From positions 1 through 19,837 of the forward strand of contig CAYMVZ010000042.1 in assembly GCA_964394335.1 (NCBI GenBank): a stretch of 19,837 nucleotides of DNA. Reading direction: 5' to 3'. This DNA comes from an uncultured Nitrospinota bacterium. GTDB lineage: Bacteria; Nitrospinota; Nitrospinia; CAJXCL01. The notes under the pieces were generated by a model, which saw only the letters and a program-made list of their open reading frames with translations, had not been told where the DNA came from and did not search any database. Both the position numbers and the translations under genes were made by a program. Below, piece after piece: positions 1 through 19,837 of the stretch (positions within the stretch are counted from its first letter, which is position 1; every line of letters starts with the position of its first letter).

Positions 1-55
1 CTGTTACTGTTGCATCGAAGTATGCCCGGAAGGGGCCATGAAAGTAAAACAAGGA

Positions 56-83
56 TTGATAACAAGGTTCTTAAATTGATAAT
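56..83 (+). promoter_or_regulatory. candidate sigma-70-type promoter (TTGATA-N16-GATAAT) upstream of the first ORF
   Basis: TTGATA at 56-61, a 16-nt spacer, then GATAAT at 78-83. It lies about 70 nt upstream of the ATG at 151. A 7-bp-stem hairpin (agcaagc/gcttgct) sits in the leader. Identified by eye only. Confidence 0.3.
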
Positions 84-150
84 TGAGTCCTCCCCGCAGC
101 AAGCTGCGACTGCGCTTGCTAACACTTTCAAATAGTAGGATAATATTAAT

Positions 151-723
151 ATGGGCGCTACAAAAACAATAACATTATTTTTTATATTGCTGGTAATTCC
201 TGTTTCTTTATTTGCTCAAAGTAATGACGATCTAAAAAAGGCTATTTCTTTTTACAATAAAGGCAATTATTCAGAATCGGTTAAGCTTTTTGACCCTTAT
301 CTTGAAATAAAATCTGACCCAAAGGTTTATTACTTAAAAGGTTATGCGCTTTACAAAATGAGCAAATTTAATGAGGCGCGGGAAAGTTTTAGGCAAGCAT
401 ATCCACCTGACCCAATTCCTTTAATTGCTCAAGATAAAGCAATTGTTCAAAATAATGAAAACCTGAAAAAAAGAAAAGATGGCTTAATAGAAGCGATTTC
501 TCATTACAATAAAGGCAATTATTCAGAAGCAGTTAAGCTTTTTGATCTTTATCTTGAAAAAAATCCTGACCCGGAGGTTTATTTTTTAAGAGGTTACGCG
601 CTTTACAAAATGAGCAAATTTAATGAGGCGCGGGAAAGTTTCAGGCAAGCGTATGCTATTGATCCAGGAGTCAAAGTGAGTAAAGCATCAGATATACTGA
701 TTTTTCCTGATAAGTCTGATTAA
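151..723 (+). CDS. secreted TPR-like repeat protein with internal tandem duplication
   Basis: 190-aa ORF with an N-terminal signal peptide (MGATKTITLFFILLVIPVSLFAQ). It holds two near-identical modules of about 60 aa (YNKGNYSE[S/A]VKLFD...YALYKMSKFNEARESFRQAY), encoded by roughly 180-bp tandem copies at about nt 235-420 and 489-672 that are about 90% identical. The helical TPR-like character is inferred from the sequence pattern. Confidence 0.6.
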   Translation: MGATKTITLFFILLVIPVSLFAQSNDDLKKAISFYNKGNYSESVKLFDPYLEIKSDPKVYYLKGYALYKMSKFNEARESFRQAYPPDPIPLIAQDKAIVQNNENLKKRKDGLIEAISHYNKGNYSEAVKLFDLYLEKNPDPEVYFLRGYALYKMSKFNEARESFRQAYAIDPGVKVSKASDILIFPDKSD

Positions 724-826
724 TCTCAAATTTTAGATGGTTCAAGTATCACTCATCAAAAAAAGTAAGGAACACCGCTAAAAGAATGTAAGTTAGATTG
801 CTGTCAATTATTCCAGCTTTTTTGTA

Positions 827-2233
827 TTAAAAATTGAATTTATCCGGATTGTCCTCGATAAGTTTTGAAAAAGATTTATCCTCTCCAAATTTGGCTATCA
901 ATTCAGGATTAAGATCAAAAGCTTTATTTAAGATATTGATAGCCTTGGGCTCATCTCCATCAAAATAATATGCTTTTGCCTGGTTGAATTGCAGGTTAGG
1001 ATCATCAGCTTTAATCTCTAGCGCTTTTGCGTAGTTTGCAATCGCGTCTTTGAATTTTTTTTGTTTCCTCAGGGCTATGCCCAATTGGTTATAGAGGTGA
1101 ATGTGATTTTCGTTTATGCCTATCGCTGAGGTGAACAGGGCTTCGGCGTCCTGGAACAGGTTATGTTTTAAGCAAAAGTCTCCCGCTGTAAGGTAAAGAG
1201 ATGTTTGTTTTGGATGGCTCTTTATGGCTTGCTTATATACATCTAATGCCTCTTTTGGAAGTCCCTGCTCTATATAATTTTCAGCAAGACCGAGATAATT
1301 CTTGAGAAATTTATTGTTCTGTTCAATGCCTTTATCGAAATACGATTTGGCATTTTGGTAGTCTCCCTCCTTTTGATAGAGCACCCCAACGTTGTAACAT
1401 ACCTGAAGATTATTGGGTTCATATTCCAACACTTTCACGTAATTTTTTTTAGCCTCGGCTATATCGCCCAATTGTTCATAAGCCGTTCCGAGACCCTGGT
1501 ATGCCCTCGGGAAGTTAGCTTCAATTTCGATGATACGTTTGAAAAGCTGAATTGCATCATCGATATTACCCATCTCCAATAAAGTGTTGGCCTTTTCGGA
1601 GAGTATATCCACATTATCGCTGCTGATTTTAAGAGCTTTGTTGTAAATAGTGATAGCGCTTTCGAAGCTCCCCATATCCCTTAACTTATTCGCTTTAGAA
1701 ATAAGCTGGGTTACTTTTCTAACTGTCGAAGAGTTTTCCGGTGTTTTTAAAACTTCTACCAGCTTGTTTGCTAATGAAACTTGATTGCAAGGAAGCAGCA
1801 GCAATTGTGAGACACCTGCTTTAAGGGCAGTGACAATTTCATTTTTTTCATAAGAGTTCTCTATGAAAATAAATGGAATTAAATCGTGAATGTTCTCTTT
1901 GAGAAGCATCTCCTTTACAACATTGAATAGCTGTATTCCGGTTTGTGATGACGTGCGGACGTCCAGGATTTTTTGATGGCAAATAATTAGATCGATACTG
2001 CCAATATCATCTTTTAATTTTTTGGAAATTTCATAAGGGGAATTAGTGGCTTTTACATTTTGATTGATTCCAAGGGTCTCGAGGTGAGCTTTAATCTCTT
2101 CACGAACATTGAAATCCCCGCTGACAATAACAATTTTTTTGTCTACAAAAGTGGAAACTTTATCCCTGGCCTGCTTTAAATGCTGCTGCTGCTGTAGAAT
2201 ATCATGGACCTCATTTTGATGGCTTTTTTCCAT
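827..2233 (-). CDS. degenerate receiver (pseudo-receiver)-like N-terminal domain fused to an array of at least 8 TPR repeats
   Basis: 468-aa minus-strand ORF with a GGAGG RBS (revcomp of 2236-2245) a few nt upstream of the start. The N-terminal region (KIVIVSGD...IDLIICHQ...LKAGVSQLLLLP) follows a CheY-like alpha/beta pattern, but the positions expected for the acid pocket, phospho-Asp, Thr and Lys are substituted (SGD, H, E, P). The C-terminal ~330 aa is a run of canonical TPR units (e.g. AYEQLGDIAEAKKNYVKVLEYEPNN). Confidence 0.65.
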   Translation of the reverse strand: MEKSHQNEVHDILQQQQHLKQARDKVSTFVDKKIVIVSGDFNVREEIKAHLETLGINQNVKATNSPYEISKKLKDDIGSIDLIICHQKILDVRTSSQTGIQLFNVVKEMLLKENIHDLIPFIFIENSYEKNEIVTALKAGVSQLLLLPCNQVSLANKLVEVLKTPENSSTVRKVTQLISKANKLRDMGSFESAITIYNKALKISSDNVDILSEKANTLLEMGNIDDAIQLFKRIIEIEANFPRAYQGLGTAYEQLGDIAEAKKNYVKVLEYEPNNLQVCYNVGVLYQKEGDYQNAKSYFDKGIEQNNKFLKNYLGLAENYIEQGLPKEALDVYKQAIKSHPKQTSLYLTAGDFCLKHNLFQDAEALFTSAIGINENHIHLYNQLGIALRKQKKFKDAIANYAKALEIKADDPNLQFNQAKAYYFDGDEPKAINILNKAFDLNPELIAKFGEDKSFSKLIEDNPDKFNF

Positions 2234-2363
2234 CGGGCCTCCAATCGTTTAATGTAACAGATATCCTTGGGACAATTTTCCGCTAAAAATAAGGAAAGAT
2301 AAGCCAGCTATTTATTGTTGATTTTAGCATAATTATGGGTCTAATGAAAATACCAATAATTTT

Positions 2364-3074
2364 TTACCCTCCTGGAATTTGCGGTGTGTAAATAATATAA
2401 AGTAGAAGGTAGGTCATGGTGCTCGTAATGAGAAGAAGAAGGTACATTATCATAGTTAATTTTCCTAAAAGCCGGTGTCTTTTTGCTCCATTCGTCAAGA
2501 CTTTTTCCATAATTTTTTCAAAAGCAAAGACCAGGATAACAATCATAAATCCAACCAAATAGACAATATAACACCTGAAGGAACTGCATCTGATAAAAGA
2601 TAACAACCCCAAAAATGCCAGGATAGATAAGAGTGTTATATAAAAATTTTTCGTTTTTACATGAAGAGCTTCTTCTTTAAGAATCCTTTTTCCATTTTCT
2701 TTAACAGAAGCCCTGAAACCAAGGACAATCAAATAAATAGCTATTACAATACCAAAAGTGACGAGGAGAATATGGATAGTTAAAGTGGGAGTGAATATAT
2801 TATTATATACCCAATCGGGCCCACCAAAACCCGATCTCCCTTCTAATGCAAGTACCCCAAGACTACGGAACGAATAATAGGTTGTAAAATAAGCAAGCAT
2901 TGTTACCATGCCCCAGAGAGTCAGGCCATGGTGCATGCTCCCTTTATGCTTCTTTGCCTGATACCAGCCAAAAAGAAAAAGAGCTGTGAATAAAACGGCC
3001 GACAGATAGCTTACATCCGCACCAATGGTTCCATGGGTTCCTAAAAAACCTGGTTTTGCGAGAAATTCTTTCAT
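2364..3074 (-). CDS. polytopic integral membrane protein (about 6 predicted TM helices), function unknown
   Basis: 236-aa ORF with six hydrophobic stretches of 17-24 aa (e.g. YLSAVLFTALFLFGWY, LTIHILLVTFGIVIAIYLIVLGF, LTMIMYLLLLITSTMTYLLLYIIY). No catalytic motif recognised. A possible DUF420-like relationship could not be confirmed from memory. Confidence 0.55.
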   Translation of the reverse strand: MKEFLAKPGFLGTHGTIGADVSYLSAVLFTALFLFGWYQAKKHKGSMHHGLTLWGMVTMLAYFTTYYSFRSLGVLALEGRSGFGGPDWVYNNIFTPTLTIHILLVTFGIVIAIYLIVLGFRASVKENGKRILKEEALHVKTKNFYITLLSILAFLGLLSFIRCSSFRCYIVYLVGFMIVILVFAFEKIMEKVLTNGAKRHRLLGKLTMIMYLLLLITSTMTYLLLYIIYTPQIPGG

Positions 3075-3753
3075 TTTTTGTCTCCTGCCCTGACAGAAAC
3101 AGGATGGTCAGGATAAGTCAAAATCCTGAAATTCTGAGTCTATCAGCGTCCTTAAAAAACTAAACCGGCTAGGGGCCGGAACCAAATAGGGCTGCCGCCC
3201 TGGTCTAAAGAATAAATTTCTACTATCTTAACCAACTAAACCTTTTTCTTAGCCAAAAGCCTGTAGTGTCCGACATCAGTTTTTTCCATTTCTAAAATTT
3301 TTTGACGATCGTTCTTTAAGCTGGTTAGGACATTTTTAATCGGCTCAGCGCCATTTTGACTTTTTCTGATACAAACTAAAGAGAGCCGTCTATTAAATTA
3401 TATAAATCGGCAACAGCACAAGTCAATTCCTTTATAGCCTATAGTCAATCAGTATCAGTTAATTCCAGGAGCAAGTCAAGCTTGTCAAGGGAATTAAGAA
3501 GGTATAAATAGTACAGAAAATCTTGTGGGCTTAGCAGCCGATATAGCATTAAACTGCTCAGAAAAACAGCTTGAGCCAGGCTATCAAAAGATTCCAAATC
3601 TTAATTATCAAAATTCCAGCGGTTCTTGAGTTGCCTCATAATCAGGCAGATCATCCTTTTTTTGCTCGAATTATGAGCATGAAAATTATGCACCCTTGTG
3701 AACATTTATGTGCAAATATCATATATTCAATGAGTTATCTATTTTAAGTAAAG

Positions 3754-3769
3754 TGGCATTCCTATTGCT
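3754..3769 (+). promoter_or_regulatory. sigma-54 (-24/-12) promoter for glnK-amtB
   Basis: TGGCAT-tccta-TTGCT matches the consensus TGGCAC-N5-TTGCW. GG lies at 3755-3756 and GC at 3767-3768, with the correct 10-nt spacing. It sits about 60 nt upstream of the glnK start. A possible enhancer-like inverted element tgcaccc...gtgca lies at 3689-3714. Confidence 0.55.
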
Positions 3770-3793
3770 AATTACACTGATAATAAATCTTAA

Positions 3794-4168
<375 letters not shown>

Positions 4169-4261
4169 TGTCGGCGGTTCGTGGCCAACAGTCGGCTTTC
4201 AGGGCATAATCTACCAAAAAAAATTTATCTTTAATTTATTTCTGTCTAATGGAGGGATGCA

Positions 4262-5563
4262 ATGAAGCACAAAAAAGTAGGTTTTGTTTTATTAATTATT
4301 TTAAGTTTATTCATGTTGTCCGGTAATGTTTGGGCTGAAGAAGCGCCCAAACTTGATACTGGTGATACAGCCTGGATGTTGACTTCCACAATCCTTGTGC
4401 TGTTCATGACAATCCCCGGTTTGTCGCTGTTTTATGCCGGGCTGGTGCGTACCAAGAATGTGTTATCGGTGATGATGCAATGTTTTGCCATTACCGCCCT
4501 GATGACAATCTTGTGGACACTTTTTGGTTACAGCATTGCTTTTGGTGAGGGGGGCGCCCTTTGGGGCGGTCTGGGTAAGGCATTTCTCAAAGGTATAGGG
4601 GTAGACACTTTAAGCGGTACGATTCCTGAGACAGTGTTTGTCTGCTTCCAGATGACCTTTGCTATCATCACACCTGCGCTGATTGTTGGAGCTTTTGCTG
4701 AGCGCATGAAGTTTTCCGCTGTTCTGATTTTCATGAGCTTGTGGTTACTCATCGTTTATGCCCCGATTTGCCACTGGGTATGGGGTGGAGGCTGGCTTGG
4801 TAGTTGGGGTGTGCTGGATTTTGCCGGCGGCACTGTGGTGCATATTAATGCCGGTATTGCAGCCCTGGTTCTCTGTCTCGTTCTTGGAAAGCGTAAAGGT
4901 TTTCCGGAGACGGCAATGCCGCCTCATAATCTTGTTTTCACCGTGGTTGGCGCCTCAATGCTGTGGGTTGGCTGGTTTGGTTTTAATGCGGGCAGTGAAT
5001 TAGCGGCTGATGGCGTTGCCGGCATGGCCATGGCTGTGACTCAGATTGCCACCGCTGCTGCGGCTTTGGCCTGGATGTTCGCGGAATGGATTGGCCATGG
5101 CAAACCCAGTGCGTTGGGAATTGCTACAGGCGCTGTAGCAGGTCTGGTTGCAATTACACCTGCATCAGGTTCAGTTGGTCCCATGGGAGCTATCGCCATT
5201 GGTGCTGCATCTGGCGTGGGATGCTTTTTCGCCGCCACCACTATCAAGCGTGCGATGGGTTATGACGATTCCCTGGATGCCTTTGGGGTACATGGAGTCG
5301 GTGGTGCCATCGGTGCGATCCTGACAGGCATCTTCTCGGCTAAATCCCTGGGTGGAAGTGGCCTGGGCGACGGAAATGCGGGTATCGCCGCTCAACTGGT
5401 AGCCCAGTCTGTTGGTGTGATCGCAACGATCATTTACTCAGGCATTGGAAGCTTTATTATCTTGAAGATCACAGATGCTATTGTCGGTCTCAGGGTATCT
5501 GAAGAAGAAGAGGTTACCGGTCTGGACCTCAGCCTGCATGACGAAAAAGGCTACAATTTCTAA
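4262..5563 (+). CDS. amtB: ammonium transporter, Amt/AmtB family
   Basis: 433 aa with a signal peptide (MKHKKVGFVLLIILSLFMLSGNVWA). It has the Amt signature DFAGGTVVHINAG, 11 TM-like segments, and a GGAGGG RBS. The coding sequence is markedly GC-rich (about 53-60% in sampled 60-nt lines) relative to its flanks. Confidence 0.9.
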   Translation: MKHKKVGFVLLIILSLFMLSGNVWAEEAPKLDTGDTAWMLTSTILVLFMTIPGLSLFYAGLVRTKNVLSVMMQCFAITALMTILWTLFGYSIAFGEGGALWGGLGKAFLKGIGVDTLSGTIPETVFVCFQMTFAIITPALIVGAFAERMKFSAVLIFMSLWLLIVYAPICHWVWGGGWLGSWGVLDFAGGTVVHINAGIAALVLCLVLGKRKGFPETAMPPHNLVFTVVGASMLWVGWFGFNAGSELAADGVAGMAMAVTQIATAAAALAWMFAEWIGHGKPSALGIATGAVAGLVAITPASGSVGPMGAIAIGAASGVGCFFAATTIKRAMGYDDSLDAFGVHGVGGAIGAILTGIFSAKSLGGSGLGDGNAGIAAQLVAQSVGVIATIIYSGIGSFIILKITDAIVGLRVSEEEEVTGLDLSLHDEKGYNF

Positions 5564-5642
5564 AGCTATAGCGTTTTAGTTTGGACGGTTTAACCTGTAG
5601 AATGTCAAAGTTAATGACACTCCCCACCTGGCGGAGTCTGCA

Positions 5643-5681
5643 ATATGGGACACACCTTTATGGTGTGTCCCATATTTTTAT
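5643..5681 (+). terminator. rho-independent terminator after amtB
   Basis: A perfect 14-bp inverted repeat: atatgggacacacc (5643-5656), a 5-nt loop, then ggtgtgtcccatat (5662-5675), followed by TTTTTA. Confidence 0.7.
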
Positions 5682-5691
5682 TACCTAAATC

Positions 5692-5722
5692 TTGCATGAT
5701 GAATTTTGGTATTCATAATGCG
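5692..5722 (+). promoter_or_regulatory. candidate glnA promoter region with overlapping sigma-70-like and sigma-54-like elements
   Basis: The sigma-70-like element is TTGCAT (5692-5697), a 16-nt spacer, then CATAAT (5714-5719). The overlapping sigma-54-like element is TGGTAT-N5-ATGCG, with GG at 5708-5709 and GC at 5720-5721 at the correct spacing but with weak flanks. Sequence inspection only. Confidence 0.35.
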
Positions 5723-5836
5723 AAAAAGCCACAATCAAAATTCTTCCTTTACAAAAATTTTCGATTGTGGTAGCATCTGGCATTTTATTCACTGTCAACT
5801 AATAATTGATAACTTTTTTAGGAGGGAAAATTTGTT

Positions 5837-7249
5837 ATGACACCAAAGGAGGTATTGGCATTTGCGAAAAAAAACAAGGCTGTCATGCTTGACGTCAGAT
5901 TTATGGATTTTCTTGGGTTATGGCAGCACTTCTCAGTCCCTGTTTCTGAATTGGATGAAAGTGTTTTTGAGGATGGATACGGATTTGACGGTTCCAGCAT
6001 CAGAGGCTGGCAGCCCATTCATGCCAGTGACATGCTGGTTATTCCTGATCCGGCTACAGCAGTTATGGATCCCTTTACACAGCACCCGACCCTTACCATG
6101 ATCTGCAATATTGTAGACCCAATCACAAAAGAAAAATACTCCAGGGATCCAAGAAATATTTCACAGAAGGCTGAAGCTTATCTGAAATCCACCGGGATCG
6201 CGGATACTGCTTATTTTGGTCCTGAGGCAGAGTTTTTTATTTTTGATGATATAAGATTCGACTCGGCAGAGCAGCACAGCTTTTATCATATAGATTCTGT
6301 AGAAGCACAGTGGAACACAGGCCGTGAGGAAAACCCGAACCTGGGGTATAAACCAAGATATAAAGAAGGTTACTTCCCTTGCCCTCCTTTTGATACTTTG
6401 CAGGATATCAGGACGGAAATGGTCCTGGTTATGGAACAGATCGGAATGAGCGTGGAGTGTCAGCATCACGAGGTTGCAACAGCCGGTCAGGGAGAAATAG
6501 ATATGAAATTCTCCCCCCTGACAAAAATGGGGGACAACCTAATGTGGTATAAACACATTGTTAAAAACGTAGCGAAAAGACATAATAAAACAGTTACATT
6601 TATGCCAAAGCCGATCTGGAATGACAATGGCTCAGGTATGCACACCCACCAGAGTCTTTGGAAAGGGAACAAACCTCTTTTTGCCGGGAGCAAATACGGT
6701 GGGTTAAGTGATACTGCTTTACATTATATCGGTGGTGTCTTAAAACATGCTTCGGCTTTATGTGCTTTTAGCAATCCAACAACCAACTCATACAAAAGGT
6801 TGGTACCTGGTTTTGAAGCGCCGGTTAACCTGGCTTATTCCAGCCGAAACAGGAGCGCCTGCGTAAGAATACCGATGTATTCTCCAAGTCCAAAAGCCAA
6901 GAGGGCGGAATTGAGATTTCCAGATCCTTCCTGTAATGGATATATGGCCTTTTCCGCTATGCTTATGGCCGGGCTGGACGGAATTGAAAATAAAATCGAT
7001 CCGGGAGATCCATTGGATAAAGATATTTACGCGCTCGGACCTGAAGAATTGGCCGCTGTTCCAAAAGTTCCGGGATCCTTAGAAGAAGCGCTGGTTGCCC
7101 TGGAAAAAGATAATGAATTTTTGTTGAAGGGAGATGTCTTTACCCAGGACGCAATCGACATGTGGCTGGAATATAAAAGGGAAAATGAAATTAATGCGAT
7201 GGCATTAAGACCACATCCTTTTGAATTTGAGCTTTATTATGATGTCTAA
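5837..7249 (+). CDS. glnA: glutamine synthetase type I
   Basis: 470 aa with an AGGAGGG RBS 9 nt upstream. The GS-I motifs [18 protein letters not shown] and [15 protein letters not shown] are present. A conserved Tyr in [11 protein letters not shown] corresponds to the adenylylation site of E. coli GS. Confidence 0.93.
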
Positions 7250-7277
7250 TTTAAACGCTTAATAATAAAAAGTCAAA

Positions 7278-7310
7278 AGCCCCCTGATGTTCAGGGGGCT
7301 TTTTTTGTTT
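7278..7310 (+). terminator. rho-independent terminator after glnA
   Basis: A 10-bp GC-rich stem: agccccctga (7278-7287), loop tgt, then tcagggggct (7291-7300), followed by TTTTTTGTTTTT. Confidence 0.85.
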
Positions 7311-7472
7311 TTGTACGGTAATATTAGATCAGATTCGCCCCGTTAATCGTGACTTTAAATATTTTTTTAGCTTCTCGATTACTTCGAGATTACTCAAGAT
7401 AGAGAAAATTGAATAATGAAGTTATCTTGAAGCAATCGTGAAACAAAAATGAAGTCCGAGTTTTTATTCTGG

Positions 7473-7497
7473 ATGCCCGATGGAAGCACTCGGGCAT
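7473..7497 (+). repeat. REP-like hairpin, variant member of the dispersed family (atgcccga-N9-tcgggcat)
   Basis: atgcccga tggaagcac tcgggcat has the same architecture as the attcccga-taggaacac-tcgggaat copies elsewhere in the window. Confidence 0.6.
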
Positions 7498-7504
7498 GAC
7501 AAAA

Positions 7505-7625
7505 AAGTGATGCGTTGAGGTATGGTAAAAAAGGGGGAACACTCTGGTATGGCAAAAGAGCGTTGCGCTAGGGCATGAACAAAAGAGTGGTGCGTTAGAG
7601 TATGGTAAAAGAGCGTTGCATTCCC
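7505..7625 (+). repeat. degenerate tandem repeats of about 27 bp (4-5 units)
   Basis: The units are gtgatgcgttgaggtatggtaaaaaag, ctctggtatggcaaaagagcgttgcg, ggcatgaacaaaagagtggtgcgttag and agtatggtaaaagagcgttgca. All share the (g)gtatggtaaaag and agcgttgc(g/a) cores. Confidence 0.5.
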
Positions 7626-7743
7626 GCTTGCTCCCGGCATGTCATTCTCGCATGCTTTAAGCGGGAATCCAGACATAAAACGAGTAAATGTCATCACTTC
7701 AAAGATAAGGGTATGTCAAATTAAAAATGAAATAGAAGAGAAG

Positions 7744-7786
7744 GCCCTATCCTTCCCCATGTTAAAAAATCAGAGAAGGATAGGGC
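7744..7786 (-). terminator. candidate terminator for the minus-strand porin-like gene
   Basis: A 12-bp inverted repeat, gccctatccttc (7744-7755) and gaaggatagggc (7775-7786), with a 19-nt loop. On the minus strand it lies 34 nt after the stop and is followed by a U-rich tract. Confidence 0.4.
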
Positions 7787-7819
7787 TTGAGAGGAGGATC
7801 ATCCGTATCTTGCTATAAT

Positions 7820-8842
7820 TTAAAACACGTAGGTCATTTCAAAAGCAAAAGTATCATTATTATCAGTCACACTGCCATCTGCCTTTGTAAAAACATTTTG
7901 ATCGGAAGAATCGTGGCGGTATTCAATAAGCGCTCCGAACCCTTCACCAATTACAAATGTGGGAGCAACGGTAATGGCCTGCTGGGTATTATTGGCTGTT
8001 CCTCCTAATCGAGCGCCATCCTCATCGTCAAAGTAATCATACCTGACTGTAATTCCACCCCAATCCGCGTAGTCATAATGGCCCATCACGAGAAAACCAA
8101 ACCAGTCCGCATCTGTACCGGTTGTTGAGGCCAGGTCCTCATTTCCAAAGTTAAATTCCAATCCGACTGTTAGTTTAGGAATCATGGTTATAGTTCCATC
8201 GATATCAAAAACCGTCATGTTTTCACCGGCTACTGCGCTGTCATCTCCTGAAATGGCTGAAAAACCCAGATTAATATCTTTCATAGGGGTTATTCCGATC
8301 CTGCCACCAATCGTCTTGTTTTTGTTCGTGTCCGGATTATTGTCCCACCCATTTACAACATAAGCGCTGATATCAATCATTTCGCCAAGAGCTCCGGATG
8401 CCATAAGTCCTGTTAAGTTTGTCGGCAAACCACTGTTAAATACCAGGGCGTGAGAAAATTGATACATGTCAGGAGCGTCCAAGAGTTCAAATCCTATAGG
8501 AGCGTTAAATTTTCCAAATGTAAATGTAACCCCACTTCCGACAGGTGCTGTCAGGGTTAAATAGCCCTGTTCTATGATAGCATCGGCTGTTTCCGTTCCT
8601 CCTCCATTTGGAGTGTGGTTTAAATCAAACCGCAAAGACGCCCAGTCTTTGATTTCTTTCGTAATGTCAATTTCAACCTGGTCCAATCCGAATGTATTTG
8701 TATCCGCGTTATCATCTACAACATAACTGGAATCCACAAAGCCGCTCATATCAAATCCTAACGCCTCGGCGGCATAAGCTTTACCATAGCTTATTGAAAA
8801 CATAAAAATTGCTACAACTAAACCACTAATTAATTTCTTCAT
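7820..8842 (-). CDS. outer-membrane beta-barrel, porin-like protein
   Basis: 340 aa with a signal peptide cleavable after AYA (MKKLISGLVVAIFMFSISYGKAYA-AE). Amphipathic beta-strand patterning and a C-terminal aromatic residue (EMTYVF) are typical of OM beta-barrels. A GGAGG RBS lies 6 nt upstream on the minus strand. Confidence 0.6.
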   Translation of the reverse strand: MKKLISGLVVAIFMFSISYGKAYAAEALGFDMSGFVDSSYVVDDNADTNTFGLDQVEIDITKEIKDWASLRFDLNHTPNGGGTETADAIIEQGYLTLTAPVGSGVTFTFGKFNAPIGFELLDAPDMYQFSHALVFNSGLPTNLTGLMASGALGEMIDISAYVVNGWDNNPDTNKNKTIGGRIGITPMKDINLGFSAISGDDSAVAGENMTVFDIDGTITMIPKLTVGLEFNFGNEDLASTTGTDADWFGFLVMGHYDYADWGGITVRYDYFDDEDGARLGGTANNTQQAITVAPTFVIGEGFGALIEYRHDSSDQNVFTKADGSVTDNNDTFAFEMTYVF

Positions 8843-9431
8843 TCACGTCCTCCTTCTCAAATTTAATTACTAAATTATTGACCTGTTTAAGAATCTTAAC
8901 TGAAAATACTTTCCTATCACCCCCTTTTATAGATATTTTAAACTAACTACTTTAGATTATTAAGAAATCGATTTTTGTAAACAGTAATTGAAAAATAAGC
9001 AGTAATTATAAAATAAAGATTAAGAGATTACAACTATAGTTTTAATTTTATCGTTCCTGGATTTTGCTTCGCCCCGCTGAGCGTGGCTTCGCAGATTCGC
9101 CCATAAAAAAGTACCTGCGAAGACAACTTGATATTATAACCAAAGCTCATTTAAATGCAACTTATATACCAGGTTTTTTAAAATAGTTGTCAGAATTTAT
9201 TTTATTGATAATAAAGGATTTAAATCTTGAAATAATGTTTGACCAGTTTTAAAAGCAGGCGATTCATTGTTTGCTGCTACAAATTTAAGCATGGAAAACA
9301 ATTTCTGCTTAATACTTATGCAAATCCAAAAAGAACTTTCTATTTACAAAAATTAACCTGTGGTCCCGGAGAAAACATTTCCTGCATACAATTCAAACAT
9401 TTGAAAAACATTTTTCACTCCTTGTTTTTTT

Positions 9432-9447
9432 TGGCACGACAATTGTA
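9432..9447 (+). promoter_or_regulatory. sigma-54 (-24/-12) promoter for the ANTAR response-regulator gene
   Basis: tTGGCACGacaaTTGTA gives TGGCACG as a perfect -24 element (9432-9438) and TTGT at the -12 position, with correct 10-nt GG-to-G spacing. It is about 50 nt upstream of the TTG start. An adjacent 7-bp inverted repeat tgaaaaa-ca-tttttca lies at 9402-9417. Confidence 0.55.
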
Positions 9448-9498
9448 ATTATTTTAGAAGCTGGTTTGTTTTGCGAAAATTAATATAAAGGAGTTAAA

Positions 9499-10083
9499 TT
9501 GAAAACAATTAAAACTACACGTTTACTTATTGCAGATGATCAGAGTTTTTCAAGAGATGCTTTAAAAGACGCATTAATTGAAAAAGGTTTTGATATAGCG
9601 GGGGAAGCAGCTACCGGTAAAGAGGCAATTAAATTAAATAAAAAATTGAAGCCTGATTTGATTTTTATGGACGTAAAAATGCCGGAATTAAACGGGATCG
9701 AAGCATCTCATGAGATTAACTCTAAAAACCCTGTTCCGATAATACTTTTAACTGTAAAAGATGACCGAAGTACAATAGAAAGAGCCAAGTCAGCGGGAGT
9801 AATGGCATATCTTGTTAAACCTTTTAATAAAAAAGAATTGGTTCCCAATATAGAGATTGCCATTAAACGTTTTCATGAGTTTAAAAAAGTGAAAAATGAG
9901 AATGCTGATTTAAAAGCAAAACTAAATGCAAGAAAACTCATAGAAAAGGCAAAAGGAATTCTCATGGAAAAGCATAATATTAATGAACAGGAGGCATTTA
10001 GAATGGTTCAAAAGGCTGCAATGGATAAACATACTTCAATGAAAGAGATTGCAGAGAGCATAATTATGACTGCTGATTTATAG
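9499..10083 (+). CDS. response regulator with receiver domain plus ANTAR RNA-binding antiterminator domain (AmiR/NasT-like)
   Basis: 194 aa with a TTG start and an AAGGAG RBS 5 nt upstream. The receiver domain is intact: DD (IADDQ), phospho-Asp (FMDVKMP), Thr (LLTV) and Lys (LVKPF) are present. The C-terminal KLIEKAKGILMEKHNINEQEAFRMVQKAAMDKHTSMKEIAESII matches the ANTAR helical domain. Confidence 0.85.
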   Translation: MKTIKTTRLLIADDQSFSRDALKDALIEKGFDIAGEAATGKEAIKLNKKLKPDLIFMDVKMPELNGIEASHEINSKNPVPIILLTVKDDRSTIERAKSAGVMAYLVKPFNKKELVPNIEIAIKRFHEFKKVKNENADLKAKLNARKLIEKAKGILMEKHNINEQEAFRMVQKAAMDKHTSMKEIAESIIMTADL

Positions 10084-10124
10084 TACACATACTGTTCAAA
10101 GAAGAGCAGGAATAGAGAAAAAGC

Positions 10125-10180
10125 AAAGGCGCTTTTTAATTGGATCCACTTAAGTGGAGCAATGAAAGCGCCTTTTTTTT
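10125..10180 (+). terminator. strong two-tier intrinsic terminator between the ANTAR regulator gene and amt2
   Basis: The outer stem pairs aaaggcgcttt (10125-10135) with aaagcgccttt (10165-10175). It encloses an inner perfect palindrome tccacttaagtgga (10145-10158) and is followed by T8 (10173-10180). Confidence 0.75.
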
Positions 10181-10185
10181 AGTGT

Positions 10186-10417
10186 TCAGGAATGACATGT
10201 CGGGAATGCCCGTATAGTAAGACGTATGCATTTCAAAATGACAACGCATATGTATGCCAGATTGATATTTTGCACTGTTTTGTCATTCCCAACTTGATTG
10301 GGAATCCAGATAAAAGAATTCCTGGATTCTAACTAAATCTTGTCCTCAACCTGGATTCCCGCTAAGTGCATGCGGGAATGACATGTGGGGAACATGCGGG
10401 ACTGATATGTCAGGAGC
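10186..10417 (+). repeat. cluster of REP/MITE-like repeats (GGGAATGACATGT cores, gtcattccc/gggaatcc inverted units, 67-bp unit at 10351-10417)
   Basis: Contains caggaatgacatgtcgggaatgcccg, gtcattcccaacttgattgggaat, gaatccag...ctggattc, attcccgc-taagtgcat-gcgggaat, and gcgggaatgacatgtgggga followed by acatgcgggactgatatgtcagga. The 67-bp unit recurs at 16641-16709 at about 84% identity. Confidence 0.7.
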
Positions 10418-10442
10418 TTCAATTATTTAGGTCATTAAAAAA

Positions 10443-11744
10443 ATGAAAATTTTATTTTTCTTAATACTGAGTGTTTTTCTCATTTCAGATGATAGTTTTG
10501 CCGCAAGACTTCTTACGTCTGAGGACGTTCAGAGGAATCTCAATATAGTATGGATCATTTTTGCGGCGATCCTTATTTTTTTGATGAAGGCAGGATTCGC
10601 TATGGTGGAGATTGGGTTTACCCGTTCTAAAAACGCGGTAAATGCCCTCATGAAAAATTTTGTTGATTTCGCCATAAGCGCTGTAACGTTTTGGGCAATC
10701 GGTTTTGGATTTATGTTCGGCACAACCAATGGGATATTCGGCACAGATGGGTTTTATCTCCAGGACTACATAAAAAATCTTGATCCGTGGCTTTTCGCTT
10801 TTTGGATGTTCCAGGTCGTTTTTGTTTCTTCAACGGCTGCGATTGTTTCCGGAGCTATGGCCGAACGTACCCGGTTTGTTGCCAGTCTAATGTTTACTCT
10901 ACTGCTGACTGCTTTTATTTACCCGATTTTTGGAAGCTGGGTTTGGGGCGGACTCTATCATGGTAGCGGCTGGTTGGAAAGACTGGGATTTATTGATTTT
11001 GCCGGCTCTACTGTGATCCATGCCATAGGAGGTTGGGCAGGACTTGCTGGAACAATCGTTCTCGGACCCAGGCTGGGAAAATTCAGTGAGAAAGGAGTGC
11101 TAAAACCTATTTTAGGTCATAACCTCCCTCTCGCAGCTCTTGGGACTTTGATTTTGTGGTTTGGCTGGTATGGGTTTAATGCGGGAAACACGTTGGAAGG
11201 CAATGAAAAAATAGGGTTAATTATCATCAACACCACACTTGGTGGAGCGGCCGGAGCACTTGCAGGGATGACAACTATATGGCTTATTGCAGGAAAACCG
11301 GATGCAGGCATGACTCTTAATGGAGCATTAGCCGGGCTGGTAGGAATTACTGCCGGTTGCGTTTATGTGTCGCCTTTCTGGGCAATTGTGATAGGCCTTG
11401 TTGCCGGTTGTCTTGTAGTCTTTTCCGTTAAGTTTTTCGACAGTCTGAAAATTGATGATCCTGTTGGCGCTATCTCTGTGCATGGGGTTTGCGGTGTATG
11501 GGGAACTTTAGCGGTTGGTCTCTTTAAAACCGGAGAATTATTTAATTTAAAAAATCTTAGCGTACAATTTTTAGGTTCTATAGTAGCTTTTTTTTGGTCA
11601 TTTTTTGTGGCTTATGCGTTTTTTAAATTCATCGATTATTTAGTGGGTCTTAGGGTTTCTGCTGAGGAAGAGTTTCGAGGGTTGGACTATTCTGAACATG
11701 CGGCAGGAGCTTACCCGGATTTTCACGTTACCTCTATTAACTGA
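10443..11744 (+). CDS. amt: ammonium transporter, Amt family (second, AT-rich paralogue)
   Basis: 433 aa with a signal peptide (MKILFFLILSVFLISDDSFA) and the Amt signature DFAGSTVIHAIGGWAGL. It has about 11 TM segments. Its codon usage is AT-rich, unlike amtB at 4262-5563. Confidence 0.88.
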   Translation: MKILFFLILSVFLISDDSFAARLLTSEDVQRNLNIVWIIFAAILIFLMKAGFAMVEIGFTRSKNAVNALMKNFVDFAISAVTFWAIGFGFMFGTTNGIFGTDGFYLQDYIKNLDPWLFAFWMFQVVFVSSTAAIVSGAMAERTRFVASLMFTLLLTAFIYPIFGSWVWGGLYHGSGWLERLGFIDFAGSTVIHAIGGWAGLAGTIVLGPRLGKFSEKGVLKPILGHNLPLAALGTLILWFGWYGFNAGNTLEGNEKIGLIIINTTLGGAAGALAGMTTIWLIAGKPDAGMTLNGALAGLVGITAGCVYVSPFWAIVIGLVAGCLVVFSVKFFDSLKIDDPVGAISVHGVCGVWGTLAVGLFKTGELFNLKNLSVQFLGSIVAFFWSFFVAYAFFKFIDYLVGLRVSAEEEFRGLDYSEHAAGAYPDFHVTSIN

Positions 11745-11764
11745 AGAATTTTTTGGATATCTAA

Positions 11765-12307
11765 ATGAAATCTTTGCCGGAAGAAGATTCAGTTCGCAGG
11801 CTGCCGAGGCCTGCCAATAAGAAGCAGATTATTATTGCTGTCCTCGCAACGGCTTTTGTTTTGATTATTTTTTATAGCTTTACGTCAGTCTCTTATTATT
11901 ATTCATCGACAAATTATTTTTGCTCGACTCAATGTCATGAAATGGTGCAGCCCTATCAGGAGTATCTTTTGTCCAGCCATTATGACAGCAGGAAAGGTGT
12001 TGTAGCGGATTGCGCCGACTGTCATTTGCCCCCCGGGTTAGTAGATAAGTGGTTTGTAAAAACAAAACAGGGAGTCCATGACTCTCTGGTTCATTTTTTT
12101 GGTGATCCGGAAAATCTGGATCATAATGCGCTTAAAATTTCTGCAAGAAAAAATATTCATCCCGGCGCTTGTATGAAGTGTCATAAAAACCTGTTTCCTT
12201 CGGACTTGCCCCGGGGCGGTTTCAAGGCTCATAAAGCCTTTGAAAATCAGGAAGCTAATAATTGTGTGGATTGCCATGTAAACCTGGTGCATGTTTCAGC
12301 CGGTTAA
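11765..12307 (+). CDS. NapC/NirT/NrfH-family membrane-anchored tetrahaem cytochrome c (quinol dehydrogenase-like)
   Basis: 180 aa with an N-terminal TM anchor (IIIAVLATAFVLIIFYSF). It has four haem-binding motifs: CSTQCHEM (CX3CH, non-canonical), CADCH, CMKCH and CVDCH. It starts 21 nt after the amt2 stop, so the two are probably co-transcribed. Confidence 0.82.
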   Translation: MKSLPEEDSVRRLPRPANKKQIIIAVLATAFVLIIFYSFTSVSYYYSSTNYFCSTQCHEMVQPYQEYLLSSHYDSRKGVVADCADCHLPPGLVDKWFVKTKQGVHDSLVHFFGDPENLDHNALKISARKNIHPGACMKCHKNLFPSDLPRGGFKAHKAFENQEANNCVDCHVNLVHVSAG

Positions 12308-12360
12308 ATGAAAATTGCGGAGTTCAGACTAAGGAAGGCGGATTGTTGCTAACAATGTCC

Positions 12361-12510
12361 GTAAGTTCTCAATAAGTCGGGGTAAGCCAAGGTCCATAAG
12401 TTTGTCATTCCCGAATGTTCCCCGATTAGAGAGTTCGAGGACAAGCTTTATCGGGAATCCAGGAATCAGCTTGACTACTAGATTCCCGATAGGAACGCTC
12501 GGGAATGACA
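12361..12510 (+). repeat. composite REP/MITE-like element with a nested 75-bp insertion (family shared with 15122-15200)
   Basis: gtaagttctcaataagtcggggtaagccaaggtccataagtttgtcattcccga, then an insert at 12415-12489 ending in attcccga, then taggaacgctcgggaatgaca. Removing the insert reconstitutes the hairpin gtcattcccga-N9-tcgggaatgac seen intact at 15169-15199. Confidence 0.75.
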
Positions 12511-12635
12511 AGATAGGGTATAGCCAATAGTGACCTGGCCCTGAGAACAGGTTTTTTGTTTTATAATAAAATTATACTTTACACAGAAGATTCCCAGCAG
12601 CTTGCTTCGGGGAGCTTCAATTGGAGGTTATTTTA

Positions 12636-13934
12636 ATGGAAAACTCTTGTTATAAAAAAAGTAATTTTGCGGGAAGTCCTTCGCAATATTCAATTCGCAA
12701 TATTCAATTCTCAATTTTGCCTGCATTATTCCTCTGCTTATTAGCCTCCATTCTGTTTTCACAAGTGGCTCATGCGGCAAGAACAGAGGGAGAAAGGGAA
12801 ATTAGCAAAAAATGTATCCTTTGTCATCAGGAAATTTCCCCTGGGATCGTGAACGACTGGGAAAAAAGTAATCATGCGAGAAGCGACATTACTTGCATAG
12901 ACTGTCACCGGGCCGACCCGACAGATGCGGATGCATGGAAGCACGAAGGTACTTATATTTCCACTATCGTCAGCCCCAGGGATTGTTCCAAATGCCATCC
13001 CAAAGCAGTGAAAGAGTTTGTTGATTCCAAACATTCCGGAGCCGCTACCTTTTTAAAAGCTGAAGCAGGGGATAGGCATAAAGATAATATTTTGGCATAT
13101 ACAATTGAGGGAGCTGAAGCTGCTGTTGTGGGGTGCGAGAAATGCCACGGTAATGTTGTAAAAGTCAAAAACGGAAAATTTGAGCCAGGCTCCTGGCCGA
13201 ACGGTGGAATTGGCAGGGTAAACCCTGATGGAAGCCGTGGTTCCTGCACCGCCTGTCATACCCGGCATGTCTTTTCCGTTGCTGAGGCCAGAAAGCCGGA
13301 GACTTGCGGTACCTGCCACATGGGGCCCGACCACCCGCATATAGAGATATATCTGGAGTCCAAGCATGGGGTCATTTATTCCAGTGAAAAAGAGAAGTGG
13401 GATTTTGACATTCCGGCAAATTCCTGGGATGTCAAACATTTTCGAGCTCCTACCTGCGCGACATGCCATATGTCCGGCATTGGCAATTTGGAGCCGACTC
13501 ACGATGTTGGAAAGCGTCTTTCATGGGTCTTAAGGTCTCCCCTTTCCATTAAAACCAACGGCTGGCAGGTCAAAAGAGAAGAAATGAAAAAAGTCTGCCT
13601 TTCCTGTCATTCAGATGGATGGGCGGAGGGATATTATTTTCAACTTGATAATGCGATAGCTCTTTATAATGAAGAATATTATAAGCCGGTTAGAAAGGCA
13701 CTGGATGAATTATACGCACTTGGCATATTAACGAAGCAATCATTTGACGAAGAAATTGAGTTCACATGGTTTGAATATTGGCACCATGAAGGGAGAAGAG
13801 CAAGGATGGGTGCAGCCATGATGGGGCCGGATTTTGCCCAGTGGCATGGTTTTTATGAACTGGCTAAAAACCGCCTTAAACTTTTGAATGAGATAAAAAA
13901 AATGAAAAACAAAAAATTGAACTATAAGGAATAA
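12636..13934 (+). CDS. periplasmic octahaem cytochrome c (HAO/OTR-like multihaem family), putative nitrite/hydroxylamine oxidoreductase
   Basis: Eight CXXCH motifs: CILCH, CIDCH, CSKCH, CEKCH, CTACH, CGTCH, CATCH and CLSCH. A signal peptide is present (hydrophobic core ILPALFLCLLASILF, cleavage near AHA-A). The preferred start is the ATG at 12636 with GGAGG 8 nt upstream; the ORF track's TTG at 12621 has no RBS. Confidence 0.8.
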   Translation: MENSCYKKSNFAGSPSQYSIRNIQFSILPALFLCLLASILFSQVAHAARTEGEREISKKCILCHQEISPGIVNDWEKSNHARSDITCIDCHRADPTDADAWKHEGTYISTIVSPRDCSKCHPKAVKEFVDSKHSGAATFLKAEAGDRHKDNILAYTIEGAEAAVVGCEKCHGNVVKVKNGKFEPGSWPNGGIGRVNPDGSRGSCTACHTRHVFSVAEARKPETCGTCHMGPDHPHIEIYLESKHGVIYSSEKEKWDFDIPANSWDVKHFRAPTCATCHMSGIGNLEPTHDVGKRLSWVLRSPLSIKTNGWQVKREEMKKVCLSCHSDGWAEGYYFQLDNAIALYNEEYYKPVRKALDELYALGILTKQSFDEEIEFTWFEYWHHEGRRARMGAAMMGPDFAQWHGFYELAKNRLKLLNEIKKMKNKKLNYKE

Positions 13935-13937
13935 CCT

Positions 13938-15047
13938 ATGACACCGGCACTAAACAGTGAAGAAGCTTACAAAAATGTTTTGAGAGGGTTGTGGAACAAT
14001 CGCAGCGGTACTTATGAAGAATGGGAAACTCTCATTAAGGAACTCCCTCATTATGGAATGACTGAAGAGAAAGCGCGGGCCTTGGAACCAGATGTTAAAG
14101 AATCTCTCGGCGTTGTCGTTCCCTGGTCTATATTCGATAAACCCGGGTTTGAAACTTCAAAAGAAAAGATTGCAAAACGCTTCCTTTTCTTTTCGCTGAG
14201 CTTTTGTTTTTTTTTAGTAATGCTCTGGATTTACCAGAGAGTTGAACCGAAGGAAACTCAGGCCATGCACCCGGTGTTTGCTGAATCCTCTTTAAAGGTA
14301 GAAAAGCAAAGAAGTAATAAAACATTTTTGCCCTTTGACAAAATGGTGGAAATTAAAGGAGGAAACTTTCTGATGGGAAGCAGTGATGGCGACTTCGATG
14401 AAGAGCCGATTCACAGAGTTCATTTACTTCCTTTCCAATTAGCTGGATATGAGGTGACCTACAGTCAATTCCAGGAATTTATTAAAGAAAATCCTCATTG
14501 GGAAAAAGGAAAACCTGGAATGAACGAAGTGGATTTGAATTACCTGAAAGACTGGAATGGAACAGACTTCCCGAAAGGCAGGGAAAACTTCCCTGTTGTT
14601 TATGTAAGCTGGTTTGCTGCTTCAGCCTATGCGTACTGGTTTGGAAGGCGGCTGCCCACAGAATCAGAATGGGAGTATGCCGCAAGAGGAGGATTGAGGG
14701 GAATGCCATATCCCTGGGGAAAAGTATCCGAATTCTGGATCGCAAACATTAAAACAGAGGGTTTAATAAATATGCCCAAACCTGTCGGCAATTACAGCAT
14801 GAACGGGTTTAGAATTTTTGACATGGCGGGAAACGTCAGAGAATGGACAGCCGATGGTTATTCCCTTTATAATCCAGCAGAACAAAGAAATCCTCAAATG
14901 ACTACGAATCAAAGGTATAAAGTTGTCAGGGGAGGGTCCTGGGAAACTTTTGGGAGGGACTCCAGGGTATCGAAAAGGTGGAGGGAACGCCCAAATCATT
15001 GCGGGCCTGATATAGGTTTTCGCGTTGCAACCGATATTTATAGCTGA
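13938..15047 (+). CDS. FGE-sulfatase/SUMF1-domain membrane protein (NirV-like)
   Basis: 369 aa. The ATG is 3 nt after the octahaem stop, with the AAGGA RBS overlapping that stop, indicating translational coupling. It has an N-terminal cytoplasmic region, one TM helix (FLFFSLSFCFFLVMLWIY), and a C-terminal FGE/SUMF1 domain (GGNFLMGS...PVVYVSWFAASAYAYWFGRRLPTESEWEYAARGG...GNVREW...VVRGGSW...GFRVA). Confidence 0.8.
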   Translation: MTPALNSEEAYKNVLRGLWNNRSGTYEEWETLIKELPHYGMTEEKARALEPDVKESLGVVVPWSIFDKPGFETSKEKIAKRFLFFSLSFCFFLVMLWIYQRVEPKETQAMHPVFAESSLKVEKQRSNKTFLPFDKMVEIKGGNFLMGSSDGDFDEEPIHRVHLLPFQLAGYEVTYSQFQEFIKENPHWEKGKPGMNEVDLNYLKDWNGTDFPKGRENFPVVYVSWFAASAYAYWFGRRLPTESEWEYAARGGLRGMPYPWGKVSEFWIANIKTEGLINMPKPVGNYSMNGFRIFDMAGNVREWTADGYSLYNPAEQRNPQMTTNQRYKVVRGGSWETFGRDSRVSKRWRERPNHCGPDIGFRVATDIYS

Positions 15048-15121
15048 TTTTCGGGTTAGATCAGGGGATTGAAAAAATATTAGACTGGATAACAGGATGG
15101 ACATGATTAAATCCTTTTTAT

Positions 15122-15200
15122 GTAAGTTCTCAATAACAAAGTCGGGGTAAGCCAGGGTCCCTATGTTTGTCATTCCCGATAGGAACACTCGGGAATGACA
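15122..15200 (+). repeat. REP/MITE-like element, intact copy (gtaagttctcaataa...gtcattcccga-taggaacac-tcgggaatgac)
   Basis: 79 bp, near-identical to the flanks of the 12361-12510 copy but without the 75-bp insert. It contains a perfect 11-bp-stem hairpin at 15169-15199. Confidence 0.75.
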
Positions 15201-15228
15201 GGAAGGGTGATCTCCTCAACTCTGTATA

Positions 15229-15272
15229 AGGCGCTGTAAAAAGCAAAAACTTAACAGCGCCTAAACTTTTTG
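15229..15272 (+). terminator. candidate intrinsic terminator ending the amt2-cytochrome-FGE transcription unit
   Basis: A 9-bp GC-rich stem: aggcgctgt (15229-15237) paired with acagcgcct (15254-15262), with a 16-nt A-rich loop, followed by aaaCTTTTT. Confidence 0.45.
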
Positions 15273-15325
15273 AGATGTTACAACTATGTAATAAAAATTA
15301 TTAATTTTTTTTGGAGGAAATAATA

Positions 15326-16549
15326 ATGGATACAGATGCTCAGGATTTAAAAAAAGAGAATGAAATGAGAAGGGAGAATGAGATTCAAAAAATGGAACCG
15401 GGAAAAAAGGGAAAATTTAAAATAATCGTGGTGGCTGTTCTTCTTGCTGCAGGAATATATTATTCATTCGGAAACAACGATGCGGAAGAATATTCCGTGG
15501 TCCAGAAATGGCCGTCTGGAAGCCTGGATGTTGTCATGAAACCCGGTTTGTTCTGGGCAGGACCTTTTTCAAATGTTACCAGATTCAAGATATCGAGTGT
15601 TGTTAAGTTTTCCAGGAGTAAAGTGGGAGAAGAGACTATTGACCAATCGATCTTTGTTCGGTTTAAAGATAACGGAACAGCTAATATTAGAGGCATTGTA
15701 AAATATCTTCTTCCTACTGATCCTGAAAAAATCCGTATGATAAAAAATGAACTGGGCAATAATGACGTTATTTCTAATAAAGTGCTTAAAAACTTCGTCA
15801 ACCAGGTCCTTGTTAGAACAGCTTCTAATTACACAAGCAGCGAATCTATACGGGATCGCTCTGCTTTTTTTAACGATGTCAATGATGGATTAAAAAGTGG
15901 GAAGGGTCCTACTGGCCGCTACTCTATGCAGATACTGGCATTCACTCTAAACAAAATAATTTACGACCAGCAGTCTCAAGCCAAATTTGACGAACAACGC
16001 CTTCTGGAACAGCAGAAAAATAACGCTAAGATTCAGGCTGAAAAAGCACAGCAGGATGCTGTTACGGCAAAAGCCGAAGGAGAAAAACTGATAGCGCTAA
16101 CAAAGGCAAGAGAAGAAAATCTTAAGTTTGAGGCCACGGTCAGGGCGGAAAAGGCTGCGGAGATTGCCAGGATCAAAGCACAGGAAGAGAAGGCAGTCGC
16201 TATTACTGGCGCTCAAAAGGAGTTTGATGTTGCTAAACTGGAACTTGAAAAGGCAAAGCTGGAAAAAGAAGTTGTACTTTTAAAGGCTGAGGGCAGACGG
16301 AGCGCTGCTTTGAAAGAAGCGGAAGGAAGAAAGGCCCTGGCAGCAGCAGACAACTCACTCGAACTCAGGCTCAAGACTCAAAAAGAGATGATGATCGGTA
16401 TGGCCCAGGCATTAAAAGATGTGAAAGTGCCCTCCGCAATAATTGGGGCGTCTGGGAAATCGTCCGGGAATCCTGTCCTCGACCTGTTTTTAATGAACCA
16501 GATAAAATCGCTAACAGATATTAACTCCACGGGAGAAACCGGGAAATAA
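15326..16549 (+). CDS. SPFH/band-7 (flotillin/HflKC-like) membrane protein with extended coiled-coil
   Basis: Preferred start is the ATG at 15326 with GGAGG 8 nt upstream; the ORF track's TTG at 15311 is less likely. It has an N-terminal TM (FKIIVVAVLLAAGIYYSF), an SPFH-like domain, and a long Ala/Glu/Lys-rich coiled-coil segment (AEKAQQDAVTAKAEGEKLIALTKAREEN...). Confidence 0.65.
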   Translation: MDTDAQDLKKENEMRRENEIQKMEPGKKGKFKIIVVAVLLAAGIYYSFGNNDAEEYSVVQKWPSGSLDVVMKPGLFWAGPFSNVTRFKISSVVKFSRSKVGEETIDQSIFVRFKDNGTANIRGIVKYLLPTDPEKIRMIKNELGNNDVISNKVLKNFVNQVLVRTASNYTSSESIRDRSAFFNDVNDGLKSGKGPTGRYSMQILAFTLNKIIYDQQSQAKFDEQRLLEQQKNNAKIQAEKAQQDAVTAKAEGEKLIALTKAREENLKFEATVRAEKAAEIARIKAQEEKAVAITGAQKEFDVAKLELEKAKLEKEVVLLKAEGRRSAALKEAEGRKALAAADNSLELRLKTQKEMMIGMAQALKDVKVPSAIIGASGKSSGNPVLDLFLMNQIKSLTDINSTGETGK

Positions 16550-16570
16550 TCTGGCAGTTTCTAAACAAGC

Positions 16571-16748
16571 CGGGAATGACCGTCTTCCTCCTCTGTCATG
16601 CCCGAGTGTTCCTATCGGGCATCTATATTCACAACTTGGTCTGGATTCCCGATAAATGCATTCTGGAATGACATGTGGGGAGCATTCGGGATTGACATGC
16701 TGGGAGTACGGGAATGACATGTTCCTGGGGCGGGAGTGATATTGTGGA
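16571..16748 (+). repeat. cluster of REP/MITE-like repeats (inverted-orientation hairpin 16598-16622; 67-bp unit 16641-16709; GGGAATGACATGT cores)
   Basis: cgggaatgac...gtcatgcccg, then atgcccga-gtgttccta-tcgggcat (the reverse-complement orientation of the family hairpin), then ctggattcccgataaatgcattctggaatgacatgtggggagcattcgggattgacatgctgggagtac, then gggaatgacatgttcctggggcggg. Confidence 0.7.
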
Positions 16749-16994
16749 ACAAAAAGTGCTAGGCAGTTACTGGCACTTATAAATAGCACAGGTTGGTGTA
16801 AATCGATGGTTCTATATTATTGGAAGTGTTTGGCACTTACATTCACCGGGAAAACAGTTTTTTATCTGCGGTAATCTGTACTACAAATTTGTAAAATTGT
16901 GTTTTTTTAGCACAATTTTTATTATCAGGATTGGGCGGTAGCCCATTTGGTTGTGGCCTTTGCCACTCTGTGTCATTCACTGTCTTTATCGTGG

Positions 16995-19837
16995 TTATAG
17001 TTTACTTTTCCCAAAACCCCCTCCTCCGGGTGTTTTAATGATAATGGAGTCACCTTTTTTTACATCTTTAACCACTCTGTGAGGCAGTTCCACAATCTCT
17101 CCGTTTGTTTTTTTCAAAAGATTGACCCCTTTTTTTCCCGGCTTACCGTCTGCCAGGCCATAGGGCGCATAGACCCTTCGTTCGGATATTATAGAAATTT
17201 TAGCAGGTTTTAAAAACTTTAATTCTCTAATTGTTCCGTCTCCTCCCGCAAAACGACCTTTGCCGCCCGAGCCCTTTCTTAAAACAAATTTCTCAAGCCT
17301 TACTCCGGGATGCCTCATTTCCAATATTTCCGGATCTGTGATCCTGGTGTTTGTCATATGTACCTGTATACCGGAAGTACCGGGACAGCCGTCTGAGGCG
17401 CCGGAACCACCGGCAATGGTTTCATAATAGGGAGTCTCTCCTTCAACTTGAAAGAGCAGGTTATTCATTGTGCCCTGTGATGCAGCCGCTGCTTTGAGCG
17501 CTCCCAGGAGGACATCCGTTATCCTCTGCGAAGTTTCCACATTTCCTGATGCAACCGGCAAAGGGTAAACAGGACTCAGGATGGAGTCATCAGGAATGAC
17601 TATCCTAATTGGCTGCAGGCATCCGCTGTTTAATGGAATGTCCGAATCTGTTAAAGCCCTGAGAACATAAAGTACCGCGGAGCGTGTGACAGATATGGGG
17701 GTATTTAGATTATCATTTGAGTGCCCCGGCCCTGTGCCTGTAAAATCTATTTCAGCGTTGACTGTTTTCGGCGGATTAATCCCCCCCTTGATAACAACCT
17801 TTACTTTTAATAGGGTTCCATCATCAAGATGGTCTTCAAAGGCTGCTTCAAAAGGGTCGCCTGTTTTAAGGAATTGAGCGAGAGCCTGTTTTACCGAATA
17901 TGCAGCATTCTCCTTAATAAATCCCATATAATCACGAGCAGTATCCCATCCGTAAAGAGCGATGGTTTTTTTGAGTTCATGTACTCCTTTATTACAGGAA
18001 GCTATCTGGGCTTTAAGATCGGATATTCGCTCTTCCATGTTTCTTACCGGGTGTTTATGGGTTGATAGGATTTGCCTCAGTTCTTCTTCTCTTAATATGC
18101 CGTCTCGCACAAGAAGAAACCCGTCTATTAAGATGCCCTCTTCATCAATATGTTCCGCCGCGGGAGGCATAGACCCGGGAGTTATTCCGCCAATGTCCGC
18201 ATGGTGCCCTCTTGCAACGGTAAAGAAAACAATCTCATCGTTTTGGGAAAAGACCGGGCATACCACGTTCAAATCCGGCAGATGAGACCCTCCATGATAA
18301 GGGTTGTTGGAAAGGTAAATATCGCCTTGCTTGATACTCCCCTTTTCGCTTTTAATAACTGCTTTTACCGTGTCCGCCATTGAACCAAGGTGTACAGGCA
18401 TGTGGGGCGCGTTTGCAACAAGGTCTCCTGTGCCGTCAAAGACAGCGCAGGAGAAATCCAGCCTTTCTTTGATGTTCACCGAGTGGGCTGTGTTTCTAAG
18501 GGTATGCCCCATTTCAGTAGCAATACCCATAAAAAGATTGTTAAAAACCTCAAGCAAAACCGGGTCAGGTTTACCATTTTTATTGGGGTTGTTACTCTCG
18601 CTTCCAGGCTCCTGCCTGATAAGGGGGAGCATTTTTTTTACAACAATAACTCCATTTTGTTCTGCTTCAGCATCAAACCCGGGGTCAATTACTAAAGTAG
18701 AATACCTGTCAACAACAAAAGCCGGTCCTTTAACTTTTGTTTTTGGTGAGATGTTTTCTCTCAAAGACAGAGGCGCATCTACAAAACCATTGGAATAATA
18801 AATTTTCCGAATTTTCTCAGGAATACTCTTGTTCCTTAGTTTCAGTTCGGGAACAATATGCGATGTATTAAAAAAATCTCCTTTTTCTTTAGCCTCTATT
18901 CGCAAATTAACCGCTTCAACAGGTTTATTTTCAGGGTAGAAACCAAAGATCCTTTCATGCTGCTTTTTGAATGATTCGAGCACATCTTCATAGTTAGAAC
19001 ATTCTACAGTTAAAAAAGCACCAGTCCCTTCATGGCGCAAATCAATTTCTCTATTTATTAAAAAGTCTTCTTTTTTATTATTTTTTTCTTTGATTAATCT
19101 TTCTTCCATTTTATCGAACGAAGATAAAAGTTTTTTATGATTTTCTCTATTGTAAATGCAGAGCACGCTCATACTTGATTTTTTTGTTGGTTTCGAAAGT
19201 CCTATGCCGTATGCGGACATGACGCCGCCTAATGGATGAAAGATTACTTTCCCCATTCCAAGCAGGGACGCCACTTCACAGGCGTGCTGTCCACCGGCTC
19301 CACCGAAACAGACCAGGGCATAATCCCGGACATCATAACCTTTTGAGACGGATATCTCCTTTATCGCCATTGCCATCTTTTCATTGGCAATCCTGATAAA
19401 GCCAAGTGCTGCTTGCCGGGGAGAGTAATTTCGTAGAGTTCCAATATTTATTTTTTCCGTAAGGCGCTGAAATTTCTCTTTAACAATATCCTCATTCAGG
19501 GCTGAGAGCCTGTCTGAGCCAAAGGTTTGAGGGAAATGCTCCGGCGAGATCCTGCCGGTCAGTAAATTCGCGTCTGTAATTGTAAGCGGCCCTCCAAATC
19601 CATAACAGGCAGGTCCAGGGTTCGCGCCTGCGGATTCAGGCCCTACTCTCATCCTTTGCCCGTCGAACCACAGGACCGAACCGCCGCCCGCTGCCACTGT
19701 TGAAATGTTTAACATCTCCACCTGAAACTCAATGCCGCCGATGATCTTTTCATAAACTTTTCCCAGTTTTCCTTTGTATCGAGACACGTCGGTTGAAGTT
19801 CCTCCCATATCAAATCCGACAGCGCCCTTGAGACCCA
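16995..19837 (-). CDS. fused hydantoinase A/B (HyuA-HyuB) family protein, 5-oxoprolinase/N-methylhydantoinase-like; 5' end lies outside the window
   Basis: The hydantoinase-A motif DMGGTSTDV is present, followed by a HyuB-like C-terminal region. The minus-strand frame stays open to the window edge (...[17 protein letters not shown]), so the ATG at 19808 is internal and the gene is partial. Confidence 0.85.

Follow-up and report, generated by a model that had tools for sequence, protein, structure and literature searches.

The hairpins dispersed through the intergenic sites of the window (the whole 19,837-nucleotide stretch analysed) are a new instance of a recently described, very widespread intergenic repeat class and do not constitute a new system. 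They are very probably Ssn-related motifs (SRM), the class that includes the Neisseria NTS/dRS3 repeat and whose members are partnered with Ssn enzymes, small single-strand nucleases of the GIY-YIG family that recognise these repeats on single-stranded DNA (Chenal et al., Nat Commun 2025; PMC11893778).

Hairpin units in the window

An earlier note placed hairpins at five intergenic sites, and all five were recovered at the positions given: 7473–7497, the amt2 leader (10355–10379, plus a short-loop copy at 10285–10305), 12482–12506, 15172–15196, and 16598–16622, the last oriented opposite to the others named. The copies exceed that list, with nine full units and several half-unit arrays in the five sites, between 7469 and 16747. 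The repetition is real and far above chance: GGGAATGACA, allowing one mismatch, is found at 19 positions versus 1.39 expected, a count reached in 0 of 200 shuffles, and the oriented unit pattern gives 10 matches in the window versus 0.003 expected. Every copy is intergenic, in agreement with the family having been called non-coding; the only overlapping open reading frames (14763–15188 and 16511–16789, both minus strand) have no Pfam match. Folded as single-stranded DNA, seven of the nine units are more stable than their shuffles (z −2.4 to −7.4); the two exceptions are the interrupted unit at 12403–12462 and the degenerate unit at 16641–16673 (z approximately −1). The additional motif GGGAATGACATGT, reported at several sites, is present at 10188, 10374, 16664 and 16710, exactly or with one mismatch, and corresponds to the opposite-strand reading of the 5′ arm of the unit together with its 5′ flank.

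Downstream of glnA, unit 1 (7469–7501, minus strand; TGTCATGCCCGA-GTGCTTCCA-TCGGGCAT-CCAG read on that strand) is a G:C stem variant with a single-stranded fold of −8.6 kcal/mol (z −4.35). A degenerate half-unit array (7502–7639, minus strand), composed of GGGCATGAC-like starts with a period of about 26–27 nt, lies 5′ of it; TRF reports 2.7 copies of period 27 over 7549–7619, and the last element of the array (7617–7639) lies 5′ of unit 2 (7640–7672, plus strand; TGTCATTCTCGC-ATGCTTTAA-GCGGGAATCCAG). The amt2 leader contains two lone half-units, AGGAATGACATGT and CGGGAATGCCCG (10185–10212, minus strand), followed by the short-loop unit 3 (10281–10309, plus strand; TGTCATTCCCAA-CTTGA-TTGGGAATCCAG), of which locus L144 has an identical and L161 a near-identical copy, and by unit 4 (10351–10383, minus strand, on which it reads TGTCATTCCCGC-ATGCACTTA-GCGGGAATCCAG; −8.1 kcal/mol, z −3.7), 5′ of which alignment reveals a half-unit array with a period of about 24 nt (10384–10416, minus strand).

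Units 5 (12403–12462, plus strand) and 6 (12478–12510, minus strand, on which it reads TGTCATTCCCGA-GCGTTCCTA-TCGGGAATCTAG) are the left and right halves of a tail-to-tail doublet that folds at −27.7 kcal/mol (12401–12512; z −7.35). The loop of unit 5 is interrupted by some 27 extra nucleotides, a form also found in L144, L145 and L151. Unit 7 (15168–15200, minus strand) is a symmetric hairpin with a 12-bp stem and GTCAT on both sides (−12.6 kcal/mol, z −7.4). Directly after the SPFH stop codon there is a lone half-unit, CCGGGAATGACC (16570–16581, minus strand), and then a second doublet, comprising unit 8 on its left (16594–16626, plus strand; TGTCATGCCCGA-GTGTTCCTA-TCGGGCAT-CTAT; −8.2 kcal/mol, z −4.7) and unit 9 on its right (16641–16673, minus strand), which has a degenerate stem (CCAGA/TCGGG) and folds no better than shuffles (z −1.05). 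A half-unit array of period 24 nt and consensus GCATTCGGGAATGACATGTGGGGA (16674–16747, minus strand; 2.8 copies by TRF on 16658–16722) lies 5′ of unit 9.

Unit architecture and relation to Ssn-related motifs

The oriented consensus is 5′-tGTCAT[T/G]CCCG(A/C)-9 nt loop-(T/G)CGGG[A/C]AT-C(C/T)AG, a unit of about 32 nt in which GTCAT flanks an 8-bp stem on its 5′ side, the loop spans 9 nt, and the palindrome is followed directly by a C. The stem is built on ATTCCCG/CGGGAAT or the compensated ATGCCCG/CGGGCAT, and in 8/9 units the palindrome is preceded by GTCAT and followed by C(C/T)A(G/T). This orientation (GTCAT 5′, C-YAG 3′) had gone unremarked in the earlier note.

Among 252 units in the loci fetched for comparison, stem position 3 is T:A in 168, G:C in 64, C:G in 18 and A:T in one, with a single non-pair; the stem thus covaries through all four Watson–Crick pair types. 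The base following the palindrome is C in 246 of the 252 (98%), and both the non-palindromic flanks and this 3′ C are kept across phyla. Only 18% of these units fall in long open reading frames, although such frames make up 80% of the sequence.

Because of this orientation, we assign the units to the NTS/SRM class, which is linked to Ssn GIY-YIG nucleases, and not to the RAYT-type REP/BIME elements. The Neisseria Transformation Sequence (NTS), CGTCATTCCCGCGMAVGCGGGAATCYRG (PMC11893778), has the same GTCAT 5′ flank, the same ATTCCCG/CGGGAAT palindrome and a C directly after it, then YRG; of all bases, this C is reported to matter most for binding by SsnA (PMC11893778). Like the units described here, NTS/SRM repeats are intergenic, multi-copy and clustered. 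Two of the nine units, unit 2 and unit 4, match the published search pattern HGTCWYN(0-2)YYVSBRHN(0-5)WNVSBRGN(0-2)RNCYNB (PMC11893778) exactly, with 0.03 matches expected per shuffled window. The other seven fail it: the common CCCGA/TCGGG type, the dominant stem here, closes with an A:T pair that the pattern bars at one position (T where V is required), and in the remaining failing units changes in loop length or stem break the match. The units also differ from published SRMs in forming tail-to-tail doublets, in having tandem half-unit arrays on the 5′ side, and in being embedded in two larger composite elements.

The Neisseria dRS3/NIME repeats share the ATTCCC...GGGAAT core, and are likewise embedded in intergenic mosaics of other repeat modules and clustered around particular genes. 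However, dRS3 is defined as ATTCCC-N8-GGGAAT, and the spacing here, N13 (or N9 in the short-loop copy), puts the units outside the strict dRS3 definition; furthermore, the accompanying modules are unrelated to Neisseria RS units, and phage integration was not seen at the window's sites.

Dispersal and presence/absence

The same units, together with the same composite elements, occur in 18 metagenome stretches (17 non-redundant loci) from marine contigs that match the window in composition (GC 0.36–0.41; tetranucleotide correlation 0.89–0.97), which bears out the earlier proposal of a dispersed family. The 32-nt unit is, moreover, nearly identical across genomes and MAGs labelled with at least 12 phylum-level groups. 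A comparison of related contigs, as had been suggested, revealed a presence/absence difference: L142 lacks the repeat block from 12361 to approximately 12625, between the tetrahaem and multihaem genes.

Confinement to this locus would have pointed to binding sites of a locus-specific nitrogen regulator, and in some 35 kb of contiguous sequence the units do indeed occur only at the five intergenic sites from glnA to the SPFH gene. The dispersal data nevertheless rule this explanation out, and we give it practically no credence, since 17 unrelated loci of the lineage also carry the units (upstream of EF-P in L156 and L143, for instance), and since they are found in many phyla and beside unrelated genes.

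GIY-YIG genes beside the units in other genomes

A genome scan with the window's own unit variant yielded 97 stretches, seven of which contain a GIY-YIG open reading frame of 94–97 residues; in six of these seven a unit lies within about 100 nt of the gene. In L094, L051 and L074 the gene is flanked on both sides, as unit(+)-gene-unit(−), which is the SRM-gene-SRM arrangement described for small single-domain GIY-YIG genes. The four frames scanned are all single-domain Pfam GIY-YIG proteins, their likeness to Ssn being judged by size and Pfam domain; NCBIfam has no specific model for them. When the 239 open reading frames within 150 nt of units were clustered, the GIY-YIG family ranked among the two largest clusters and was the sole nuclease or transposase family to emerge. 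A departure from published SRMs is that an ssn-like gene was found neither in the ~35 kb contiguous stretch surrounding the window nor in ~130 kb of lineage-like metagenome loci.

These neighbours also bear on whether the hairpins could be classical REP/BIME elements, spread by a REP-associated tyrosine transposase (RAYT, IS200/IS605-like). The generic fit is good: the units are short, imperfect intergenic palindromes, they form REPIN-like inverted doublets able to adopt one long hairpin, and they cluster into mosaics; REP/REPIN–RAYT systems, like the SRM class, also have a dedicated nuclease that recognises the repeats as single-stranded DNA and whose single gene has them on its flanks. RAYT-type REPs, however, usually carry a GTAG/CGTC tag, whereas the conserved 5′ flank here is GTCAT; REP sequences are normally lineage-specific, whereas this unit is shared almost unchanged among phyla; and the recurrent partner in the 97 stretches is GIY-YIG, with no Y1/HUH cluster. 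We therefore consider a RAYT origin very improbable. The earlier note's reading of a dispersed, REP- or MITE-like, non-coding family stands.

Composite elements

In the marine metagenome loci, units are often paired tail to tail within two composite elements. Type II is a non-coding composite of ~157 nt with 16-nt imperfect terminal inverted repeats (GTAAGTTCTCAATAAG / CTTTTTGAGATGTTAC), and it recurs in at least nine loci whose flanks are unrelated; that some unit copies lie within it supports the MITE-like part of the original reading. In the window, a Type II left arm (12361–12402, plus strand) starts with the inverted repeat GTAAGTTCTCAATAAG and forms the left edge of the block absent from L142. 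To the right of the unit 5/6 doublet is the right arm of a Type I composite (12511–12570, plus strand), with a degenerate terminator-like hairpin (CCTGGCCC..AACAGGTTTTTT); this region is 82–87% identical over 130–173 nt to L144, L145, L151 and others. A 160-nt Type II MITE-like element (15122–15281, plus strand; terminal inverted repeats GTAAGTTCTCAATAAC / TTTTGAGATGTTAC), with a 44-nt hairpin nested in its right arm (~15231–15262), shares 92.5% identity with L156 (160 nt) and 93% with L120 (102 nt). Its unit 7 may be read as a doublet collapsed into a single hairpin; the collapsed form is also present in L156 and L120, and the doublet is kept in other Type II copies.

The inverted repeats of Type II, together with possible target-site duplications, would point to spread by a conventional transposase, with the hairpins as passengers. 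On this reading a DDE transposase would have moved both composites as ordinary MITEs, and the SRM-like hairpins inside them would be relics lacking a resident Ssn partner in this organism. In keeping with this, the inverted repeats recur among unrelated flanks, a perfect 8-bp direct repeat (TAATAATT) brackets the copy in L130 and near-repeats are present in L154 and L161, the block missing from L142 begins where the inverted repeat starts (12361), and the lineage loci yielded no ssn gene. Target-site duplications are, however, unclear at most copies, and chance direct-repeat matches are likely as the flanks are AT-rich; no transposase was found near any copy (239 open reading frames within 150 nt of units); and units also occur outside the composites, alone and with half-unit arrays (7469–7672, 10185–10416). 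The 98% fidelity of the NTS-type flank and 3′ C suggests that the units are under ongoing selection or have spread recently, and are not decaying. On balance, we regard the passenger explanation as possible but rather unlikely. Correia elements of Neisseria and similar MITEs resemble Type II in being non-coding, in having terminal inverted repeats at many loci, and in varying in presence between related contigs; in Type II, by contrast, target duplication is only possible, a parent transposase was not found, and the cargo is an SRM doublet.

Transcript ends and proposed mode of action

The suggestion that the hairpins act in RNA, as transcription terminators or 3′-end mRNA stabilisers, fared less well. 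Such activity has been shown for some E. coli REP sequences, and the hairpins here lie downstream of glnA and of the tetrahaem, FGE-like and SPFH genes. They are stable, their palindromic sequence would let them form in RNA whichever way round they are transcribed, and a genuine terminator-like hairpin with a T-run is present in the Type I composite. Not one of the nine units, however, is followed by a T-run or was called terminator-like. The glnA gene has its own canonical strong terminator (7275–7303), ~170 nt upstream of the first unit, and the porin gene also has one (7737–7758); the 7469–7672 cluster therefore sits between two convergent terminators. An RNA hairpin barrier would not require flanks and a 3′ C conserved across phyla, and SsnA does not bind RNA (PMC11893778). 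An RNA-level role is thus improbable.

For the units as SRMs, a mode of action can be proposed by analogy with the published biochemistry of four Ssn homologues, which was obtained on short-loop NTS variants only and not on the 9-nt-loop variant (PMC11893778). When the DNA becomes single-stranded, during replication, repair or the entry of incoming DNA, the strand in the unit's orientation would fold into the hairpin, and Ssn, a small single-domain GIY-YIG nuclease, would bind the hairpin together with the 3′ C and nick a few nucleotides 5′ of GTCAT. The family presumably spread as SRM-ssn-SRM cassettes and as gene-less derivatives, which in the marine lineage would be mostly the tail-to-tail doublets carried inside the two composites; the convergent arrangement of these doublets is also that of the units on either side of ssn in other genomes. 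If the neighbouring nitrogen genes are affected at all, this would be a side effect of insertion, for instance through the terminator-like arm that now separates the tetrahaem gene from the multihaem gene.

Hairpin units of the window and their orientation

A family of oriented hairpin repeats lies in the intergenic regions of the window (41% GC), the gene content of which comprises TPR genes, a DUF420 gene, glnB, amt, glnA, a porin gene (− strand), an ANTAR response regulator gene, a second amt, a NapC/NirT tetrahaem gene, a multihaem gene, and FGE-sulfatase-like, SPFH and hydantoinase/oxoprolinase genes. Reading of both strands revealed nine full units of ~32 nt, numbered here in order: 7469–7501 (−), 7640–7672 (+), 10281–10309 (+), 10351–10383 (−), 12403–12462 (+, interrupted), 12478–12510 (−), 15168–15200, 16594–16626 (+) and 16641–16673 (−). 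Several arrays of half-units, each comprising one arm with its flank, accompany them and are always located 5′ of a full unit. The hairpins listed in an earlier note, which proposed a dispersed REP- or MITE-like family at five intergenic sites, were all found in place; that note also held them to be non-coding, and all copies of the unit are indeed intergenic.

Neither the number of copies nor, for most units, their folding resembles that of shuffled sequence. The motif GGGAATGACA, allowing up to one mismatch, occurs 19 times in the window against 1.39 expected, a count reached in none of 200 shuffles, and the oriented unit pattern has 10 matches in the window against 0.003 in 300 dinucleotide shuffles. 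When folded as single-stranded DNA, seven of the nine units are better than shuffles (z from −2.4 to −7.4), the exceptions being unit 5, which is interrupted, and unit 9, which is degenerate. On the appropriate strand, the unit reads 5′-(t)GTCAT[T/G]CCCG(A/C), a 9-nt loop, (T/G)CGGG[A/C]AT and C(C/T)AG. The palindrome thus has GTCAT before it and C-YAG after it, and these orienting flanks are present in eight of the nine window units, the sole exception being 15168–15200, which has GTCAT at both sides. The motif GGGAATGACATGT pointed out in the earlier note is the 5′ arm with its 5′ flank read on the opposite strand; it recurs in tandem in the window with periods of 24–27 nt.

No unit is followed by a T-run or was called as an intrinsic terminator. 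The genes have separate terminators, that of glnA at 7275–7303 and that of the porin gene at 7737–7758, so that the 7469–7672 cluster lies between two convergent terminators. The suggestion that the hairpins terminate transcription or stabilise mRNA is therefore not sustained, while the other part of the same reading, a dispersed REP- or MITE-like family, stands. A known RNA family was also considered; an Rfam search of the whole window (E ≤ 1) gave no match at the repeats, and returned only chance near-matches to the glnA terminator.

Two minus-strand ORFs without a Pfam match, 14763–15188 (141 aa) and 16511–16789 (92 aa), extend across the repeats. Both are probably artefacts of translating repeat DNA, of a kind that pollutes protein databases; a comparable peptide (...CHARVLLSGIQ...LDSRFRGND...) was observed among the ORFs adjoining units in the genome stretches described below. 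For annotation, the repeats yield spurious ORFs and probably break metagenome assemblies.

Assignment to the SRM/NTS class

The Neisseria repeat dRS3 has the form ATTCCC-N8-GGGAAT; in the window units the spacing is N13 (standard) or N9 (10285–10305) rather than N8, which places them outside the strict dRS3 definition. About half of the dRS3 copies constitute a longer, oriented element, the Neisseria Transformation Sequence (NTS; CGTCATTCCCGCGMAVGCGGGAATCYRG) (Chenal et al. 2025, PMC11893778). NTS-like elements, termed Ssn-related motifs (SRM), have been found in numerous bacteria, where they flank the gene (ssn) of SsnA, a 94-aa single-domain GIY-YIG protein (cd10448) (PMC11893778). SsnA binds the hairpin solely as single-stranded DNA, on one strand, and cuts a few nucleotides upstream; binding depends most strongly on the C just 3′ of the palindrome, and three upstream bases matter for cutting (PMC11893778). 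Strand-specific binding and cleavage of the single-stranded form have been published for four short-loop variants only; in Neisseria, where the units are described as locally clustered, Ssn nicking lowers the integration of NTS-carrying transforming DNA (PMC11893778).

The repeat family of the window belongs to the SRM/NTS kind described in 2025: its units have exactly the NTS/SRM architecture, with an oriented palindrome, GTC(W)(Y) on the 5′ side and a C right after the palindrome, and two of the nine, 7640–7672 (+) and 10351–10383 (−), are exact matches to the degenerate SRM pattern of that paper, for which 0.03 matches are expected in a shuffled window. In the more frequent CCCGA/TCGGG units one position departs from the pattern, with T where V is required. 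A conspicuous repeat family of an uncultured marine bacterium thereby gains a place in a class for which the protein partner became known only in 2025.

The bases that define the unit are conserved well beyond the window. A set of 252 non-identical units was taken from viral, genome and metagenome loci. At stem position 3, 168 of them have T:A, 64 G:C, 18 C:G and one A:T, and one is unpaired; the occurrence of all four Watson–Crick pair types, with a single non-pair, indicates that the hairpin is under selection. The base right after the palindrome is C in 246 of the 252, and CAT is preceded by GT in 101 of 103 units from fetched loci; the search patterns placed no constraint on stem position 3, the 5′ GT or the 3′ C. 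Only 18% of units fall inside long six-frame ORFs, although such ORFs cover 80% of the sequence.

Dispersal within the lineage

The window represents a marine (Tara Oceans) population, with 99–100% identical contigs in ERZ2773064 (TARA_SAMEA2619970), JGI 3300020423, ERZ27286381 and other assemblies. Within the ~35 kb of contiguous sequence around it, the units are confined to 7469–16747, and thus form a local cluster; the 5 kb downstream and the 10 kb upstream are free of them, and a scan of two related stretches (L162 and L164) for unit halves revealed none upstream of the window.

The family is nevertheless not confined to the nitrogen locus, confinement to which had been set beforehand as the observation that would count against a dispersed family. 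A metagenome scan with TGTCATKCCCGAGYGTTCCTATCGGGMAT retrieved 18 stretches from two assemblies, 17 of them non-redundant, and units are present at all 17 of these other loci; the stretches resemble the window in GC (0.36–0.41) and in tetranucleotide usage (correlation 0.89–0.97). A GTDB MAG (CBDUII01, "uncultured bacterium") carries the same composite elements as the window and is also the nearest to it in composition among the genomes scanned; a Nitrospinota MAG ranks next in composition, a weak pointer to the taxon. A blastn search of a plasmid collection with the consensus unit gave no real match.

This dispersal bears on two regulatory explanations. A binding site for a nitrogen regulator is ruled out by the occurrence of units at other loci. 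Targets of ANTAR regulators are paired hexaloop hairpins; the hairpins in the amt2 leader, which lie beside an ANTAR regulator gene, have 9-nt loops, and units are also found at unrelated loci, such that we reject them as targets of this regulator. At the nitrogen locus the units are insertions rather than regulatory signals.

The window also contains a second hairpin repeat family, unrelated to the units and with a GAAGATTCCCnGCAGCTTGCTGCGGGGAGCTTCAAT-like core, at 12585–12625 (+) and 86–105 (−). It adjoins SRM blocks and is also found elsewhere in the lineage, on three related stretches (L138, 17400–17510; L146, 5521–5540; L156, 4625–4644 and 8307–8326).

Doublets and composite elements

In 11 of the 18 metagenome stretches the units form a tail-to-tail doublet, comprising unit(+), 14–15 nt and unit(−) (L146, L148–L150, L154, L155 and L158–L161, with L144 in an interrupted form). 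Window units 5/6 and 8/9 have the same arrangement, and the doublet at 12401–12512 folds with −27.7 kcal/mol (z −7.35). Alignment of the doublet flanks resolved two composite elements. The Type I composite (~200 nt) is made up of an arm of degenerate half-unit sequence, the doublet and a second arm with a terminator-like end, CCTGGTCC-TGA-GGACCAGG-TTTTTT; in its window copy, 12403–12570, the left unit is interrupted and the terminator is degenerate. The Type II composite (~157 nt) carries the doublet within imperfect terminal inverted repeats (GTAAGTTCTCAATAAG ... CTTTTTGAGATGTTAC), and occurs at nine or more loci with unrelated flanks, including window 15122–15281. In this copy the doublet has collapsed to one symmetric hairpin, a form shared with L156 and L120, and it is this collapse that accounts for the odd unit 7.

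Terminal inverted repeats of the MITE kind are present in the Type II composite only. Signs of target-site duplication at this element are no more than suggestive: one copy (L130) has a direct repeat matching at 8 of 8 positions (TAATAATT), two (L154 and L161) have near-matches, and the others are ambiguous; the flanks are AT-rich.

Nested in the right arm of the Type II copy is a 44-nt insert with a hairpin (GGCGCTGT...ACAGCGCC; window 15231–15262), which is also found in the L147 and L156 copies and is absent from those of L148, L161, L130 and L120. Together with the T-rich stretch that follows it, the insert may serve as the terminator of the FGE-like gene.

Presence/absence and strain variation

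Comparison with related contigs revealed presence/absence variation. In one of these (L142) the FGE-like protein is identical and the sequence from 12616 onward matches the window at 99.6%, yet the block from 12361 to ~12625 is absent, with the gap between the tetrahaem and multihaem genes being 80 nt as against 329 nt in the window. The absent block starts at a Type II inverted repeat (12361), holds units 5 and 6 and the Type I arm, and has as its right end a hairpin of the second (GAAGATTCCCnGCAGCTTGCTGCGGGGAGCTTCAAT-like) repeat family. Left of the site L142 is only 84.6% identical to the window, the switch in identity lying at ~12712, so that the contrast reflects diverged alleles with a nearby recombination breakpoint and is no proof of recent insertion. 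One insertion separates two cytochrome genes by a terminator-like module; in the related contig only 80 nt lie between them.

In a short contig (L143, 2078 onward) the FGE locus and an EF-P gene meet exactly at the Type II end, and another stretch (L156) has the same Type II element (~5837–5992) in front of EF-P; the L143 junction reflects either rearrangement via the repeat or chimeric assembly. Blocks of strain polymorphism bounded by the repeats were considered and rejected: segment counts were suggestive, but the exact positions, 8068–8348 and from 17496 onward, are off the repeats, and the L142 breakpoint (~12712) is the sole one within ~100 nt of a repeat block.

Three contigs (L002, L138 and L139), elsewhere identical to the window for many kb, differ from it by 28–36 substitutions in ~280 nt of the porin gene (− strand; 8068–8348), a patch that is hypervariable or recombined. 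A further contig (L140) is identical to the window up to 17495, save for a mismatch at 11169, and then shows 94 differences in ~1 kb of the hydantoinase gene (window 17496–18561); L141 ends exactly at 17495. The boundary at 17495/17496, away from any repeat, is either a strain-level recombination site or an assembly switch.

Association with ssn-like GIY-YIG genes

Searching one genome per species (185,579 species) with the window's own variant, CATKCCCGAGYGYTYCYATCGGGMAT, retrieved 97 stretches, the record titles of which span at least 12 phylum-level groups: Anaerolineae/Thermoflexales/Chloroflexia, Bacteroidota, Ignavibacteria, Kryptoniota, Elusimicrobia/Endomicrobia, Deltaproteobacteria, Gammaproteobacteria (Vibrio, Thiotrichaceae, Paraglaciecola), Betaproteobacteria (Iodobacter, Janthinobacterium), Nitrospirota, Nitrospinota, Planctomycetales, Gemmatimonadota, Spirochaetia, Synergistaceae, Binatia and Eggerthellaceae. 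The class is extended by this recurrence, in records of so many groups, of one narrow 32-nt variant, loop included.

A GIY-YIG ORF of 94–97 aa was found by phmmer in 7 of the 97 genome stretches, and in 6 of the 97 a unit lies within ~100 nt of it. We estimate that, if each genome carries roughly one such gene, a random sample of 97 blocks of 8 kb would include fewer than one with it. In three stretches (L094, L051 and L074) the gene sits between units on both sides, which are convergent in the order unit(+)–gene–unit(−). These proteins were recognised by Pfam domain, size and adjacency; in all four GIY-YIG ORFs put to a Pfam scan the domain spans nearly the whole protein, and NCBIfam holds no specific model for them.

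The association was also recovered by an unbiased neighbour test, in which the 239 ORFs within 150 nt of any of the 174 units of the 97 genome stretches were clustered. The GIY-YIG family, from six genomes, is one of the two largest clusters; the other consists of membrane proteins which, from their sequences, are taken to be NADH-dehydrogenase subunits. In this sample of stretches, rather than whole genomes, no cluster is a transposase family. REP or BIME elements of the RAYT type were likewise rejected, there being no Y1/HUH (IS200/IS605-like) cluster among the same 239 ORFs.

A more distant Ssn-like gene is present on a phage-like contig (L166), beside a different unit variant, GTCATTCCGAAC-TTG-GTTCGGAATC, with half-units upstream; this pairing fits co-variation of protein and motif. 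By motif regex and phmmer, GIY-YIG genes were absent from 38 viral stretches, the window and two further retrieved stretches (L001 and L002); there were also none in the 18 lineage-like metagenome loci.

Two other phage-like viral contigs are rich in units, with 14 in IMGVR_UViG_3300028837_002970 (L008, L012, L037, L026) and 7 in 3300028845_000195 (L003, L013, L019). The units sit in successive intergenic gaps, and those of one contig share one orientation, opposite to the mostly co-directional genes; the examined parts of both contigs contain no GIY-YIG gene.

Possible origin of the repeats

By analogy with the published Ssn, the units of this lineage would be, or would recently have been, substrates of a resident Ssn; searches of the ~35 kb contiguous with the window and of ~130 kb of lineage-like loci revealed no ssn gene. 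With one unit on each strand, a doublet would be open to cutting on whichever strand is single-stranded. Repair or slippage may have left the half-unit arrays on the cleavage side as scars; being always on the side where Ssn cuts, these arrays could record repeated rounds of cleavage and repair.

The doublets have the same convergent arrangement as the ssn-flanking units of L094, L051 and L074, and could on this account be gene-less derivatives of SRM–ssn–SRM cassettes. A further step, that Ssn mobilises such derivatives in trans and that SRM–ssn–SRM represents a new class of bacterial transposable element, we regard as improbable. Were it true, this system, driven by a GIY-YIG single-strand nuclease, would be a functional analogue of RAYT/REPIN, and spread of SRM–ssn–SRM across phyla would explain the near-identity of a 32-nt non-coding unit in records labelled with at least 12 phylum-level groups. 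The REPIN-like doublets, the half-unit arrays on the reported Ssn cut side and the MITE-like composite carriers extend the class and, with the cross-phylum near-identity, bear on whether SRM–ssn–SRM is a mobile element. The practical value of the units is modest; they would offer natural substrates with which to test the specificity of a new Ssn subgroup.

Other features of the region

Downstream of the window, a related contig (L138, 16720–21110) has UDG-like, UvrD/PD-(D/E)XK helicase-nuclease and DNA methylase genes on the minus strand, which may represent a defence or repair island adjoining the repeat-rich region. A 197-nt direct repeat (window 218–414 and 470–666; 84% identity, spacing 252 nt) lies in a 190-aa TPR gene and is an internal duplication of TPR units. 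At 12680–12716, a 14-nt tandem repeat, TTCGCAATATTCAA (2.6 copies, 95% matches), is located at the 5′ end of the multihaem ORF when this is drawn from a TTG start; the gene calls on related contigs have a later start, giving a product of 432 aa.

Follow-up and report, generated by a model that had tools for sequence, protein, structure and literature searches.

The 19,837-nucleotide contig stretch analyzed here (the window) probably carries a GnfR/EutV-type module for nitrogen control in two layers, in which an ANTAR response regulator would gate transcriptional read-through into an operon starting with the ammonium transporter gene amt2. The predicted parts of this module, all of them on the + strand, are the following:

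9275-9291 and 9306-9322, + strand: two 17-bp TGC-N11-GCA boxes, 31 bp apart; putative upstream activator site
9432-9447, + strand: sigma-54-type -24/-12 promoter, TGGCAC-N5-TTGTA with spacer GACAA (pattern scan and conservation)
9499-10083, + strand: REC+ANTAR response regulator, 194 aa, TTG start, ribosome-binding site AAGGAG at 9485-9490
10092-10109, + strand: P1 hairpin of the predicted ANTAR target, CUGUUC-[AAAGAA]-GAGCAG, 6 bp (folding and motif search)
10118-10137, + strand: P2 (antiterminator) hairpin, AAAAAGC-[AAAGGC]-GCUUUUU, 7 bp (folding and motif search)
10125-10180, + strand: intrinsic terminator; basal stem of 10125-10137 with 10164-10172, apical hairpin 10145-10158, T8 at 10173-10180
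10183-10420, + strand: REP/MITE-like insertion with palindromic units GGGAATGAC / GTCATTCCC (repeat search and locus comparison)
10443-11744, + strand: amt2, ammonium transporter, first gene behind the terminator (domain scan)
11765-12307, + strand: NrfH/NapC-type tetraheme cytochrome (domain scan)
12621-13934, + strand: octaheme HAO-family cytochrome (domain scan)
13938-15047, + strand: FGE-sulfatase-domain protein (domain scan)

Membership of the ANTAR response regulators was defined by Pfam families PF00072 and PF03861 together, and the product of 9499-10083 carries both, with 96 bits for the Response_reg domain and 76.4 bits for the ANTAR domain (residues 136 to 189; curated cutoff of 27.3). 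An earlier note on this DNA had described a fully conserved phospho-receiver and no kinase in the window, and both statements agree with our results. Among 16 homologues, D13, D58, and T85 of the receiver are invariant and K107 is at least 90% conserved, while no histidine-kinase domain was detected in the ten window ORFs scanned. The two other large ORFs are 16995-19808, a hydantoinase/oxoprolinase going by the matching contig, and 151-723, which is TPR-like as judged by eye.

The predicted ANTAR target starts 8 nucleotides past the stop codon of the regulator gene. It was located by the manual search for a pair of A-x-x-G hexaloops that the earlier note had suggested, at 10092-10137, right before the terminator and with its second hairpin overlapping it. 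The linker between P1 and P2 measures 8 nucleotides with a 7-bp P2 and 10 nucleotides with a 5-bp P2, and the two hairpins together are the minimum free energy structure of 10089-10140, accounting for 76% of the ensemble. The strong two-tier terminator claimed for 10125-10180 was also recovered, with a basal stem of 12 bp, an apical stem of 5 bp, a T8 tract and a folding energy of -26.7 kcal/mol (z = -5.6). The stretch 10125-10137 doubles as the loop and 3' arm of P2 and as the 5' arm of the terminator, so that the two structures are mutually exclusive. Since P1 and P2 amount to -13.2 kcal/mol against the -26.7 kcal/mol of the competing terminator, termination is expected to be the default, and a protein would be needed to hold P2.

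A motif of such quality followed by a T run is expected only 0.018 times per shuffled window. Rfam 15 has no ANTAR-target family and gave no match at the gathering threshold, with only chance-level matches at E values up to 10; one of them, GmglnB1_5p_UTR (16 bits versus 54, on the wrong strand), was discarded. With a covariance model built from the motif sites themselves (R1), exactly one site was found in the window, at 74 bits, the next best reaching 11. The leaders of PII-amt1, glnA and the octaheme gene in the window contained no site above 11 bits. Orthologous motif sites scored 61 to 76 bits with this model, and everything else in 69 kb scored 16.3 bits or less.

The array of P1, linker, P2, and terminator is found downstream of the orthologous gene at 90, 88, 79, 61, and 60% protein identity. 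The sequence of P1, P2, and the terminator base is nearly invariant; variation is seen in the terminator apex, in the spacer to amt, and in how far the motif lies from the stop codon (8 to 80 nucleotides). In both loops, A1 and G4 are the same in all eight sites; the first loop is AAAGAA here and AAUGAA or AAUGCA in relatives, and the second is AAAGGC, with AACGGC in one site. Exchanges in the P1 stem across the eight sites are U-G/C-G/U-A and C-G/U-A, every 3' site has the same P2 core GCAAAGGCGC, and the terminator has a conserved basal stem and an apical part that varies with compensatory changes. As the motif hardly varies, covariation is thin (one pair with a double change; 19 of 500 shuffles reach the covariation score), and support for the structure therefore comes from conservation and from the fit to the published consensus.

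The motif is always linked to the ANTAR gene, also where the upstream neighborhood differs (loci L169 and L175), and locus L170 has a second copy between the sigma-54 promoter and the ANTAR gene. No motif was found downstream of the ANTAR gene in L171 (56% identity) and L179 (50% identity), indicating that the 3'-site layout is specific to the Nitrospinota clade. In L179, a GAF-GAF-HisKA_2 kinase adjoins the ANTAR gene, a layout that we take to be PdtaS/PdtaR-like. Two loci of deltaproteobacterial-type MAGs, with regulators 51 to 50% identical, contain AAGGCAAAGGCGCC and a terminator within PII-amt-nirB clusters; this sequence occurs in L173 and L178. A profile search of genome contigs with a 16-sequence alignment yielded, among the matches listed, nothing but distantly related ANTAR regulators from actinobacteria and others. 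Metagenome contigs were searched with peptide patterns from the receiver domain, which returned unrelated response regulators and L087 as the sole useful locus.

Upstream of the regulator gene, the near-consensus -24/-12 promoter described earlier is present, although with a spacing of N5 instead of N4. Its -12 dinucleotide is GT where GC is canonical, which makes its sigma-54 dependence less than certain. The relaxed sigma-54 pattern had three matches in the window versus 0.19 expected, and TGGCAY-N5-TTGTA precedes the ANTAR gene in six of six orthologous loci. A sigma-54-like promoter was also found on the minus strand at 9171-9156, and the TGC-N11-GCA boxes sit between the divergent sigma-54-like promoters of a porin gene and the ANTAR gene. 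Nine of ten boxes are kept across the window, L087, L167, L168, and L169, for a pattern that is low in information. These boxes (9275-9322) are a candidate site for an NtrC-type enhancer-binding protein; no gene for such a protein was found in the window. In the same region, a further candidate pair of hexaloops (minus strand, 9405-9370) was rejected. Its stems have only 4 bp, it lies on the upstream side of the sigma-54-like promoter of that strand, its position is that of a palindromic DNA element conserved in the promoter region (TTCAAACATTTGAA), and it obtained no score from model R1.

Expression of the downstream operon had been proposed to depend on read-through of this terminator or of hairpins in the roughly 260-nucleotide leader of amt2. 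The first part is supported computationally by the conserved dual hexaloops that overlap the terminator. The leader is indeed strongly folded (10183-10420, z = -5.3), but we discarded it as a second, conserved regulatory RNA: it is a member of a family of dispersed repeats, and the orthologous loci L087 and L170 lack it. Its repeat unit has 23 matches with at most one mismatch, versus 4.5 expected, and all eight exact copies are intergenic; the repeat is present in L168, and the L167 contig ends as the motif begins. Consensus scans, which do not cover all promoter types, found neither a sigma-70-like nor a sigma-54-like sequence on the + strand of 10180-10442, as anticipated by the remark that amt2 has no obvious promoter of its own. 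The 240-nucleotide repeat element in this genome might conceivably contain an unrecognized promoter. An amt gene follows the motif site in L087, L168, and L170. The genes at 11765-15047, whose order is identical in L001 to L004, are probably the remainder of the gated operon, cotranscription being suggested by the shared strand and the short gaps. The 313-nucleotide gap at 12308-12620 contains another copy of the repeat.

From the sequence, we infer the following course of events. The promoter at 9432-9447, presumably activated by a protein of the NtrC type when nitrogen is limiting, would produce the transcript of the ANTAR regulator, which by default would stop at the terminator and yield the regulator alone. 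A kinase encoded elsewhere would phosphorylate D58 and the regulator would dimerize, the dimer then binding the hexaloop hairpins P1 and P2 in the nascent RNA. Closed P2 would sequester GGCGCUUUUU, the 5' arm of the terminator, and RNA polymerase could thus proceed into the genes for amt2, the NrfH-like cytochrome, the octaheme HAO-like cytochrome, and the FGE protein. The outcome would be a feed-forward AND gate that opens only when the promoter and the regulator are both active.

The terminator could also be a constitutive one that ends a monocistronic regulator gene, amt2 having its promoter within 10183-10442 and the regulator its targets elsewhere in the genome. Such a reading agrees with the great strength of the terminator, with the 260 nucleotides that separate it from amt2 in this genome, and with the fact that simple consensus scans miss some promoter types. 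However, P1 and the 5' arm of P2 are superfluous for a terminator, yet they are kept down to 60% protein identity amid diverging neighbors. Furthermore, the 260-nucleotide spacer is a mobile repeat rather than a conserved promoter region, without a promoter-like site on its + strand, and in L087 the T run and the start of amt are only about 60 nucleotides apart, a distance that would hardly accommodate a separate promoter. We regard a constitutive terminator as very unlikely. Autoregulation, in which the regulator would bind P1 and P2 on the 3' end of the mRNA that encodes it and control the stability of that mRNA or its own synthesis with no gating of an operon, is also quite improbable. The location of the site in the regulator's own 3' untranslated region is in its favor, and so is the L170 regulator gene, whose 5' leader contains an additional copy of the motif; it follows that autoregulation exists in the clade. 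On the other hand, competition between P2 and the terminator stem is the arrangement of antitermination, a same-strand amt gene comes next wherever the contig continues, and known ANTAR sites of such anatomy work by read-through.

It is hardly conceivable that the conserved 50 nucleotides act at the DNA level, for instance as an operator or recombination site, or encode a small RNA that has nothing to do with ANTAR. The anatomy fits the ANTAR RNA consensus at every point, linkage to the ANTAR gene is constant despite the different upstream neighborhood in L169 and L175, and no Rfam family matches, although a sequence so well conserved, and with so few compensatory changes, would fit a sequence-specific DNA site.

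The locus follows an already known design, described in Geobacter and Enterococcus. In the GnfL/GnfM-GnfK/GnfR cascade of Geobacter sulfurreducens, sigma-54 and GnfM drive GnfR, which acts by antitermination upstream of nif and glnK-amtB genes (Ueki & Lovley 2010, PMC2995071). The gnfR gene has an RpoN promoter and an unlinked kinase gene, and the experimentally defined GnfR-binding RNA, CAGGCAANGGCGCC, overlaps the terminators before nifH and glnK-amtB (PMC2995071). The link between NtrC-type and RNA-level control proposed in the earlier note is not new, as it was shown for GnfL/GnfM and GnfK/GnfR (PMC2995071). Both systems have a REC+ANTAR regulator, an RpoN-type -24/-12 promoter, and no adjacent kinase gene. 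In addition, the 10-nucleotide core of P2, GCAANGGCGC, is identical to the core of the GnfR site, and AAAGCAAAGGCGCU in the window, which overlaps the terminator, fits 10 of the 13 specified positions of that site. In Geobacter, nifH, nifEN, and glnK-amtB are separate sigma-54 operons with the terminators in their 5' leaders, whereas the window has a single site, placed at the regulator gene's 3' end, and regulator and target thus have one promoter in common. The host also differs, being a non-diazotrophic marine nitrite oxidizer, and the gated genes would be amt and an NrfH/HAO-like cytochrome pair.

Nitrospinota are the main nitrite oxidizers of the ocean and, to our knowledge, their control of nitrogen assimilation is essentially unstudied. 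We tentatively suggest that marine Nitrospinota might have compressed the two-operon cascade of the Geobacter type into a single self-gated unit made of sigma-54 promoter, regulator, its own RNA target, and cargo, to which lineages such as that of L170 would add a second gate before the regulator. With a cargo of amt and NrfH/octaheme HAO-like genes, a nitrite oxidizer could reduce nitrite, its own substrate, to ammonium and assimilate it. In that case, an ANTAR switch would set how nitrite is divided between energy and nitrogen supply in a nitrifier of global importance. The locus leaves the understanding of ANTAR mechanisms unchanged, and it extends sigma-54/ANTAR coupling of the Geobacter type to another phylum in a compact, natural AND-gate layout. 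It also offers a testable regulatory element of about 90 nucleotides and a candidate regulon (amt2 and the NrfH-like and HAO-like octaheme cytochromes).

With EutV/EutW, the site shares the A1/G4 hexaloops in P1 and P2, a linker in the range of 5 to 12 nucleotides, and a P2 that overlaps an intrinsic terminator. The signal differs, being ethanolamine/AdoCbl in that system and presumably nitrogen status here, and the eut system has an adjacent kinase and a promoter that is not of the sigma-54 type. In Enterococcus faecalis, eutA presumably lies directly downstream of the regulator genes eutVW. One of the eut terminators is located before eutA (PMC3369931), which on that presumed order gives the same succession of regulator, gate, and structural genes as in the window. 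Mutagenesis of the eut sites showed that loop positions A1 and G4 are required (Ramesh et al. 2012, PMC3369931), and linkers of 3 or 14 nucleotides were inactive, the eut P1-P2 linkers having 5 to 12 (PMC3369931). Bioinformatic ANTAR matches before genes for ammonium transporters, PII, and glutamine synthetase have been reported in other phyla (PMC3369931). The NasS/NasT, NasR, and AmiC/AmiR systems resemble the locus in their ANTAR output domain, nitrogen-assimilation genes, and leader terminator. Control of NasT, NasR, and AmiR is exerted through a partner protein or a NIT domain instead of phosphorylation. As for the locus studied here, its receiver retains all phospho-acceptor residues, and no nasS- or amiC-like gene was found in the window. 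Close homologues of the regulator carry the JGI label "response regulator NasT".

The earlier note had suggested looking for a pair of hexaloop hairpins around the terminator in front of amt2. A scan of both strands for hairpin pairs with A-x-x-G-x-x hexaloops gave one outstanding case, at 10092-10137, starting 8 nt after the stop codon of the REC+ANTAR regulator gene, with a linker of 8 nt between the two hairpins (P1 and P2) and with P2 overlapping the terminator:

10092-10109: P1, CUGUUC-[AAAGAA]-GAGCAG
10118-10137: P2, AAAAAGC-[AAAGGC]-GCUUUUU
10125-10180: terminator, basal stem of 12 bp, apical stem of 5 bp, T8

Folding bore out the strong two-tier nature claimed for the terminator (-26.7 kcal/mol, z = -5.6). 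Because 10125-10137 serves both as loop and 3' arm of P2 and as 5' arm of the terminator, the two structures are mutually exclusive. Alone, 10089-10140 folds as exactly P1+P2 (-13.2 kcal/mol, 76% of the ensemble), and the terminator outcompetes them once its downstream arm is included, as expected for a protein-dependent antiterminator. By chance, a dinucleotide-shuffled window would contain 0.018 dual hexaloops that have stems of 5 bp or longer and a T-run after them. The ANTAR substrate defined by experiment has the same features: A1 and G4 of the hexaloop are required, the linker measures 5 to 12 nt and P2 overlaps the terminator (PMC3369931).

The element was found 3' of the ANTAR gene in every retrieved locus with a regulator 90 to 60% identical at the protein level (L087, 90%; L167, 88%; L168, 79%; L169 and L175-L177, 61%; L170, 60%), in the form CCUGUUC-AAUGAA-GAGCAGG, 8 to 11 nt, AGC-AAAGGC-GCU and a terminator with T5-9. 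Loci differed in how far the element lies from the stop codon (8 to about 80 nt), in the apex of the terminator and in the spacer before the following gene. In the loci whose contigs go on (L087, L168, L170) the next gene is an amt, which in L087 starts as close as about 60 nt after the T-run, and in L169 and L175, where the upstream neighborhood differs (hopanoid/carotenoid genes), promoter, gene and site are kept as a block. Covariation was weak because the motif is almost invariant, with one double compensatory change in P1 (C-G to U-A), exchanges of U-G/C-G/U-A among P1 pairs and four pairs with compensatory changes in the variable apex. Paired cells amounted to 95% in the P1-P2 register versus 37 to 58% in slid registers. 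A covariance model of P1-linker-P2, built from the retrieved sites themselves, scored the eight sites at 61 to 76 bits, with the next best match in 69 kb at no more than 16.3 bits; inside the window the next best reached 11 bits, and there is therefore exactly one site.

In L170, the distance from a sigma-54-like promoter to the ANTAR gene downstream of it is 246 nt, and a second full P1-P2-terminator copy (L170:4866-4960) is found between the two, in the 5' leader of the gene. Its position implies that this 60% identical regulator would gate its own synthesis, a putative positive autoregulation. More distant homologues do not have the layout of the window: no comparable motif was detected 3' of the ANTAR gene in L171 (56% identity), and in L179 (50%) a GAF-HisKA_2 kinase adjoins the regulator, a layout that we take to be PdtaS/PdtaR-like.

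The earlier note had also considered the hairpin-rich leader before amt2. Strong folding was confirmed (10183-10420, z = -5.3), but the leader consists of GGGAATGAC / GTCATTCCC units that recur between other window genes (7492-7649, 12404-12509, 15169-15199 and 16572-16718; 23 matches with at most one mismatch versus 4.5 expected). It is absent from L087 and L170 and has another form in L168, and in L167 the motif is seen only in the final bases of the contig. The leader is a REP/MITE-like insertion of a dispersed family, irrelevant to the conserved switch and outside it. The family is palindromic, built on GTCATTCCCG...CGGGAATGAC, with a perfect hairpin at 15169-15199 and a leader copy at 10188-10382; a longer common unit, …AGTCGGGGTAAGCCARGGTCC-N-TA-N-GTTTGTCATTCCCGA, is found at roughly 12368-12413 and 15140-15180. 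Some contigs from different samples (L167, L169, L175-L177) break soon after the terminator. L167 stops 160 nt past the ANTAR stop, just where the GCGGGAATGAC repeat begins, which fits a repeat-induced assembly break; L169 and L175-L177 stop at about 215 nt, and no GCGGGAATGAC motif was present at the end of the L169 contig.

Genes for nitrogen assimilation cluster in the window, whose G+C content is 41%:

3754-3769, plus strand: sigma-54-like TGGCAT-N5-TTGCT before PII-amt1
3830-4168: PII
4262-5563: amt1
5837-7249: glnA
7820-8842, minus strand: BBP2 porin
9171-9156, minus strand: sigma-54-like TGGTAT-N5-TTGCA before the porin gene
9499-10083: REC+ANTAR regulator
10443-11744: amt2
11765-12307: NrfH/NapC-type cytochrome, NrfH-like tetrahaem
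12621-13934: octahaem HAO-family cytochrome, 8 CxxCH motifs
13938-15047: FGE-sulfatase-domain protein

The near-consensus -24/-12 promoter described for the regulator is present as TGGCAC-GACAA-TTGTA at 9432-9447, ending 52 nt 5' of the TTG start, although its spacing is the canonical N5 rather than N4 and its -12 element is GT, not GC. The relaxed pattern has three matches in the window versus 0.19 expected, and all six loci examined have TGGCAY-N5-TTGTA, with the unusual T, in front of the orthologous gene. This -12 GT (9444-9445; window, L087, L167-L170), which is GC at the other two window sites, may adjust how strongly the regulator is expressed at the basal level or independently of an activator. 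Those two sites point to a single sigma-54 nitrogen regulon spanning most of the window. Two conserved TGC-N11-GCA boxes (9275-9322), putative NtrC-type activator sites, lie between the porin and ANTAR promoters, which diverge and may share them. On the plus strand of 10180-10442 there was no promoter-like site, in agreement with the claim that amt2 lacks an obvious promoter of its own. A weaker -24/-12-like site, TGGTAT-N5-ATGCG, precedes glnA (about 5698-5713). A clean intrinsic terminator was seen 3' of amt1 (5640-5680, GGGACACACC-TTTA-TGGTGTGTCCC + T-rich) and a bidirectional one of 13 bp 3' of glnA (7275-7303).

The regulator (Response_reg 96 bits, ANTAR 76 bits) retains D13, D58, T85 and K107, so the phospho-receiver is conserved as had been claimed. 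Contigs from TARA and other marine metagenomes carry exact copies of it in the same gene order, and homologues at 79% identity carry the name Nitrospinota, which makes the source of the window a marine Nitrospinota bacterium. The reported lack of a kinase held for the ten window ORFs scanned with Pfam; of two other ORFs, 16995-19808 (937 aa) is a hydantoinase/oxoprolinase in the matching contig and 151-723 (190 aa) looks TPR-like by eye. The TPR protein at 827-2233 (minus strand, 468 aa), with TPR families alone among the best 25 of 30 Pfam matches, is not a kinase; on visual inspection, its first ~150 residues resemble a receiver (KKIVIVSGD...).

The anatomy and conservation of the P1-P2-terminator element and its single occurrence in the window support in silico the antitermination switch proposed earlier. 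That the promoter is used, that the regulator is phosphorylated and binds the RNA, and that read-through follows we infer from the named families: the regulator gene would be transcribed by means of sigma-54, presumably together with an activator of the NtrC type, and transcription would by default halt at 10180. The phosphorylated regulator would clamp P1 and P2, letting the polymerase continue into amt2 and the NrfH-like, HAO-like and FGE genes, an arrangement that would constitute a feed-forward AND gate. These last three genes (11765-15047) are kept together behind amt2 and may be an assimilatory module that converts nitrite/hydroxylamine to ammonium. The nearest solved structure to the octahaem cytochrome is 4qo5 ("hypothetical multiheme protein"), followed by hydroxylamine oxidoreductases.

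The finding bears mainly on nitrogen regulation in marine nitrite oxidisers. The window differs from known systems in host phylum, in cargo and in the position of the site, which is the 3' end of the regulator gene; a single promoter would thus serve both regulator and target. Its order resembles that of the Enterococcus faecalis terminator before eutA, which is presumably downstream of eutVW. The closest system is GnfL/GnfM plus GnfK/GnfR of Geobacter sulfurreducens, where the EBP GnfM activates the RpoN promoter of gnfR (REC-ANTAR), the gene for the kinase is not linked to gnfR, and GnfR~P binds CAGGCAANGGCGCC, overlapping terminators before nifH, nifEN and glnK-amtB (PMC2995071). The core of this site, GCAANGGCGC, is identical to window P2. 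Coupling of sigma-54 with ANTAR RNA control, as the earlier note envisaged, thus gains in silico support here but was already known from Geobacter (PMC2995071). Ramesh et al. (2012, PMC3369931) had predicted ANTAR RNAs in several phyla, in front of ammonium transporters, PII and glutamine/glutamate synthases. In two deltaproteobacterial-type MAG loci, L173 and L178 (regulators 51 and 50% identical), AAGGCAAAGGCGCC, almost the exact Geobacter GnfR consensus, was found with a terminator in porin/PII-amt-nirB clusters:

L173:8455-8510: AAGGCAAAGGCGCC and terminator
L178:4660-4760: AAGGCAAAGGCGCC and terminator

The order in these two Thermodesulfobacteriota/Deltaproteobacteria MAG loci is ANTAR, GATase, porin/unknown, PII, amt and nirB, and the porin gene of L173 is preceded by GGCAC-N5-TTGCA (5475-5490).

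Follow-up and report, generated by a model that had tools for sequence, protein, structure and literature searches.

The locus described here raises the question of what a periplasmic octahaem cytochrome c and a membrane-anchored tetrahaem cytochrome do immediately behind an ammonium transporter gene. It lies in a 19,837-nucleotide stretch of DNA (the window) from an uncultured marine Nitrospinota bacterium, in which a sequence-only reading had named five genes: a receiver-ANTAR regulator, a second amt, the two cytochromes and an FGE-like protein. All five are present on the + strand where that reading had placed them, each with a Pfam match. Beside them, a block at 3754..7249 holds glnK (3830-4168, +), an AmtB-type gene, amt1 (4262-5563, +), about 5 kb upstream of amt2, and glnA (5837-7249, +), and a second block, at 7820..9171, holds a BBP2/OmpL-type porin gene on the opposite strand (8842-7820, -). 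As argued below, a conserved set of five genes running from amt2 to a Band7 gene most likely serves to reduce nitrite to ammonium in the periplasm when nitrogen is scarce.

The octahaem gene (12636..13934, +) encodes a periplasmic cytochrome of the HAO family (Multi-haem_cyto, PF13447, 1.1e-34). Its open reading frame extends from a TTG at 12621; translation probably begins at ATG 12636: a GGAGG stands 8 nt before it, and the homologue P0001 starts there. The protein has a signal-peptide-like hydrophobic stretch and eight CXXCH motifs, all invariant, and a haem-motif search of it found no CXXCK. By sequence, its best match among solved structures is IhOCC, an octahaem nitrite reductase (profile E 1.3e-74, end-to-end alignment), an enzyme without P460 haem (PMC9250108). 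Matches to the predicted fold were headed by IhOCC (TM 0.71) and Kuenenia HAOr (0.63), followed by oxidative HAO/HDH (0.55-0.62) and the ONR TvNiR (0.34). The original description of the protein as HAO/OTR type held for its first half, the nearest members by both sequence and predicted fold being reductive and crosslink-less. The OTR type was set aside: the sequence matches all fall within the HAO family, and the 37 fold matches listed include no OTR or MccA chain, so that on these matches the octahaem does not fall with the tetrathionate or sulfite reductases. A grouping with ONR/NrfA was also rejected, these lying far behind the HAO clade in predicted-fold matches, and weak NCBIfam matches to DmsE and decahaem proteins reflect generic haem motifs only.

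The crosslinking Tyr was not detected; it failed to align, and the sole candidate position holds Phe. We infer that the octahaem lacks this residue, and on sequence and modelled fold its companions are IhOCC and Kuenenia HAOr, HAO relatives that are reductive and have no crosslink. HAOs of this kind act on nitrite and hydroxylamine as reductases and carry out hardly any oxidation (PMC8042395). Because the P460 tyrosine crosslink appears to be missing, the enzyme would work reductively, as its family assignment and the biochemistry of its relatives suggest, and we predict a nitrite, NO or hydroxylamine reductase. The octahaem sequence does not tell NH4+, NO and NH2OH apart as product, and that of Kuenenia HAOr is NO, which counts against the main reading.

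The tetrahaem gene (11765..12307, +; Cytochrom_NNT, PF03264, 8.3e-30) starts 20 nt past the amt2 stop and encodes a membrane-anchored quinol dehydrogenase of the NapC/NirT/NrfH type with one N-terminal membrane helix. Its top NCBIfam match is NrfH (3.6e-22, under the family cut-off). The first haem motif is CX3CH (CSTQCH) rather than CXXCH and continues as x-Met (CSTQCHEM), an arrangement that resembles CxxCHxM. On the other side of the octahaem gene, 3 nt past its stop, begins the gene for a membrane-anchored periplasmic FGE-fold protein (13938..15047, +; FGE-sulfatase, PF03781, 1.5e-55), in which one membrane helix precedes the FGE domain and which has, in the marine lineage, an additional cytoplasmic N-terminal part of ~80 residues. 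On alignment with FGE structure 2q17 the catalytic cysteine positions fall on a gap and on Gly, and no Cys is invariant across 20 orthologues; the protein thus differs from FGE in lacking both catalytic cysteines and is pFGE/NirV-like. Further downstream, an SPFH/Band7 gene (15326..16549, +; PF01145, 1.4e-13; open reading frame from TTG 15311) encodes a protein whose N-terminal membrane helix is N-in under the positive-inside rule and whose tail is a long coiled coil. For the FGE-like and SPFH proteins we infer membrane tethering and complex scaffolding as the most likely roles.

The extent of the unit emerged from comparison among loci. The order amt-nrfH-octahaem-FGE-Band7 is kept in every locus whose octahaem is at least 60% identical, with NapC present in 13/13 of these loci, Amt in 11/11, the FGE-like gene in 12/12 and Band7 in 11/11, the last count covering cassette loci with enough flank. 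Below 60% identity, FGE-like genes were found in 0 of 65 loci and Band7 genes in 0 of 50, and the five-gene order did not occur at all beside these more distant homologues. The association with amt and FGE-like genes that had been noticed in this one window is therefore strict at this level of identity, and amt is always the first gene of the cassette. The Band7/SPFH gene is a fifth, conserved cassette member; in L009-L012 it lies 3-26 nt from the FGE-like gene or overlaps it. The cassette occurs in seven or more lineages that carry three different phylum labels (Nitrospinota, and MAGs labelled Nitrospirae and Planctomycetes), and all members of the clade come from uncultured organisms. Both here and in UBA9942 loci glnK-amtB-glnA adjoin it, and the porin gene is syntenic with it in the UBA9942 loci.

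While the genes first assigned to the unit stand, its proposed end at a terminator does not. The hairpin in question (15229..15272, +) folds at -20 kcal/mol when its flanks are included (z -4.2) but is weak and lineage-specific: its loop measures 17 nt, its T-tail is poor, a terminator scan did not detect it, and the equivalent spacers of L001, L002 and L016 lack it. The Band7 gene also belongs to the unit. Long spacers in the locus (360 nt between the ANTAR gene and amt2, 313 nt between the NrfH-like and octahaem genes) are due to lineage-specific palindromic repeat insertions. One of these, at 10189..10416, consists of GGAATGACATGTCGGGAA-type units (repeat families D1 and D3), lengthens the amt2 leader and is missing from L001 and L016; another, TTGTCATTCCCGA...TCGGGAATGACAA (12374..12513; repeats D1, D2, I3 and I5), sits between the nrfH-like and octahaem genes, where the L001 spacer is ~74 nt. 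A third copy occupies 15139..15203 (repeats D1, D2, I2 and I4).

How the cassette is controlled can be read in part from its leader. The response regulator gene (9499..10083, +) encodes receiver (PF00072, 1.9e-27) and ANTAR (PF03861, 1.4e-21) domains in the EutV/PdtaR/NasT architecture; its phospho-acceptor residues, read from the sequence, are apparently present (DD13-14, D58, T86, K108), and its orthologues in L001 and L016 are 89-94% identical. Between this gene and amt2 lie two candidate ANTAR target hairpins, P1 (CUGUUC-AAAGAA-GAGCAG; 10092..10109, +; -5.8 kcal/mol) and the antiterminator P2 (AAAAAGC-AAAGGC-GCUUUUU; 10118..10137, +; -5.4 kcal/mol), both of which have A1 and G4 in the hexaloop. 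In L001 and L016 the A1/G4 pair of P1 is kept and the P2 sequence is identical. The loop and 3′ arm of P2 double as the 5′ arm of an intrinsic terminator (GGCGCUUU...AAAGCGCC then U8; 10126..10180, +; -24.1 kcal/mol, z -5.1), an overlap that covers 10126-10136 of the terminator stem and that, like the RNA elements, is directly visible in the nucleotide sequence. The terminator is conserved in L001 and L016, there ~55 nt from the amt2 start. Judged by sequence, the interval is a textbook ANTAR dual-hairpin/terminator switch as the motif is defined in PMC3369931.

Upstream of the REC-ANTAR gene, a pattern search located a sigma-54-like promoter, TGGCACGACAATTGT (9432..9446, +), in which the -24 GG is present and the -12 element is GT, the canonical form being GC, a departure that counts against the main reading. 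With a relaxed pattern the window contains three such sites where 0.33 would be expected, a number that none of 200 shuffles reached, and each is upstream of, and points at, a nitrogen-related gene: the canonical TGGCATTCCTATTGC (3754-3768, +) at glnK, TGGTATATAAGTTGC (9171-9157, -) at the porin gene, and the site at the ANTAR gene. The L001 counterpart of the latter is TGGCATGAAATTTGT, with flanks 89% identical, so its conservation says little. In most other lineages (L004, L006, L009, L010/L011) the cassette amt is directly preceded by sigma-54 consensus sites. L009 also has, upstream, a NifA-like GAF activator with a full-length NifA match (462 bits); NorR was rejected as its identity, that match beginning only at residue 121 and so missing most of the N-terminal GAF region. 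Nitrogen-type control, which the initial reading had proposed, is likely in view of the sites in the window, the canonical ones before amt elsewhere and the ANTAR switch.

We give a little better than an even chance to the reading that this is a quinol-driven periplasmic reductase module, induced by nitrogen limitation, which converts most likely nitrite, and perhaps NO or hydroxylamine, to ammonium that is then assimilated; it would be to Nitrospinota what the 'ONR' system is to Nitrospira. When nitrogen runs short, an NtrC-type activator would fire the sigma-54 promoters of the glnK-amt1, porin and REC-ANTAR genes. Transcripts from the ANTAR promoter would end at the 10126-10180 terminator unless the regulator is active; once phosphorylated, perhaps in response to nitrite as a second signal, it would bind both A..G hexaloop hairpins, stabilise P2 and sequester the terminator 5′ arm. 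Read-through would then express amt2, the nrfH-like, octahaem and FGE-like genes and probably Band7. The membrane tetrahaem would pass electrons from quinol to the octahaem, and the dedicated Amt would either import or sense the resulting periplasmic ammonium, which the glutamine synthetase encoded next door would then fix, with the Cys-less FGE-like and SPFH proteins as conserved accessory parts.

The part played by the Amt itself admits a second interpretation. The stand-alone amt2 (10443..11744, +; Ammonium_transp, 1.9e-116) has intact pore motifs, and among solved structures it is best matched by the sensors Ks-Amt5 (3e-103) and Sd-Amt1 (1.7e-87), with Af-Amt1 at 2e-61. These matches put it in the ammonium-receptor Amt clade rather than among AmtB-type uptake proteins, and the nearest characterised receptors bind ammonium and translocate it poorly (PMC5764959, PMC11152129), a point against the main reading. 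With the same chemistry, the Amt-like protein could be a receptor or gate that senses the product in the periplasm, or the ammonium of the surroundings, and feeds back on the module, possibly by binding GlnK in an ammonium-dependent way or by contacting the membrane cytochrome directly, while amt1 handles bulk uptake. We consider this a tenable though tentative alternative, short of an even chance. In addition to its characterised relatives, it draws on the retained receptor-signature residues (F52, E56, K71, N72, D75, F76, S136 and the exit-narrowing Asn293), the N-terminal Amt domain and long C-terminal extension (receptor-type architecture) of 130 of the 150 nearest representatives, and the separate AmtB-type transporter with glnK 5 kb upstream. 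However, amt2 has no fused output domain. Three residues tied to the internal N1/N2 site (Q to K49, T to A133, Y to S148) and the vestibule Ser (S to N249) also carry cassette-specific changes that no more than 0-2 of the 150 nearest relatives share, so that amt2 does not qualify as a standard receptor either. The signature may also be a clade trait compatible with transport, since a glnK-linked stand-alone Amt in L005 has it complete. The earlier suggestion of an ammonium sensor is, given the clade assignment, to be taken seriously.

Whether the product is destined for assimilation at all bears on two further explanations. The module might be respiratory (energy-yielding nitrite ammonification, NrfHA/epsilon-Hao-like) or might detoxify nitrite, NO or hydroxylamine under nitrosative stress. 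Respiratory NrfHA is wired in this way, an NrfH-type quinol dehydrogenase being paired with a periplasmic multihaem reductase; ammonification by way of Hao has been suggested for Deferribacter, among others (PMC6896113); and Kop et al. regard non-Nitrospinia classes as likely nitrate reducers using hydrogen or reduced sulfur compounds. Some neighbourhoods would fit such a role too: in L012, hcp and a Nap-like molybdoenzyme lie within 5 kb of the cassette, and in L010/L011 it adjoins a second HAO-like gene, with another NapC-like gene also there. We nevertheless think this unlikely, given the strict co-inheritance of amt as first gene (11/11), the embedding of the Nitrospinota cassette among glnK, amt and glnA, an L009 activator that is NifA-like and not NorR-like, and sigma-54 promoters combined with a nas-typical antiterminator layer. 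In a last reading, the octahaem might act on a non-nitrogen substrate (sulfite, tetrathionate, metals), the amt link being incidental. Multihaem cytochromes are promiscuous, and MccA and OTR reduce nitrite too, which makes the reverse conceivable; yet the confinement of sequence matches to the HAO family, the fold matches described above and an amt linkage that is strict across several phylum labels make this very improbable.

The preferred, assimilatory reading is plausible and has a precedent, contrary to the initial statement that none was known. The Nitrospira 'ONR', a homologue of the cassette octahaem at 46-53% identity, has been published as an assimilatory nitrite reductase; it adjoins glnA, amtB and glnK, and RT-PCR has confirmed its expression in strain NJ1 (PMC5767232). 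Later papers report that nitrite-grown cells express it and that cells supplied with ammonium do not (PMC6606698). Octahaems of 47-53% identity are preceded by Rieske/cytochrome b, as published for Nitrospira, and five such loci have amt and/or glnA immediately upstream. A NapC partner has been reported in lineage IV Nitrospirales (PMC12342949), and nitrate assimilation through a reverse Hao/cM552 module was proposed for Nautilia in 2009 (PMC2628731). What is new is the cassette itself, with a receptor-clade-derived Amt bearing unique substitutions, a Cys-less FGE-like protein and an SPFH protein, and its presence in the Nitrospinota class UBA9942, a class reported to be without nitrite assimilation. 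Classical nas operons combine sigma-54 with ANTAR antitermination, and the regulation of the cassette resembles that of these nitrate/nitrite-assimilation operons, a sigma-54-like promoter being followed by an ANTAR switch. The ANTAR half of this logic has been described for the nasF leader and NasR (PMC3369931) and for NasT (PMC10783516).

The gene order of the window was established from an ORF listing together with profile searches, and every gene call of the sequence-only reading was correct. On the forward strand, glnK (3830-4168) is followed by the AmtB-type gene amt1 (4262-5563) and by glnA (5837-7249). A gene for a BBP2/OmpL-type porin (8842-7820) lies on the reverse strand, and the forward strand then carries a receiver+ANTAR regulator gene (9499-10083), a second Amt gene, amt2 (10443-11744), and genes for a NapC/NirT/NrfH-family cytochrome (11765-12307), an HAO-family multihaem cytochrome (12621/12636-13934), an FGE-sulfatase-domain protein (13938-15047) and an SPFH/Band7 protein (15311/15326-16549). 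An oxoprolinase/caprolactamase-like gene on the reverse strand comes after the Band7 gene. Where two starts are given, the mechanical TTG start (12621 for the octahaem, 15311 for Band7) is probably wrong; both genes have an ATG (12636 and 15326) 15 nt inside it and 8 nt after GGAGG, and the octahaem ATG coincides with the start of a homologue, P0001. The amt2 and tetrahaem cytochrome genes are adjacent as had been described, with a gap of 20 nt and not 21, and 3 nt separate the octahaem gene from the FGE-like gene. Hydrophobicity and the positive-inside rule predict a single N-terminal membrane helix in each of the NrfH-like, FGE-like and Band7 proteins, with most of the chain outside; the N-terminus of the octahaem is signal-peptide-like.

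A hairpin at 15229-15272, previously taken as the end of the unit, does not hold as its boundary: it is missing from the equivalent spacers of three loci around octahaem homologues elsewhere (L001, L002 and L016). REP/MITE-like palindromic repeats, built of a core TTGTCATTCCCGA...TCGGGAATGACAA and of GGAATCCAGGAAT units, lie in three of the cluster's intergenic spacers (10189-10416, 12374-12513 and 15139-15203) and do not occur in the same spacers of L001, L002 and L016. The unusually long gaps of the cluster are thus due to their insertion; the ANTAR-amt2 spacer carries an extra 260 nt of them, and the same family is found in the nrfH-octahaem and FGE-Band7 spacers. Two TPR-repeat proteins are encoded at the left end of the window (151-723, forward strand; 827-2233, reverse strand). 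On inspection by eye, a receiver-like region may be present at the N-terminus of one of them (468 residues), whose best NCBIfam match, MamA, scores far under the cut-off; we saw no connection of either protein with the cassette.

To ask how constant this arrangement is, loci were collected from GTDB genomes, individual homologue look-ups and a metagenome scan (80 loci) and screened by tblastn with the window proteins, and each count covers only loci with enough flanking sequence. They were divided into those with an octahaem at least 60% identical to that of the window (15 loci) and those below 60% (80 loci). In the first group an NrfH/NapC-like gene lies upstream of the octahaem gene in 13 of 13 loci and an Amt gene in 11 of 11, an FGE-like gene lies directly downstream in 12 of 12, and a Band7 gene is next downstream in 11 of 11; the corresponding figures in the second group are 12/62, 5/47, 0/65 and 0/50. 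The proposed association of the octahaem with amt and FGE-like genes is thereby borne out. Upstream Rieske and cytochrome b genes show the opposite distribution (0/12 and 0/13 at or above 60% identity, 10/51 and 10/58 below it). Chance adjacency is ruled out by co-occurrence in 11-13 of 11-13 loci.

Cassette loci span at least seven lineages, comprising marine Nitrospinota, groundwater members of the Nitrospinota class UBA9942, MAGs labelled Nitrospirae (L009) and Planctomycetes (L010/L011), and the unbinned contigs L012/L013, L017 and L018. The nearest genomes to the window are marine and groundwater Nitrospinota MAGs, of which NC_39_25 and NC_39_30 (loci L006 and L007) belong to class UBA9942 (Kop et al. 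2024), and the FGE-like protein of the window has a 100% identical counterpart encoded on a 29.8-kb Tara Oceans contig. In L009-L012 the Band7 gene begins 3-26 nt after the FGE-like gene or overlaps it, and it therefore belongs to the unit. Cassette Amts are 64-70% identical to one another across lineages, and 43-47% identical to other Amts of the same UBA9942 genomes, from which we conclude that the Amt is co-inherited with the cassette. Sharply delimited and easily recognised, the five-gene cassette is a discrete unit that many uncultured lineages share and that is mis-annotated: the labels its products now carry, "hydroxylamine oxidoreductase" and "formylglycine-generating enzyme", are both misleading.

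In the Planctomycetes-labelled MAG a second HAO-like octahaem, 44% identical, follows the cassette (L010 6832-8175; L011 8281-9624), and L010, the longer of the two, has a further NapC-like gene downstream (11081-11635). L012 (1-5469) has, upstream of the cassette, genes for Hcp/prismane and for a Nap-like molybdopterin oxidoreductase accompanied by ferredoxin-type partners.

The octahaem has CXXCH motifs at residues 65, 92, 122, 172, 209, 229, 279 and 326 and no CXXCK, and all eight motifs are invariant across 37 homologues. It scores 120.4 bits against PF13447 (cut-off 21.9). Among solved structures its best sequence match is IhOCC (4qo5), a crosslink-less HAO relative, with E-values of 4.5e-47 for the single sequence and 1.3e-74 for the 37-sequence profile; the alignment with IhOCC reaches the C-terminus, whereas NeHAO, Kuenenia HOX, HDH and HAOr align only to about residue 374. 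OTR (1sp3) and MccA (4rkm) were absent from these sequence searches. An AF2 model (pLDDT 78) was compared with the PDB using Foldseek, and 37 matches were listed. IhOCC ranks first (TMq 0.71, E 7e-18), ahead of the reducing Kuenenia enzyme Kustc0458 (HAOr, 0.63), with NeHAO, KsHOX and HDH further down at 0.55-0.62 and the ONR TvNiR at 0.34 (E 0.25); the 37 include neither OTR nor MccA. The predicted fold is thus nearer to HAO and IhOCC than to ONR, NrfA, OTR or MccA. Of the HAO/OTR type given by the sequence-only reading, the HAO part is upheld by the family profile, the eight CXXCH motifs and the IhOCC match in sequence and predicted fold, and the OTR/MccA-type family, which it had named as the outcome that would tell against it, is matched neither by sequence nor among the fold matches listed. 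We also considered a TvNiR-type ONR or NrfA and rejected both, on the lack of the CXXCK motif of a Lys-ligated catalytic haem (in the HAO family that haem has a His ligand), the weak fold match (TM 0.34, E 0.25 or worse) and marginal NrfA sequence matches (E 1e-4 or weaker). The name "ONR" used in Nitrospira is therefore a functional label and does not denote membership of the TvNiR family.

Whether the enzyme has the catalytic crosslink of the oxidative enzymes had to be approached indirectly, because neither HMMER nor hhalign aligns with the cassette clade the segment around Tyr467 of NeHAO, the conserved residue crosslinked with the adjacent subunit's catalytic haem. That tyrosine was located in the motif GGWTYTEGW, in C-terminal fragments of ammonia-oxidiser HAO; a search with the NeHAO fragment returned only fragmentary ammonia-oxidiser HAOs. 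The only plausible counterpart is the motif GPD[F/Y]xQW, in which the window octahaem has Phe405 and in which Phe and Tyr alternate among homologues. The octahaem probably does not have the crosslinking tyrosine of the oxidative HAO/HDH (P460) subgroup, and its sequence and modelled fold suggest a reductive member of the HAO family. IhOCC is an octahaem nitrite reductase without P460 haem (PMC9250108), and HAOs without the crosslink reduce nitrite, NO and hydroxylamine and hardly oxidise (PMC8042395).

Assignment of the tetrahaem cytochrome to the NapC/NirT family stands (PF03264, 104 bits, cut-off 24), as does its complement of four haem motifs, of which the first is of an unforeseen type: the protein has one CX3CH motif, CSTQCH(EM), and three of CXXCH form (CADCH, CMKCH and CVDCH). 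Its membrane helix covers residues 22-40. It reaches none of the NCBIfam equivalog cut-offs (79 for NrfH, where 134 is required) and therefore cannot be assigned to NrfH, NapC or TorC specifically. The first motif (window 11921-11938, residues 53-58) reads C-S-[TSA]-[QK]-C-H-E-M in every Nitrospinota copy (L001, L003-L007 and L016), a conserved one-residue insertion within a haem attachment site; in the other lineages (L009, L010, L012, L017 and L018) it is the canonical CXXCH, C[IV]SCHEM.

The FGE-like protein scores 189 bits against PF03781, and bacterial and human FGE structures align with it at about 1e-28. In the alignment with S. coelicolor FGE the first catalytic cysteine of the FGE motif LCHxSYC is deleted and the second is glycine (GGSW---ETFGRD), and there is no invariant cysteine among 20 cassette orthologues. 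Since both copper-binding catalytic cysteines are missing, the name FGE is not appropriate; judged by its sequence, the protein is an FGE-fold paralogue comparable to pFGE, PvdO, NirV and PorK. Homologues outside the cassette, at or below 42% identity, were rejected as a guide to function, as they occur in unrelated contexts (for example peptidase C39 and dynamin/HSP70). The predicted structure is of low confidence (pLDDT 62, below 50 in the C-terminal half of the domain). Marine Nitrospinota copies have an extra cytoplasmic N-terminus of about 80 residues (window 13938-14180, residues 1-80) that is lacking in other lineages; a three-helix bundle is predicted for it with high confidence, with block means mostly 78-92 and about 60 at either end. 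The Band7 protein (PF01145, 51.7 bits, cut-off 23.6) has a long coiled coil and a membrane helix at residues 36-54, flanked by five Lys/Arg on its N-terminal side and one on its C-terminal side, which predicts a periplasmic orientation. Its only solved relative by sequence is prohibitin (E 0.004), a match that does not separate HflK/C-like from flotillin-like proteins.

Regulatory sites were sought with a sigma-54 definition of GG at -24 and GC at -12 (TGGCAC-N5-TTGC). A relaxed form of the pattern occurs at 3 sites in the window against 0.33 expected, all intergenic and correctly oriented, before glnK, the porin gene and the ANTAR gene. The glnK site (3754) is canonical, TGGCAT-N5-TTGC; that of the ANTAR gene (9432-9446, TGGCAC-N5-TTGT) has a perfect -24 element and spacing with GT at -12, and is the same in L001. 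In other lineages a canonical site stands directly 5' of the cassette amt (L004, L006, L009 and L010/L011), with a near-match in L005. L009 encodes a NifA-like GAF activator immediately upstream of the cassette, and L012 a PAS kinase and an NtrC-family regulator downstream of it. NorR-type, NO-sensing control was considered for L009 and rejected: NorR matches the activator only from residue 121 on, leaving most of the GAF region uncovered, and NifA matches over the full length.

The ANTAR domain of the window regulator is unambiguous (PF03861, 76 bits, cut-off 27). No Rfam family matched the window at gathering thresholds, the leader included, and the leader was therefore compared manually with the published definition of an ANTAR target. 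This requires two hairpins (stems of 3 bp or more) whose hexaloops carry A1 and G4, and an overlap of the second hairpin with the base of an intrinsic terminator on its 5' side (PMC3369931). Folding of the leader gives hairpin P1 (10092-10109, CUGUUC-AAAGAA-GAGCAG), hairpin P2 (10118-10137, AAAAAGC-AAAGGC-GCUUUUU) and a terminator (10126-10180, -24 kcal/mol, then U8) whose 5' arm is used by P2, so that the two are alternatives. Both hexaloops have A1 and G4 and P2 overlaps the terminator, as the definition specifies. A simple terminator scan had missed both this terminator and the hairpin at 15229 because their loops exceed 8 nt, and folding was used instead. The hairpins show no covariation among the only three relatives with the leader, which are too close, and one stem position varies uncompensated.

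The leader element is kept in L001 and L016, where the terminator lies only about 55 nt from the amt2 start. The simplest route of expression for the cassette is therefore read-through from the ANTAR promoter. Such a switch would combine nitrogen limitation, through sigma-54, with a second signal, through the phosphorylated ANTAR protein. Classical nas operons have NtrC/sigma-54 nitrogen-limitation promoters and follow the same two-signal logic. The ANTAR half of that logic is represented by NasR at the nasF leader (PMC3369931) and by NasT (PMC10783516).

The porin locus (7820-9171, reverse strand) has its own sigma-54-like site, TGGTATATAAGTTGC, at 9171-9157, and the protein weakly resembles the phosphate-selective Porin_O_P family. 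In UBA9942 loci the porin gene is syntenic with the cassette, in the order Band7-porin-glnK-amt; it may provide a nitrogen-regulated outer-membrane entry for nitrite or ammonium.

The product of amt2 is a clear Amt (PF00909, 389 bits) with the vestibule Trp (W166), the Phe gate (F127, F245) and the twin His (H193, H347) in place and the vestibule serine replaced by Asn249. Among solved structures it is closest to the ammonium receptors Ks-Amt5 (3e-103) and Sd-Amt1 (1.7e-87), with the transporters Af-Amt1 (2e-61) and EcAmtB (2e-55) far behind. These receptors bind two ammonium ions within the membrane and translocate poorly (PMC5764959, PMC11152129). Their signature consists of the N1/N2 ammonium sites (Gln, Glu, Asn, Asp, Thr, Ser/Thr), a switch Lys and Tyr, and an Asn that narrows the exit. 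Receptor hallmarks are largely kept in amt2 (F52, E56, K71, N72, D75, F76, S136 and the exit Asn293) and the pore motifs are intact; three positions in or near the receptor site are changed, with Lys49 replacing Gln, Ala133 replacing Thr and Ser148 replacing Tyr. K49, a glutamine in the receptors, is present in 13 of 13 cassette Amts, and A133, S148 and N249 are common to all but one or two, the deviating proteins being those of L017 (Cys133) and L018 (different at 75, 148, 245 and 249). Among the 150 nearest representative clusters, K49, A133, S148 and N249 occur in 0, 1, 0 and 2.

A serious rival to uptake is that amt2 senses the ammonium product, an alternative that the sequence-only reading had raised. 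Relatedness to characterised receptors and the retention of most hallmarks speak for it, and 130 of the 150 nearest representative clusters exceed 560 residues with the Amt domain N-terminal, which is the architecture of a receptor. The protein itself, however, has 433 residues and ends just past the conserved Amt C-terminal region, with no fused transducer, neither kinase nor diguanylate cyclase, and at K49, A133 and S148 it departs from the N1/N2 signature that it otherwise keeps. In a UBA9942 MAG, moreover, a stand-alone, glnK-linked Amt (L005 11301-12620) matches the Sd-Amt1 receptor signature at 11 of 11 positions examined, so that the signature alone is no proof of sensing; this protein suggests that GlnK may relay the signal of transducer-less receptor-type Amts, or else that transport can occur with the signature in place. 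The protein encoded by amt2 may take up the product, sense it or serve as a docking platform.

Taking the cassette as a whole, we lean towards nitrogen-regulated periplasmic ammonification of nitrite for assimilation, a reading that is somewhat probable. The assimilatory interpretation put forward before is partly supported, by parallels in Nitrospira and by the regulation; uptake through Amt, as it proposed, is one of the possible roles of amt2. The interpretation is well grounded and is not new: the earlier statement that no precedent for such a module was known is not supported, given the Nitrospira "ONR", the reverse HURM of Nautilia and the Hao of Deferribacter. We consider improbable a bolder proposal, in which all five proteins would assemble at the membrane into a single "ammonium-capture" machine. 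Here the octahaem and the receptor-derived Amt, both trimers, would dock with their threefold axes aligned, the octahaem being tethered by the FGE-fold protein and the assembly enclosed in a periplasmic, HflK/C-like SPFH cage, so that ammonium and the toxic NO and hydroxylamine arising from nitrite would never equilibrate with the periplasm; Lys49 would take the place of a receptor-site ammonium ion and turn a sensor back into a conduit, or into a catalysis-coupled gate.

The searchable literature yielded no account of the five-gene cassette, of the FGE-like and SPFH proteins in it, of the receptor-derived Amt or of an occurrence in UBA9942. Searches for HAO together with formylglycine, SPFH or stomatin gave no description of the cassette, and no paper pairing hydroxylamine oxidoreductase with formylglycine came up in full text; this is absence from a searchable library and not proof. 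Non-Nitrospinia classes of Nitrospinota are without assimilatory nitrite reductases and proteins for nitrite import or breakdown according to Kop et al. (2024). If nitrite ammonification for assimilation is the function, the cassette would give non-nitrite-oxidising Nitrospinota (UBA9942 and marine relatives) a route to growth on nitrite, and their nitrogen niche in oxygen-minimum zones and groundwater would be reinterpreted. It also raises the questions of what an FGE-fold protein without cysteines does for a periplasmic nitrite reductase, in parallel with the long-unexplained NirV of NirK, why an SPFH scaffold is needed, and how a receptor-descended Amt with a lysine in the ligand site functions.

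Components of the cassette can be compared with several known systems. Amt2 belongs to the same subfamily as Ks-Amt5 and Sd-Amt1 and keeps the N1/N2 Glu/Asn/Asp, Lys71 and the exit Asn; unlike them it has no output domain and carries the K49, Ala133, Ser148 and Asn249 replacements. For the FGE-like protein the nearest functional analogy would be NirV, also an FGE-sulfatase-family protein encoded directly downstream of a periplasmic nitrite reductase gene. NirV (DUF323/FGE family) occurs in about 61% of nirK genomes and is dispensable for activity (PMC4770552, PMC1262709). The likeness is drawn from its description, and the partner here is an octahaem instead of NirK and the protein is membrane-anchored.

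NasR/NasT control (Klebsiella nasF; NasST of Azotobacter, Pseudomonas and Paracoccus) shares with the window an ANTAR protein, two A1/G4 hexaloops and the overlap of RNA hairpins with a terminator, and the sigma-54-like site suggests a similar promoter. In the nas systems the ANTAR protein averts termination in the leader by binding the two hairpins (PMC3369931; NasT in PMC10783516). Here, in contrast, the regulator gene lies between promoter and terminator, making ANTAR control self-contained, and the receiver appears phosphorylatable, as in EutV and PdtaR; there is no NasS/NIT sensor nearby and no cognate kinase within the window. The enzyme under control is haem-based and lies in the periplasm, unlike the cytoplasmic sirohaem NirA or NirBD.

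The reverse HURM/epsilon-Hao systems of Nautilia, Campylobacter and relatives, and the archaeal IhOCC, resemble the cassette in an HAO octahaem that lacks the crosslink, as that of the cassette probably does, and the former also in a quinol dehydrogenase partner of the NapC/NrfH superfamily (cM552-type). Epsilon-Hao reduces nitrite and hydroxylamine in vitro, as summarised in PMC8042395 with reference to Haase 2017; a nitrate-assimilation role has been proposed for the reverse HURM of Nautilia (PMC2628731) and ammonification for the Hao of Deferribacter (PMC6896113). Identity to IhOCC is only 26%, over the structural alignment, and amt, FGE-like and SPFH genes are not described for any of these systems. 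The Nautilia model requires cytoplasmic Hcp to complete the reduction, whereas the window has no hcp, and the amt in the cassette points to ammonium as the periplasmic product.

A close parallel is the "ONR" of Nitrospira (N. moscoviensis, N. japonica), a homologous octahaem that is likewise periplasmic and inferred to be quinol-linked. A homologue labelled Nitrospira (P0120) shares 46% identity and those linked to Rieske/cytochrome b share 47-53%, and the Rieske-cytochrome b-octahaem arrangement of the latter is the published Nitrospira "ONR" cluster; five loci of this type have amt and/or glnA immediately upstream. The Nitrospira gene lies near glnA, amtB and glnK, the same set as here, and its expression on nitrite was confirmed by RT-PCR (PMC5767232). 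Later papers report no expression of it once ammonium is supplied, and N. moscoviensis transcribes it highly on nitrite (PMC6606698); in lineage IV Nitrospirales NapC replaces Rieske/cytochrome b (PMC12342949). The cassette differs in its electron input, which is of the NrfH/NapC type and not Rieske/cytochrome b; in its amt, which is the first gene of the unit and belongs to the receptor-type clade and not to AmtB; in its obligatory FGE-like and SPFH genes, which accompanied none of the octahaems below 60% identity in the loci counted and have no mention in the Nitrospirales comparative-genomics paper searched; and in the ANTAR layer of its marine lineage. As use of a respiratory-type periplasmic octahaem in assimilation is established for Nitrospira, the cassette extends a known idea and does not overturn it.

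Follow-up and report, generated by a model that had tools for sequence, protein, structure and literature searches.

The locus examined here raises the question of whether a hairpin interrupted by a short insertion marks a mobile element caught in the act. In the window, as we call the 19,837-nt stretch of DNA from an uncultured Nitrospinota bacterium that was analysed, a flank-plus-hairpin sequence is present twice; one hairpin, at 12404-12509, is split by 75 bp, whereas its sibling at 15169-15199 is uninterrupted. The window encodes a nitrogen-assimilation cluster with P-II, Amt, and glutamine synthetase first among its listed genes. Both copies lie just 3′ of a stop codon, in spacers between co-directional genes. 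MAG proteins that match the NapC/NirT protein at 85% and 57-61% identity carry Nitrospinota/Nitrospinae names, and identical copies are present in Tara and other marine metagenomes. The amt genes, the multihaem cytochromes, and a GC content of 41% had at first suggested an anammox planctomycete, an idea rejected in view of these names.

The split itself is as first described: GTCATTCCCGA stands at 12404-12414 and TAGGAACGCTCGGGAATGAC at 12490-12509, with 75 bp between them. The intervening segment, 12415-12489, ends in ATTCCCGA (12482-12489), which repeats 12407-12414, and it contains the sequence CCCGAT...ATCGGG. The flanks, which the preliminary description called identical, agree in only 78 of 88 columns (89%) when 12361-12520 minus the 75 bp is compared with 15122-15208, and a local alignment of these stretches gives five substitutions and two indels, of 4 nt (ACAA) and 1 nt. 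The hairpin at 15169-15199 differs from the one composed of the 12404 and 12490 halves by a single loop substitution, G to A. Allowing up to one mismatch, GTCATTCCCGA occurs 16 times against an expectation of 0.22, far more often than by chance.

When all ATTCCC/GGGAAT sites were listed with their flanks, a rule became apparent: GTCAT stands on one side of the hairpin and ATCCAG, ATCTAG, or ATCTAT on the other. Since the GTCAT and ATCYRG flanks do not pair together, each hairpin has an orientation. The rule is obeyed by nine of ten hairpins (Table 1), and the sole exception is 15169-15199, where GTCAT is found on both sides. This copy, regarded earlier as the intact one, is indeed uninterrupted, but its symmetry sets it apart and we read it as a collapsed doublet. 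Conversely, 12404-12509 is not a split hairpin; it consists of two canonical units of the type of the Neisseria Transformation Sequence (NTS) and dRS3, arranged tail to tail. The loop of unit 2 belongs to a family shared with 7469-7500, 16595-16626, and 15169-15199.

Table 1 Repeat units, related features, and genes of the window
Feature	Position	Strand	Description
Unit pair	7469-7672		Reverse unit 7469-7500, forward unit 7641-7672 (extra left arm 7617-7629), 80-nt tandem repeat between
Tail-to-tail doublet	10282-10382		Forward unit 10282-10309, reverse unit 10351-10382
Left flank, "RS-like" GTAAGTTCTCAATAAGTCGGGGTAAGCCAAGGTCCATAAGTTT	12361-12403	+	Shared with 15122-15168; flank family GTAAGTTCTCAATAA...
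Unit 1, NTS-like, long loop	12404-12463	+	Matches the relaxed pattern GTCAT..ATCYRG
Parts of unit 1	12404-12463	+	GTC, ATTCCCGA (12407-12414), 36-nt loop (12415-12450), TCGGGAAT (12451-12458), CCAGG
75-bp "insert"	12415-12489		Loop, right arm, and CCAGG of unit 1; spacer; CTAG flank and left arm of unit 2
Spacer AATCAGCTTGACTA, 14 nt	12464-12477		Collinear with the spacers of doublets 10282-10382 and 16595-16672
Unit 2, NTS-like, 9-nt loop	12478-12509	-	Relaxed NTS pattern; minus strand reads GTCATTCCCGA GCGTTCCTA TCGGGAATCTAG
Unit 2, forward reading	12478-12509		CTAG-ATTCCCGA-TAGGAACGC-TCGGGAAT-GAC
Second flank-plus-hairpin copy	15122-15208	+	Hairpin 15169-15199 symmetric, GTCAT on both sides
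Tail-to-tail doublet	16595-16672		Forward unit 16595-16626 (ATGCCCGA/TCGGGCAT), 14-nt spacer, reverse unit 16641-16672
Extra right arms (CGGGAATGACATGTGGGGAGCAT...)	16661-16740	+	Period about 24 nt
Hairpins obeying the flank rule	7469-7500, 7641-7672, 10282-10309, 10351-10382, 12404-12463, 12478-12509, 16595-16626, 16641-16672		Also the solo unit of contig L010
ATTCCC/GGGAAT spacing of 9	10285/10300
ATTCCC/GGGAAT spacing of 13	10355/10374, 12482/12501, 15172/15191
ATTCCC/GGGAAT spacing of 40	12407/12453
OmpL-like porin			Nitrogen-assimilation cluster
ANTAR response regulator	9499-10083		Directly upstream of the amt-NapC/NirT-multihaem operon
Second Amt			Nitrogen-assimilation cluster
NapC/NirT tetrahaem cytochrome	11765-12307
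Multihaem cytochrome	12636-13934
FGE-sulfatase-like protein	13938-15047
Band-7 protein and hydantoinase/oxoprolinase			Nitrogen-assimilation cluster
(TTCCCRNAGCTTGCTKC)GGGGAGCTTCAAYT sites, window	10405-10425, 12588-12622
(TTCCCRNAGCTTGCTKC)GGGGAGCTTCAAYT site, contig L010	~1418-1440	-
(TTCCCRNAGCTTGCTKC)GGGGAGCTTCAAYT site, contig L012	~13128-13160

This anatomy changes the meaning of the 75-bp segment. It is not self-contained, as only the right arm of one unit lies in it, followed by a spacer and by the next unit's flank and left arm. Terminal inverted repeats were found in none of the nine registers that the 8-bp repeat permits, with at most 6 of 15 terminal positions complementary. The 8-bp direct repeat at its borders is present as claimed, but it is not independent evidence of transposition because ATTCCCGA is the left stem arm of the family, so that any adjacent pair of units of this subtype would show an 8-bp "duplication". 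ATTCCCGA occurs at 12407, 12482, 15172, and 16645, and its complement TCGGGAAT at 10200, 12451, 12499, and 15189. With a duplication that is a stem arm, no terminal inverted repeats, and a segment that is not self-contained, the idea of a non-autonomous element inserted in a sibling copy is not supported.

The pairing within unit 1 is further supported by a Tara contig (L010), recovered by scanning a metagenome collection with the core of the 75-bp segment. It carries a solo hairpin, GTCATTCCCGC-ATG...CGAGGACAAGTTTA-GCGGGAATCCAGGAAT, which has both flanks in common with unit 1, as well as the loop frame ATG...CGAGGACAAG-TTTA, and its closing pair is compensatory relative to unit 1 (GC..GC versus GA..TC). 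Since this hairpin stands alone, has two arms of its own, and is closed by a compensatory pair, the arm at 12404-12414 belongs with 12451-12458 as one module. Long-loop units were also seen in two unrelated contigs of a viral collection (L072 and L083), with an inner CCCCGA...TCGGGG hairpin followed by ACAAGTTT. As single-stranded DNA, the whole doublet is predicted to fold into a nested hairpin (dG -27.7 kcal/mol, z = -6.7) with an outer stem of 13 bp, TTGTCATTCCCGA/TCGGGAATGACAA, and an inner stem of 12-13 bp, ATCGGGAATCCAG/CTAGATTCCCGAT.

The doublet is one of several in the window. Units are confined to five spacers at 7.4-16.8 kb, namely the porin/ANTAR/amt/cytochrome/Band-7 spacers, where three doublets and a lone unit are found. 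Across 36.4 contiguous kb of the same population (L021, the window, and L020 merged), NTS-like units are absent from the 10 kb upstream and the 7 kb downstream of this segment. The doublets 10282-10382, 12404-12509, and 16595-16672 are collinear in a MAFFT alignment, in which the 15169 hairpin shows GTC and, beyond a gap, ATTCCCGATAGG... A degenerate copy of the unit 1 core, GAGGACAAG..GAATCCAGGAAT, lies on the minus strand at 10318-10352, inside the spacer of the 10282-10382 doublet. In two hairpins, 7473-7497 and 16598-16622, the stem variant ATGCCCGA/TCGGGCAT replaces ATTCCCGA/TCGGGAAT, and these compensatory variants indicate that stem pairing is maintained. Arrays of right half-sites (CGGGAATGACATG...) without a partner arm occur at 10185-10215, 10371-10416, and 16661-16740, with a period of about 24 nt; Neisseria-type arrays on another contig (L055) have the same layout, with one more right arm about 24 nt beyond a unit. 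The glnA-porin spacer also holds, at 7499-7613, an 80-nt tandem duplication with 83% identity over the detected 35-nt repeat.

The units can be placed in a known family. NTS, CGTCATTCCCGCGMAVGCGGGAATCYRG, extends dRS3 with oriented non-palindromic flanks (PMC11893778, Nat Commun 2025). It is bound and cut, as single-stranded DNA only, by SsnA, a 94-aa GIY-YIG protein (cd10448); the C that directly follows the palindrome matters most for binding, and cleavage depends on the three bases before it, and the cut falls a few nucleotides 5′ of NTS (PMC11893778). NTS-like "Ssn-related motifs" (SRM) are found across phyla, often flanking ssn genes (PMC11893778). The window units share with them the palindrome core ATTCCC...GGGAAT, the oriented flanks GTCAT (5′) and ATC-YRG (3′) with the critical C after the palindrome, a clustered intergenic location near particular genes, the predicted single-stranded DNA hairpin, and an occurrence across phyla. 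They differ in having stems extended by a G-A/T-C or G-C/G-C pair, loops of 5-9 nt or 36 nt instead of 4-6 nt, and a marine Nitrospinota-like host. Six units, including both halves of 12404-12509, match GTCAT[TG]CC[CA]..[TG]GG[AC]ATC[CT][AG]G. The strict 28-nt NTS consensus has 0 matches in the merged 36.4-kb region, the loops being longer and the closing pair different. The published SRM pattern is matched by two units (7640-7672 on the plus strand and 10351-10383 on the minus strand) against 0.02 expected in shuffles, and the GA/TC-closed units, those of 12404-12509 among them, fail it at one or two positions. The wider family is widespread among bacteria: a scan of the viral collection with GATTCCCG-N6-36-CGGGAATGAC returned at least 120 stretches, on contigs of 35%-72% GC, and most of those listed read CTGGATTCCCGCCTKCGCGGGAATGAC. 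The repeats of the window are NTS/SRM-type hairpins in an array resembling the neisserial intergenic mosaic elements (NIME), a known kind of sequence that here occurs in a marine Nitrospinota-like genome.

By analogy with Neisseria, the window units are putative substrates of an Ssn-type GIY-YIG single-strand DNA nuclease, which would recognise them as single-stranded DNA hairpins and whose gene would lie outside the 36 kb. Among the genes called there, none is an ssn/GIY-YIG gene, a pattern search of all fetched viral loci returned no GIY-YIG gene, and the ORFs between two NTS units on one contig (L035) have no GIY-YIG motif. A query with a GIY-YIG consensus, which served only as a lead to PF01541 proteins, gave more than 8000 of these with about 95 aa. 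One of them, a GIY-YIG protein of a Rhodocyclaceae MAG (P0076), is encoded by a gene that an exact NTS precedes, 4 nt from the start codon, and that is immediately followed by a tail-to-tail doublet, GTCATTCCCGCGAATGCGGGAATCCAT-caacagt-CTGGATTCCGGG...CCCGGAATGAC; the published gene-repeat association is thus reproduced in this MAG. The Neisseria-type contig L055 has 13 exact NTS matches. The symmetric hairpin at 15169 has G and not C after the palindrome on both strands, and is therefore predicted to be a poor Ssn substrate.

The preliminary description saw recent activity at this site, and the population data point the other way. Seven contigs from different samples, all encoding an identical NapC/NirT protein, have the composite at 12404-12509 in identical form (7/7), and all same-population contigs that reach the second site have the identical single hairpin. 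In relatives with the same gene order, hairpins of this kind are found at neither site nor elsewhere in up to ~20 kb of syntenic sequence; these repeat-free relatives share 87% (L025-L030), 85% (L012-L017), 83% (L031), and 81% (L018) amino-acid identity. Their spacers in the same operon are 17-190 nt long and have no such hairpin, and the left flank 12361-12403 is absent from their orthologous spacers. The left-flank sequence AAGTCGGGGTAAGCCANGGTCC had 0 matches in a scan of viral contigs. A comparison of strains for empty and filled sites, as had been suggested, gave no informative intermediate, as the same-population contigs are all identical and the relatives are without the whole repeat block. 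Since the copies within the population are identical and the relatives lack these hairpins, the array is lineage-specific and fixed. The arrays arose after the split from relatives at ~85-87% protein identity. The two copies differ in about 11% of columns, the seven independent assemblies agree, and no polymorphic state was found, and recent activity is thus not indicated.

The 75-bp segment was also sought elsewhere. The insert-core pattern GAGGACAAG-N7-11-GAATCCAGGAAT had two chance matches, in Nanohaloarchaea and Pirellulaceae, in a genome collection from which the locus of the window was not recovered, and one chance match plus L010 in a metagenome collection from which it was likewise not recovered. 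No further copy of the segment with an independent target duplication was found in these collection scans, which did not cover the present genome, and the negative result thus weighs little.

What then separates the two copies is most likely ordinary change in the length of a repeat array, and not a jumping element caught midway. A mosaic, NIME-like array of such units would have colonised five intergenic spacers in the nitrogen-assimilation cluster, and the 75-bp difference would amount to one unit plus its spacer, bounded by the ATTCCCGA arm that both units carry. Array length would then change by slipped-strand mispairing of the 8-nt arms or by their recombination, a process that the nested hairpin of the doublet may favor. 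Slipped-strand mispairing at palindromes is a familiar phenomenon, and such structures promote deletion between flanking short direct repeats. We consider it probable, from the family anatomy, that the doublet is ancestral to both copies and that 15169-15199 is a doublet collapsed by deletion between ATTCCCGA arms, which would have joined the unit 1 left arm to the loop of unit 2 and the right arm that follows it. The preliminary description had offered recombination between repeat units as a second option; arm-to-arm recombination or slippage does fit, although the polarity it assumed is probably reversed, with a loss at 15169 in place of a gain at 12415.

Several observations bear on this direction. 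Among the four hairpins with the loop TRGRARCRC, a CYRG-type flank is found in 7469-7500, 12478-12509, and 16595-16626, and GTCAT on both sides only in 15169-15199. A similar hairpin on an unrelated contig (L241) is asymmetric too. On other contigs, 226 distinct ATTCCCG-N4-12-CGGGAAT hairpins comprise 102 with GTC/CYRG flanks, 47 with GTC/other, and 0 with GTC/GTC. Across all fetched loci, adjacent units are most often arranged tail to tail (FR 33, RF 13, FF 7, RR 7), a count dominated by a few non-independent Neisseria-type loci. A deletion between ATTCCCGA arms yields exactly the 15169-15199 hairpin with its shared left flank, whereas the reverse event must make two canonical units out of an otherwise unseen symmetric form, and loss is therefore favored over gain. 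As neither locus offers an intermediate state, the direction is drawn from the anatomy of the family.

It is possible, though unlikely, that the change went the other way, with a single symmetric hairpin as the ancestor and a unit gained at 12404-12509 through the ATTCCCGA arm by unequal recombination or gene conversion with another array. The 8-nt arm is common to several possible donor units, a related core sequence lies in the spacer of the 10282-10382 doublet, and published NIME arrays grow as well as shrink (PMC1797815). A gain needs a GTCAT/GTCAT starting form, however, which is met in 0 of the 226 hairpins elsewhere and in no other hairpin of the window, and two perfectly canonical oriented units would have to arise by chance. 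Transposition of a ~67-bp non-autonomous element into the stem-loop junction of the sibling, with duplication of 8 bp of target, was the main reading of the preliminary description, and the exact 8-bp direct repeat at both junctions of otherwise collinear copies is what one would expect from it. We regard it as very unlikely: the supposed element has no terminal inverted repeats in any register and only one stem arm, so is not a canonical unit, the duplicated 8 bp are the stem arm of the family, and the one full-length relative of the core seen elsewhere, in L010, forms a complete hairpin from arms of its own, with no duplication beside it. Moreover, the published Ssn cut lies a few nucleotides 5′ of NTS and not at the stem-loop junction (PMC11893778), and neither a transposase nor an ssn gene is present within 36 kb. 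A variant in which NTS-like units are actively mobile and the 75 bp reflect hairpin-targeted gain of a unit in a sibling hairpin, as a footprint of Ssn-associated repeat spread, is very improbable in our view. Were it true, the spread of Ssn-associated repeats, so far only hypothesised in the literature, would have a sequence footprint.

A different kind of explanation would place selection on RNA, with the repeats acting as an intercistronic or 3′-UTR stabiliser or attenuator between the NapC/NirT-like and multihaem genes and the 75 bp as a functional elaboration. Both copies do sit after a stop codon and before the next gene, a GC-rich inverted repeat with a T run follows one copy at 15232-15277, and a shorter and weaker inverted repeat, not called by the consensus terminator scan, follows the other at 12535-12559; the promoter and terminator scan of the spacer returned nothing. 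The RNA fold of 12340-12565 is also stronger than that of shuffles (z = -3.8), and the ATGCCCGA/TCGGGCAT variants are compensatory. Against this, no Rfam family matches, with nothing at the repeats at the gathering threshold or at E ≤ 1. The same operon in relatives, with its spacers of 17-190 nt, is without any such hairpin, which is therefore dispensable. The units run both with and against transcription, and their conserved non-pairing flanks point to protein recognition of DNA (PMC11893778). A selected RNA element is thus improbable, but the intercistronic hairpins may have an RNA-level side effect.

Length change of an array of NTS/SRM-type units accords with what is known of NIMEs. In these dRS3-RS-dRS3 arrays, the number of repeats varies between strains (PMC1797815), and NIMEs were stated in 2007 to be absent outside Neisseria (PMC1797815). 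The window resembles them in its intergenic arrays of hairpins in alternating orientation, with spacers of 14-115 bp that are in part themselves repeated, in the extra single arm ~24 nt after a unit (as in L055), and in a variable unit number, the array length differing between copies. It departs from them in that ATTCCC and GGGAAT are separated by N9, N13, or N40 instead of the N8 of dRS3, in that the arrays are short, with one or two units per spacer, and in that the organism is not Neisseria. REP/BIME and REPIN sequences are likewise short extragenic palindromes with an orienting flank, sited between convergent or co-directional genes and changing in copy number by whole units; a REPIN is an inverted doublet that folds into one long hairpin, as the doublet of the window is predicted to do. 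However, the window units lack a GTAG-type tetranucleotide, and no RAYT (IS200/IS605-like, Y1 transposase) gene was found within 36 kb. REPIN/RAYT systems use a Y1 transposase, whereas a GIY-YIG nuclease is proposed in the literature for NTS-type repeats. MITEs, such as Correia elements, likewise are small non-coding repeats whose junctions appear to carry a short direct repeat, but the 75-bp segment has no terminal inverted repeats and its direct repeat belongs to the unit itself. The window holds a single "filled" site, and independent insertions were not found in the collection scans, in which this genome was not covered.

The analysis removes a false lead, as the site is very probably not a fresh nested transposition, and NIME-like mosaic arrays of NTS/dRS3-type hairpins are now recorded from an uncultured lineage of marine Nitrospinota-like bacteria. 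Published search patterns largely miss the doublets, the extra half-site arrays, and the long-loop variants among them, and the known sequence space of Ssn-related motifs is slightly widened. In the window, moreover, a doublet and a symmetric, collapsed hairpin without the critical flanking C form a natural allele pair that could serve to test the substrate rules of Ssn. In Neisseria, NTS are published to cluster around membrane-protein genes, which the clustering of units here recalls. It is a remote possibility that the dense array near the amt, porin, and cytochrome genes acts as a recombination hot spot of the nitrogen-assimilation locus in an uncultured marine nitrite oxidiser; the model for this idea is the recombination role proposed for NIME arrays near Neisseria surface-protein genes.

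Some other features of the window were noted. The leader at 10084-10442 has a terminator-like hairpin (10125-10180) followed by repeat units, and a canonical ANTAR dual-hexaloop target was not recognised in it. The units were considered as dual-hairpin targets of the ANTAR regulator encoded at 9499-10083 and rejected, as their loops have 9 nt and are not hexaloops and they occur in both orientations. Within a TPR-protein gene (151-723), a 197-nt direct repeat (218-414 and 470-666, 84% identity) is probably a duplication of TPR modules. Copies of the motif (TTCCCRNAGCTTGCTKC)GGGGAGCTTCAAYT stand 10-70 nt ahead of start codons and are oriented like the gene, which is the multihaem gene or the second amt in the window and the Band-7 gene in the 85% relative; this motif may be another leader element, mobile or regulatory. 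Finally, just after the NapC/NirT stop codon, 12308-12352 of the window has 19 nt more (GTTCAGACTAAGGAAGGCG) than the corresponding 10544-10575 of L012, and this extra sequence lies inside an otherwise conserved small hairpin (GGATTGTTGCTAACAATGTCC).

Follow-up and report, generated by a model that had tools for sequence, protein, structure and literature searches.

Analysis of the window, a stretch of 19,837 nucleotides from an uncultured Nitrospinota bacterium, suggests that two neighbouring genes, one encoding a protein with a formylglycine-generating enzyme (FGE) domain, here called FGE-like, and the other an SPFH/Band_7 protein, are a specific, conserved and apparently undescribed accessory gene pair for an HAO-type assimilatory nitrite reductase. 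In the reading that we prefer, to which we give a probability of about 40%, the FGE-like protein would be a non-catalytic periplasmic adaptor that, together with a cage-type SPFH scaffold, organises a quinol-dependent assimilatory nitrite reductase at the membrane. The pair belongs to a module of five genes, which is laid out as follows.

10443-11744, forward strand: Amt-family ammonium transporter, first gene of the module (Pfam Ammonium_transp, 1.9e-116)
11765-12307, forward strand: NapC/NrfH/cM552-type membrane-anchored tetrahaem cytochrome, predicted quinol dehydrogenase
12374-12513, no strand assigned: REP-like nested palindromic repeat found by repeat search, filling the gap between the NapC-like and octahaem genes
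12636-13934, forward strand: HAO-family octahaem c-type cytochrome of 432 aa, epsilon-Hao/ONR-like (mechanical ORF from TTG 12621)
13938-15047, forward strand: FGE-like ORF, ATG start, 369 aa, the subject of this finding
15326-16549, forward strand: SPFH/Band_7 protein of 407 aa (Pfam Band_7, 1.4e-13; mechanical ORF from TTG 15311)

The order amt, NapC/NrfH-like tetrahaem, octahaem, FGE-like and SPFH/Band_7 is conserved in 11 lineages, from Nitrospinota and from MAGs labelled Nitrospirae, Deltaproteobacteria and Planctomycetes, and one lineage labelled Deltaproteobacteria has the module on more than 100 contigs. The loci with identical five-gene order are L001-L012, L093-L097, L100-L104, L111 and L180, of which L001 is a contig identical to the window. 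Across these linked loci, identity falls to 44% for the FGE-like protein and to 60% for the octahaem. The amt gene holds the first position and the SPFH gene lies directly after the FGE-like gene in all of them, and the NapC-like and octahaem genes are neighbours in every linked locus as well as in sister-group loci. The octahaems of the linked loci are monophyletic.

Outside this clade, 83 unlinked octahaem loci, including three sister-group loci and the Nitrospira moscoviensis ONR locus, were surveyed by tblastn, profile HMM and a phmmer search with NirV, with positive controls that worked, and none had an ORF with an FGE domain or of the Band_7 orthogroup in the fetched flanks (up to 6 kb). 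Two sister-group loci (L098 and L182) keep the amt-NapC-octahaem order without the FGE-like/SPFH pair, and the third (L181) has a different SPFH protein after the octahaem gene and no FGE-like gene. About 74 FGE homologues with identities of at most 44% likewise had neither an octahaem nor a Band_7 neighbour; the 12 of these unlinked homologues that were inspected include C-terminal modules of heterogeneous proteins of 460-1590 aa and single-domain forms of about 270-290 aa. A general association of FGE-like proteins with HAO-type octahaems is therefore rejected, and the octahaem family as a whole needs no adjacent FGE-like gene, since none of the 83 other loci has one in the fetched flanks. 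We infer that one octahaem clade gained the FGE-like and SPFH genes jointly in a single event at its base and that every sampled descendant kept them. Such a joint single gain with retention, as read from the distribution, argues for a dedicated accessory pair rather than for a part in general cytochrome biogenesis. In the literature searched, no paper links formylglycine, FGE or SUMF with HAO or octahaem cytochromes.

The five-gene module sits in a nitrogen-assimilation locus, with genes for PII, a further ammonium transporter, glutamine synthetase and an ANTAR regulator upstream of it.

3830-7249, forward strand: PII (3830-4168), a second amt (4262-5563) and glnA, glutamine synthetase (5837-7249), from Pfam and gene calls
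9499-10083, forward strand: response regulator with an ANTAR RNA-binding output domain (Response_reg 1.9e-27, ANTAR 1.4e-21)

The ANTAR regulator directly upstream of the module is a feature of the window's own sub-clade; it was kept in L001-L004, L006, L008 and L100 and was absent in L009, L010 and L012. The window contains no NirK-like ORF. An Rfam search of the window gave sub-threshold matches only, at the 3' end of glnA, and scans for promoters and terminators returned no more sites than in shuffled sequence. The REP-like repeat has a predicted RNA fold of -52.6 kcal/mol (z = -3.8), and the gap separating the FGE-like gene from the SPFH gene holds another copy, at 15139-15203.

The start of the FGE-like gene and the regions of its product are arranged as follows.

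13926-13930, forward strand: Shine-Dalgarno-like AAGGA, 7 nt before the FGE-like ATG and within the octahaem coding end
13938-14177, forward strand: N-terminal extension of about 80 aa with three helices, predicted cytoplasmic (AF2, orthologue alignment)
14169-14243, forward strand: single TM helix, residues about 78-102, predicted signal anchor, N-in (hydropathy scan, flank charges)
14337-15029, forward strand: FGE-sulfatase domain, residues 134-364, predicted periplasmic (Pfam PF03781)

The octahaem stop codon (TAA, 13932-13934) is separated by 3 nt (CCT) from the FGE-like ATG at 13938, and the two ORFs have a common reading frame. This junction and that between amt and the NapC-like gene (20 nt) are the only two tight ones in the cluster. 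The corresponding octahaem/FGE-like junctions of the linked loci measure 3 nt, a 4-nt overlap, 5, 19 and 41 nt; in the lineage of L006/L007 the called gap is 168 nt, so that translational coupling is not universal. The deduced protein is 100% identical to an annotated protein of a Nitrospinota MAG (MEE9165617). Its N-terminal extension, which had no match in the Pfam search, is restricted to the sub-clade of the window (orthologues with at least 64% identity), and the other orthologues have a short N-terminus followed by the TM helix. The AF2 model has helices at residues 7-21, 26-39 and 43-57 of the extension (pLDDT 76-90) and places the TM helix at residues 74-101. The hydrophobic segment has more K/R on its N-flank than on its C-flank, and this bias, together with the short N-terminus of the short orthologues, points to an N-in topology with the domain predicted to be periplasmic. 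The topologies of both the FGE-like and the SPFH proteins are predictions from hydropathy and the positive-inside rule.

The sequence-only reading that preceded this work fared unevenly. It was right about the FGE domain, about the octahaem (eight CXXCH motifs and HAO-family structure matches), about the 3-nt junction with a ribosome-binding site inside the upstream coding end, and about a linkage to the cytochrome gene that is conserved and not accidental, being present in every sampled member of one octahaem clade; the periplasmic orientation of the FGE domain is upheld as a prediction from hydropathy and flank charges. A relatedness to NirV and a general maturation role for metalloenzymes that handle nitrogen oxides were not supported, as described below.

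PF03781 matched the FGE-like protein with an E-value of 1.5e-55 and 189 bits (cut-off 23.3) over model positions 3-254 of 255. The AF2 model (pLDDT 78.7) had FGE structures as its top Foldseek matches (E about 1e-20, TM about 0.7 on the target), with pFGE, CalU17, PorK, PvdO, ToxD, EgtB and OvsA as further fold matches, and the best sequence matches were genuine FGEs (E about 1e-28, about 100 bits). To judge by its sequence, the protein is a Cys-less member of the FGE-sulfatase (SUMF1/EgtB/PvdO) superfamily; the FGE fold is the C-type-lectin-like fold. The public annotation of the protein reads 'SUMF1/EgtB/PvdO family nonheme iron enzyme' or 'formylglycine-generating enzyme'.

Genuine FGEs have a Cu(I)-binding Cys pair in the active site (C336/C341 in human, C272/C277 in S. 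coelicolor). In the alignment to S. coelicolor FGE 2q17, RGGSYLCHDSYCNRYRV stands opposite RGGSW---ETFGRDSRV, and this pair is absent from the FGE-like protein, the first Cys falling in a three-residue deletion and the second lying opposite G339. A check for the catalytic Cys pair and the copper ligands, named in the earlier reading, found them absent from the protein, whose only two Cys residues are C90, within the TM helix, and a non-conserved C355. Among 13 FGE-like orthologues no Cys is invariant and the sole invariant His is H159. The [CS]x[PA]xR target motif was not found in the octahaem, NapC-like or SPFH proteins, and the window has no sulfatase gene. The FGE-like protein thus shares with genuine FGEs (human SUMF1 and the S. 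coelicolor and T. curvata enzymes) the fold, the RGGS motif (RGGSW here), the Arg residues that align around the FGE catalytic cysteines and the Ca-site-type N and E (N299 and E302), but it lacks the Cu(I) Cys pair, a sulfatase client and a nearby CxPxR-type motif, and it is membrane-anchored with a predicted periplasmic domain.

The aligned residues show that the FGE-like protein is incapable of formylglycine chemistry. A genuine FGE is ruled out by the missing Cys pair, with no conserved Cys and no neighbouring target motif, and an EgtB/OvoA/SenA synthase by the missing DinB domain (none found with Pfam) and by scores far under the NCBIfam equivalog cut-offs (EgtB 90.4 against 360, SenA 87.9 against 420, OvoA 36.5 against 400). 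Membership of PvdO (80.9 against 500) or GldK/PorK (103.2 against 350) also falls well short of the cut-offs. It is thus exceedingly improbable that the gene encodes a genuine FGE or an EgtB/OvoA-type sulfoxide synthase lying next to the cytochrome by chance. True FGEs are the best matches in both sequence and structure, the public annotation agrees and a sulfatase gene lies some 7 kb off in linked locus L012, but both catalytic Cys and the DinB domain are missing, EgtB reaches 90 bits of the 360 needed, no sulfatase gene is present in the window or the other linked loci, and the synteny with the cytochrome is strictly conserved.

Several residues are invariant specifically in the orthogroup (D205, T304, G307, L310, N324, K328, S345 and N353). 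They are concentrated in the C-terminal half of the domain, a pattern compatible with a dedicated surface for interaction. Extracytoplasmic FGE folds without FGE catalytic residues are also found in PorK/GldK, Tsi3 and PvdO. PorK/GldK, the ring lipoprotein of the T9SS, builds large rings with a partner, and PorK/PorN ring structures were among the fold matches. Tsi3, a T6SS immunity protein, works by protein binding (bioRxiv 10.1101/2021.05.21.445229). None of these proteins is orthologous to the FGE-like protein, which differs in having a TM rather than a lipoprotein anchor and another genomic context.

The residues Ser334, Arg343 and Arg347 are invariant and are aligned with the RGGS(Y/F)...R..R stretch that surrounds the catalytic cysteines in genuine FGEs, so a ligand-binding or catalytic groove could persist in the domain. 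PvdO is a periplasmic FGE-fold protein that has no such Cys and is needed for an oxidation step, and the loss of the Cys pair is for this reason no proof of lost catalysis. By analogy with PvdO, ToxD, CalU17 and EgtB, the FGE-like protein might be a periplasmic oxidoreductase or transferase acting on a small molecule, either a by-product of nitrite reduction (hydroxylamine, NO or nitrosated thiols) or another periplasmic metabolite needed under nitrogen limitation. The fold matches to these proteins and to OvsA, the Hcp/prismane gene 3.5 kb upstream in linked locus L096, which hints at a relevance of hydroxylamine, and the resemblance of the octahaem to the NO-forming HAO-like enzyme 6h5l are in keeping with such an enzyme. 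We nevertheless consider it improbable, because, apart from the structural Ca-type residues, the domain offers no candidate ligands for a metal, a DinB domain is missing, all equivalog scores are far under their cut-offs, several of the nearest unlinked relatives are C-terminal modules of unrelated large proteins, as is typical of a binding module, and the SPFH pairing is left unexplained.

The octahaem gene starts at ATG 12636 according to the gene callers, with a longer ORF from TTG 12621, and its product has an N-terminus resembling a signal peptide and contains eight CXXCH motifs. It matched Pfam Multi-haem_cyto (1.1e-34) and, in the PDB, 4qo5 (4.5e-47), 6h5l (1.8e-28) and HAO 4fas/1fgj (1.4e-26), and it is predicted to be a periplasmic nitrite/hydroxylamine reductase. 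The alignment to N. europaea HAO stops at query residue 374 (HAO residue 407), leaving the C-terminal part unaligned, and HAO is longer than the protein by about 110-140 aa, a difference consistent with a lack of the tyrosine that oxidative HAO crosslinks to its haem. The linked octahaems differ from the sister group at scattered positions only, with no obvious insertion or docking motif specific to the clade. In ammonia oxidisers the gene after haoA encodes HaoB, a membrane protein.

The NapC-like protein matched Pfam Cytochrom_NNT (8.3e-30) and NCBIfam NrfH (3.6e-22, under the model cut-off), with a TM helix at residues 17-44 and four haem motifs. Judged by their families, this protein and the octahaem probably make up a quinol-dependent reductase of the 'reverse HURM'/ONR type that acts on nitrite (or hydroxylamine) in the periplasm, an activity supported here by the surrounding nitrogen-assimilation genes (PII, amt, glnA and the ANTAR regulator). 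Published work describes reverse HURM as a concept and an ONR linked to NapC (PMC3701875, PMC12342949). These reverse-HURM/epsilon-Hao/ONR modules (Nautilia, Campylobacter, Nitrospira lineage IV) combine a NapC- or cM552-type tetrahaem with an HAO-like octahaem free of the tyrosine crosslink, and the window resembles them in that a NapC/NrfH-type gene adjoins an HAO-family octahaem of about 430 aa and is linked to amt and nitrogen-assimilation genes; unlike the window, these published modules have not been reported to include FGE-like or SPFH genes. The first haem motif of the window's NapC-like protein is CX3CH (CSTQCH). This motif was seen in the unlinked loci L098 and L181 and was missing in the linked loci L012, L094 and L180, and a tie between CX3CH and the FGE-like gene was rejected for want of co-variation across loci.

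The association had been called NirV-like, after the FGE-family protein encoded downstream of nirK, the copper nitrite reductase gene. The likeness is one of architecture and gene position only. Both proteins are anchored in the membrane by the N-terminus and carry an FGE-sulfatase domain that is predicted to be periplasmic (in NirV, a hydrophobic N-terminus and an FGE domain at residues 51-285), both genes directly follow one for a periplasmic nitrite reductase, the activity of the octahaem here being taken from its family, and neither protein is universal with its accompanying enzyme family. Relatedness in sequence was not borne out: S. meliloti pSymA NirV is 24% identical to the FGE-like protein in an alignment with many gaps and scores 38 bits, against about 100 bits for genuine FGEs, which rules out NirV orthology. 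NirV and the FGE-like protein are thus members of separate subfamilies, and their gene associations have independent origins. The partner of NirV is a copper enzyme (S. meliloti pSymA, R. sphaeroides nirK-nirV) and here it is a haem enzyme; the pSymA locus has no obligatory SPFH partner; and several Cys are kept in the C-terminal half of NirV, whereas none is conserved in the FGE-like protein.

The suggestion that FGE-like partners serve in the general maturation of metalloenzymes handling nitrogen oxides is not supported, as no FGE-domain ORF was found in the fetched flanks (up to 6 kb) of any of the 83 other octahaem loci. A narrower version of it is a maturation or protection factor restricted to the clade, in which the octahaem or the NapC-like cytochrome would be the target of a catalytic or chaperone action of the FGE-like protein, such as post-translational modification, conditioning of the cofactor or active site, or repair after damage by NO or hydroxylamine. 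This would parallel the role suggested for NirV with NirK, and the tight, often overlapping octahaem junction suggests stoichiometric co-production; the conserved Ser334, Arg343 and Arg347 around the position of the FGE catalytic cysteines and the unusual CX3CH of the NapC-like partner in several lineages could also be cited for it. We consider such a factor unlikely, since the protein has no redox-active Cys pair, His cluster or target motif, the octahaems of the sister group and of 80 other loci have no such neighbour, CX3CH and the FGE-like gene do not co-vary, and the obligatory SPFH partner is left unexplained. NirV itself was reported not to be mandatory for NirK (PMC4770552).

The SPFH/Band_7 gene went unremarked in the sequence-only reading, and its presence changes the likeliest interpretation of the locus. 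The AF2 model of its product has a TM helix at residues 25-47, an SPFH domain at 48-213 and a single helix at 215-339 (about 125 residues), and the top Foldseek matches were prohibitin, HflK/C, erlin, flotillin, stomatin and QmcA. In the model, this architecture matches that of the cage- or ring-forming HflK/C, prohibitin and flotillin. The protein belongs to a small separate orthogroup, about 30% identical to its nearest relatives, and scores dropped at its border from at least 297 bits to at most 91 bits, or from 322 to 137 bits in an exhaustive search. As in known SPFH operons (HflK/C-FtsH, QmcA-YbbJ/NfeD and flotillin-NfeD), a gene for a membrane-anchored partner adjoins the SPFH gene and the protein has the TM, SPFH-domain and long-helix architecture of cage formers; here, however, the partner is an FGE-fold protein and not an NfeD protein or a protease. 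An anti-phage defence function of the FGE-like/SPFH pair was also considered and set aside, with no PADLOC hits.

Another client is conceivable. The FGE-like and SPFH proteins could be a unit for membrane organisation or quality control that serves Amt or the envelope under nitrogen starvation, in which case their position would reflect co-regulation without a direct link to the octahaem. Every linked module has amt and the locus is a nitrogen-assimilation island, SPFH proteins classically pair with membrane proteins (FtsH-HflK/C, NfeD-QmcA) and HflK/C and QmcA are among the fold matches, and L181 has a different SPFH protein after its octahaem gene with no FGE-like gene. Against this, the sister-group loci L098 and L182 keep amt-NapC-octahaem without the pair, and the pair is confined to a monophyletic octahaem clade, always directly after the octahaem gene and frequently overlapping it. 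We therefore regard this possibility as distinctly improbable.

In the adaptor-and-scaffold reading preferred here, the FGE-like domain would be a protein-binding module, by analogy with PorK/GldK and Tsi3, and not an oxidase. The FGE-like protein would tether the soluble octahaem at the membrane beside its NapC-type electron donor, and the SPFH protein would gather the assembly into a membrane microdomain. The product of the reductase, ammonium or hydroxylamine, would then be imported via the co-encoded Amt. A bolder form of this arrangement, which we hold to be speculative and rather improbable, has the SPFH protein building a cage like that of HflK/C on the periplasmic side of the inner membrane, and the FGE-like protein would recruit the octahaem, the NapC-type dehydrogenase and Amt into or beneath it, giving a membrane nanocompartment that would keep in intermediates of a reactive or valuable kind (NH2OH, NO and NH4+) and hand the product directly to uptake. 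If true, this nanocompartment would put both the FGE fold and the SPFH cage to a new use, among abundant nitrite oxidisers of the sea and their neighbours.

The Nitrospinota, major nitrite oxidisers in the sea, also have to obtain nitrogen for assimilation from nitrite. A practical outcome of the analysis is the correction of a public annotation that misleads ('formylglycine-generating enzyme', 'nonheme iron enzyme'). To our knowledge few clients are known for bacterial SPFH scaffolds, and the octahaem module would offer a concrete candidate. The module shows that FGE-fold partners were recruited in two separate events to periplasmic nitrite reductases of unrelated kinds, NirK (with NirV) and the predicted one here, the octahaem, and it thus provides a second system, with a clearer genetic signature, for approaching the role of NirV-like proteins.

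The octahaem gene and the FGE-like gene lie on the same strand and are followed by a gene for an SPFH protein:

12621 (TTG, mechanical call) or 12636 (ATG, gene calls of the identical public contig) to TAA at 13932-13934, + strand: octahaem cytochrome ORF
13926-13930, + strand: AAGGA, within the octahaem coding end
13938-15047, + strand: FGE-like ORF, ATG start, 369 aa
15326-16549, directly after the FGE-like gene: SPFH/Band_7 gene (Pfam)

The sequence-only reading had described an FGE/SUMF1-domain protein encoded 3 nt behind an octahaem cytochrome, with its ribosome-binding site inside the upstream coding end, and all of these features were confirmed. FGE-sulfatase (PF03781, E 1.5e-55) covers residues 134-364 and is the only Pfam domain found in the 369 aa. 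Eight CXXCH motifs occur in the upstream protein, whose N-terminus resembles a signal peptide; it matches Multi-haem_cyto in Pfam as well as solved HAO-family octahaem proteins (4qo5, 4.5e-47; 6h5l, 1.8e-28; N. europaea HAO, 1.4e-26). Between its stop and the FGE-like ATG stand the bases CCT, and AAGGA lies just before the stop. The single transmembrane helix proposed earlier corresponds to the only hydrophobic segment (residues ~78-102; helix 74-101 in the AF2 model); the periplasmic position of the FGE-like domain is a prediction, K/R residues being commoner N-terminal of the segment than C-terminal of it. An N-terminal extension of ~80 aa (13938-14177), predicted to be cytoplasmic, is confidently modelled as three helices, has no Pfam match and occurs only in orthologues at 64% identity or above, the sub-clade of the window.

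The catalytic Cys pair and copper ligands, sought by alignment to a genuine FGE, are lost at both positions. The S. coelicolor FGE stretch 'RGGSYLCHDSYCNRYRV' aligns with 'RGGSW---ETFGRDSRV', in which the first copper-binding Cys position is deleted and the second is Gly339. The protein has two cysteines, one within the transmembrane helix and the other C355, where orthologues have S or T. Aligning 13 FGE-like orthologues shows not one invariant Cys, and the sole invariant His, H159, also occurs in 92% of non-linked relatives. The [CS]x[PA]xR target motif is present in neither the octahaem, the NapC-like nor the SPFH protein, and no gene in the window encodes a sulfatase. The missing Cys pair rules out a genuine FGE. 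An EgtB-type enzyme was likewise ruled out, as the DinB domain is absent and all scores against NCBIfam equivalog models are far under cut-off (score/cut-off: EgtB 90/360, SenA 88/420, PvdO 81/500, GldK 103/350). The AF2 model (pLDDT 78.7) has a clear FGE fold, with genuine FGEs as best structure matches (E ~1e-20), followed by CalU17, pFGE, PorK, PvdO, ToxD, OvsA and EgtB. Genuine FGEs are the closest relatives in sequence and fold; the protein has the FGE fold without the FGE catalytic residues, and a function as genuine FGE or EgtB is hardly credible. NirV of S. meliloti pSymA, encoded directly downstream of nirK, is 24% identical (38 bits), which rules out orthology. From the proposed NirV-like association there remain the architecture and gene position, in which NirV with NirK is the closest analogue. 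Given the Cys positions, the lack of DinB, the cut-off scores and the NirV identity, the protein is a Cys-less member of the FGE superfamily, neither an FGE, an EgtB-type enzyme nor a NirV orthologue.

The genes amt, NapC/NrfH-type tetrahaem cytochrome (Cytochrom_NNT), octahaem, FGE-like and Band_7 occur in one order at FGE-like homologues of 100, 81, 74, 54, 52 and 43% identity. A metagenome scan with an alignment of FGE-like orthologues as query revealed six more loci (FGE-like identity 51-82%). The module is complete in five of them; L111, the remaining one, is a fragment of 1.4 kb in which the upstream octahaem is the sole neighbour visible. No octahaem or Band_7 neighbour was found at ~74 metagenome matches of 44% identity or less. 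The ORFs of 12 weaker FGE matches were inspected: in several of them the domain sits at the C-terminus of a larger protein (460-1590 aa, heterogeneous in make-up), and three consist of the single domain (~270-290 aa).

Octahaem homologues at 63, 61 and 60% identity are accompanied by the FGE-like and Band_7 genes; those at 59, 58 and 58% keep amt-NapC-octahaem and lack the FGE-like gene. By tblastn, none of 80 genome loci with an octahaem 43-52% identical, including the Nitrospira moscoviensis ONR locus, had an FGE-domain ORF in fetched flanks of up to 6 kb. A profile HMM and a NirV phmmer search over all stop-to-stop ORFs of the unlinked octahaem loci found none either; their positive controls worked, and the HMM picked up even NirV at 5.6e-11. 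Within these flanks, other members of the octahaem cytochrome family are without the FGE-like gene. In a neighbour-joining tree the 11 linked octahaems form one clade, whose sister group consists of three NapC-linked, FGE-less loci. The junction between octahaem and FGE-like genes is 3 nt in the window and in linked locus L008, a 4-nt overlap in three others (L009, L010, L093), 5, 19 and 41 nt in three more and 168 nt in one lineage. The linked lineages are labelled Nitrospinota/Nitrospinae, Nitrospirae, Deltaproteobacteria and Planctomycetes, the Deltaproteobacteria-labelled one being an abundant marine type (119 contigs).

The linkage is therefore conserved, inside one sharply bounded clade: the FGE-like gene is strictly co-inherited with one octahaem clade and a dedicated SPFH protein, which is consistent with a single origin. 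Co-occurrence with octahaem cytochromes holds within this clade and fails in the fetched flanks of the other octahaem loci, and this distribution gives no support to the broader proposal of the sequence-only reading, a general role in maturing or protecting N-oxide metalloenzymes. We infer that the FGE-like/SPFH pair is dispensable for octahaem biogenesis in general and contributes something specific to the enzyme of the linked clade; a maturation or protection factor restricted to that clade would be one such contribution, though an unlikely one.

The SPFH gene, missed by the sequence-only reading, is found in all linked loci, always behind the FGE-like gene. In a word-indexed search, 26 clusters of homologues reached 297 bits or above (identity no lower than 43%), and the score then fell to 91 bits (28% identity); an exhaustive HMMER search of 1.84 billion representatives gave two full-length proteins at 661 and 322 bits, the next at 137 bits. 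Contigs with SPFH homologues match in size those with FGE-like and octahaem homologues. Judged by these searches, the protein is a small separate orthogroup, ~30% identical to its nearest relatives. It has no Cys or His, and in its AF2 model (pLDDT 76) a transmembrane helix is followed by the SPFH domain and a single ~125-residue helix. Foldseek matched the model to prohibitin, HflK/C, erlin, flotillin, stomatin and QmcA, a type of assembly that builds closed membrane cages or rings. With five K/R before the transmembrane helix and one after it, the flanks suggest an N-in, HflK/C-like orientation. The hydrothermal-vent sister-group locus L181 has no FGE-like gene and encodes, after the octahaem gene, a different SPFH-type protein lacking tblastn similarity to ours:

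L181:4766-6520: 584-aa SPFH-type gene, weak Band_7 match

This hints that SPFH proteins may accompany these reductases more widely than FGE-like proteins do.

We favour, at a probability of roughly 0.4, a non-catalytic adaptor and scaffold role of the FGE-like and SPFH pair. In this role the FGE-like domain, anchored in the membrane, would contact the soluble octahaem enzyme directly and keep it bound beside the NapC-type quinol dehydrogenase. The octahaem/NapC-like/FGE-like assembly would owe its organisation to the SPFH protein. This role is favoured because FGE folds that bind or build rings have precedents in PorK and Tsi3, the closest in likely mode of action; because several close relatives bear the Cys-less domain as C-terminal module of unrelated large proteins; because the orthogroup-specific invariant residues (D205, T304, G307, L310, N324, K328, S345, N353; the T304 position is Cys in 23/24 relatives) cluster in the C-terminal half; and because the SPFH partner is obligatory. 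Against the adaptor, no docking motif is evident in the octahaem, and PvdO, itself a Cys-less FGE fold, is required for an oxidation step. Moreover, three invariant residues (Ser334, Arg343 and Arg347) align where genuine FGEs have the surroundings of their catalytic cysteines, so that ligand binding or catalysis by the domain could persist. We consider it improbable that the protein is an enzyme for small molecules, with reactive nitrogen by-products as its substrates; a weak hint in this direction comes from a hydroxylamine reductase-type gene in a linked locus:

L096:1820-3469: Hcp/prismane gene, 3.5 kb upstream of the module

The module belongs to a nitrogen-assimilation island whose genes run PII, amt, glnA, porin, ANTAR response regulator, amt, NapC-like, octahaem, FGE-like, SPFH. 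With amt heading the module, the FGE-like/SPFH unit could instead serve Amt or the envelope in general, which we consider quite improbable. Other features of the window and of a linked locus are:

151-723: small TPR-repeat gene with internal tandem duplication 218-414 / 470-666 (197 nt, 84% identity)
7448-7504, 7612-7674, 10351-10416, 12374-12513, 15139-15203, 16594-16706: REP-like palindromic repeats, core ATTCCCGATAGGAACRCTCGGGAATGACA
9499-10083: ANTAR-output response regulator; in the window's sub-clade it immediately precedes the amt-cytochrome module
10084-10442: leader between regulator and module
11921-11938: first haem-binding motif of the NapC/NrfH-like protein (residues 53-58), CX3CH (CSTQCH) instead of CXXCH
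16995-19808, - strand: long ORF, C-terminal part of a fused hydantoinase/oxoprolinase (HyuA/HyuB-type) gene of 1221 aa that extends beyond the window end (identical contig L001)
L180:6832-8175: additional, more distantly related octahaem gene (44% identity), immediately behind the SPFH gene

The adjoining ANTAR-output regulator suggests control of the module by antitermination; regulators differ in other lineages, e.g. a sigma-54 activator in L012. The REP-like repeats occupy most intergenic gaps of the nitrogen-assimilation cluster, including the NapC-like/octahaem and FGE-like/SPFH gaps; for the copy at 12370-12520 the computed fold has -52.6 kcal/mol (z = -3.8), and a possible role of the repeats is to divide the operon mRNA into segments or to stabilise it. 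The CX3CH variant (CS[ST][QK]CH or CTVNCH) also occurs in L006, L008, L009, L010 and the sister-group loci L098 and L181, and the motif is CXXCH in L012, L094 and L180; a link with the FGE-like gene was ruled out, as the two do not co-vary.

In the published 'reverse HURM' concept (PMC3701875), a NapC/cM552-type cytochrome and a crosslink-free HAO-like octahaem together reduce nitrite at the expense of quinol, and Amt is proposed to import the product; ONR stands beside NapC in some marine Nitrospira for assimilatory nitrite reduction (PMC12342949). The island fits both ideas, and its octahaem is of the known epsilon-Hao/ONR/reverse-HURM kind. The words 'formylglycine' and 'sulfatase' are absent from both papers, the gene-cluster description in the Nautilia paper (PMC3701875) mentions no FGE-like partner, and full-text literature searches found no paper joining FGE or formylglycine to HAO or octahaem cytochromes. 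Within the searchable literature, the conserved FGE-like and SPFH accessory pair appears to be new, as does the recruitment of an FGE-fold partner, independently of NirV, to a periplasmic nitrite reductase of another class, unrelated to NirK.
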